A DNA stretch of 34,190 nt, taken from Methanothrix sp. (GTDB lineage Archaea > Halobacteriota > Methanosarcinia > Methanotrichales > Methanotrichaceae). Where the stretch lies: assembly GCA_040770465.1 (NCBI GenBank), contig JAXGJB010000031.1, forward strand, positions 1 to 34,190, read 5' to 3'. Below the pieces are notes generated by a model. It was given only the letters and a program-made list of their open reading frames with translations, ran no database searches and had not been told where the DNA came from. The number at the start of each line of letters is the position of its first letter. Position 1 is the first letter of the stretch. Made by a program: the position numbers and the translations under genes. Shown piece after piece: positions 1 through 34,190 of this stretch.

Positions 1-432
1 CGTAGCCCCCGAAATAAAAATATATATTATATTTTACATCTTATTCCATGTCAATATAATAATGGATATTTCGGTATGCAAGCAAAGCGCCAACTTTCTT
101 AGAGTACGAATATCCCCCATCGCAGCGAGAGGCATACGACTTCTATTTGGTCCGCGGCGGCAGAGTTGGACCTCGGAGCGATACGGGACAAAATGACCCT
201 GAACGATGAAAATGAACCTGATAAGAGCTTTTAAAGATTATAGCATCATAAAGTCCGATTAGATCTAAAACTGAACGTTCATGGGATGATAAACGTTATT
301 TGAACCATTTTTGTTCGAGATGTTTCGGCTCTAATTTTAACTATCGTTCAGCCGGAGGGGGGTTGCATGAGAACGGCGCTGCCGAATCTGCAGCAACGCA
401 GCAACGCCGTCCTCAAAGTTGGTGAATAGAGC

Positions 433-1101
433 ATGAAACCCGTAATGCAGTTGATAACCCTGGCGCTGGCCTTGCTTCTGGCGATCCCCGCCTTTGCCAT
501 TCCCATGGATGGCGACGCTGGGCGTGGAGGCATCTATTGTCAGCTGAACCTGACCGAGGAAGAGATGGCAAACATGACTGTTGGCGAGCTGAAGGAGATG
601 GCTGAAGAGGCGAAGGCCGAAGCCCCCAACGGGACGCGCTTCATGGGTGAGATTGGCCTTCTCGTAACAGACCTGACCGTCGAAGACGTAGAGGGGATGA
701 CCCCCGCCGAGATCGAAGAGATGAAAGTGGGGCTGGCAGAGGAGCTCGACGGCATGACCCTCGCCGAGATCGAGGATCTAAAAGAGGAGCGGCGGGCCGA
801 GATGGAGAATATGACCCTCGCCGAGCTGAACGATCAGAGAGAGGTCATGAGCCTCCTTGGTCTGGGCGGAGGCCACCATAACGGGCCGGATAATGGGCCA
901 GGTAACGGGCAGGGAATGGGAATGGCCGGTCCGGGCGGCTTTGAAGGACAGGGCCCCCAGGGCAACGGGCCCGAGATGAATGATGGTGGTCGAGGAGAGC
1001 AGCAGTGTATGGGCGGCATGGGGATGGGCGGCATGAACGGCATGGGCGGCATGAACGCTCCGGCCCCCACGTCCTCCGGCGAAGAGGACGCCGAGCTGTG
1101 A
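433..1101 (+). CDS. Hypothetical secreted/surface protein with acidic 'MT(L/P/V)xE(L/I)' helical repeats and a Gly/Met/Pro-rich low-complexity C-terminus
   Basis: 222-aa ORF. SD-like GGTGA at 421-425. N-terminal signal peptide (MKPVMQLITLALALLLAIPAFA). Repeats MTVGEL, MTPAEI, MTLAEI, MTLAEL. Confidence 0.75.
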   Translation: MKPVMQLITLALALLLAIPAFAIPMDGDAGRGGIYCQLNLTEEEMANMTVGELKEMAEEAKAEAPNGTRFMGEIGLLVTDLTVEDVEGMTPAEIEEMKVGLAEELDGMTLAEIEDLKEERRAEMENMTLAELNDQREVMSLLGLGGGHHNGPDNGPGNGQGMGMAGPGGFEGQGPQGNGPEMNDGGRGEQQCMGGMGMGGMNGMGGMNAPAPTSSGEEDAEL

Positions 1102-1279
1102 TCGGGATGAGGCCAGGAGGATACGCATCAAGCAACTGATCCCCACAAGATCAGGTTTCGATGAAAGGCGTGGGCCCCCCGGCGGGGGTCCACGACCTCG
1201 AACCTGATCGAACTCGAACCTGAAGAAACTGAAAACCCTGATGAAACTGACTAAACTGACGAAACTAAGGTGAGTTAAG

Positions 1280-1822
1280 ATGATGAAAACCATGCCAATT
1301 CCGGAATCGACTATCGGATCGCCCATCCCTGGAGCAGAAACAATCTGCGTCAAGAGCGGCTTTGCCCTGGGGCCCGAGGGGTCATTCTTCCGATCGGCTC
1401 GGCCCTTCAAGATCGAGATCGAAGGCTTGAGGCTTTTCAGCCCCGCTGCGATCGAGGACCTGATGCAAGATAGAAGAAGCCTAGAAGAGGTGAAGATGCT
1501 GATCGAAGAGGAAGCCGATCCCACTTATTTATACCGGGGGAAGATCCGGATCGCAAACGAGTACTACAGTCTGAAAGATGTGGATTTCAGATGTCAGGAC
1601 TCCGAGATGGTCTTGAAGGCGAATCTGGCCGACGACCTGGCCGGTCTTCGTGAGGGCGATGGCGGCCAGCCCGACGGTGCCGTCTTGTCTTCGGGAACCG
1701 AAGACGGCTTCATCGGACATATCGAGATGCGAGAGTCGGATGGCGCCTCCAAAGGCCGTCTCGTCATAAGCCAGGGGGCCCTCAGCGGCAGGTACACGGT
1801 TCTGCCCGGGCAAGCCTTCTGA
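1280..1822 (+). CDS. Hypothetical protein
   Basis: 180-aa ORF with GGTGA upstream and host-like codon usage; no recognised motif. Confidence 0.55.
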   Translation: MMKTMPIPESTIGSPIPGAETICVKSGFALGPEGSFFRSARPFKIEIEGLRLFSPAAIEDLMQDRRSLEEVKMLIEEEADPTYLYRGKIRIANEYYSLKDVDFRCQDSEMVLKANLADDLAGLREGDGGQPDGAVLSSGTEDGFIGHIEMRESDGASKGRLVISQGALSGRYTVLPGQAF

Positions 1823-2273
1823 GGGCGGATCATCATGGATGTATTAAAGATATTGAAGATTTCGAGAGGCTCCCTCCACCCAGCCGTCATCTCAACGGCG
1901 GTGGCGCCATTCATGAAGACGGCCTGTTCGTCCGAAGAGGGGCCGGTCCAAAGCCGGCCTCCTTCAGACTTCGGGTCGAACGGCGGCCGCCGTCGAGGCG
2001 TGAGCCGGAGGGCTGGCCACTCTGTCCCTTCAGCTCCGCCCCGGCCGGGATCGATGCTCTCAGCCCGCCCCGAAAGCTCTCTGGCGATGCGCACCACTTC
2101 CGCATCCCTCCTCCCTCCTTCATTTCCCTCCTAATACCTCGCCAGAGAGCCGGGAATGCGGGGCTGGAGCCCACGTGGCTGAAAGATCGGCCACCTCCTC
2201 CCCCCTCTCTCCCACCTTTTTTCTCAACGCGGCAAATTTGGATTTAAGGGCTAATTGCCGCAAATGATTATAA

Positions 2274-2477
2274 TTATAAAAAATTGGAGGACAGATCCTG
2301 ACCGCTCAGGTCCAGGTCTCCCTCGACAATCATATTATCATATTCGACGGACTCGCCCCGCTCGATCGCGGCCAGGATCTCGCTGGCCTGGACCACCTGG
2401 AGAGAATCGGCCGCCCCCTCGGCCGCGCCCAAAGCCAGCAGAAGCGCCATCAGGACCAGAGACGTGATCGATTTCGT
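2274..2477 (-). pseudogene. Truncated 5' fragment of a secreted protein resembling the N-terminus of Methanothrix pentapeptide-repeat proteins; ACG at the start position
   Basis: Manual translation: (T)KSITSLVLMALLLALGAAEGAADSLQVVQASEILAAIERGESVEYDNMIVEGDLDLSGQDLSSNFL*. GGAGG at 2490-2486. The frame ends abruptly in an AT-rich patch. Family call from recalled 'ASEILAxIERGExVEYD..IVEGDLDLSG' motif. Confidence 0.6.
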
Positions 2478-2662
2478 CGAGCACGCCTCCCGGCGGATAT
2501 GTTCGTCCTACTCTGCAAAAAAGGTTTGTGATGCTGCTGAAAGTCCAGCTGAGGTTCGAAGGAGATGCGACCTCTGAGGAGGAATCCGCAGGAATATGCA
2601 CGAGAAGAGGCGAGAACCTTCTCAAGGCCCTTGCTTTGCATCTGGATTTAAAAGAAAAGCAG

Positions 2663-2736
2663 TGCCCAGACCCGGATTCGAACCGGGGACGTTCAGATCT
2701 TCAGTCTGACGCTCTCCCGGACTGAGCTACCTGGGC
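2663..2736 (-). tRNA. tRNA-Phe (GAA)
   Basis: Reverse complement GCCCAGGTAGCTCAGTCCGGGAGAGCGTCAGACTGAAGATCTGAACGTCCCCGGTTCGAATCCGGGTCTGGGCA forms a cloverleaf; anticodon loop CTGAAGA; T-loop TTCGAAT. Confidence 0.97.
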
Positions 2737-2745
2737 AAAGTTAGG

Positions 2746-2819
2746 TGGGCTCGATGCGATTCGAACGCATGATCCCCGCCATGTCAAGGCGATGTCATAA
2801 CCAGCTAGACCACGAGCCC
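2746..2819 (-). tRNA. tRNA-Val (GAC)
   Basis: Reverse complement GGGCTCGTGGTCTAGCTGGTTATGACATCGCCTTGACATGGCGGGGATCATGCGTTCGAATCGCATCGAGCCCA; anticodon loop TTGACAT; 9 nt upstream of tRNA-Phe, probably dicistronic. Confidence 0.96.
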
Positions 2820-3046
2820 ACAGCTGACGGATGCTCCCAGCGACCTTTTCGAAGATAAACCCTTCGGTCTGAGATGCGGGAGGGGGCGACGTGGCTGAGC
2901 GAAAAGCCCTCCGGGACCGGGACCTGGCCTCGTCAAACACGCCGTTTTGCCTTCCGCCAAGCCTCATCTCCTGCCGCACGTTCCCCTCCCCTTCTCTCCC
3001 CGGCTCGTTTCTCTTCTCTCCGCCCAGCCACGAATCGCCAATCGCT

Positions 3047-6000
3047 TCACCGGACTTCCCGGTGGTACTCGTTCAGCGGCTTGATGGTGATCTCGCCGGA
3101 CTTGGCGATGGCGATCGCCTGGGCCGCCGCCCGCGCCGCTTGGACGGTGGTGATGTAGGGGACGTGGTAGTCGACGGCGTTCCTCCTGATCTGGAAGCCG
3201 TCCTTCACCGACTGCTTCGTCGTCGGGGTGTTTATGATCAGGCTAACCTCGCCCCGCTTGATGTAGTCGAGGACGTTGGGGCTTCCAACGTAGATTTTTT
3301 TGACCTTCTCGACGGCGATCCCCATCCCGGTGAGGAAGTCGGCCGTCCCGTCGGTGGCGATTATCTTGAGGCCGGACTCCGTCAGCTTCCTCGTCACCTC
3401 GGATATGGGTCCCTTGTCCTCGTCCCTCACCGAGACGAAGACTATGCCTTCCGTAGGGAGGCGGTTGTCGGCGGATAGCTCCGCCTTGAAGAAGGCGAGG
3501 CCTGGGACGTAATCGATCCCCATCACCTCTCCCGTCGACCTCATCTCCGGCCCCAGGAGGGTGTCGGCGCCGGGGAGCTTGTCGAAGGGGAGGAGAACCT
3601 CCTTCACCGAGACGTAAGGTATCGTCGGCTCCCGGGTGGCACCTAGCTCCGCCAGGGTCTTTCCAGCCATCACCCCGGCCGCAATCTTGGCGAGGGGGAG
3701 GCCCACCGTCTTCGAGACAAAGGGTATCGTCCTGCTGGATCTGGGGTTCGCCTCCAGGACGTAGACGATCCCGTCTTTGTAGGCCATCTGGATGTTGAGG
3801 ATCCCCTTCACCTCCAGGGCGAGGGCGATCTTCCTGACGTACTCGCGGACGGTGTCCTGGACGGCGGCGGGTATCGTCTGGGGCGGGATGATGCAGGCGC
3901 TGTCGCCCGAATGAATCCCGGCCTCCTCGATATGCTCCATGATCGCCCCGATCAGAACATCCTCGCCGTCGGAGACGGCATCGACGTCGATCTCGACGGC
4001 GTTCTGGAGAAAGTCGTCGATGAGGATCGGATGCTCCGGCGATACCCTCACCGCCTCCCTCATGTAGACCTCAAGCTCCCGCTCGTCGTAGACGATCTCC
4101 ATGGCTCTGCCGCCGAGGACGTAGCTCGGCCTCACCAGGACCGGGTAGCCGATCCTTCCCGCCTCGGCCTTCGCCTGCTCCGGGCTTGTGGCGTACCCCG
4201 CCTCGGGCTGGGGTATCCCCATCTCCCGGAGGGCGAGGTTGAACCTCTCCCGGTCCTCGGCCATGTCGATCTTCTCGGGGCTCGTCCCCAGGATCTTTGT
4301 GTCAAGGCCCCGTCTTGCGATCTCCTTTTCGAGGGGGACGGCGAGGTTCACTGCGGTCTGGCCTCCGAACTGGACCATGACCCCAAAGTACCTCTCCTTC
4401 TCGATGATGTTCATGACGTCTTCGAGGGTCAGCGGCTCGAAGAAGAGCTTGTCGGAGGTGTCGTAGTCGGTGGAGACGGTCTCGGGGTTGTTGTTTGCTA
4501 TGTGGGCCTCAATCCCCTGCTCCCGCAGGGCGAGGACGGCGTGGACGGTGGAGTAGTCGAACTCGATACCCTGACCGATCCTGATGGGGCCCGACCCGAT
4601 GATCAGGACCTTCTTCTTCTCGGTGGGGAGGAGTTCGCACTCGTCCTCGTAAGACGAGTAGTAGTAGGGGGTCTTGGCCGCGAACTCCGCGGCGCAGGTG
4701 TCCACCATCTTGTATGTCGGGACGATCCCGTTCTCAAGCCGCAGGTCGGCGATCTCCTCCATCGTTTTGCCGATGATCTTTCCGATCCTATCATCGGTGA
4801 ACCCCATCCTCTTCGCTTTCCTCAAAACCGGGACCGAGAAGCTCTCGGCGATCTCCCTCTCCATACCGATTATGTTCTCGATCCTCCAGATGAAGTAGGG
4901 GTGGATCATGGAGAGCTCCGATATCTCCTCGAGGGTGATGCCCCGCCGGAGGGCCTGGTATATGGCGAAGAGCCTCTCGTCGGTCGGGGTGGCGATAAGC
5001 CGGCGGACATCGTCGTCGGTCCACGTTGTGTACTTCCCCTGGTAGCCGAGGTCCATATCGATCTCAAGAGACCGGACCGCCTTCATAAAGGCCTCTTCGT
5101 AGCTCCTCCCGATGGACATAACCTCCCCCGTCGACTTCATGGCGGTGGTGAGGGTCTTGTCGGCCCGTACGAACTTGTCGAAGGGCCACCGTGGGATCTT
5201 CATGACGACGTAGTCGACCGTCGGCTCGAAGGAGGCGGGGGTCTCGCCGGTGACGTCGTTTGCGATCTCGTCGAGGGTCATCCCGATGGCGATCTTCGCC
5301 GTGACCCGGGCGATGGGGTAGCCGGTCGCCTTGGAGGCGAGGGCCGAGGATCTCGAGACCCGGGGGTTCACCTCGATCACCCGGTACTCGCCGTCCTTAG
5401 CCGCGAACTGGATGTTGCAGCCCCCCTCGATTCGAAGGGCCCGGATGATGTTTATCGCCGCCGACCTGAGGATCTGGACCTCCTCGTCGGTGAGGGTCTG
5501 GATGGGGGTGACGACGATGGACTCGCCGGTATGAATCCCCATGGGGTCCATGTTCTCCATGTTGCAGATGGTGATGCAGGTGTCGTTTTTGTCCCGCATC
5601 ACCTCGTACTCAAGCTCCGTCCAGCCGACGAGGCTCTCCTCGATGAGGACCTGGTGGATCCGGGACCTCTTCATCCCCATCTCGACGATCCTGAAGAAAT
5701 CCTCCTCCGTCTCGGCAGAGCCACCGCCGGAGCCGCCCAGGGTGTAGGCGGGCCTGATGATCAGGGGGAGGCCCAACTCCTCCAGGACCTCCTTCGCCTC
5801 CTCCATGGAGTCGACGGCCCGGCTCCGGGGTACAGGCTCGCCGATCCTGATCATGGCGCTCTTGAACATGTCCCGGTCCTCGGTCTCCTGGATGGCGGAG
5901 ACCGAGGTGCCCATGACCTCGACTTTGAACTTTTCGAGGACCCCCATCTCGGCGAGCTCGCTCGTTATGTTCAGGCCGGTCTGGCCCCCTATCCCGGCGA

Positions 6001-6259
6001 TGATCCCGTCGGGCCTCTCCTTCTCGATGATCTTGGCGACGATCTCGGGGACGAGGGGCTCGATGTAGACCCTGTCCGCCATCTCCGGGTCGGTCATGAT
6101 GGTGGCGGGGTTGGAGTTGACCAGGACCACCTCGATCCCCTCCTCCCGGAGGGACTTGCAGGCCTGAGACCCCGAGAAGTCGAACTCCGCGGCCTGGCCG
6201 ATCTGGATCGGTCCCGATCCTATGAGGAGGACCTTCTTAATGTCTGCTCTCTTCGGCAT
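3047..6259 (-). CDS. carB: Carbamoyl-phosphate synthase large subunit
   Basis: 1070 aa. MPKRADIKKVLLIGSGPIQIGQAAEFDFSGSQA start, duplicated ATP-grasp halves (EVNPRVSRSS / EANPRSSRT) and C-terminal MGS domain. Confidence 0.99.
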   Translation of the reverse strand: MPKRADIKKVLLIGSGPIQIGQAAEFDFSGSQACKSLREEGIEVVLVNSNPATIMTDPEMADRVYIEPLVPEIVAKIIEKERPDGIIAGIGGQTGLNITSELAEMGVLEKFKVEVMGTSVSAIQETEDRDMFKSAMIRIGEPVPRSRAVDSMEEAKEVLEELGLPLIIRPAYTLGGSGGGSAETEEDFFRIVEMGMKRSRIHQVLIEESLVGWTELEYEVMRDKNDTCITICNMENMDPMGIHTGESIVVTPIQTLTDEEVQILRSAAINIIRALRIEGGCNIQFAAKDGEYRVIEVNPRVSRSSALASKATGYPIARVTAKIAIGMTLDEIANDVTGETPASFEPTVDYVVMKIPRWPFDKFVRADKTLTTAMKSTGEVMSIGRSYEEAFMKAVRSLEIDMDLGYQGKYTTWTDDDVRRLIATPTDERLFAIYQALRRGITLEEISELSMIHPYFIWRIENIIGMEREIAESFSVPVLRKAKRMGFTDDRIGKIIGKTMEEIADLRLENGIVPTYKMVDTCAAEFAAKTPYYYSSYEDECELLPTEKKKVLIIGSGPIRIGQGIEFDYSTVHAVLALREQGIEAHIANNNPETVSTDYDTSDKLFFEPLTLEDVMNIIEKERYFGVMVQFGGQTAVNLAVPLEKEIARRGLDTKILGTSPEKIDMAEDRERFNLALREMGIPQPEAGYATSPEQAKAEAGRIGYPVLVRPSYVLGGRAMEIVYDERELEVYMREAVRVSPEHPILIDDFLQNAVEIDVDAVSDGEDVLIGAIMEHIEEAGIHSGDSACIIPPQTIPAAVQDTVREYVRKIALALEVKGILNIQMAYKDGIVYVLEANPRSSRTIPFVSKTVGLPLAKIAAGVMAGKTLAELGATREPTIPYVSVKEVLLPFDKLPGADTLLGPEMRSTGEVMGIDYVPGLAFFKAELSADNRLPTEGIVFVSVRDEDKGPISEVTRKLTESGLKIIATDGTADFLTGMGIAVEKVKKIYVGSPNVLDYIKRGEVSLIINTPTTKQSVKDGFQIRRNAVDYHVPYITTVQAARAAAQAIAIAKSGEITIKPLNEYHREVR

Positions 6260-6265
6260 CTCCGA

Positions 6266-7357
6266 TCACCTCCTCCTCGCTTCGATCTGCTTTGCCACCG
6301 ACGAGAAGAACCTCTCCTTGGTACAGAGGGGGCCGGGCCTCGCCTCGGGATGGTACTGGACCGCCTCCATCCCCAGGTAGTTGCTCTTGATCGCCTCCAC
6401 CGTCCCGTCGTTGGCGTTGACCTGGGTGATCTTGATGCCGGTACCCTCCGCCGACTCGGGACGGAGGGCGAAGTTGTGGTTCTGGGACGTGATGTAGACG
6501 ATCCCGCTTGCCAGGTCCTTAACAGGCTGGTTTCCGCCGTGGTGGCCGAACTTCAGCTTGTAGGTCTCAGCCCCCAGAGCGAGGCAGATCACCTGGAGAC
6601 CCAGGCATATCCCGAAGACCGGCTTCTCCCCTGCAAAGTGCTTGACCGCCTCGATGGCCCGAGTCGCCTGCTCCGGGTCACCGGGCCCGTTGGACAGGAA
6701 GATGGCGTCGGGGTCGAACTTCTCGATATCCGATACCCTCGAGTTTGATGGTACCACCACAATGTCGAACCCCTGACAGGCCATGGAGTTGATGATGTTC
6801 CTCTTGATCCCCAGGTCCATCATCACCACCTTCGGGCCGTCTCCTGGGATCCGATAGGGACGTTTGCAGGAGACGGCGCTTATCAGGTCGAGGCTCGATA
6901 TGTTCGGCTGGTCTCTTGCGAGGCCGACGACGTCCTGGTCGATCACATCGGGCCCCTCGCCGACGGCGAGTGCCGCCCTCATCGCCCCTTTGGTCCGGAT
7001 CTTGATGGTGAGCATCCTCGTATCGAGGCCGGAGATGCCGGGGACCCCCTCATCCTCCAGGAACTTCGATATGGTCCGGTTGGACCTGTGATGGAGGGGC
7101 CTGTCCCAGATCTCCTTGCAGATCATGGCGGTCGCACCGATGTGGTCTGACTGAAAGTTGTCGCCGCTGACACCGTAGTTTCCCATGAGGGGGTATGTGA
7201 ACATCAGAAGCTGCCCCGCATAGGAGGGATCGGTCATAGCCTCCTCATAGCCGGACATGACCGTCACAAAAACCAGTTCGCCAGAGACGACACCAGGCGC
7301 CCCGAAGCCCACCCCTTCGACCCTGGTGCCGTCCTCCAACCCTAAGACGCCGATCAT
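6266..7357 (-). CDS. carA: Carbamoyl-phosphate synthase small (glutaminase) subunit
   Basis: Motifs LEDGT, TDPSYAGQ, SNGPGDP, FGICLG (catalytic Cys), SQNHNF, QYHPE. Start moved to ATG 7357 (MIGVLGLEDG). Confidence 0.98.
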   Translation of the reverse strand: MIGVLGLEDGTRVEGVGFGAPGVVSGELVFVTVMSGYEEAMTDPSYAGQLLMFTYPLMGNYGVSGDNFQSDHIGATAMICKEIWDRPLHHRSNRTISKFLEDEGVPGISGLDTRMLTIKIRTKGAMRAALAVGEGPDVIDQDVVGLARDQPNISSLDLISAVSCKRPYRIPGDGPKVVMMDLGIKRNIINSMACQGFDIVVVPSNSRVSDIEKFDPDAIFLSNGPGDPEQATRAIEAVKHFAGEKPVFGICLGLQVICLALGAETYKLKFGHHGGNQPVKDLASGIVYITSQNHNFALRPESAEGTGIKITQVNANDGTVEAIKSNYLGMEAVQYHPEARPGPLCTKERFFSSVAKQIEARRR

Positions 7358-7863
7358 AGTATCGCCACCACAAGTAGGGAGGAGATCTAAATAGGTTTCG
7401 ACGGGATCGAGGGGCGAAGGGCGCAGGGTCACGCCGGAAAACAATTGCTGGGAACTTCACGATTCCGGTTCGAGATCGCTTTTCGTACCCAGATGGTTGA
7501 GGTCCTCCGATCAGAACACAAATGTTAGGATTGCGGGATACGAGAGGCTTGTCCCAGGGATCTGAGATCCGAGAGTCTGGACCATTGCAGTCCCCCGGAT
7601 TATAATTCTCGATTTTGAGCCTCAAAAGCAGGCTCTTCCTAGTCCAGGTTCTTCCCGGCAATGAAAGAACCCTCTTTGGCCTTAGGGCATTTAGGAGCCT
7701 TCGATCTGGAATGCCAGGAGATGGCGACCGGAGAAAACGTACAAGAAATGCTTCGAATCGGAGCCGGGCATAAGAAAGGAAGGGTATTCTTCGCAAGTCC
7801 CGCTGAGATCAAAAAGAAGATATCAGGGAGCCGATTGCTGCCCCCTGGTCATCTCACCTCAAA

Positions 7864-8241
7864 TCAGGATATGAGGGGAATCTCACTCAGTTGGAGCTGT
7901 TCGGTACGGTTGTCATCAGCACCGAAGACGTTCAAAACGAACTCATTCAAGCCCAGAATGGTCTCCTGGTTAAATAAGGTGGCTTGCTGGTTGTAGTAGT
8001 CTGACCATGTCATGGTTTCGTTAAAAGCCACGTCTGTAGTATTTCCGCCCAAATCATTATAGAGCATTGTGAGGTAATCGGCATTGCTTATCGCCTGTCC
8101 CAGAAGCATTGCGCCGGTGTAGAAGCCGTCTTTATACCCTTCCTTGTAGTCCTCAGAGGGCTCCTCTTGTGCGATGGCAACGCCTACGGCGACGCAGAAG
8201 AGAATGCCCATCACTAACCCAAACTTTACGATCTCTTTCAT
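7864..8241 (-). CDS. Hypothetical secreted protein
   Basis: 125 aa with signal peptide MKEIVKFGLVMGILFCVAVGVAIA; GGTGA upstream; lower GC than neighbours. Confidence 0.7.
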   Translation of the reverse strand: MKEIVKFGLVMGILFCVAVGVAIAQEEPSEDYKEGYKDGFYTGAMLLGQAISNADYLTMLYNDLGGNTTDVAFNETMTWSDYYNQQATLFNQETILGLNEFVLNVFGADDNRTEQLQLSEIPLIS

Positions 8242-8482
8242 GAGTGATCACTCACCGACCCCTGATATGCTCATCACCTTAAAAACTCTATCGGACGAGA
8301 AGCAATTTCCCGGGTTCAACCCGCCGGGGGATCGTAGTTCCTGACCCGTCACCTGGCCCGGTTCATACGCGGAAATCAGCCTTCCAGAAGCCGCATCCTC
8401 CAAACCTTCAAAATGAGCGCCGGAACCCAAACGACAAAGGTTAAATGATCTCTTGCGGTCTAGAGGAGGCGAGGATTGGCTT

Positions 8483-10216
8483 ATGGACATGTACGAGAAG
8501 GTGATCGAGCTTGCAAGAAGGCGAGGCTTCATCTGGCCGGCCTTCGAGCTCTACGGCGGAGCTGCGGGCTTCTACGATTACGGGCCCCTGGGAGCCCCGC
8601 TCAAGAGAGGGATCGAAGACCTTTGGAGGGGCTTCTTCGTCATCCGGGAGGGGTTCTGCGAGATAGAGTGCCCCACCATCGGGGTGGAGGAGATTTTCAA
8701 GGCCTCGGGCCACCTCTCAGGCTTCTCCGATCCCCTCACCGAGTGCAAGGAGTGCGGCGAGATCTATCGGGCAGACCATCTCATAAAGCACATCGTCGAG
8801 GTCCCCGACGCCCTCGCGAACGACGAAATCTACAGGGTGATCAAGGAGAACGACGTCTTCTGCCCCGAGTGCGGCGGCGACCTCTCCGAGATCTACGAGT
8901 TCAACCTCATGTTCAAGACCTGGATCGGCCCGGGAGGAAAGCAGCCGGGGTACCTCCGGCCCGAGACCGCCCAGGGGATGTTCGTCAACTTCCAGCGGCT
9001 TCTCCGCCACTACCGCGACCGCCTCCCCTTCGGAGCCGTCCAGATCGGAAAGTCCTACCGAAACGAGATCTCGCCCCGCCAGGGGGTGATAAGGCTCCGG
9101 GAGTTCTCCCAGGCCGAGGCTGAGATCTTCATCAACCCGAAGGATAAGAGCCATCCCCGGTTCGGCGAGGTGGCGGACGTCGTCATGACCCTCCGCTCCC
9201 AGGAGGCCCAGGAGAGAGGGGAGACCGAGGAGATGACCGTCGGCGAGGCGGTGGCCCGGGGGATCATGGCCCACGAGACCCTCGCCTACTACGTCGCCCG
9301 GACCTACCAGTTCCTGATCGAGGCCGGGGTCTCTCGCGACCGGCTCAGGTTCAGACAGCACAAGGCCGACGAGATGGCCCACTACGCCGCCGACTGCTGG
9401 GACGCCGAGGCGCTCCTGGACAGGTTCGGCTGGATCGAGATCGTGGGGGTCGCCGACAGGACCGACTACGACCTACGGTCTCACATGGCCCAGAGCCAGG
9501 CGAACCTCACAGTCCATATGCCCTTCGACGAGCCGATAAAGCGGGAGAAGCTCGTCGTAAAGCCGGACATGAAGAAGCTCGGCCCCCTATTCCGGAAAGG
9601 GGCGAAGGCCGTCGCCGACGCCCTGCAGGCTCTGCCGATGGAGGAGCTGAAGAATGACCCCATCGTCGTGGTCGTCGACGGCGAGCGGGTGGAGATCGAC
9701 CCCGCCCTCGTCTCCTTCGAGATGGTCGAAGAGGAGATCCGGGGTGAGGAGGTCATCCCTCACGTCATCGAGCCCTCATTCGGGATCGACCGGATCCTCT
9801 ACTCGGTCCTGGAGCACTCCTACCGCGAGGAGATGGTGGAGGGGGAGACGAGGGCGGTCCTCGCCCTGAAGAACAGGGTCGTCCCGATCCAGGTGGCGGT
9901 CCTCCCTCTGATGGATCGATCCGAGCTGATCGAGCCCGCCGAGGAGATCGCCCGAGAGCTGAGGGATCTCGACCTCCGGGTCGAGTACGACTCCTCGGGG
10001 TCCATCGGCCGTCGGTACCGGCGAAACGACGAGGTGGGGACCCCGTACTCGGTCACCGTCGATTACGAGACCCTGGAGGAGGGGACGGTCACCATCAGGG
10101 ACCGGGATTCCATGTCCCAGATCAGGGTCGTGAGGTCGGAGGTCGCCGAGAAGGTCTCTTGCCTTCTCCGAGGCGAGATGGAGTTCTCCGAGGCGGGTCT
10201 GCCCATCGAGAGCTGA
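8483..10216 (+). CDS. glyS: Glycyl-tRNA synthetase (archaeal/eukaryotic alpha2 type)
   Basis: GFYDYGPLG, LRPETAQG, RNEISPRQGVIRLREF, HVIEPSFGIDR and anticodon-binding IGRRYRRNDEVGTPY. Start set at ATG 8483. Confidence 0.98.
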   Translation: MDMYEKVIELARRRGFIWPAFELYGGAAGFYDYGPLGAPLKRGIEDLWRGFFVIREGFCEIECPTIGVEEIFKASGHLSGFSDPLTECKECGEIYRADHLIKHIVEVPDALANDEIYRVIKENDVFCPECGGDLSEIYEFNLMFKTWIGPGGKQPGYLRPETAQGMFVNFQRLLRHYRDRLPFGAVQIGKSYRNEISPRQGVIRLREFSQAEAEIFINPKDKSHPRFGEVADVVMTLRSQEAQERGETEEMTVGEAVARGIMAHETLAYYVARTYQFLIEAGVSRDRLRFRQHKADEMAHYAADCWDAEALLDRFGWIEIVGVADRTDYDLRSHMAQSQANLTVHMPFDEPIKREKLVVKPDMKKLGPLFRKGAKAVADALQALPMEELKNDPIVVVVDGERVEIDPALVSFEMVEEEIRGEEVIPHVIEPSFGIDRILYSVLEHSYREEMVEGETRAVLALKNRVVPIQVAVLPLMDRSELIEPAEEIARELRDLDLRVEYDSSGSIGRRYRRNDEVGTPYSVTVDYETLEEGTVTIRDRDSMSQIRVVRSEVAEKVSCLLRGEMEFSEAGLPIES

Positions 10217-10230
10217 AGCTGGAAAAGAGC

Positions 10231-10258
10231 TTGGGTCGAAGGAGGCTCTTTGACCCAA
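10231..10258 (+). terminator. Stem-loop downstream of glyS (possible terminator or processing hairpin)
   Basis: TTGGGTCGAAG-GAGGCT-CTTTGACCCAA: 11-bp stem with one G-U pair. Confidence 0.35.
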
Positions 10259-10328
10259 TCCCGGCTCTGATCCAATCCGGGGCCGAAGGCCTTCTGATCT
10301 ACGTTTAATAGATGAGCGGTGGTGCGAA

Positions 10329-10982
10329 ATGGCGGGATCGAGGCGGTTTGTACAGCTATCGGCGGAGATGAGGCGTAAAGGTATCCACATCAGCGGCCTC
10401 TCGGTCCCGGTGGCGATCCTCCTCTTCGGAAAGGCTGCGGCCATCGGCTTCGTCGCCACTGCCCTTCTGGTGGCGCTCTTTCTCGAACGGAGGCGGCTCT
10501 CAGGAAAGATCAGCCTTCCCGCCGTCCGCGACTCCGAGAAAAAGAGGGTGGCTGGCTACATCTACTACATCTCCGGAGCCCTCCTCGCAGTCGTCCTCTT
10601 CCCCCCGGCCATAGCCGTCGCCGCCATGCTGATGCTGTCGCTTGGGGACGCCGCCAGCGGGATCATCGGCTCGGTCGTCCGGGGCTCGGCCGTCCGGACC
10701 CGGATCATGGAGGGTGGGGCGTGGAGGAGAAAGCCCCTCCCGGTGGTGGCGGGAACCTTCGCGGTCTGCCTCCTTGCAGGCTATGGAGCGAGCCTCGTCG
10801 AGGGGACCTTCCTCGCAGAGCCGTTCCTCCTCACCATCCCGGTCTACTCAGTCGGCGCGGCGGCGGCGACCTTTGCGGATGCCGTCCCCCTCTCCTTCCG
10901 GAGGTGGGTCATCGACGACAACTTCTCGATCCCCGTCTTTTCGGGGGCGGCGATGCTCCTAGCAAGCCTCCTCATATTTTAA
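10329..10982 (+). CDS. Dolichol/phytol kinase-like membrane protein (cytidylyltransferase family)
   Basis: E.RRKGIH, LSLGDAASGIIG and IDDNFSIPV motifs; multiple TM segments. Confidence 0.85.
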   Translation: MAGSRRFVQLSAEMRRKGIHISGLSVPVAILLFGKAAAIGFVATALLVALFLERRRLSGKISLPAVRDSEKKRVAGYIYYISGALLAVVLFPPAIAVAAMLMLSLGDAASGIIGSVVRGSAVRTRIMEGGAWRRKPLPVVAGTFAVCLLAGYGASLVEGTFLAEPFLLTIPVYSVGAAAATFADAVPLSFRRWVIDDNFSIPVFSGAAMLLASLLIF

Positions 10983-11211
10983 AATCTGAAATCTGATCGA
11001 ATTCGTGCAGAAAGGTTTTTTAACGCTGGGGAGCCTTCCCTATCCAGTGAGCGAAGCAACTGTCAGCGGCCAAGCCGTCCGACTTCGAGGAACGGTATTC
11101 TCAGCTTTCAACGAAAACTGCGATTTCCGCCCTCGCTGAGGTGGTGGAGGAAGAGGAGGGCCGCCGGCGTCGAGAGGTTGCTTTTCATCGAGAGGAGAAA
11201 GGAGGGATATT

Positions 11212-11856
11212 ATGAATATAGTACTACTCGGTCCACCAGGATCCGGAAAGGGCACTCAGGCCAAGATGATCGCAGAGAAGTACGGCGTGGTTCACATCTC
11301 CACCGGAGACATCCTTAGAGAGAACGTCAGAAACGGCACCGCTCTGGGTGTGGAGGCCAAGAAGTTCATGGAAGCCGGGAAGCTCGTTCCCGACAGCCTT
11401 CTCATCGACATCATCAAGGACAGGCTGGCCAAAGACGACGTCAAGGGCGGCTGGATGCTGGACGGCTATCCCCGGACGATGCCTCAGGCCGAGGCGATGG
11501 ACAAGATCCTCCCCAATCTTGGCCAGAAGATCGATGTGGTCCTGAACATCGACGTTCCGGATGCAGAGCTCGTCAAGAGGGTCACCGGCCGGCGGATGTG
11601 CAAGTGCGGCGCCACCTATCACGTTCAGTTCAACCCGCCGAAGGTTGCCGGCAAGTGCGATGCCTGCGGCGGCGAGCTATACCAGAGGGCGGACGACACC
11701 GAGGAGACGGTCAAGGAGAGGCTCCAGGCCTATCACGCCCAGACCCAGCCCCTCATCGACTACTACAACAAGAGGGGAATCGTGGCCACGGTGCTCGGCG
11801 TGGGCGATATCAAAGAGATCTTCGGGAAGGTCGCCGAGGCTCTGGATAAGATTTAA
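11212..11856 (+). CDS. adk: Adenylate kinase (bacterial type, Zn-binding LID)
   Basis: GPPGSGKGTQA, HISTGDILR, LDGYPRT, LID with CKC...CDAC, YQRADD. Confidence 0.98.
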   Translation: MNIVLLGPPGSGKGTQAKMIAEKYGVVHISTGDILRENVRNGTALGVEAKKFMEAGKLVPDSLLIDIIKDRLAKDDVKGGWMLDGYPRTMPQAEAMDKILPNLGQKIDVVLNIDVPDAELVKRVTGRRMCKCGATYHVQFNPPKVAGKCDACGGELYQRADDTEETVKERLQAYHAQTQPLIDYYNKRGIVATVLGVGDIKEIFGKVAEALDKI

Positions 11857-11982
11857 AGATCTTTCCAAAACTCTTTTTCAACATTTTTATAAAATCTAAG
11901 TTCTATCTCCATCGAGTCTTCGCCAGCTCTATTGCCAAGCATTTTAAATCCATAAGATCAATACTCCAACTGGTGAGAGGAG

Positions 11983-14742
11983 ACGAAACCGAAGAGAAGA
12001 CACACTGTTGTTCTCATCTTGATTCTCCTGTTAGCTCTGGCACTCCTCATCAACTTGTTTCCTCAAGTCAAAGACTCTTCTCTGATCGGAGCTGCCGGCA
12101 TTTTATCCGCTGCTATTGAAATTATCGGATTTATCAGAGATCGCTCTGATAAAGAAGAAGACCGGCCAAGTGTCCAGATCGATCAGTCCAACGGTCCCAA
12201 AACCAATGTCGAGGGTGATCAGAAGAATCTGTTTTCTGGCTCCTTCAGTGGGCCAACCTCAGCAGAGGGAGACGCCGTAGATATGCGAGGTTCAACAGGA
12301 CCTATAAATGTGTTCAAGGGACCGGTGAATATCGACCAAGGGACAGCTTCTTTAAAGGAGCGGCCAATCCCCCGAATCAGGCCGCCACCGCAGAATTTTG
12401 TGGGCAGAGATGAAGATATAACAGAGATTCTCAGCGGCTTTGAGGGCGGCGCAGTCATCGCCGGTCTCCGGGGCATGGGCGGGGTAGGAAAGACCGCCCT
12501 GGCTCTCGTCCTGGTTGAAAGGCTCGCCGAAAGTTATCCCGATGGCCAGATCTTCATTGATTTGAAGGGCACCGACAAGAACCCGTTGACATCCGCCGAG
12601 GCGATGGCCCAGGTGGTTCGGGCTTACGATCCAGAGTTCAAGATGCCCAAGAACGATGGTGAATTAGAGAGGATATATATTTCAATACTTCATGGCAAGA
12701 GGTCCCTCTTACTGCTCGACAACGCCGCCAGCCGCGATCAGGTGGAGCTACTCATCCCGCCAAAGGGGTGCGCTCTTTTGGTGACATCTCGAAATAAATT
12801 CGCCCTTCCCGGTTTGACGGAAAAGGATCTGGACGTCCTTCCCCTTGATGACGCCAAGGAGCTTCTCCTGGAGATCTGTGAGCGCATCGGCGATCATGCG
12901 GAAGAGCTGGCAAAGCTGTGCGGTTGCCTTCCCATCGCCCTGAGAAACGCCGCGTCTCCCCTGAGAGAGAAGCCGAATTTGAGCGTTGCCAATCACATCA
13001 AGAAATTGGGCGATGCCATAGAGCGGCTGGAGCTGGTGGAGGCCTCCTTCAGCACGAGCTACGACCTCCTCACCCCGGAGCTTCAGAGGCTATGGTCCCT
13101 TTTATCGGTCTTTCCCGCCGACTTCGACCTCGCGGGAGCGGCGGCTGTCTGGGAGATGGAAGAGACGCCCGCCGAGGATGCTCTCGGCGAGCTGATGAAG
13201 TGGAGCCTGGTAGACTTTTCGCCCTCTGCCACTGGCGAAGGGGGACGATATCGGCTCCACGACCTGGCGCACGATTTCGCCGGATCGCGTCTGGATGAGG
13301 CAGTCCGTGAGCGAGCCAGACTGCGCCATGCCGAGCATTACAGAGATGTGCTCTCTGAAGCTGATCAATACTTCTTGCAGGTAAAAGAGGGCGTTCTGAA
13401 GGGCCTGCAGCTATTCGACCAGGAGAAAACGAATATCCTCGCCGGGCAGTCTTGGGCAGAGAATAATCTCAAAGTAAATTCTTCTTCTTCAGTGATCAAT
13501 CTCTGTAAATCCTATCCAAATATCGGGGCCTACGTTCTCGATCTGCGCCTCTCTCCCCGCGAAAAGATCTCCTGGCTTGAAACGGCATTGGAGGCATGCA
13601 GGAAATCAAATGACAAAGCCGCAGAAGGAAGCAATCTGGGCAACCTGGGGCTGGCTTATTATCAATTGGGCGAGCCCCGGCAGGCGATCGAATTCTACGA
13701 TCAGGCTCTTGCCATATCCCGCGAGATCGGAAACCTCCGGGGCGAGGGAAACCACCTGAACAACCTGGGTCTTGCTTACTCTCATCTTGGCGATCCCCGG
13801 AAGGCGATCGAGTTCTACGATCAGGCTCTTGCCATCTCCCACGAGATCGGTGACCTTCGGGGCGAGGGAAACCGCCTGGGCAACCTGGGGAATGCTTACT
13901 CTGATCTTGGCGATCCCCGGAAAGCAATCGAGTTCTACGATCAAGCTCTTGCCATCTCCCACGAGATCGGTGACCGCCGGGGCGAGGGAGCCGACTTAGG
14001 CAACCTGGGGAATGCTTACTCTGATCTTGGCGATCCTCGGAAAGCAATCGAGTTCTACGATCAAGCTCTTGCCATCACCCGCGAGATCGGCGACCGCCGG
14101 GGCGAGGGAATCAACCTGGGCAACCTGGGGAATGCTTACCATGATCTTGGCGATCCTCGGAAAGCGATCGAGTTCTACGATCAGGCTCTTGCCATCTCCC
14201 ACGAGATCGGTGACCACCGGGGCGAGGGAGTCGACTTAGGCAACCTGGGGCTGGCCTACTTTTATCTTGGCAATCCCCGGAAAGCGATAGAGTTCTACGA
14301 ACGGGCTCTGCAGATCTCACGCGAGATCGGGGACAGGCGGAGCGAAGGTGCCAACCTGGGCAACTTGGGGAGTGCTTACTCTGATCTTGGCGATCTCCGG
14401 AAAGCGATCGAGTTCTACGAGCAAGCTCTTGCCATAACCCGAGAGATCGGCGACCGTCGGGGCGAGGGAATCAACCTGGGTAACCTGGGGAGTGCTTACT
14501 TTGATCTGGGCAATCCCAAGAAAGCGATTGAGTTCTACGATATGGCTCTGCAGATCTCCCTCGAGATCGGGGACAGGCGGGGAGAAGGATACCAGCTCTT
14601 CAATATGAGCCTCTCTTTGCACGCCCTGGGCCAAAATGAGGAGGCCGTCTCTCTGGCCAAATCCGCCCTGGCGATCTACGAGCAGATCGAAAGCCCCTTC
14701 GCCGAGACCGTCCGCAAAAAGCTGGCCGAGTGGGGCGACTAG
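11983..14742 (+). CDS. Membrane-anchored STAND NTPase (NB-ARC) with C-terminal TPR array (NLR-like)
   Basis: Walker A GMGGVGKT, Walker B LLLLDNA, GCLPIAL, RYRLHDL, about 9 TPR units and two N-terminal hydrophobic segments. The ORF track starts at TTG 12019; the frame is open back to ACG 11983, which follows GGTGA. Confidence 0.9.
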   Translation, partial: TKPKRRHTVVLILILLLALALLINLFPQVKDSSLIGAAGILSAAIEIIGFIRDRSDKEEDRPSVQIDQSNGPKTNVEGDQKNLFSGSFSGPTSAEGDAVDMRGSTGPINVFKGPVNIDQGTASLKERPIPRIRPPPQNFVGRDEDITEILSGFEGGAVIAGLRGMGGVGKTALALVLVERLAESYPDGQIFIDLKGTDKNPLTSAEAMAQVVRAYDPEFKMPKNDGELERIYISILHGKRSLLLLDNAASRDQVELLIPPKGCALLVTSRNKFALPGLTEKDLDVLPLDDAKELLLEICERIGDHAEELAKLCGCLPIALRNAASPLREKPNLSVANHIKKLGDAIERLELVEASFSTSYDLLTPELQRLWSLLSVFPADFDLAGAAAVWEMEETPAEDALGELMKWSLVDFSPSATGEGGRYRLHDLAHDFAGSRLDEAVRERARLRHAEHYRDVLSEADQYFLQVKEGVLKGLQLFDQEKTNILAGQSWAENNLKVNSSSSVINLCKSYPNIGAYVLDLRLSPREKISWLETALEACRKSNDKAAEGSNLGNLGLAYYQLGEPRQAIEFYDQALAISREIGNLRGEGNHLNNLGLAYSHLGDPRKAIEFYDQALAISHEIGDLRGEGNRLGNLGNAYSDLGDPRKAIEFYDQALAISHEIGDRRGEGADLGNLGNAYSDLGDPRKAIEFYDQALAITREIGDRRGEGINLGNLGNAYHDLGDPRKAIEFYDQALAISHEIGDHRGEGVDLGNLGLAYFYLGNPRKAIEFYERALQISREIGDRRSEGANLGNLGSAYSDLGDLRKAIEFYEQALAITREIGDRRGEGINLGNLGSAYFDLGNPKKAIEFYDMALQISLEIGDRRGEGYQLFNMSLSLHALGQNEEAVSLAKSALAIYEQIESPFAETVRKKLAEWGD
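13624..14583 (+). repeat. Eight near-identical 120-bp (40-aa) TPR-coding tandem repeats, followed by a degenerate ninth
   Basis: Unit EGxxLGNLGxAYxxLGDPRKAIEFYDQALAISxEIGDRRG recurs with exact 120-nt periodicity (13624, 13744 ... 14464; ninth at 14584). Confidence 0.97.
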
Positions 14743-14786
14743 ATCACAAGGAACCTTTTTATTCGCTCATAATATTGCCCTCCCCC

Positions 14787-15455
14787 ATGATACTCGTCTA
14801 TTCCCTCGGCGGCTCCATCCTGGCGGGCCGCGATGCTGGAAGCCTCAAGGAGTACGCCACGGCTTTAAAGAGCCTCGCCCAAGAGCACCAGATCTTCGTG
14901 GTGGTGGGCGGGGGCAAGATCGCCCGAGAGTACATCGAGAAGGCCCGGGCCCTCGCGGCGAGCGAGGCCTTCTGCGACCTCCTCGGGATCGGGGCGACGA
15001 AGCTGAACGCCATGCTCCTGATTGCGGCCCTCGGCAGAGCCGCCGCCCCCGAGCCGGCCGAGAGCTACGCCGGCGCCCTTCTGGCCTCGGCGGGAGGAAA
15101 GATCGTCGTCCTCGGCGGGATGCAGCCGGGCCAGACCACCGACGCCGTCGCGGCCCTCCTCGCCGAGTACGTCCACGCCGACAAATTAATCGTGGCGACC
15201 TCCGTCGACGGCGTCTACTCCGCCGACCCAGGGATCGATCCGAAGGCGAAGAAGTACGAGAAGATGACCCACCAGGACCTGGTCCGCCTCTCGATGGAGA
15301 CGGAGATGAAGGCGGGGTCGCGCTCGCCCGTGGACCCCCTGGCGGCGAAGATCGTCGAGCGAAGCTCCATCCTTACCATCGTCGTCCACGGCGGGGAGGT
15401 CGAAAACCTGAAAAAAGCGGCCGACGGTGGCCATTCGGGAACTGAGATATACTGA
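14787..15455 (+). CDS. pyrH: Uridylate kinase (archaeal)
   Basis: MILVYSLGGS, VVVGGGKIAREY, PGQTTDAVAA, TSVDGVYSADP, VDPLAAKI. Start set at ATG 14787. Confidence 0.96.
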   Translation: MILVYSLGGSILAGRDAGSLKEYATALKSLAQEHQIFVVVGGGKIAREYIEKARALAASEAFCDLLGIGATKLNAMLLIAALGRAAAPEPAESYAGALLASAGGKIVVLGGMQPGQTTDAVAALLAEYVHADKLIVATSVDGVYSADPGIDPKAKKYEKMTHQDLVRLSMETEMKAGSRSPVDPLAAKIVERSSILTIVVHGGEVENLKKAADGGHSGTEIY

Positions 15456-15498
15456 AATCCTGAAGGGTGGGGGGGCTATGCCCCCGGAAACCTTCCAT

Positions 15499-16371
15499 CT
15501 AAAACCGGATCATGCAGCGGATGAGGTCGGTGGCTCCCAACATTCCGCTGGGAACATTGGAATCGAGGACGACGACCTGGCACGCCCCGGACTTCCCCAG
15601 TTCGCTTATGGCGACGTGAAGCGGATCGTCGGCGTTGACGGTGGGATACTCTCTTTCCATCGACTCCTCCACCGGCCGGTCTTCCTTCCCCTCGGCCACG
15701 CCCCTGATCACGTCCTCCATGCTTATGAGCCCCTTCAGATCACCGTTCTTTGCCACCAGGGCTGCCCTGACCTTCGAATCCGAGAGCTTCCGGCAAGCCT
15801 CCAAAAGCGACATTTCAGGGTCTATGGTGACGGCGGGCTTCGCCAGGTTCTTCACCGGGATCTTCGGTATCGAGGCCATCTCTTTTATGTCGAAAATCAG
15901 GCGGTTGGTGGTGTCGTCCCTCCCGGTCACCACACCCTTGATGGAGGTCTTGTTGACGGGGGTCGGCCCTATCTCGATCTCGTCGTCGATGTCAAACTCC
16001 CTGATGTTTCCGATTATCTGGACTATGCCGCTGCACTGGTTCGGCCTCATGACGGTGTAGAAGGTGATCTCGTTGGCGGTGGCCCCCTCAACGGGCGATC
16101 CGTTCCTCATCACCGGGACGTCCACCACCTCGTTGTCGGCGTCGAGGTTGATGGCGTCGTAAGCGGCGGCTATGGCCCGGTAGCCTCCCTTGGGGCCGGG
16201 AACTCCCTCCACCAGGTGGAGGGCCTTCAGAGACTGCATCTGGTTTCTGATGGTGCCGGGGTTTCGGTCGATGATCGAGGCGATCTCCTCGCCCTTTATG
16301 GCCCGGCCCTTCCGGCGTTGTAAATTTATCAGCGCGGTCAGAATCTCCCGCTGTATCTGTGTCAGTTCCAT
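15499..16371 (-). CDS. Archaeal transcriptional regulator with N-terminal wHTH and C-terminal CBS pair
   Basis: IKGEEIA..IDRNPGTIRNQMQSLKALHLVEGVPGPKGGY wHTH motif; C-terminal CBS-like repeats. Confidence 0.88.
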   Translation of the reverse strand: MELTQIQREILTALINLQRRKGRAIKGEEIASIIDRNPGTIRNQMQSLKALHLVEGVPGPKGGYRAIAAAYDAINLDADNEVVDVPVMRNGSPVEGATANEITFYTVMRPNQCSGIVQIIGNIREFDIDDEIEIGPTPVNKTSIKGVVTGRDDTTNRLIFDIKEMASIPKIPVKNLAKPAVTIDPEMSLLEACRKLSDSKVRAALVAKNGDLKGLISMEDVIRGVAEGKEDRPVEESMEREYPTVNADDPLHVAISELGKSGACQVVVLDSNVPSGMLGATDLIRCMIRF

Positions 16372-17555
16372 CCTTGATCGGGCGAATTTTCACGATTATC
16401 GGCTATATATACATGTTGATCTTTCGGCCGAAATCCGCGCGCAGGGCAGATTTTGCTGCCTTGGAAGGAAAGTTTCGCCATTCTTTTCCAGATTCGCTTG
16501 ACCGGCTCCTTCCGGACGTTTCCGACGGCCATGGGAAGGCAGGCGCAAGGATAGACGTCACCCTCGGGGGTGATGTGCATCCAGTTTCTCCCCGCAAAGC
16601 AGCCGAACTCCCGGAAGGCCGCCGGGACGGAGAAGATGCGAGGAGGCGGCGCCCCCGAGACGAACCTGTCGAGGGCCGCGTGATCCTCCTCCGACAGAAC
16701 CGACCCCAACTCTTCAGCCCACCTCCCCACGGGGACCACCTCGAAGAAGGTCAGCTCGTGAGCCCCGGCCGTGCGGGCGAGCCGATGAAACTCTTCGATC
16801 TCGGAGACGTTCTCCCGTCTCAGGACGGCGTAGATGTCCACCAGAAGTCCGGCGTCGAGGGCGTTCTCAACGGCCCTCATGGCGTCGCGGAAGGCGCCGA
16901 TCCTTCCCCTCATCCGGTCGTGCTCCGGCTCGGAGGCAGAGTCGAGGCTGACGTTGACGGCATAGAGCCCCGCATCCTTCAGGTCTCGGGCTAGCTTCGC
17001 CGAAAAACCCGCTCCCGATGTGAACATCGTTGAGATCGCCCGGTCGTCGACGGCCCTGACTAGGTCGGGAAGCTCCCGGTAGGTGGTGGGCTCCCCACCG
17101 TCGAAGATGACGAGGGTGGTTCCCAAATCCAGGACCTGGCCGATGACGTCCTCAACCTCGCCCGGCTCCAGACGGTGGTGGCGGCCCGAGTCTGGGAGGG
17201 CGCAGTGGAGGCAGCGGTTCGGGCACTCCTCGGTGATGGATATCGTCACCTGGTCGGGGGTCCTGATCCCGAAAGACGATTTGAGGTAGCTCTTCACCAG
17301 CCGGTCGAAAGCCCGGCTCGGAATGGGCGGAGACCAGGTTGATAGGATGAGCCCCTCCCCGGCCGCCACCGGGATCTGGCCCTCGGCCGCCCGGAGAGCC
17401 GACCGGACGAAGGGGAGATGGGCCAGGGGGCGCGAAGCCCTCAGCCTGACCCTTCCCTCTTCGACTGACCCGTCGACCCGGAGGAGGGGGCTATTTGCGA
17501 GGGTGTAACTGCCAGCTTCCCTCGCCTCTCTCGCTTCTCCCGCCGCCCTCTTCAC
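16362..17555 (-). CDS. Radical SAM protein with SPASM/Twitch domain
   Basis: CPNRCLHC (CxxxCxxC), [24 protein letters not shown]. Overlaps hisI and the CBS gene (operon-like). Confidence 0.9.
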
Positions 17556-17902
17556 CGGTAGACCTCGTCCGGATCGAAGACCTTCTCTCCCACAACCTCG
17601 CCATCCAGGTCTCGATAGAAGCAGGACCTATAGCCGGTGTGGCAGGCCCCTCCCTCCTGGACCACCTTGAGGAGGATGGCGTCCTGGTCGCAGTCGATCC
17701 TCGCCTCGACGACCTTCTGGAAGTGGCCCGAGGACTCGCCCTTCAGCCAGAGCTTTCCTCTCGACCTCGACCAGTAGTGGGCCTTGCCGGTCTCCAGGGT
17801 CTTCGCCAGAGCCTCCCGGTTCATGTAGGCGAGCATCAGGACCTCGCCGCTTTTGGCGTCCTGGACTATCGCCGGGACGAGGTCGCCCTTGATCTCCAAC
17901 AT
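17552..17902 (-). CDS. hisI: Phosphoribosyl-AMP cyclohydrolase
   Basis: [33 protein letters not shown]. Confidence 0.98.
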
Positions 17903-17950
17903 GCCTCGATGATAGGGCTATATCCTATAAAAGCCGTTTCTGGAAGGACG
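17903..17950. promoter_or_regulatory. Compact divergent promoter region of hisI and nreA
   Basis: 48-bp gap containing back-to-back TATA-like elements (CTATATCCTATAAAA); no SD, so both transcripts are probably leaderless or short-leadered. Confidence 0.5.
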
Positions 17951-19189
17951 ATGACCAGGTGCGTTCGGTGCAAGGGGCGGGGCCTGTGCGGAAGGCCGGT
18001 CTGCCCGATCCTGAAGAGCTTCCGGGTGGCATCGGAGCTTCCGAAGCTGGGAACGACCATCGAGGGGCCGTCGCCGCCGGAGGTCTTCGTGGGGAGGTTC
18101 GGATACCCCCGGGTCTCCGCAGGCCCCCTCCTCCCGGCGGACGAGAGCGGGGGCCTCGATCTCAGTTCTCTCAGCTCCGGCAGTGCCCTCGATCCCCTCC
18201 TCTTCTCCCGGCCTGGTGAGCTGGCTTTGAAGGGCGTCGAGGAGATCGTCGCCCTGAGGTCGTCGATGGTGAGGTCGGCTTCGAAGGTGGAGGTATCGGA
18301 CGCAAAGAACCCGGGGAGGCTCCTGGAGATGGCCCAGGAGATCGCCATGTCCTCGACGCCCGTCGGGACGGAGGTGACCTTCGCCAAGCCCCCGAGGGGC
18401 CGCCTCCGGTTCGACGGGTTCATGATGCCCTCGGGGCCGTCGGGCTCCATCGAGGAGATGGAGATCACATCGAACCCGTCGATTCCCCGGAAGGTCGACG
18501 CCGTCGTCGAGGACTCGGATCTTTTTGCCGCCAACGCCGTCGGCGAGCTTTACGCCTCCGGAGTCGAGATGGACGGGATATCGAGGCTCCTCTCTCTGGG
18601 GCTTCTCGGCAAGAAAAGGAAGCTCGTCCCGACCCGGTGGTCGATCACCGCCTCCGACGACATCGCGGGAAAGCATCTCGCCGCCGCGATCCAAGACCAC
18701 CCGACCGTCGGCGACTACCTCCTCTTCTCGGGCCAGAGGCTCGGAAACCACTTCGAGGTCCTCCTCGCGCCGGGCTCGTTCACCTACGAGCTGATCGAGA
18801 TCTGGCTCCCCCGGTCGGTCTGGTCCGGCGACGAGGCGTGGATCGGCGCCGATCGCGAGGGCCCCGGCCCGAAGAAGGGGTACAGCGACCTCGCCGGAGG
18901 GTACTACGCCGCCCGCCTCGCCCTTCTAGAGCGCCTGGCCGAGATGAGGCGGCAGGCCTCGGCCCTGATCGTCCGGGAGATCACCGAGGAGTACTGGGCG
19001 CCCCTGGGGGTCTGGGTCGTCCGGGAGGCGGCGCGGGCCGCTCTTTCGAGCCCGCCGAAGAGCTTCGAGACTATGGAGGCGGCTCTGGCCGACATGTCAA
19101 CGCGGATTCGGACGCCCGCGCGGGAGTGGCGGCCCCACTCGGAGATGGTGCGGGGGGTGGGGCAGACGACGCTGGCGAGGTTCTTCTGA
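17951..19189 (+). CDS. nreA: Nre family PCNA-interacting DNA repair protein
   Basis: N-terminal CxxCKG.GLCGRxxCP, SPPEVFVGRFGYP, KLVPTRWSITA, GGYYAARL, YWAPLGVWVVRE and C-terminal PIP box QTTLARFF. Confidence 0.92.
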   Translation: MTRCVRCKGRGLCGRPVCPILKSFRVASELPKLGTTIEGPSPPEVFVGRFGYPRVSAGPLLPADESGGLDLSSLSSGSALDPLLFSRPGELALKGVEEIVALRSSMVRSASKVEVSDAKNPGRLLEMAQEIAMSSTPVGTEVTFAKPPRGRLRFDGFMMPSGPSGSIEEMEITSNPSIPRKVDAVVEDSDLFAANAVGELYASGVEMDGISRLLSLGLLGKKRKLVPTRWSITASDDIAGKHLAAAIQDHPTVGDYLLFSGQRLGNHFEVLLAPGSFTYELIEIWLPRSVWSGDEAWIGADREGPGPKKGYSDLAGGYYAARLALLERLAEMRRQASALIVREITEEYWAPLGVWVVREAARAALSSPPKSFETMEAALADMSTRIRTPAREWRPHSEMVRGVGQTTLARFF

Positions 19190-19363
19190 GGGGAGTGGAG
19201 GAGGAAAGCCTTGATGGCAAAAGTTCACCCCCCGCGCCCGGGCGGCGCCGCCCAGCTCCTCCGGCTCTTATTTGGCCGGATCGCATCACAACTCCCGCCT
19301 TCACGGTGGCGTATTGAATTATTGGCGAAAGGTATATGACATTTGCAGGTCACGATGCTTACG

Positions 19364-19531
19364 ATGGCTTCCGTCAAGATTAGGCGAGATTCGGTCAAGA
19401 TTAGGCGAGATTCGGTTCGAGATGTCGATGCAGGCGAATCTGAGGCCGAGGAGCTGGACAGGCTCGCCCGAGAGACGAGGGAGAAGGGCATTTCGTGGAA
19501 GAGCCTCAAGGCAGAACTCAGATTAAACTAA
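19364..19531 (+). pseudogene. Small degenerate ORF, possible antitoxin remnant, at the island boundary
   Basis: MASVKIRRDSVKIRRDSVRDVDAGESEAEELDRLARETREKGISWKSLKAELRLN. TATA-like GTATATG about 30 bp upstream. Tail resembles the '(I/V)SWEELKxEL' ends of archaeal antitoxins (recalled). Contains a 21-bp duplication. Confidence 0.35.
19373..19414 (+). repeat. Perfect 21-bp tandem duplication
   Basis: GTCAAGATTAGGCGAGATTCG x2. Confidence 0.95.
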
Positions 19532-19554
19532 AAATCATTAGAAGGTAATGAAAA

Positions 19555-20625
19555 GTGTTTAAACTCAAGAAAATTATGGAAATTTCTGCAGAAGTTATCT
19601 CGGACGGATGCCTTGAAAATGGGGCGATTGTGGCAGCCAATACATTCAAGGATTATTATCCAGCTGATGCTAAACATTATTTCTATGTTTGGCCAAGGGA
19701 TGGTTCGTATGTATCTATTGCAGCTGACATCTTGGGACTAAATGATATTCAAGAAAATTTTTTTAATTGGTGTCTTAATAGAGCAGAAGGATTCTGGGAT
19801 TCAGGATTATTTTTTGAAAAGTATTATGTAAATGGACCAAAAGCCCTTGATAGATTCCAGCCTGACCAAACAGGATCTGTCCTATTCGCCTTATGGCATC
19901 ATTATAAGGACAACCTTGAAGATGCTCTGAAGTTCGAAGATCTGGTTAAAAAGGGCGCTGACGGGATCTCAAGCATTTGGAATGGAGAGTGCTTCGATCT
20001 AGTAGCTAATGATCTCTGGGAGGAGAGGCTGGCTTTCCCAGACCTTGCAGAGAACTTCACGTACTCCCTCGCAGCCTGCATAAAAGGACTGGATTGCGCA
20101 AGCGAAATGATCCCTGAAGATGCAAATAAGTGGAGAGAAGTGGCAAAAGAGATGAGATCGAAACTCGACACTCACTTTGTAGACGGCCATTTTGTTCGAT
20201 CTTTCGGCAAACTGATTGATCCGCGGATAGATGCCTCGGTTTTAGGCCTTGTCTACCCCTTTGAGATCTATGAAGCGGATGACCCCCGAATAATATCCAC
20301 CGTTACGGAAATTGAAAGATGCCTCGTCATTGGTGGCGGGGTGCATCGCTATCAACATGACGAGTATGATGGCTGGATGTTCGAAAGGATGCACCGAAGG
20401 AAGGGGGGTGGCAGCTGGCCGGTCCTCAACTTCTGGCTCTCGATATACTGGGCTAAAAGGGGTGAAACTGGGAGGGCGAGGTATTTTTATGATTGGGTTC
20501 TTGAAAGGTCAGATGGATATTTTCCAGAGCAGATCTTCAATAACGAAGTACAGGTCTCAGTATCACCATTACTATGGTCTCACGCAATGTTCATCATCGC
20601 CTCCAGTTTTTTGGGGCATTGTTGA
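19555..20625 (+). CDS. Glycoside hydrolase family 15 (glucoamylase/trehalase-like), catalytic domain only
   Basis: YVWPRDG, QPDQTG, DLWEE (acid), DASVLGL, RYQHDEY, FPEQI (base), SPLLWSHAMF; no signal peptide. Confidence 0.9.
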   Translation: MFKLKKIMEISAEVISDGCLENGAIVAANTFKDYYPADAKHYFYVWPRDGSYVSIAADILGLNDIQENFFNWCLNRAEGFWDSGLFFEKYYVNGPKALDRFQPDQTGSVLFALWHHYKDNLEDALKFEDLVKKGADGISSIWNGECFDLVANDLWEERLAFPDLAENFTYSLAACIKGLDCASEMIPEDANKWREVAKEMRSKLDTHFVDGHFVRSFGKLIDPRIDASVLGLVYPFEIYEADDPRIISTVTEIERCLVIGGGVHRYQHDEYDGWMFERMHRRKGGGSWPVLNFWLSIYWAKRGETGRARYFYDWVLERSDGYFPEQIFNNEVQVSVSPLLWSHAMFIIASSFLGHC

Positions 20626-20826
20626 AGTCGAGTTGTTTAATGCCGAAATATGTCGAATAATTAGGTACTTAGAAAAGAATCATAATACTTTTCGGTATTA
20701 TAAAAACTATTGAATTCTCATTAAATGCTAATCAGAGGACGTTACGCTAATCTCTTACCTAAACTTTGTAGCATAGCGATATTAAAGACCCAACTTAAGC
20801 GGGGAACAATAATTATTTATATGTTC

Positions 20827-20840
20827 ATGTTCATGAACAT
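20827..20840. promoter_or_regulatory. 14-bp perfect palindrome (candidate operator) between the TATA box and SD of the WD40::GH13 gene
   Basis: ATGTTCATGAACAT, immediately after TTATTTATAT and before GGAGG (20845-20849). Confidence 0.45.
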
Positions 20841-20855
20841 CCATGGAGGTTTCCG

Positions 20856-23642
20856 TTGATGAGGCAGCCATATCCCGTTCCCCCTGGGTTCGAGCTTAAA
20901 CGCAGTTTCCAAGGTCATAAGAATATTATAAACCATATAGAGTGGTTCAAAGATAGTTTAACACTTATTTCAACATCAGACGATTGTAGCATCAGACGTT
21001 GGGATGTGAAGAGCGACACTGAACTTCAGATGATAGAGGAACTCTCAAAAGTCAAATCCGCCGCAATAGTACCAGGAGGCAAACGAATTATCTCTGGATT
21101 GTCCGATCGAATGCTCAGAATATGGGATTTGGATAGCGGCAGACAAGAGGGGGGAGATATGATTGGTCACACAGGATGGGTTAATTCGGTGGCATTGCTG
21201 CAAGATGGCAAGAGGGCCATCTCTGCATCCGGTGACAATACCCTCAAAGTATGGGATATAACAAGAGAGCTAAATAAAGATAATAGACCATGTATAAAAA
21301 CACTTAATGGCCATGTAGGTTATGTTAACTCTGTAATTGTATTGCCGCACAACATTGCCTTATCTGCTTCGACTGATAAAACTGTGAGGTTTTGGGATCT
21401 TGATAAATATAAAGAAATTCGCGATCCTATAAAAAGCAATGCTCCAGTTTACTCATTAGCATTTTCTCCAGAAAGATGTATAATTGCCATCGGGTCCAGA
21501 AGTAATGTAATCAAAATATTTGATTGTAATACTGAAAAAATTTTCGAGCTATATTGTGCTAGTACATCAGAAGTTAGTTCGGTCTCGTTTTCGCATGGTG
21601 GTCAGTTGCTTGCCGCTAAATGTGGCGGCGACATAGTCCATTTGTGGAGGTGCGACAATTGGAAAGAAGTGGGATCGATAACCAACTCAAATTCTGATGC
21701 GAAATTCACACTATTCTCACATTTGGCTTTTCATCCAAAATACCCATTTTTAGCAACTCTAAGTAACCGTGATGAGGATTTCCGCATCTGCGTGTGGGAA
21801 TATGATAGCAATAAGATACTTGGTGGTATATCGAGTGGGAAACCTATCTCTCAGCTCCAGAATGTAGATGAACTAACATCGATTTCTGAGCTTGAGTTCG
21901 AGCCGAAAGGAGATGTCCACCCCTCTCCGAGCGATTGGAGAGACATTATTATATATTTTCTTTTGATAGATCGATTCGACAACGGAAGATCGGACATTCA
22001 CCCTTTCGTATCAGCCGATTGTTCGAAGGGATCCCATCCAGATCCCCAAAAATACAATCTGGATTCTGAACAGGGAAAGAAGTTCCAGGGTGGAAACCTC
22101 AGAGGCGTTACCAGGAGGCTGGACTATATAAAAAATCTCGGATGCAATGCAATATGGATCAGCCCAGTCTTCAAGAATCGGAAGGAGAAAGAAGACTATC
22201 ACGGTTATGGCATCCAAGATTTTCTCTCCGTGGATCCTCGCTTTGGAAACTTGGAAGAGCTAAAGCAGTTAGTACGGGAGGCCCATGAAAAGGGGATCTA
22301 TGTAATACTAGATGTAATAATCAATCACACAGGTGACAACTGGGCTTATCTAGGAGGGGGGGGGCTAAATAAAAAAAATATGATTTGGGGGGATGATAGC
22401 GATGATTGGCCTTTCAGGATCAACTGTCCCTACAGTTTTGGATACTGGAGACGTTTAGAATCCGCAACGACATTCGGCAAAGATGACGCTGTCTGGCCAA
22501 GAGAGCTTCAAAACCCTCATTACTATAAAAGGAGGGGAAAAATTCGGGATTTCGAAAAGGCAGGGCGGGAAGAGATCGAACAGGGTGACTTTTGTGGCTA
22601 CAAAAAACTGGATCTCGACAACCCCGAAGTGATGGATTGTCTCATAAATATTTATAAGTATTGGATCGCTGTTACCGATGTGGACGGCTTCCGTTTAGAC
22701 ACAGCCAAGCATTTAGGACCCGGTCCAACCGCACAGTTCTGCAACGCAATCAAAGAGTATTGTCGGCGGATTGGGAAGCACAACTTCTTGATCTTTGGGG
22801 AAGTTTCTGGGAGTGACGAGAATATAAGGAACTTTCTATGCCGGAATGTCCAGATATCTGGAACCGAAGATTGCCTTTTCTCGCTGGAGGCGGCACTGGA
22901 CTTTCCTCTCAGCGAGGCCTTAGAAAATGTATTCAAGAAGGGGTATGACCTTTCGCATCTGAGGGTGAGATACTCACTTTTGGAGGAATACTATCGCGAC
23001 CGTTGCTCCCCTGGCTCCCATCTGGTTACCTTCCTGGACAACCACGATCACACTGAGAGGTTCATTTATGGATTGGAATCCCAGGAGTTGGCCATGGCCG
23101 CCCTTGGATATTTGATCACCTCGCCAGGAATACCATCCCTCTACTACGGAACAGAACAAGGGTTTGATGGTCATGGAGATAAAGATCATTATGTAAGAGA
23201 GTGCATGTTCGGTGGAAACTGGGGGCCGTTTGGCACGAAAGAAAAGCACTTCTTTGATGAACGCAGCGAACTATATCAACATATTAAATCTATTATAAAA
23301 ATTCGGATGGCGCAGCCAGCTCTGCGATATGGACGAATGCGCTTCAGGGAGGTATCTGAAGACGGCATCTCGTTTGAATATCCTTATACAGTCAACCGAA
23401 TCCCCCTTATCGTCTTCTCTCGGCTGCTTGATAAAGATGAGCTCTTGGTGGCGATAAACCTGTCCTCTGTGGAGAAGAAGGTTTGGGTAGAGGTGGAGGA
23501 TGGGCTATATCATTCTGGGGGAGTGATGGTCAGCTTATTGGATGAGGGATTAAAACTCAAAGTTGAAAAAAAATCATTCCGTTACTGTATCGAACTCGCC
23601 ATCAAACCCTATAAATTATTAATATTGAAGAATGCATTCTGA
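20856..23642 (+). CDS. WD40 beta-propeller fused to a GH13 alpha-amylase-family catalytic domain
   Basis: Seven WD blades (ending RWD, IWD, VWD, FWD, IFD, LWR, VWE). Then IYFLLIDRF, GGNLRG, YHGYG, DVIINH, GFRLDTAKH, GEV, FLDNHD and GIPSLYYGTEQG. Single uninterrupted 928-aa ORF. Confidence 0.92.
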   Translation: MMRQPYPVPPGFELKRSFQGHKNIINHIEWFKDSLTLISTSDDCSIRRWDVKSDTELQMIEELSKVKSAAIVPGGKRIISGLSDRMLRIWDLDSGRQEGGDMIGHTGWVNSVALLQDGKRAISASGDNTLKVWDITRELNKDNRPCIKTLNGHVGYVNSVIVLPHNIALSASTDKTVRFWDLDKYKEIRDPIKSNAPVYSLAFSPERCIIAIGSRSNVIKIFDCNTEKIFELYCASTSEVSSVSFSHGGQLLAAKCGGDIVHLWRCDNWKEVGSITNSNSDAKFTLFSHLAFHPKYPFLATLSNRDEDFRICVWEYDSNKILGGISSGKPISQLQNVDELTSISELEFEPKGDVHPSPSDWRDIIIYFLLIDRFDNGRSDIHPFVSADCSKGSHPDPQKYNLDSEQGKKFQGGNLRGVTRRLDYIKNLGCNAIWISPVFKNRKEKEDYHGYGIQDFLSVDPRFGNLEELKQLVREAHEKGIYVILDVIINHTGDNWAYLGGGGLNKKNMIWGDDSDDWPFRINCPYSFGYWRRLESATTFGKDDAVWPRELQNPHYYKRRGKIRDFEKAGREEIEQGDFCGYKKLDLDNPEVMDCLINIYKYWIAVTDVDGFRLDTAKHLGPGPTAQFCNAIKEYCRRIGKHNFLIFGEVSGSDENIRNFLCRNVQISGTEDCLFSLEAALDFPLSEALENVFKKGYDLSHLRVRYSLLEEYYRDRCSPGSHLVTFLDNHDHTERFIYGLESQELAMAALGYLITSPGIPSLYYGTEQGFDGHGDKDHYVRECMFGGNWGPFGTKEKHFFDERSELYQHIKSIIKIRMAQPALRYGRMRFREVSEDGISFEYPYTVNRIPLIVFSRLLDKDELLVAINLSSVEKKVWVEVEDGLYHSGGVMVSLLDEGLKLKVEKKSFRYCIELAIKPYKLLILKNAF

Positions 23643-23706
23643 TGAAGAGACACGCATGATCTTGATTTCAGACCTATATGCATAATTGCTAAAGGGGTTT
23701 ACTAGA

Positions 23707-25188
23707 ATGCCGGAAATAGATGATACGACTGCGGTAAATAACAGCGTTATAGAGCGTTATTGCGAGGCCTTCCGCCTAATGCGGGTGAATAATTTAGACG
23801 ACGCTGCCACGAAGCTAAGGGAACTTAAAAAGTATGATAGAGAGTACCTCAACGCTCATCGATACCTGGGCATAATTTATATGCAACAGGGAGAGTTTAC
23901 TGATGCTATAAATGAGTTTGTTTTTATATTAAACAAGGACCAAAAAAAATTTCGCTCTTTAAAAGATCGTTGCAAAGATTCCTTCGATAAAGAGACTGAT
24001 CCCGATGGCCATATGGCATGGGTCCATCACGACCTAGGTAAGGCCCATCTGGAGTTGGGAGAATACAAAGATGCCATAAAATATATAAAAGAATCTATAA
24101 AAATCTTCGAAGCCGAACCCAAAAACTGGTTCATAAACGATCTAGGCTGGGCTTACTACAAATGCGGTAGGAACCATGAAGACCGTGGCGAAAAAGACGA
24201 GGCCCGCAAAAAATACAAAGAGGCTATAGAACAGTATAAGAAAGCAATCAAACTAGATCCCAAGGACGCTCATTCTCATTTCTTCCTCGGCCTCGCCTTG
24301 ATCAAGAACGGGCAGCTTAGTGATGCCGAAGAGGAGCTGAATGAAGCGAGCGACTGCTTTAAAGGGATACTTAGAAACGAAAAATTGAACCCCACAAATA
24401 AAGAAGCCTGGATCCAAGTTGAATTGAAGCTCGCCTCCACTAAGAACAACTTAGGCAGGATTCAGATGGAAAAGGGAAGTTACGACGATGCTAAGGATCT
24501 ATTTCTGGATGCATTAAAAATATGCTTGAATAAAGAGTGCCAAGAATATATCGAAAAACTCACGCCCTGGGGGAAGAGAAAGGAGCAGAGGATCATCGCC
24601 GCACTTCATACCAATATGGGATTATTATATTATAAACGGGGATCGTTAGATGAGGCACGAAAGGAGTATATGGAAGCCTTAACGATGGCAGAGCTGCCGG
24701 AGACCTATAATAATTTGGCAGCTATATCCAACAAAGAGGGTGCAAAGGAGAATGCTGAGTTTCATCTCAATAACGCTCTCCGCGTTAATCCCCGATTTAA
24801 GCCGGCATTAACCAACCTGGAAAAACTTACGAGAGGGACTACCAACTGGTGTGACTGGTGGTTTGAACCCATCCAGTCCGAATCATCTGGGAAGTTTGCT
24901 TCCCTTAAATGCAAATATCACCGCAAATGGATCTTAGGATCTTTGCTGGTATTCACCCTGATTCTATTGGTTGCCGATATGCTGATCGCCTCCTTTTCAG
25001 GAATGGTCACAATCACAAGCTTTGAAACGGGACCTAGCCTAAGGGATAAGATGCTTTTAGCTTCTCTGATATTCTTCCTACTGGTCCACCCCCGGATCGA
25101 AGCCTTTGCTCTCGGAGAGGTGAAGTTTAACATGGCTACAGAGGTTGCTTCATCATCCCTCCGAAGCGAAGGATCAACCTCTGAATGA
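23707..25188 (+). CDS. TPR-repeat protein with C-terminal transmembrane helices
   Basis: Multiple TPRs (HDLGKAHLELGEYKDAI, AIKLDPKDAHSHFFLG, NNLGRIQMEKG, TYNNLA), WCDWWF, then two hydrophobic segments. Start set at ATG 23707 (alternative TTG 23686). Confidence 0.88.
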   Translation: MPEIDDTTAVNNSVIERYCEAFRLMRVNNLDDAATKLRELKKYDREYLNAHRYLGIIYMQQGEFTDAINEFVFILNKDQKKFRSLKDRCKDSFDKETDPDGHMAWVHHDLGKAHLELGEYKDAIKYIKESIKIFEAEPKNWFINDLGWAYYKCGRNHEDRGEKDEARKKYKEAIEQYKKAIKLDPKDAHSHFFLGLALIKNGQLSDAEEELNEASDCFKGILRNEKLNPTNKEAWIQVELKLASTKNNLGRIQMEKGSYDDAKDLFLDALKICLNKECQEYIEKLTPWGKRKEQRIIAALHTNMGLLYYKRGSLDEARKEYMEALTMAELPETYNNLAAISNKEGAKENAEFHLNNALRVNPRFKPALTNLEKLTRGTTNWCDWWFEPIQSESSGKFASLKCKYHRKWILGSLLVFTLILLVADMLIASFSGMVTITSFETGPSLRDKMLLASLIFFLLVHPRIEAFALGEVKFNMATEVASSSLRSEGSTSE

Positions 25189-25454
25189 TCCGTTATGTCC
25201 CAGTTATCCATTTTAAGTAGATCCCTATTAGTCCCATCTCTAAAGACCGTTTCTTGAAACTGTCTGGCGGGTCTTCGATACGAATGAAATCGTTTGGGTT
25301 TTCCTAACTTTGGCCTTATTTTTTTATGTAGGGTGCTAGTTGGAAAAACATCATTTTTCATCTCTTTATATCGCTCCCCCTTCACCAAAAAGCGTATATC
25401 TCAGCGCCACTATAATAATGAGTTCGACCGATAAAAAAGAGGTGACAGATTATC

Positions 25455-26039
25455 ATGAGAAAGAGAAGATACCCATCCATATTCGACGCCTTCGAGAGCA
25501 TCTTCCGGGGCTTTCCCTTCGAGGAGGAACGCGAGGAGGGGATTTATCGAGACCCCTTCGAGGAGCTGATCAGGAGGTTCCAGGAGGGGATCCCCGAGGA
25601 CATGAAGGAGCTGGTCCGGGAGGAGGAGACCCCCGCGGGGACGGCCCGCCGCTACGGCCCCTTCGTCTACGGCTTCAGCTACACCGCAGAGCCGGGAAAG
25701 GAGCCGACCTTCCGGGAGTTCGGAAACATCCGGCCCAGCCGCGGCGGGATCGAGCCGAGCGCCGGCCGCGAGCCGCTGGTCGACGTGATGGAGGACGGCG
25801 ACCTCTACAAGATCTTCGCGGAGCTTCCTGGCGTCGAGAAGGAGTCGATCAAGCTCGACTCGACCGAGCGGACTGTACGGATCGAGACGACCGGCGAGAA
25901 GAAGTTCGCTAAATTGATCAGCCTCGACGATGAGGTCGACCCCGACAGCGCCAAAGCGTCGTACAAGAACGGCGTCCTCTCCGTGGAGCTGGAGAAGAAG
26001 GTGAAGGCCGAGAAGGGGAAGGAGATCAAGATCGAGTAA
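25455..26039 (+). CDS. hsp20: Archaeal small heat-shock protein (Hsp20/alpha-crystallin)
   Basis: GPFVYGFS..FREFGN, REPLVDV, AELPGVEKESI, ASYKNGVL and C-terminal IKIE; SD GAGGTGA. Confidence 0.95.
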   Translation: MRKRRYPSIFDAFESIFRGFPFEEEREEGIYRDPFEELIRRFQEGIPEDMKELVREEETPAGTARRYGPFVYGFSYTAEPGKEPTFREFGNIRPSRGGIEPSAGREPLVDVMEDGDLYKIFAELPGVEKESIKLDSTERTVRIETTGEKKFAKLISLDDEVDPDSAKASYKNGVLSVELEKKVKAEKGKEIKIE

Positions 26040-26065
26040 ATGATCAAGTAGATGATCGAGTAGGT
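26030..26065 (+). repeat. Three imperfect 12-bp tandem copies of the hsp20 3' end
   Basis: GATCGAGTAAAT / GATCAAGTAGAT / GATCGAGTAGGT. Confidence 0.75.
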
Positions 26066-26108
26066 CTATCTCGGATAGATTTATACTCTGATAAAATCTA
26101 TTTTTTAA

Positions 26109-26421
26109 TGCGGGCGCGCCGGCGGTTGCCTGCAACACCACAGGCCAGGTGACCCAGAGACCTTCTCCTCCCCGCAAGTCTGCAAGCGACAGTTATCCGC
26201 GGTAGGTCTGCTCCCTTCCGGGCCTGAACCGGTCCCCGCAGTTGAGATGACCAGACCTGCCCTCCGGCAGGCCCAACCACCAATGCTGTCCCCGCAGGGC
26301 GGAGAATCACAGTCGGCAACTGGACTGAACCTGCAGCACACGCAGTCGTCCACCAGCTTCGTCCCCCGCATATCGGCGATCTCGGGTTACAGGTGACGCC
26401 GAGCCACCCGGACTAGCCCGC
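26109..26421 (-). ncRNA. ffs: Archaeal signal recognition particle (7S/SRP) RNA
   Basis: 5' Alu domain GCGGGCTAGTCCGGGTGGCTCGGCGTCACCTGTAACCCG; helix-8 motif CAGGCCCGGAAGGGAGCAG (26226-26208); 5'/3' ends pair (GCGGGC/GCCCGC); about 313 nt; TTTAT box about 25-30 bp upstream. Confidence 0.95.
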
Positions 26422-26473
26422 GAATATCAGAGTCCTCTGGGGGAACATAAACCTAACGCAAGATTTGACCCAA

Positions 26474-26503
26474 GATGACGATGACGATGATGATGATGAT
26501 GAC
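26474..26503 (+). repeat. (GAY)10 trinucleotide tract encoding the Met-rich uORF MTMTMMMMMTAAR* (26475-26516)
   Basis: GATGACGATGACGATGATGATGATGATGAC read directly. Confidence 0.85.
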
Positions 26504-26618
26504 TGCTGCGAGATGAAGCTGAGAAGACCGAGATGAGGATGAAAGCTGCGATTTGAACCGAGATTCGATCTCGATTTGTGATGCTGATTTTGCGATTGAA
26601 CCGAGGAGGTGCGAGATT

Positions 26619-26861
26619 ATGGAAGAGATGATAGGGTTTGTAATGGGAAACAAGCAGAGGATAAAGGTCCTGGAGATCATCGAGTCGAAGGGGCCCCAGC
26701 CAGCCGAGAAGATCGCCAAGTTCGGCCGTCTCACCGCCCCCGTCGTGGCGCGGGCCCTGGAGGAGGTCGCTGGAAAGGGGCTATTGAAGGAGAAGGACGG
26801 GGTCTGGAACTTCACCGACCTGGGGATCGAGCTGTCGAAAGAGCTGAAGAAGAGGGCGTGA
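26619..26861 (+). CDS. Small winged-helix DNA-binding protein
   Basis: 80 aa; SD GAGGAGGTG; wHTH pattern RIKVLEII...AEKIAK...VARALEEVAGKGLL...WNFTDLG. Confidence 0.8.
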   Translation: MEEMIGFVMGNKQRIKVLEIIESKGPQPAEKIAKFGRLTAPVVARALEEVAGKGLLKEKDGVWNFTDLGIELSKELKKRA

Positions 26862-26865
26862 TCGG

Positions 26866-27378
26866 ATGGAGCTAGCCGAGGCGATTCGAAGGCGGAGGAG
26901 CATACGAAAGTACCTCCCCCGGAAGATCGAGAACGATAAGCTCGACCGGGTCCTGGAGGCGGGAAGGCTCGCCCCCTCAGCGAAGAACCTCCAGGAGTGG
27001 AAGTTCATCGTGGTCCGGGACGACGGCAGGAGGAAGCGGCTCGCCGAGGCGGCGAAGGGCCAGACCTTCGTCGGCGAGGCTCCGGTGGTGATCGCAGCCT
27101 GCGCCACGGTGACCGATTACGTCATGACCTGCGGCCAGCTCACATACCCCATCGACCTCGCCATAGCCGTCGAGCACATGGTCCTCGCGGCGGCGGCAGA
27201 GGGTCTGGGGACCTGCTGGATCGGGGCATTCTACGAGGAGGAGGTGAAGAAGGTCCTGAACATACCCCCCGAGATCAGGGTCGTGGCCCTCCTGCCGATG
27301 GGCTACCCCGTCGAGTCGCCGGCCCCAAGGCCCCGGAAGGAGATGGACGAGATCGTCGCCTTCGAGACCTGGGGATGA
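26866..27378 (+). CDS. Nitroreductase family protein
   Basis: [38 protein letters not shown]. Confidence 0.95.
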
Positions 27379-27446
27379 GTTGGGCGGAATCGAAGTCTTG
27401 TGGTCATAAGACAAGGAAAGACGATGGAATCGGCGAAGGTGTGAAA

Positions 27447-27863
27447 GTGGCCGGAAAGGTCGTTAAAACCGACGAGGAGTGGAAGAATCTCCTCACTCGG
27501 GAGGAGTACATCGTCACCAGGAGGAGGGGGACGGAGCCCCCCTTCTCCGGCAAGTACTACAACTTCAAGGGAGAGGGGATTTATCGCTGCGTCGCATGCG
27601 GAAATGACCTATTCTCCTCGGAGATGAAGTTCGACTCGGGCTCTGGCTGGCCCAGCTTCTGGGCTCCGATCTCCAAGGAGAGCGTCGACGAGAGGGAAGA
27701 CAGAAGCTACGGAATGACCAGAACTGAGGTGGTCTGTGCGAGGTGCGACTCCCACCTAGGCCACGTCTTCGAGGACGGGCCGCCCCCGACGGGGCTCCGG
27801 TACTGCATCAACTCGGCAGCTCTGAAGTTCGTCCCCCAGGATGAGCTAGATTCCGAGGTATGA
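27447..27863 (+). CDS. msrB: Peptide-methionine (R)-S-oxide reductase
   Basis: [45 protein letters not shown]. Start uncertain (GTG 27447 or 27441, or ATG 27375). Confidence 0.96.
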
Positions 27864-27891
27864 AGAGATCAGAGTTTGAAGGCGGATTCGT

Positions 27892-28767
27892 TTGGCAGAG
27901 CACATACTGGAGATGGCCGGAGCCCTGGTGAGGGTGAGGGACGGAGAGATCGAGGTCCTCTCAGACCCCAAGGTGAAATGGTGCCCCCTGCGAAGCGGCC
28001 TCTACGGGCACGAGGCCGAGTCCAGGAAGACCGTCGAGTCGGTCCTGCGAGGCCACATCGAAGAGCTGGGGATGTACGGTCCAGATCGCGTCCTGGAGCT
28101 CTCCGAGCGGCCGGTCAGCTTCGGAGCCTCCGAGATGATCGCCGACGGGATGAAGGGTGGGCTCGTCGACGCGGCCGTCGTCGTCTGCGAGGGGGCGGGG
28201 ACGGTCGTCGCCGCGAGGCCCGAGGTCGTGGCCGCCCTCGGCGCCCACATGACCGGCCTCGTCAGGACCGAGCCGATCGAGGAGATACAGTCCGGCCTCC
28301 GGGAGCGCGGATGCATCCTCCTCGACGACCGGTGCACCATCGATCAGGTGGAGGGTTACCGGAGGGCCCTTGCCGCCGGATACCAGCGGATCGTCGTCAC
28401 CATCACTGGAAAGAGGGCCTTCGAGGCCGAGGAGATCAGAAAGCTGGCTTCAGCCTCGGCTTGTGGACAGGCGGCCGAGGAACCGGTGATATTCGCGGTC
28501 CACAACCTCGACGTCGCCGAGGATCAGGCGGAGGTCCTGGCCGAAACTTGCGACGTCGTCTGGGGTTGCGCCTCGCGGCCGGTCCGTGACGTTGTGGGAC
28601 GGCGGGCGAAGCTCCAGATCGGGATCTCGATACCCGTCTACGCCCTCACCGATCGGGGAAAGCGGCTGGTACTAAACCGGGCTCAGCATTTTGACGAGAG
28701 CCTGGTGATGCACAGGGCGACGCTCCCTTACGGGCCGGAAGAGAAGCTGCCAACGCTTCTGGACTGA
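27892..28767 (+). CDS. Methanogenesis marker 8 (DUF2099) family protein
   Basis: HILEMAG..VRVRDG..P.VKWCPL, VSFGASE, DAAVVVCEGAGTV, M.GLVRTEPI, CAS motifs. Confidence 0.78.
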   Translation: MAEHILEMAGALVRVRDGEIEVLSDPKVKWCPLRSGLYGHEAESRKTVESVLRGHIEELGMYGPDRVLELSERPVSFGASEMIADGMKGGLVDAAVVVCEGAGTVVAARPEVVAALGAHMTGLVRTEPIEEIQSGLRERGCILLDDRCTIDQVEGYRRALAAGYQRIVVTITGKRAFEAEEIRKLASASACGQAAEEPVIFAVHNLDVAEDQAEVLAETCDVVWGCASRPVRDVVGRRAKLQIGISIPVYALTDRGKRLVLNRAQHFDESLVMHRATLPYGPEEKLPTLLD

Positions 28768-28812
28768 ATATCAAAAAGAATCAGAACATCGGACGGGTGG
28801 GGGGTTGGAGGT

Positions 28813-29889
28813 CTACCCGATCCTCTCGACCTTCAGCCCCCCGTTGTCGACTTTTGTAGATATCGCGATCTTCAGCCCCATCGGCTCCAGGATCTCGGCC
28901 ATCTCCGCCTCGTTCCGACTGGTGACGACGGCGATCGACGGCCCCACGGAGCTCATCCCCACGAACTCGAGCCCCGCCTCCCGGAGGCGGCTCATGTGCT
29001 CGTAGATCTCAAAGCCATGGTGCTCGACCTCGGCCCGCTTCGAGCCCCGGAACTCGATCTCCCAGATGACGTCCCCGATCTTTTTGAGGTCGCCCCGCTC
29101 CAGGGCGGGGATCAGGTCCATGAGGATGAAGTAGGCTTTCAGCTCCCTGTCCTGGTAGTCGAGGGTTCGGGCCCTGTTCATCAGGAGGTCGAACTCCTCC
29201 CTCCCCGACGAGGAGACGGTCGTCTCGGGGATAATGACGAAGACGTTCTTTCCCTCGGCGAAGGGGTGGTGGTAGGCGAGAGAGAGCTCGTCGCCGGTCA
29301 CCGCCATCCCGCCGTAGGTGACGGCGGCGGGGCCGACCCCGGTCTCAAATCCCAGGGTGACCCGGCCGTCCTCGGTCTCCTCGACGTAGTTGTTCCCGAT
29401 CAACAGCCTGATCTCGTCTTTTGTAAGGTTGGAGCCGACGGCCTCGTTCATGGCGGTGGCGAGGGCCACCAGGACCGAGCCGGTGGAGCCGAGGCCGACG
29501 TGCTTTTGCTCGTGATCCCGGACCTTTATCTTGAAGCCGCCGGAGTAGCCGGTCGTCTCCTTGAAGACCTCGACGAAATGGCGGACGATTGGCTCTCTCG
29601 AATAGTCGACGACCAAATCTTTGGGCGTGCACTCAACCTCGGCGAAGCAATAGATCTGGAGGGCGAAGCCGACCCCGCCGCCGCCGGGCCTGTTGGGCGC
29701 AAACCGGTTCATGTCCAGGACGGTGAGGTGGATCCTCCCCGGGGTTGTGACCCTCACCTTTTCCTTGATCGGCTCAAGCTTCCCGTCCTTTTTGATCCCC
29801 AGAGTGTTGATCTTCTCGCCGGGAGAGAAGGGGCTGAACTCGTACTCCACCAGGTCCAGGTCCCCGCCCCGGATCTTCATCGTCGGCAT
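28813..29889 (-). CDS. GHMP-superfamily protein, beta-RFAP synthase (MptG)-like
   Basis: TPGRIHL..LD, GGVGF, HVGLGS.G, GMSSVGP. Confidence 0.8.
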   Translation of the reverse strand: MPTMKIRGGDLDLVEYEFSPFSPGEKINTLGIKKDGKLEPIKEKVRVTTPGRIHLTVLDMNRFAPNRPGGGGVGFALQIYCFAEVECTPKDLVVDYSREPIVRHFVEVFKETTGYSGGFKIKVRDHEQKHVGLGSTGSVLVALATAMNEAVGSNLTKDEIRLLIGNNYVEETEDGRVTLGFETGVGPAAVTYGGMAVTGDELSLAYHHPFAEGKNVFVIIPETTVSSSGREEFDLLMNRARTLDYQDRELKAYFILMDLIPALERGDLKKIGDVIWEIEFRGSKRAEVEHHGFEIYEHMSRLREAGLEFVGMSSVGPSIAVVTSRNEAEMAEILEPMGLKIAISTKVDNGGLKVERIG

Positions 29890-30050
29890 CTTTCACCACC
29901 ATCCGAAATGAAATAGCATGGTCCTCTCTGGCTATATCTCGTTGCCGGAGATCTCGCCTTGCGCCGGGGCGAGAGCGTGGGAGCTTCCACCCCGGCGACC
30001 GCCGATCCGAGAGGCGAGGCTACAGGCGAGGTGACAAGCAAGGCGACAGG

Positions 30051-31481
30051 CTACTTTTCTTTGCCTCCGACCGAGATGATCGAAGAGGGGTCCGGCGGCT
30101 TCGTCGCGAGGCTTGCCGCGATGTACACCGCCGCTCCGACGACGATCCCGACCATAACCGGGTGGATGAGGGGGTTGCCGTAGAAGTTCCAGGCGACGAT
30201 GGAGACGAAGGTGGCAACAAGGCCCGTAACAAAGCCCGTCGATGTCCCCCGGTCCCAGTAGAGGCCGAATAAGAGGGGGATGAAGACGCAGCAGGCGATG
30301 ACGCCCATGCTGAGGGAGACGAGCGGCACGATCAGCTCCGGGACGTTTCTTGCCATCAGGGCGGAGACGGCGATGATCAGGACTCCCACAACCCTGGTCA
30401 GGACCAGGACCCGGTCGTCGGGGATCTCGGGGCGGAGGAACCTGAGGGTGTCGGCGGTGAGGGACGTCGTCGTGACGAGGACGATGGCGCTGATCGTCGA
30501 CATCGCCGCCGAGATCGCCGCGAGGAGGATGATGGCGTCAAACCCGGGCGGGAGAAGCGACGTGGCGACGAAGGGTACGAAGCTGTCGGGGTTTTTGATG
30601 AACGGCGCCAGCTCCTCGGCGGAAAAGACCCCGTACGCCAGAATCCCTATCGAGAAGATGCAGAGGGCGTAGATGGCGATCGCAATCGGGCTGTAGATCC
30701 CGGCGAACTTGACCACCCTTTTGTCCCGCGCCGAGAAGATCATGATCAGAAGGTCGGGGAGCGCCAATAGGCCCAGGCTTATGGAGAAGGCCGTTCCCAC
30801 CGTCTTCTGCCAGGGGACGAGGTCGCCGGACATGCTCGTCACCGCGGCGGGGATGTTCGCCCAGATCTCGGTCCCCCCGCCGTTGTAGAGGAGGGCGGCG
30901 TAGAGGATGATCGCCCCGCCGACCATGATGATTCCCTGGATGAAGCTGATCCAGAGGATGGCGGGAAGGCCCCCCACGGCGTAGTAGATGGCGACGATGA
31001 CGACGGCCACGAGAAGCCCCTGGATGTACGTGATCCCGAGGAGCCCCTCAAAGAGGTGGGCGCAGCCCTTGAAGATGGCGATGAGGTAGACGGTGTACAT
31101 GACCAGCATGATCCCCGCGAGAAGCACCCGCCCGCCCGGAGAGCCGTACCTTCGTTCCAGAAGCTGGGGGATGGTCTTGGCGTCGTAGGACTTGGCCATC
31201 GACCAGATCCGCGGCGCCATGATCCAGGCGAGGCAGGCGAAGGCGACGTGCATCAGGGTCGCCCAGATCACCCAGGGGAAGCCGGCGATGAGGCCGTACC
31301 CGCCGCCGCCGAGAAACGAGGCCGCGCTGAAGTAGGCGGCGGTGAAGGCGATCCCGATGACGGCGGGGTACATCACATTTCGATCGGAGACGACGAAGCC
31401 CGAGAAGGTCCCCTGCCGGAGCTTTATGGAGAGGGCGACGATGACCGCGACGTAGACGACGAGGAGGACCTGGTTAATCAT
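30051..31481 (-). CDS. Sodium:solute symporter (SSS) family transporter
   Basis: About 13 TM segments; YFSAASFLG, TIPQLLERRYGS, SAAMSTIS, PLLFGLYW. Confidence 0.92.
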   Translation of the reverse strand: MINQVLLVVYVAVIVALSIKLRQGTFSGFVVSDRNVMYPAVIGIAFTAAYFSAASFLGGGGYGLIAGFPWVIWATLMHVAFACLAWIMAPRIWSMAKSYDAKTIPQLLERRYGSPGGRVLLAGIMLVMYTVYLIAIFKGCAHLFEGLLGITYIQGLLVAVVIVAIYYAVGGLPAILWISFIQGIIMVGGAIILYAALLYNGGGTEIWANIPAAVTSMSGDLVPWQKTVGTAFSISLGLLALPDLLIMIFSARDKRVVKFAGIYSPIAIAIYALCIFSIGILAYGVFSAEELAPFIKNPDSFVPFVATSLLPPGFDAIILLAAISAAMSTISAIVLVTTTSLTADTLRFLRPEIPDDRVLVLTRVVGVLIIAVSALMARNVPELIVPLVSLSMGVIACCVFIPLLFGLYWDRGTSTGFVTGLVATFVSIVAWNFYGNPLIHPVMVGIVVGAAVYIAASLATKPPDPSSIISVGGKEK

Positions 31482-31572
31482 CGGATCTCCTCAGAATCAC
31501 AAAGAAGGTGATCGCGAGCATGAGTATCATCGAGGCCAGAAGGGCCAGGTACGGCGTCGGCGCGAGGAACAT
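31474..31572 (-). CDS. 32-aa single-TM protein translationally coupled to the SSS transporter
   Basis: MFLAPTPYLALLASMILMLAITFFVILRRSDD; GGAGG upstream; stop overlaps the transporter start. Confidence 0.7.
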   Translation of the reverse strand: MFLAPTPYLALLASMILMLAITFFVILRRSDD

Positions 31573-31742
31573 CAGGTCCGCCTCCGCGTCGGTGAATCGT
31601 GAGCGTTTGAGTGCGTCGGTGCAAGGTCTCTTGGATTCAAATCGATCTCTCCTCCAATCATGTACGATAATATACAATGATGGGCAGTGGAGGGCGATTT
31701 TGGTTGAAAAGGGTTTCGCTGACCGCGCTATTCAGCACGTAT

Positions 31743-32792
31743 CTAAATTAAAATCTTTTTATATCTCCCAGGATAGTCGCAATAGTTATTTTCGAATAAT
31801 AATCCTGTTTTGAAATAACACATCGCGCGACAACCACCATGGCATATTTGACCTTTATCACACCTCCTACAATCCCCTGTTAACATGCTAACATCAAATT
31901 GCCTATTATATGCAAAATTACCTTCTTTGGACCAGATATCTTCTAAGGGCTCTTCTCTCAGATTTCCCTCGATAAAATCGTTGGAATAGAGAGATATGCA
32001 TCCTTTAACATTTCCAACGCTATCTATTCCCACGATCTTGAGCCCAGCTTGGCATCCATTCCATGCAGAAATTGCTCCAGGCAAGCTCCTCAAATATGGC
32101 TCATTTTCATCGTAATAACCAATATTATCAGCTGCATATATAGCGATACGGTGCTCTTTGCGTCTATTTTTGATAAAATCTGTAATTATAGATAATTTAG
32201 ACGGGTTTAATAGAAGTTCATTTAATTTGGCCATATTACCCATAGGGGTAGCAATCTGAAGTTGCCAGACTGAAATTCGATTCTCTACAAGGAGATCGTA
32301 CATTGGTTCCAAATCAGCGACGTTGGAATTCAGAATACATGTAACAACTGCAATTGAAATTTCCGACCTTCGAAGTAATTCAAAAGCTTGGAGAACTCTT
32401 CCAAATGATTTTTTGGAGTTTCGGATCTTGTTATGGTTTTCTTCCATTCCATCAACAGAAATACCCACATTGTTCAATCTAGCATATTCAATTTGATCTA
32501 TTTGTTCGTCTCCTAAGATATAGGCATTGGTTATGATATTAACTACAGCTCCACCCTCGGATAGTTTTCTAGCGATCTTTTCCCATCCTTTATACAGAGT
32601 AATTTCCCCACCAATTAAAGTGACCCGCTTGCAGCCAAGATCGAGAAGCTGATCCGCTATATTTAAGCACTCATCGACAGATAGTTCATTTTTTCTGGCG
32701 TTGCCAGCTATAGAGCCACAATGAGTACACTGAAGATTACATTTTAATGTAAGCTCCCATACACATTTTTCGGGTGTATATGCGTCATTCAC
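31743..32792 (-). CDS. Radical SAM/SPASM peptide maturase, PlpX (splicease)-like
   Basis: VWELTLKCNLQCTHCGS, IGGE, WQLQIA.PMGN, ADNIGYY and a full SPASM motif (CQAG...GNVKGC...CRRCx5Cx3C...C). AT-rich. Confidence 0.85.
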   Translation of the reverse strand: MNDAYTPEKCVWELTLKCNLQCTHCGSIAGNARKNELSVDECLNIADQLLDLGCKRVTLIGGEITLYKGWEKIARKLSEGGAVVNIITNAYILGDEQIDQIEYARLNNVGISVDGMEENHNKIRNSKKSFGRVLQAFELLRRSEISIAVVTCILNSNVADLEPMYDLLVENRISVWQLQIATPMGNMAKLNELLLNPSKLSIITDFIKNRRKEHRIAIYAADNIGYYDENEPYLRSLPGAISAWNGCQAGLKIVGIDSVGNVKGCISLYSNDFIEGNLREEPLEDIWSKEGNFAYNRQFDVSMLTGDCRRCDKGQICHGGCRAMCYFKTGLLFENNYCDYPGRYKKILI

Positions 32793-32865
32793 TGTTAATG
32801 TCCCCTTATCAACGCCACCTTTAAACCTTTAAATAGCGTAGGACCAAACTACGAGATTTAGTGGA

Positions 32866-33222
32866 TTATTTCAAATTTGGCTTATCTGAATGTGGGGTTG
32901 GCTTGTCTGGATGTGGGGTTGGCTCGTATGGAGCAGGTGTGTCTGGAACTGCATACATCGAATATCCAGGATTGGGTTGAACTATAATGTAATCAGGTGG
33001 TGTTATTTCAAAGTCTACCTCTATTTTCTTTTTTTGTTCTTCCGTAAAGTACATTTTCTTTGATTGAGGATCGCGTTCGAGTTCTGACTTGGAAGTTAGT
33101 GTCTCCGCTTTGCTAAAAGGCATCTCTAATCTTTCGCAATCTACTCCTATAGAATCCTTAACAATTTTTTTCTGGGCATCTGTCAGATTTAGGCCAAACG
33201 CTTTTTTTTTGTTGTTTATCAT
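32866..33222 (-). CDS. Putative RiPP precursor/substrate protein
   Basis: 118 aa, 73 bp upstream of the rSAM on the same strand. Duplicated LTDAQKKIV / FTEEQKKKI motif; Tyr/Pro-rich tail PGYSMYAVPD...PTPHPDKPTPHSDK. TATA-like box about 25 bp upstream. Confidence 0.6.
   Translation of the reverse strand: MINNKKKAFGLNLTDAQKKIVKDSIGVDCERLEMPFSKAETLTSKSELERDPQSKKMYFTEEQKKKIEVDFEITPPDYIIVQPNPGYSMYAVPDTPAPYEPTPHPDKPTPHSDKPNLK
32877..32918 (-). repeat. 21-bp tandem repeat (PTPHxDK x2) in the precursor tail
   Basis: TTGGCTTATCTGAATGTGGGG / TTGGCTTGTCTGGATGTGGGG, plus a partial third unit. Confidence 0.85.
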
Positions 33223-33373
33223 GATCTCTTATTCCGTTTAAAACTATTTAACTCTTATGGCCCATAATTCAAAGTGTATAATCCAGAAACCATTGACAAT
33301 ATATGCTCAACAATCCTTCAAAATAGATATGTATATATATCATAGGTTCAACCTAGGTTTCAAGGTGACTTCG

Positions 33374-33700
33374 ATGAGTGAAGATATCCCGAAAATAACC
33401 CAAGTAAGTCAAAAAATCTCTGCCCTTAAAGTTGTTGATTATGGAATAGGTGAAGAGGGCAATTTGTTGATAGATTTGAGGACAGAGGCTAGATCCAAAT
33501 CTACGGAGATCACAGCAGATCTCGATAAAATTTTTTCAGCCACGATCAAGGAAGAGAAAGGTAAAATACAGCTGGAGAGCTTAAATGCGTCTATACCAAT
33601 CACGAACAACGGACAGAACATCGGCAAAGTCGAAATTGAGTCCAAACCTGGTGATACGCGCATAAAGGTGAGCTTAAATGCGAATGCGCTGAAAGGGTGA
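33374..33700 (+). CDS. Hypothetical 108-aa protein divergent from the precursor gene
   Basis: ATG 33374 with GGTGA SD and TATATATAT box at about 33332-33340; AT-rich like the rSAM pair. Confidence 0.7.
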   Translation: MSEDIPKITQVSQKISALKVVDYGIGEEGNLLIDLRTEARSKSTEITADLDKIFSATIKEEKGKIQLESLNASIPITNNGQNIGKVEIESKPGDTRIKVSLNANALKG

Positions 33701-33841
33701 GTTCTCCGCAATCTTTCAGCTATATTTTTAACGAATACGCCACAGCTCTGCAGCGGGCGCGTCGCTGCCAGTTTGACTTGCGATCATATCTTACTGAGTA
33801 AGATGGCTCCAAATACCGGCTTTTCAACTGTCTGTCCCGCC

Positions 33842-34190
<349 letters not shown>

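Follow-up and report, generated by a model that had tools for sequence, protein, structure and literature searches.

Introduction

WD40 β-propellers are protein-interaction scaffolds. Two propellers close to the one described here, those of PkwA (PDB 5YZV) and of 2YMU, which we take to be a WD-40 repeat protein of Nostoc, are of a type that usually forms the C-terminal part of kinase, STAND or TIR proteins. Among the glycoside hydrolases of family GH13, neopullulanase, TVAII and cyclomaltodextrinase (PDB 1J0H, 1BVZ and 1H3G) are cytoplasmic enzymes with an added N-terminal module. This N-domain is a small β-sandwich that shapes the active site of the dimer. Other GH13 enzymes stand alone, including a cytoplasmic family of about 571 residues. 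Hosts of that family include Methanothrix soehngenii (named so by one source), Methanolobus, Brocadia/Kuenenia and Zixibacteria, all of them anaerobes. The GH13_45 α-amylases of Anoxybacillus and Geobacillus (PDB 5A2A-C and 4E2O) are the best relatives with solved structures of the amylase considered below, with a sequence match of E 7e-51. According to PMC11301243, subfamily GH13_45 is marked by the sequence LPDlx in region V and by a Trp-Trp pair in helix α3.

Here we describe a gene of a Methanothrix-type archaeon in which a WD40 propeller and a GH13 α-amylase are joined. The gene lies in a stretch of 34,190 nucleotides, called the window in what follows. It is a real, rare, single-lineage domain fusion; both domains have textbook folds, and their pairing is new among the collections and literature searched. 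The features of the locus are collected in Table 1.

Table 1. Features of the island and of the fusion gene, in positions of the window.
Feature	Position	Strand	Basis or remark
Variable segment left of the island, 56% GC	19194..19525	+	Common to genome G007, there followed by a ParE toxin gene
Low-GC genomic island, ~5.9 kb, three genes, between nre and hsp20	19526..25381		GC, alignment breaks, contig ends
Short GH15 (glucoamylase-like), catalytic barrel only, 356 aa	19555..20625	+	PF00723, TIGR01577
Putative TATA-like TTTATATG (20816-20823) and GGAGG (20845-20849)	20816..20849	+	Read from sequence
WD40-GH13 fusion gene	20856..23642	+	One open frame, 928 aa from TTG 20856; 927 aa from ATG 20859
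Seven-bladed WD40 propeller (predicted), residues 12-316	20889..21803	+	Pfam, structure model, Foldseek
Linker, residues 317-332	21804..21851	+	No counterpart in stand-alone amylases (alignment); low pLDDT
Complete GH13 α-amylase, residues 333-928	21852..23639	+	Alignment, model, Foldseek
Codon of D615, catalytic nucleophile (GFRLD)	22698..22700	+	Alignment
Codon of E649, acid/base (FGEV)	22800..22802	+	Alignment
Codon of D731, transition-state stabiliser (NHD)	23046..23048	+	Alignment
TPR protein, two C-terminal membrane helices (~414-445, 456-476)	23686..25188	+	Pfam TPR families, hydropathy

The Fusion Gene and Its Propeller

The first-pass annotation read in a single frame seven WD40 blades, a linker and a GH13 domain with its catalytic residues intact, preceded by no signal peptide, and this description holds. 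Hydropathy agrees on the last point, as neither a signal peptide nor a membrane segment was found in the protein, in which no 19-residue stretch reaches a Kyte-Doolittle value of 1.6. Of the two possible start codons, the ATG, which has the GGAGG ahead of it, appears the likelier. The start-proximal signals sit inside a 230-bp spacer with a GC content of 33%, and the TATA-like element there may serve as promoter of the fusion gene.

Pfam PF00400 (WD40) matches residues ~15-320 at E 5e-38 (128.3 bits against a cut-off of 27), as do many other propeller families, and seven repeat ends can be read in the sequence: WD49, WD90, WD133, WD180, FD~222, WR264 and WE314. The WD40 strings cited in the first-pass annotation are located at residues 8-21, 262-269, 290-302 and 311-317. 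In an AlphaFold2 model of residues 1-345 (mean pLDDT 89.8, pTM 0.87), the strands extend from residue 12 to 316. The top Foldseek matches of this model are classic seven-bladed WD40 propellers, the best being LIS1 (TMt 0.85), PkwA (0.90) and WDR5 (0.91), with G-β matched as well. With a profile score above threshold and a closed seven-bladed fold in the model, residues 12-316 are predicted to be a genuine WD40 β-propeller. In the full-length model, residues 1-53 have a pLDDT below 50, which is an alignment artefact, since the propeller-only model refolds the same stretch at values above 90.

The Amylase Half

Residues 370-784 match Pfam PF00128 (Alpha-amylase) with 183.6 bits, where the cut-off is 22 (E 1.1e-53). 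This half belongs to the family of about 571 residues that otherwise stands alone, with which it aligns end to end and shares the conserved regions and the catalytic triad. Identity is 68-72% to the nearest members, which are of the Methanothrix soehngenii type, and 47-54% to the rest. Because the stand-alone relatives align from residue ~333 onwards, the GH13 part represents a whole ancestral protein rather than a domain alone. None of the 120 best-listed members of the family carries a WD40 domain, and they differ from the fusion copy also in that the latter lacks a start codon of its own. In the alignment, the start of the ancestral protein falls on Q333/L334, after which no in-frame ATG, GTG or TTG occurs before residue ~369; hence the GH13 part cannot be translated alone.

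Besides the three catalytic residues of Table 1, the fusion retains H491 (in DVIINH), the His of GH13 region I, and the columns of all four are invariant across 11 aligned family members. The model has a pLDDT mostly above 90 across residues 340-928, and the GH13 model matches 5A2C and 4E2O in Foldseek with TMt 0.85-0.86. The predicted structure comprises a TIM-barrel A domain with B and C domains. Two insertions, residues 385-393 (nine residues) and 504-518 (15 residues), are private to the fusion.

Identity to the GH13_45 enzymes is only ~25-27% in the fold alignment, and the fusion differs from them also by a domain-B insert of about 65 residues. Membership of subfamily 45 was considered and rejected: the fusion reads KLDLD in region V and has KYW, and no WW, in helix α3. 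The neopullulanase-type enzymes 1J0H, 1BVZ and 1H3G are among both the sequence and the fold matches of the GH13 half, and the fusion resembles them in being a cytoplasmic GH13 with an added N-terminal module. Unlike their N-domain, however, the module of the fusion is a 300-residue propeller on a tether predicted to be flexible.

Kinship of the Propeller

The closest relatives of the propeller are themselves mostly propellers, located at the C-terminus of long multidomain proteins that in many cases also have an NB-ARC, NACHT, AAA_16, kinase or TIR domain, as found in a scan of their N-terminal parts with which the Pfam lists agree. Among 20 N-terminal parts scanned, four were NB-ARC-like, three TIR-like and one a KGGVGR ATPase. 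The best PDB sequence match is 2YMU (E 5e-80), and PkwA shares the seven-bladed fold. The fusion propeller departs from this type in being N-terminal and joined to a metabolic hydrolase, with no kinase, NTPase or TIR domain.

It could be supposed from these relatives that a sensor propeller derived from a STAND, Roc or TIR protein gates the amylase upon binding of a ligand or a partner, the more so since the insertion site of the island is a hotspot that holds conflict-type cargo in sister genomes. We regard this as improbable, for the following reasons. Identity to the relatives is low, about 26-40% overall and no higher than 52% over a stretch of 70 residues, and the propeller is best described as a generic prokaryotic WD40. 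No NTPase (NB-ARC, NACHT, Roc) or TIR family appears among the best 25 of 38 Pfam and the best 25 of 40 NCBIfam matches of the fusion, and there is no room for such a domain, given that residues 12-316 are propeller and residues 333-928 align to whole amylases. In addition, the stand-alone members of the GH13 family work without such a module. Thus, the likeness to WD40-Roc-TIR proteins suggested in the first-pass annotation holds insofar as the relatives often belong to NB-ARC, NACHT or TIR proteins, but it is a generic one; specific orthology to Roc-TIR propellers is not seen, identity being 26-52% over partial stretches. Nothing points to the proposed ligand-gated amylase. Residues ~317-340 have a pLDDT below 50-55 in both models, from which a flexible or disordered linker of about 20 residues is predicted, and the full-length model contains no confident contact between the propeller and amylase halves.

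Rarity, Authenticity and Alleles

No search returned a second WD40-GH13 protein, but only copies or fragments of the fusion gene itself, so the architecture is not the common one that the first-pass annotation had allowed for. The two domains occur together in 0 of 150 best representatives, in 0 of 120 plus 0 of 118 listed proteins, and in 0 of 113 foreign loci. Among the papers listed by literature searches, no title or abstract opening refers to WD40 fused to an α-amylase or GH13, and the strings "amylase", "glycos" and "hydrolase" are absent from the main text of PMC5587647, a survey of prokaryotic WD40 proteins whose supplementary dataset could list the architecture.

The fusion might in principle be an artefact of assembly or binning that joined two unrelated genes. 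The window comes from a metagenome-assembled genome whose contamination is 3.44% and which contains two versions of the locus, on contigs C26 and C31. Nevertheless, we consider this explanation extremely improbable. The junction is not chimeric, a concern raised in the first-pass annotation, as it is bridged by unbranched contigs from three other samples. Two of these, from runs X2 and X3 (5964 and 5937 bases), cover 19447/19474-25410 with one and zero differences, respectively, and a contig of run X4 spans 20705-21921, junction included. Pieces of both halves are also present, without any difference, in run X5, which belongs to another study. Composition does not change at the junction, and the island has host DNA on both sides, syntenic with five related genomes.

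A more substantial alternative is that the fusion is young and accidental, neutral or mildly harmful, and arose by a deletion in the donor that fused the amylase gene to a WD40 gene lying upstream of it. The amylase would then work with the propeller as a passenger, and the gene would be decaying in part of the population. Such an origin agrees with the confinement of the fusion to a single lineage, the one-off that the first-pass annotation had named, together with a lack of expression, as a refuting case; in the absence of a second independent fusion, there is no sign that selection maintains the propeller. It also agrees with the terminal branch of the GH13 part in a quick tree, 0.48 versus 0.08-0.22 in its sisters, with the disordered linker of the models, and with frameshifted copies on record. 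Two of the four members of the protein cluster of the fusion carry a frameshift. In one, the frame is lost at about residue 452, and the third cluster member is the downstream piece of this copy; in the other, it is lost within a CCCC run at residue 357 and would stop just past the propeller. However, the contigs concerned are short and of low coverage (2076 and 4498 bases), and the frameshifts may have arisen in their assembly. The 927-aa frame, in contrast, is intact in exact copy on three contigs, and the pieces of the fusion found in a 2017 run agree in every letter with those of 2024 runs, which belong to different studies. Across four runs, a single difference was seen inside the gene, the synonymous change 21987 A>C (AGA to CGA), and all seven blades fold in the model with a pLDDT near 90. 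On balance, we think an accidental, neutral fusion unlikely, though deserving of weight. If it were true, the locus would offer a dated snapshot of the birth of a domain architecture inside a strain-variable island.

Sequencing depth over the island is ~1/3 to 1/2 of that over the flanks, from which it follows that the island is present in a subpopulation. The 16 runs listed for the sequence include no RNA datasets.

The Island and Its Insertion Site

The cassette consists, in order, of the short GH15 gene, the fusion gene and the gene of the membrane-anchored TPR protein. Its GC content is 41-46%, versus 60-67% in the flanks, and its GC3 is 0.37-0.50, versus 0.88 in host genes. In GC3 and codon usage all four coding parts are alike and unlike the host. 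The GH13 part groups with proteins of the M. soehngenii type (SH-aLRT 100%, quick tree), apart from the orthologues of its own genus. Judged from sequence, the cassette is of foreign origin in a Methanothrix-type genome. The alignment of related genomes stops at 19193 (at 19525 for G007) and resumes at 25371-25382; the X2 and X3 contigs end at 19447/19474 on the left and at 25410 on the right, and further loose ends lie at 19185, 19525 and 25381. No flanking direct repeats were found at the borders, where a repeat search gave only short, chance-like families. The only two tRNA genes of the window are at 2662-2819, none being near the island, and no integrase or transposase was found by Pfam among the three island genes. 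A scan of 19400-25500 for bacterial-type promoters and terminators, ill-suited to archaea, gave 9 and 2 sites versus 12.3 and 5.6 expected from shuffling.

The site between nre and hsp20 is hypervariable. It holds MNT-HEPN pairs in G015 and G007, the ParE toxin gene in G007, and a VWA-like gene in contig C26. With such neighbours, the cassette could itself be conflict or defence cargo, for example, a glucan-depleting or glycan-modifying effector that acts on infection, with the WD40 and TPR parts as sensors. A GlgB-like candidate model of PADLOC matches the GH13 part with 195 bits, but this match amounts to plain α-amylase homology. The other PADLOC-DB 2.0 matches were weak, HEAT-ARM_XIII (E 1.3e-10) and PDC-M71B (E 2.6e-4); the GH15 had none, and for the TPR and GH15 proteins nothing beyond E 2.6e-4 was obtained against the defence-system models. 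The cassette does not qualify as one PADLOC-DB 2.0 defence system. Furthermore, the fusion is found in 0 of 55 phage and 0 of 785 plasmid matching records, and genome G073 keeps the same genes among glycogen enzymes. A defence function is, therefore, very improbable in our view.

Neighbouring Genes and Glycogen

The GH15 gene matches PF00723 at E 3.7e-19 (69.4 bits against a cut-off of 22) and covers only positions 272-608 of the 616 of TIGR01577, whereas full-length archaeal forms have an N-terminal β-sandwich domain. Of the 392 genomes of the class, 8 carry orthologues of the short form, 63-77% identical, and this recurrence argues that the gene was not truncated by the island border. The TPR protein likely starts at ATG 23707.

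The GH13, short GH15 and TPR genes recur as neighbours in other Methanotrichaceae. In G050, a GH13 gene (67% identity) is followed by a TPR protein gene (42%), and in G003, a TPR protein gene (42%) is followed by a short GH15 (77%). Since the TPR protein pairs in these genomes with a GH13 free of WD40 or with GH15, the cassette needs no propeller. In G073, GH13 and short GH15 adjoin genes of a glycogen debranching enzyme (GDE_N/GDE_C) and GH57. No GH15, TPR or WD40 neighbours were seen in the loci examined of remoter GH13 homologues (41-51% identity). Three apparent links were discarded, as follows. What precedes GH13 in G004 is an eRF1-like gene and not a GH15; a 298-aa ORF between GH13 and GH15 in G073 has no Pfam match and does not resemble the TPR protein; and two radical SAM genes, one located upstream of GH13 in G050 and one at 31743-32792 of the window, are only 22% identical. 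Together, GH13, short GH15 and the membrane TPR protein form a recurring candidate glycogen-mobilising module of Methanotrichaceae, undescribed as far as searched.

The host genome has a glycogen cluster with GT5, GH57 and GDE on contig C36, and only one GH13 match besides the fusion. According to PMC12525153, glycogen is stored in the cytosol of Methanothrix.

Proposed Role

The explanation that we favour, with somewhat better than even confidence, is that the single-lineage fusion belongs to a foreign cassette that degrades the cell's own glycogen or maltodextrin, with the propeller as a docking platform. The fusion, its intactness and rarity, the island and the recurrent gene neighbourhood are established, and the substrate and any part played by the propeller are inferred. 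In this reading, a foreign low-GC cassette landed between nre and hsp20 and brought with it a complete propeller that a flexible linker connects to a complete cytoplasmic GH13. The substrate is most likely storage glycogen or maltodextrin, of which the GH13 enzyme would cut internal α-1,4 bonds while the GH15 would release glucose. The propeller most likely docks proteins and would place the amylase at, or couple it to, the TPR membrane protein, glycogen-granule proteins or a regulator. Docking is favoured because WD40 propellers are interaction scaffolds and the model matches LIS1, G-β and WDR5; a small-ligand gate is less likely. If the propeller is functional, the fusion would be a natural case of an interaction scaffold attached to a glycoside hydrolase, and a handle on the control of glycogen reserves in Methanothrix.

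It is tempting to go further and propose that the propeller is a working regulatory input, such that partner binding to its face relocates or switches the intracellular amylase; this we consider a long shot. It would make the fusion the first WD40-controlled carbohydrate-active enzyme, and a mobile cassette would be rewiring how a key acetoclastic methanogen of digesters uses its glycogen. The partner could be the membrane TPR protein encoded in the cassette or a protein of glycogen granules. Methanothrix is the main acetate-consuming methanogen of digesters, and the present host lives in anaerobic (waste) digesters.

The WD40-GH13 fusion protein

The first-pass annotation described an uninterrupted reading frame joining a WD40 propeller to a complete GH13 domain, and Pfam, seven repeat ends in the propeller sequence, structural models and invariant catalytic columns bear this out. 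The propeller occupies residues ~15-320 (PF00400, E 5e-38) and the Alpha-amylase domain residues 370-784 (PF00128, E 1.1e-53). The exact 927-aa product, counted from the alternative ATG, is recorded on three contigs. No hydrophobic segment was found in the fusion protein by a hydropathy scan.

The predicted structure of residues 1-345 (mean pLDDT 89.8, pTM 0.87) superposes on the seven-bladed WD40 proteins LIS1, G-beta, PkwA (TMt 0.90) and WDR5 (TMt 0.91). The propeller has the WD40 fold. Stand-alone GH13 relatives (~571 aa) align to the fusion from residue ~333 through its C-terminal end; H491, D615, E649 and D731 are invariant columns among these relatives. The full-length model has pLDDT >90 over most residues of the GH13 half, whose closest folds are the Anoxybacillus and Geobacillus alpha-amylases (TMt 0.85-0.86). 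Judged from its sequence, the amylase half is a complete GH13. It fits the family on each feature checked by sequence and model, and GH13 hydrolysis is predicted. Its nearest solved relatives belong to subfamily 45, but it lacks both marks of that subfamily, LPDlx in conserved region V and the Trp-Trp pair in helix alpha-3 (abstract of PMC11301243).

Residues ~317-340 have low confidence in both models, which suggests a flexible tether. In the fusion the amylase has lost its ancestral start codon, and the next in-frame start does not come before residue ~369. Therefore, the amylase could be produced only in fused form. A hairpin where the GH13 part begins probably arose by chance, since a scan gave fewer such sites than shuffled sequence.

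Features of the window and of the compared loci
Feature	Coordinates	Strand	Remarks
WD40-GH13 fusion ORF	20856..23642	+	single open frame, 928 aa from TTG
Alternative start	20859		ATG
GGAGG	20845-20849		upstream
Hairpin	21923-21942	+	8-bp stem (CTCTCC..GGAGAG), then A/T-rich run; adjoins CCCC run
Oligo-T run	25319-26		~130 nt past TPR stop codon; possible archaeal terminator of cassette
STAND-type protein	12019-14742	+	907 aa, NB-ARC plus TPR
Second low-GC patch	31743-33840		GC 39-44%
Radical SAM/SPASM peptide-maturase-like gene	31743-32792	-	within second low-GC patch
Hotspot cargo, G007	L130 7910-9425
Hotspot cargo, G015	L131 7596-8561
Second nre 3' end, G007	L130 9482-9776		295 bases, past insert; 83% identity to window 18910-19204
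808-aa WD40 protein, contig C26	L129 15250-17676		in place of second low-GC patch
Lower-GC patch, G073	L138 6000-11000		GC 36-44%
Lower-GC patch, G003	L139 8000-10000		GC 44-46%
Lower-GC patch, G004	L141 ~6000-7000		GC 47%

Integrity of the junction

Logan contigs from four sequencing runs (X2-X5) were aligned on window 19000-26000. A single 5964-base contig of X2 spans 19447-25410 with one difference and no gaps, a single 5937-base contig of X3 spans 19474-25410 with no differences, and a contig of X4 (20705-21921) crosses the WD40/GH13 junction. These three runs are not fully independent of the probable source sample, since they belong to the same study. In run X5, from another study and year, pieces covering 21358-21826 and 21897-22055 match the window letter for letter; none of the eight pieces listed for this run crosses the junction. 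Within the gene the sole difference, A>C at 21987 in X2, turns AGA into CGA and is synonymous. Base composition is uniform across the junction. With contigs of X2, X3 and X4 crossing it and even composition on both sides, the caveat that the fusion is an assembly chimera fails, and we consider such an artefact hardly credible.

Rarity of the architecture

The full-length query, run against 5.8 billion clustered proteins, matched 1750 of the 8000 candidates scored. The best 120 of the 1750 include no WD40+GH13 protein; all are GH13-only, 553-609 aa long, and cover 62-64% of the query. Exhaustive HMMER on 1.84 billion representatives gave 257,003 matches, and the best 150 comprise 138 propeller-only and 12 amylase-only proteins, with no WD40+GH13 protein. 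All 118 new proteins among the 120 listed by a junction-centred search (residues 100-520) are WD40-only. With the propeller alone as query, identity did not exceed ~32% in proteins of 184-587 aa, a fragment of this gene excepted, and a JGI metagenome contig scan gave 589 relatives, the best segment at 40% identity. Among 113 loci compared, WD40 and GH13 occur together only in the window's own, and none of the plasmid (785) or phage (55) records with a match reaches 80% query coverage. A stand-alone GH13 orthologue occurs in 9 of 15 same-genus genomes (42-51% identity, fragmentary in two of the nine), and a fused one in none of the 15.

The objection that the architecture is already common thus fails, with no second example among the matches listed, the 113 loci or the plasmid and phage records, although a very diverged fusion could have escaped these best-scoring matches. 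The paper listings and text passages searched yielded no description of a WD40-GH13 protein. We conclude that WD40-GH13 is a novel architecture of domains, observed in a single lineage and lying within a mobile, putative glycogen-hydrolase cassette.

The island and its insertion site

GC is 41-46% over ~19.5-25.4 kb versus 60-67% outside. GC3 is 0.88 in the bordering nre and hsp20 genes, versus 0.44 for the short GH15 gene, 0.37 and 0.50 for the propeller and GH13 parts, and 0.49 for the TPR gene. In codon usage the four cassette parts resemble one another (cosine 0.84-0.93) but not the host (0.42-0.65).

Related genomes align with the window to 19193 (to 19525 in G007) and again from 25371-25382. 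Between these edges lies a gap of ~424 bp (G012), 1.2 kb (G001), 2.3 kb (G015) or, on contig C26 of the window's own assembly, 2.6 kb; its cargo includes an MNT-HEPN pair (G015, G007), a ParE toxin gene (G007) and a VWA-like gene (C26). Since gap size and cargo differ among related genomes, the nre/hsp20 site is a hotspot that varies from strain to strain, and the DNA of 19526-25381 is a foreign insert. Logan contigs have loose ends at 19185, 19525 and 25381, and island depth in the run contigs is ~1/3 to 1/2 of flank depth; the read data agree with a foreign insert at a strain-variable site. PADLOC matched no defence system to the cassette proteins, and a conflict function of the cassette, ranked fourth, is very improbable.

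Window segment 19194-19525 precedes ParE in G007; in the window the island replaces the toxin gene. The second nre 3' end in G007 suggests duplication of a target or attachment site.

A putative glycogen-degrading module

In a quick tree of 44 rows, from which a motif filter left out 7 of 17 loci considered for addition, the GH13 part clusters with M. soehngenii-type proteins and G050 (SH-aLRT 100%), and host-genus orthologues form a separate clade. In G050 the TPR protein, with two membrane helices and 42% identity to the window's, directly follows a stand-alone GH13. G003 has the TPR protein and then a short GH15, 77% identical to the window's; G073 has GH13, an unknown 298-aa gene and the short GH15, adjoining glycogen debranching enzyme (GDE_N/GDE_C) and GH57 genes. 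The short GH15 is a form met repeatedly: 8 of the class's 392 genomes carry it (63-77% identity), and one additional copy is broken. The host's own glycogen cluster lies on contig C36, and beyond the fusion the host genome has only a single further GH13 match and a single further WD40 gene. Storage of glycogen in the cytosol is reported for Methanothrix (PMC12525153).

Because the same genes recur as neighbours, and given the host glycogen cluster and the reported storage, we propose that GH13, short GH15 and the TPR protein would form a cytoplasmic, membrane-organised module degrading glycogen or maltodextrin, which we infer to be the cassette's substrate. Lower-GC patches around these genes in other Methanotrichaceae, with surroundings of 52-63% GC, suggest that the module moves between genomes.

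Role of the propeller

The propeller is of a generic prokaryotic WD40 type, with 2YMU and PkwA as its best solved relatives. Its role is the least secure part of the reading. We favour, with somewhat better than even confidence, a docking or placement role for it, taken jointly with the rest of that reading. The first-pass reading of an immune sensor gating the amylase is unsupported. Among its database relatives the best are long proteins with multiple propellers, and several of these have NB-ARC, NACHT, AAA_16, kinase or TIR parts, but the fusion has no room for any such domain and is not a STAND/Roc/TIR signalling protein. In the full-length model (pTM 0.69), the tether appears disordered and the halves do not pack confidently. 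A gate, ranked third, is therefore improbable.

That the propeller is a neutral passenger ranks second and is unlikely. The single lineage counts against maintained function, and frameshifts appear in a four-member protein cluster. One member is identical through residue 451 and changes frame near residue 452 (window ~22205-22215); another begins at residue 512, and both probably lie on one 4498-base contig. The third comes from a Logan contig of 2076 bases; it has lost one C in the CCCC run (window ~21921-21924) and stops 13 codons on, just beyond the propeller. These copies may be thin-assembly errors or real decay.

Elsewhere in the assembly

Two versions of the locus are present: window 14239-19193 matches L129, on C26, at 689-5579 (86.6%), and 25382-31727 matches L129 8206-14582 (93.7%). 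One carries the island and the other a different 2.6-kb insert. Therefore, the MAG mixes two related strains or species. The WD40 protein on C26 is the genome's only other WD40 gene. In the STAND-type protein, the TPR region is built of tandem ~120-bp units. Alignments of these units from different strains fit at many offsets, so their number probably differs.

Follow-up and report, generated by a model that had tools for sequence, protein, structure and literature searches.

Tyramine splicing is under development as a protein-engineering tool and is, to our knowledge, the only cellular route to beta-amino ketoamide residues in ribosomal products. The characterised splicease sites described in three reports (PMC11414181, PMC11626197, PMC9811515) are all X-Y-G, and the core peptides given in PMC10533398 as PIRP-L/G-YGLPI resemble the sites found here. 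Binary splicease systems, in the account given in PMC11414181, operate without a Y/RRE protein, a leader helix binding the enzyme; absence of that partner is normal for them, and it is described for type I systems only. An earlier survey (Scott 2022), as cited in PMC11626197, reported spliceotide clusters in archaeal as well as bacterial genomes, and this weakens the suggestion, made in a first, sequence-only reading of the DNA examined here, that no archaeal version has been described.

The window (the whole stretch of 34,190 nucleotides that was analysed) comes from a methanogen, with McrA found elsewhere in the genome at 942.8 bits, above the cut-off. It contains a gene pair that, judged from sequence, is on balance probably a binary, RRE-less, splicease-type modification cassette on a horizontally acquired islet of 2.1 kb, and this cassette would most likely excise tyramine at Tyr90 of its substrate.

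The radical SAM/SPASM enzyme and its partner gene

Both of the ORFs reported in the sequence-only reading were confirmed, on the minus strand. The first (32866–33222) encodes a 118-aa protein assigned by profile match to an unannotated two-module family and taken as the substrate, or 'A', protein. The second (31743–32792, GTG start) encodes a splicease-like radical SAM/SPASM maturase, or 'X' protein, of 349 aa. The CxxxCxxC cluster motif and SPASM motif claimed for the latter are present, with Pfam matches to Radical_SAM at residues 13–168 (E 5.1e-25) and to SPASM at residues 247–312 (E 2.2e-7). C18, C22 and C25 (32718–32741, minus strand), seen in the translation, fall on invariant columns of the alignment, and the seven Cys of the SPASM region (C247, C265, C308, C311, C317, C321 and C338; 31779–32054, minus strand) are invariant or nearly so in a 36-sequence alignment. 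All of the motifs singled out earlier were also found, as VWELTLKCN, WQLQIATPMGN, DNIGYY and GCQAG..GIDSVGNVKGC, their core residues lying on invariant or nearly invariant columns of the 36-sequence alignment, and the enzyme retains every invariant column of its clade.

In the HMM search that had been proposed, the top NCBIfam matches were two splicease equivalogs, TIGR03913 ('GDL motif peptide-associated maturase', 242.6 bits) and TIGR04103 ('nif11-class peptide radical SAM maturase 3', 242.1 bits). They lead the third-ranked model, TIGR04133 (rSAM_w_lipo, 170.6 bits), by more than 70 bits and all others by more than 110 bits. The affinity with a PlpX/TIGR03913/TIGR04133-like clade thus stands in so far as splicease models score highest, but membership does not, since the curated cut-offs (591.75 bits for TIGR03913, 725 for TIGR04103 and 425 for TIGR04133) all lie above the scores obtained; the enzyme is therefore a relative of these families, not a member. 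Its matches to the splicease models span positions 15–354 of 477 and 6–343 of 412, and the C-terminal 70–120 residues of those models are missing from it.

The 46 related enzymes taken from the loci all fell short of the cut-offs of both TIGR03913 and TIGR04103, and for this reason no experimentally characterised splicease is included in the phylogeny, which consists of 67 rows: a 64-row ingroup and, as outgroup, the three closest radical SAM/SPASM paralogs from the same genome. The window enzyme falls within a clade of 13 enzymes (support 100/100), and the ingroup is separated, again at 100/100, from the three paralogs, to which the window enzyme is 26–29% identical. A sequence search with the enzyme of the PDB, in which no splicease structure is deposited, matched SkfB (6efn) and PqqE (6c8v) only, and a single-enzyme search of genome contigs returned just two weak, unrelated loci.

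Seventeen loci with a radical SAM gene at at least 49% identity were examined, two of which start within the gene, leaving 15 with upstream DNA. A small same-strand ORF with Tyr sites was found upstream in all 15. In 11 of them this ORF belongs to the two-module family, in line with the proposed co-occurrence of homologs of the 118-aa protein with the enzyme, and two of the 11 carry two copies. The other four (L011 and L092–L094) have instead an ORF of 43–52 aa with two X-Y-G sites, for example LYGVVRPLYGVP. It is the closest sister enzymes (65–66% identity) that pair with short peptides, and the sole feature in common is X-Y-G-V/M-V/P. In the wider superfamily, YG occurs 5.63 times per 1000 aa in small same-strand neighbour ORFs, against 1.40 in the other small ORFs of the loci. 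No accessory gene was found consistently beside the relatives. A DUF2117 gene and a cation-efflux gene are present at L011, and an ABC transporter lies on the opposite strand at L015.

The conserved pairing bears on whether the enzyme could be a cofactor-biosynthesis radical SAM protein (AhbC/D, NirJ, PqqE or MftC) that happens to lie beside an unrelated small ORF. Models of this kind do match weakly, at 100–131 bits (NirJ 131, AhbD 130, MftC 110, PqqE 100), but the cofactor models as a set score 93–131 bits against cut-offs of 265–650, far below both their own thresholds and the splicease models. The closest paralogs in the genome form the 100/100 outgroup, and the small ORF is conserved beside the enzyme in 11 loci and replaced by short ORFs with two X-Y-G sites in the other four. 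The gene is also rare, with five carriers among 401 genomes in the phylum and none among two in the genus, unlike a core cofactor gene. We regard this explanation as extremely unlikely.

Next to the pair are an orphan ORF and genes for a sodium/solute symporter and an archaeal riboflavin synthase, which upholds the earlier statement that no RRE/PqqD, protease or exporter gene adjoins it. Neither the islet nor the enzyme yielded a PqqD/RRE-like gene or domain in profile searches.

The substrate family and its tyrosine sites

A word-based search that used only the 118-aa protein as query recovered nothing but the protein itself, and the family came to light only when the neighbours of radical SAM homologs were aligned. 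A profile built from 13 ORFs upstream of such homologs, with the window excluded, matched the 118-aa ORF at E=1.9e-15, the sole significant match among 616 six-frame ORFs. The family comprises 167 representatives at 50% clustering, from archaea and bacteria, and has no model in Pfam or NCBIfam. No second member was found in the host genome.

The repeated motif that had been described as leader-like, LNLTDAQKKIVKD at residues 11–23 and MYFTEEQKKKIEV at residues 57–69, is present, and the two copies correspond to the helices of two beta-alpha-beta modules predicted by AF2. Module 1 (residues 8–35; 33118–33201, minus strand) has predicted strands at 8–12 and 31–35 flanking the helix TDAQKKIVKDS at 15–25, with pLDDT 91–94 across residues 11–30. 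Module 2 (residues 55–81; 32980–33060, minus strand) has strands at 55–58 and 78–81 and the helix EEQKKKIEVDF at 61–71, with pLDDT 89–93 across residues 51–80. The tail residues Y87-S-M-Y90-A-V-P93 were read correctly and pLDDT falls below 50 at residues 91–97; the disorder is not confined to the tail, however, as the loop is also predicted to be disordered, and the modules are predicted to be folded. In the predicted fold of the family, a flexible [R/K/L/M]-Tyr-x-[V/I]-Pro site follows each of the two beta-alpha-beta modules. Among 12 weak Foldseek rows for the model of the 118-aa protein against the PDB, none reached E <= 0.001.

Prediction of the enzyme–substrate complex fell into the class 'weak support', with a median score of 0.50 against 0.01 for the best of three controls, agreement between runs in at least 68% of contacts and partner pLDDT of at least 60. 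Of 80 solved complexes, 58 reach the corresponding mark, as do two of 110 mismatched pairs, and scores of 0.60 or less at the mark were seen for just seven of those 80 solved complexes and for both of the passing mismatches.

One Cys per module is conserved in the family, and this, together with precedent from Methanococcus voltae, where methanogen SPASM enzymes are reported in PMC13692751 to place thioethers on proteins (CrpC/CrpA), raises the question of a maturase of the sactionine or ranthionine type acting on Cys of the substrate. The enzyme also has weak matches to the sactipeptide maturases StsB (93 bits against 625), SkfB (88 against 300) and AlbA (60 against 850). These scores are far under those of the splicease models, however, and the window protein has lost the module-2 Cys and holds its single Cys at the edge of a predicted strand. 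No RRE is present here, whereas one is predicted for CrpC (PMC13692751). Thioether formation is very unlikely on this evidence.

The candidate modification site 2, M89-Y90-A91-V92-P93 (32944–32958, minus strand), was located from the alignment and lies in the flexible tail of the AF2 model. No Y-G is present anywhere in the 118-aa protein. In the alignment MYAVP is matched with RYGVP, KYAIP, LYMAP and MYGMP of homologs and keeps four of the five consensus positions; the most similar-looking relative has EYGIP-TYGMP-LYGMP at this place. The proposal that MYA is a non-canonical counterpart of xYG/xYA agrees with this, since it aligns with X-Y-G, X-Y-A and X-Y-M sites of homologs. A YxxY cross-link site, put forward as the other option, was rejected because the column of Y87 is not conserved in the homolog alignments.

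Within the family Gly is the commonest, but not the invariable, residue after Tyr. Among 184 family proteins the YG dipeptide was observed 172 times, against 46 ± 6.4 in shuffled sequences, and at least one YG is found in 91 of these proteins and none in 93. The residue following the site-1 Tyr (n=111) is Gly in 60, Met in 15, Ala in 12, Arg in eight and Lys in seven; after the site-2 Tyr (n=85) it is Gly in 54, Ala in 11, Met in seven and Arg in four. A whole subfamily has S-Y-K-I-P or M-Y-R-Q-P in place of YG, and 19 of 69 hand-picked subfamily members lack YG with both Tyr sites kept.

This variation could indicate that the same pair performs another chemistry on Tyr, such as a C-C or C-O cross-link, beta-carbon modification or epimerisation, with no excision of tyramine. 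The lack of conservation of Gly, with 93 of 184 proteins lacking YG and one subfamily having S-Y-K-I-P, fits such a reaction, as does the distance of the enzyme from the two splicease equivalogs, whose C-terminal 70–120 residues it lacks. Pointing the other way, the nearest sister enzymes, at 65–66% identity, pair with X-Y-G-V/M-V/P peptides, the family shows a nearly four-fold enrichment of YG, and no other family model comes near the two splicease models in score. We regard another Tyr-directed chemistry as unlikely and favour tyramine excision.

The window copy of the substrate also shows signs of change. Site 1 is lost, Ser44 standing where at least 90% of 69 sequences have Tyr, and the tail contains a recent 21-nt tandem duplication. 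Taken with the missing module-2 Cys and the absence of any YG, these features would suit a decayed substrate, in which case the enzyme is intact and the 118-aa protein goes unprocessed, the cassette being a remnant or acting on something else. Yet the reading frame is uninterrupted, pLDDT is 89–94 in both predicted modules, M-Y-A-V-P matches four of five consensus positions, and the 19 of 69 subfamily members noted above also do without YG. The enzyme keeps all invariant columns of its clade, and no second family member was found in the genome. The precursor gene is, moreover, covered by contigs that match the window exactly and come from two metatranscriptome libraries belonging to a single study; DNA carry-over in these libraries is possible. 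We consider decay quite unlikely.

The AT-rich islet

The GC content is 0.39–0.44 across 32001–34000, against 0.62–0.65 across 28001–31000. GC content and genome comparison delimit an islet of approximately 2.1 kb (about 31724–33847, no strand) that bears the cassette. The earlier description of an AT-rich two-gene unit in a GC-rich backbone was right as to composition but not as to gene number, as a third ORF (33257–33700, plus strand; 147 aa, or 108 aa from the ATG at 33374) lies inside the islet, divergent to the gene pair. In another genome of the same genus, homology stops near 31721 and restarts near 33840, and a contig from one DNA run connects 31723 to 33848 with 2124 bases absent, though other letters may stand between. 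The islet is a strain-variable insertion. The hotspot that it occupies is flanked by a symporter / beta-RFAP-synthase-like gene on one side and ribC on the other. Neither repeats, whether direct or inverted, nor a tRNA or integrase were found at the ends of the islet. In a sister genome the same hotspot is occupied by a Gabija defence system.

The orphan ORF had no family match in Pfam, NCBIfam or PADLOC and no usable match in the protein Atlas. It was not found in the four other genomes with the radical SAM gene and is not a conserved component of the cassette. Contigs from RNA libraries cover it. None lie over the body of the radical SAM gene (31743–32730), which carries no information on expression of that gene. 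PADLOC gave no defence-family match for the 118-aa protein either, and for the enzyme returned generic viperin-type radical SAM matches alone, at 69 bits or less.

Proposed chemistry and comparison with described systems

In the mechanism that we propose, the enzyme would carry one SAM-cleaving cluster and two auxiliary clusters and would dock on the folded substrate through one or both beta-alpha-beta modules, the module helices taking the role of the activating leader helix in known binary spliceases. The flexible segment behind a module would then thread into the active site, where a 5'-deoxyadenosyl radical would initiate chemistry at the Tyr of [R/K/L/M]-Tyr-x-[V/I]-Pro, which in the window would be Tyr90 of M-Y-A-V-P. 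Most likely, a tyramine equivalent (C8H9NO; minus 135.07 Da) would be cut out and the backbone ends joined again, leaving an alpha-keto-beta-amino (ketoamide) residue derived from Met89. By analogy with spliceotides already described, the product could be a protease-inhibiting ketoamide.

A broader proposal is possible but doubtful: that the enzyme represents a cross-domain clade of minimal (approximately 350 aa) splicease-like enzymes that act on small folded proteins and accept Ala, Met, Lys or Arg after Tyr. Their substrates, which are not leader peptides, would be built from beta-alpha-beta units in tandem, each a recognition module with a tyrosine loop. As part of the same tentative proposal, the ketoamide-bearing protein might serve as a protease-inhibiting, possibly antiviral, effector, because the islet enters a hotspot that holds Gabija in the sister genome. 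Were the clade as broad as this, the sequence scope of backbone splicing, or of a similar radical reaction directed at Tyr, would extend far beyond X-Y-G.

In the substrate family, unannotated and well populated, Tyr is followed by Ala, Met, Lys or Arg at some natural sites, and each site is accompanied by a compact folded recognition module of its own. Should these sites be processed, splicing would follow a wider sequence rule than X-Y-G, the modules could act as portable docking domains, and the pair would provide a concrete archaeal example that can be cloned. Otherwise, the family would illustrate decay of a substrate with the enzyme retained.

Four groups of described systems bear comparison with the locus. 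The archaeal heme-pathway enzymes AhbD and NirJ share the radical SAM and SPASM domains and have related paralogs in the same genome, but these paralogs are just 26–29% identical to the window enzyme and form the outgroup in the tree, and no cofactor genes lie beside it. CrpC/CrpA of M. voltae likewise consists of a methanogen SPASM radical SAM enzyme with a protein-sized substrate encoded alongside, on which, as described in PMC13692751, ranthionine cross-links are installed. The same source describes CrpA as cysteine-rich and CrpC as having a predicted RRE, whereas in the window substrate a single Cys is accompanied by conserved Tyr sites, and the best models for its enzyme are the splicease families.

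The type I systems PlpXY/PlpA and PcpXY/PcpA of Pleurocapsa have a radical SAM/SPASM enzyme of the kind found here, TIGR04103 and TIGR03913 being the best models for the window enzyme, and a precursor gene directly upstream, as in the window. The Tyr site of PlpA also lies in a proline-rich, hydrophobic context, the tag being given as PIRP-L-YG-LPI. The window differs in having no Y/RRE protein, an enzyme of 349 aa where the models are 412 and 477 positions long, Ala after the Tyr, and scores of 242 bits where the cut-offs are 725 and 591.75. In place of a Nif11 or NHLP leader peptide, it has as substrate a two-module protein that is predicted to be folded.

The type II binary systems of Rheinheimera (RhaX/RhaA, and also RasX and RcsX) resemble the window in having one enzyme gene, one substrate gene and no Y protein; for them, PMC11414181 proposes that a substrate helix binds the enzyme and activates it. 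Compared by description only, the sites of RhaA, RasA and RcsA are LYG or MYG (PMC11626197), against MYA in the window, and the window family, in contrast to RhaA, has two tandem modules, each with its own helix and site.

The gene pair and its genomic setting

The ORF listing places the 118-aa ORF at 32866–33222 on the minus strand and a 349-aa ORF with a GTG start, also on the minus strand (31743–32792), 73 bases downstream of it. Both ORFs reported by the sequence-only reading were confirmed, together with the similar motif pair in the 118-aa protein (residues 11–23 and 57–69) and the Y87-S-M-Y90-A-V-P93 segment of its tail. The GC content was 0.39–0.44 over 32001–34000 versus 0.62–0.65 over 28001–31000, the host genome encodes McrA (942.8 bits, over the cut-off), and the pair is flanked by genes for an archaeal riboflavin synthase, a beta-RFAP-synthase-family protein and a sodium/solute symporter. 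The earlier description of a GC-rich methanogen backbone is therefore correct. A repeated PTPH(P/S)DK in the proline-rich tail is encoded by a 21-nt tandem duplication (32877–32918, 90% identical) in the precursor gene's 3′ end.

In G303, a genome from the same genus, homology to the window breaks off near 31721 and picks up again in ribC near 33840. Between these points was a different AT-rich 4-kb insert, located between the beta-RFAP-synthase-like gene and ribC (locus L108, G303:C1:301000–308000, bases 2104–5802), a Gabija defence system with genes for GajA (728.6 bits) and GajB (808 bits). A third kind of AT-rich insert was found at this place in a second same-genus genome (L109, G243:C12:52800–61000, bases 1207–6477), with genes for a 1470-aa SdrD_B/VWA protein and a 269-aa ORF without family matches. 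One contig of a DNA run from which the window may derive joins 31723 to 33848, and other letters may lie between; its depth was 17.7 versus 5.3 for the contigs of the islet, the AT-rich insertion that holds the pair. The differing inserts and the junction contig make this a variable insertion hotspot and the cassette a strain-level gain. The symporter gene (30051–31481, minus strand) adjoins the islet and is missing at the matching place in G303, where the beta-RFAP-synthase-like gene is followed within ~160 bases by a segment matching window bases 31496–31721. In a further genome, G358, the symporter and beta-RFAP-synthase-like gene matches are on different contigs.

The islet also contains an orphan ORF (33257–33700, plus strand), divergent from the precursor gene, which had no family or Atlas match and was absent from the four other genomes carrying the radical SAM gene. 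It includes a V-D-Y-G-I-G stretch. Two metatranscriptome libraries of a single study, in which DNA carry-over is possible, gave contigs that match the window exactly and cover 32731–33201 (precursor gene plus the beginning of the enzyme gene) and 33379–33806 (orphan ORF).

Elsewhere in the window, a second AT-rich stretch (19300–25200, GC 0.41–0.46) includes genes for a 356-aa oligosaccharide-amylase-like protein, a 928-aa alpha-amylase-family protein and a 500-aa TPR protein. A 907-aa TPR protein (12019–14742, plus strand) had as its best NCBIfam match HaaT, a cyclophane-RiPP TPR protein, at 307.9 bits with a cut-off of 1125, and 1.6 kb from its gene is a second radical SAM/SPASM-like gene (16362–17555, minus strand; NirJ2/AhbD-like, 115–119 bits). 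These two genes are possibly another peptide-modification locus. Genes for tRNA-Phe(gaa) and tRNA-Val(gac) are side by side at 2662–2819 (minus strand), far from the islet.

Relationships of the enzyme

The 349-aa protein matched the Pfam families Radical_SAM (E 5.1e-25) and SPASM (E 2.2e-7). Among NCBIfam models, the splicease models TIGR03913 and TIGR04103 scored highest, followed by TIGR04133 (170.6 bits), and the models of cofactor enzymes were well lower (NirJ 131, AhbD 130, MftC 110 and PqqE 100). Every score was below its curated cut-off, including those for TIGR03913 (242.6 bits) and TIGR04103 (242.1 bits), placing the enzyme outside the curated splicease equivalogs. TIGR04103, which presumably includes PlpX and PcpX, goes by the name ‘nif11-class peptide radical SAM maturase 3’.

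At E ≤ 0.001, a search of the protein collection found 1566 relatives. Identity to the enzyme was 60–71% in the best 120 of these (100% for the window's own protein), and because the few that are named include Theionarchaea, Methanosarcina, Clostridia and Hodarchaeota, the enzyme clade crosses domains. Distribution in the window's phylum was patchy, with the enzyme found in five of 401 sampled genomes (G000 included). The counts were 0/2 in the same genus, 1/12 in the same family and 3/52 in a second family. The next-best paralog within its own genome shares 28% identity.

A tree of 67 enzymes, with fragments shorter than 300 aa and identical copies left out, was built using three radical SAM/SPASM paralogs from the window's own genome as an outgroup. 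The enzyme was separated from these paralogs (ingroup/outgroup split 100/100). It fell within a 100/100 clade of 13, nested in the 64-row ingroup, and all 13 are paired with either two-module or short-YG ORFs. Its nearest neighbours were L091, which comes from a same-family methanogen, and the short-YG group (99/93). None of 46 related enzymes from the loci passed the TIGR03913 or TIGR04103 cut-off, and thus the tree contains no validated splicease. Other ingroup clades adjoin unrelated precursors with X-Y-G, examples being a gut MYG peptide, GG-leader peptides with KYG/LYG repeats and NHLP-like AYG/VYG precursors. YG density in small ORFs near the enzyme on the same strand was 5.63 per 1000 aa, with 1.40 in other small ORFs, counted over 68 non-redundant loci among those fetched, only 29 of which had such an ORF under narrow limits.

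The precursor family and its tyrosine sites

Loci were fetched for the best 80 of 315 metagenome relatives (589 pattern matches) and for four genome loci, and 17 of them encode an enzyme of at least 49% identity. Two start within the enzyme gene, so hold no upstream DNA. In each of the remaining 15, a small Tyr-site ORF was found upstream on the same strand, bearing out the proposed co-occurrence. Eleven encode 90–135-aa proteins with the window's architecture (two copies each in L012 and L013) and four (L011, L092–L094) a 43–52-aa ORF with two X-Y-G sites. When a profile was made from 13 of these upstream ORFs, with the window left out, it recovered the 118-aa ORF at E=1.9e-15 as the sole significant match among 616 six-frame ORFs. 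No second family member was found in the window's genome.

Profile searches retrieved 38 family proteins from the word-indexed collection, none of which had a Pfam domain or a name other than ‘hypothetical’, and 167 representatives from the 50%-clustered library at E ≤ 0.001, 74 of them at ≤ 1e-10. None of 69 family members had a consistent Pfam or NCBIfam match. The AF2 model of the 118-aa protein (mean pLDDT 74.5, pTM 0.57) contains two strand-helix-strand modules (E8–12/H15–25/E31–35 and E55–58/H61–71/E78–81) with pLDDT of 89–94 in 10-residue blocks. Confidence was low in the loop that follows module 1 and in the tail behind module 2 (residues 91–97 below 50). The motif pair, previously considered leader-like, thus corresponds instead to the helices of the two predicted modules, and the protein is modelled as two folded modules with a flexible Tyr site behind each. 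Foldseek found no similar solved fold for this model. Family members also vary in form, as noted for P0159, P0160 and P0175: some are doubled to four modules (189–203 aa), and one whole subfamily of ~100–105 aa has S-Y-K-I-P or M-Y-R-Q-P, ends in K-S-G-A-I-x-F and is entirely without YG.

The Tyr segments after modules 1 and 2 (sites 1 and 2) were counted in 184 family proteins (P0121–P0304, window included). Tyr occupies site 1 in 111, followed by G (60), M (15), A (12), R (8), K (7) or another residue (9); at site 2 it is present in 85, followed by G (54), A (11), M (7), R (4) or another residue (9), and a further 76 have a gap there. The 184 proteins contain 172 YG versus 46 ± 6.4 in shuffles.

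The window's subfamily was aligned in 69 hand-picked rows (63 collection or library proteins, five locus ORFs and the window). Conservation of the site-1 Tyr was at least 90%, and in the window this position is Ser44. Nineteen rows are without YG, with both tyrosines mostly kept; the window's own substrate is one of these, and so has no X-Y-G motif. Its M-Y-A-V-P aligned to RYGVP, MYGMP, KYAIP and LYMAP. P0266 looks most window-like, as site 1 is absent there too and the ‘GYIIV’ strand is the same, and it has EYGIP-TYGMP-LYGMP in the place of M-Y-A-V-P. A separate subfamily beside 49%-identical enzymes (L017, L018) has S-Y-K-I-P or S-Y-R-V-P, without YG. MYA aligns with X-Y-G, X-Y-A and X-Y-M sites. 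YG is absent from 93 of the 184 proteins. The conserved core is [R/K/L/M]-Tyr-x-[V/I/M]-Pro, with Gly after Tyr preferred, not required.

Folding the enzyme alignment together with that of the substrate gave complex scores of 0.57, 0.48 and 0.50, with 0.01 for the best of three controls, contact agreement between runs of at least 68% and partner pLDDT of at least 60. Of 80 solved complexes, 58 attained the mark used, as did two of 110 mismatched pairs; at scores ≤ 0.60 only seven of the 80 did so, along with both passing mismatches. The prediction weakly suggests an enzyme–substrate complex.

Comparison with known spliceases

PlpX is described as the prototype of the tyramine spliceases (PMC11002830). 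Such enzymes remove a tyramine equivalent at X-Y-G; those of type I, from cyanobacteria, require a Y protein, which later-found systems from diverse bacteria lack (PMC11414181). The same paper describes a binary system, RhaXA, with the leader helix predicted at Y's binding site, and says that no splicease structure had then been solved experimentally. Splicing of LYG and MYG with a 135.06 Da loss, giving products that inhibit proteases, is described in PMC11626197, which also mentions an earlier survey that detected spliceotide clusters in archaeal as well as bacterial genomes. Other papers mention 27 characterised and 939 predicted splicease systems (PMC10533398) and YG-rich neighbours in 189 bacterial genera (PMC10849128). 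No description of a methanogen splicease was found in the literature searched, which did not cover the Scott et al. 2022 (Chem) survey. Every computational check that the sequence-only reading had proposed came out in favour of its interpretation. Judged from its sequences, the window pair would work like a binary splicease system.
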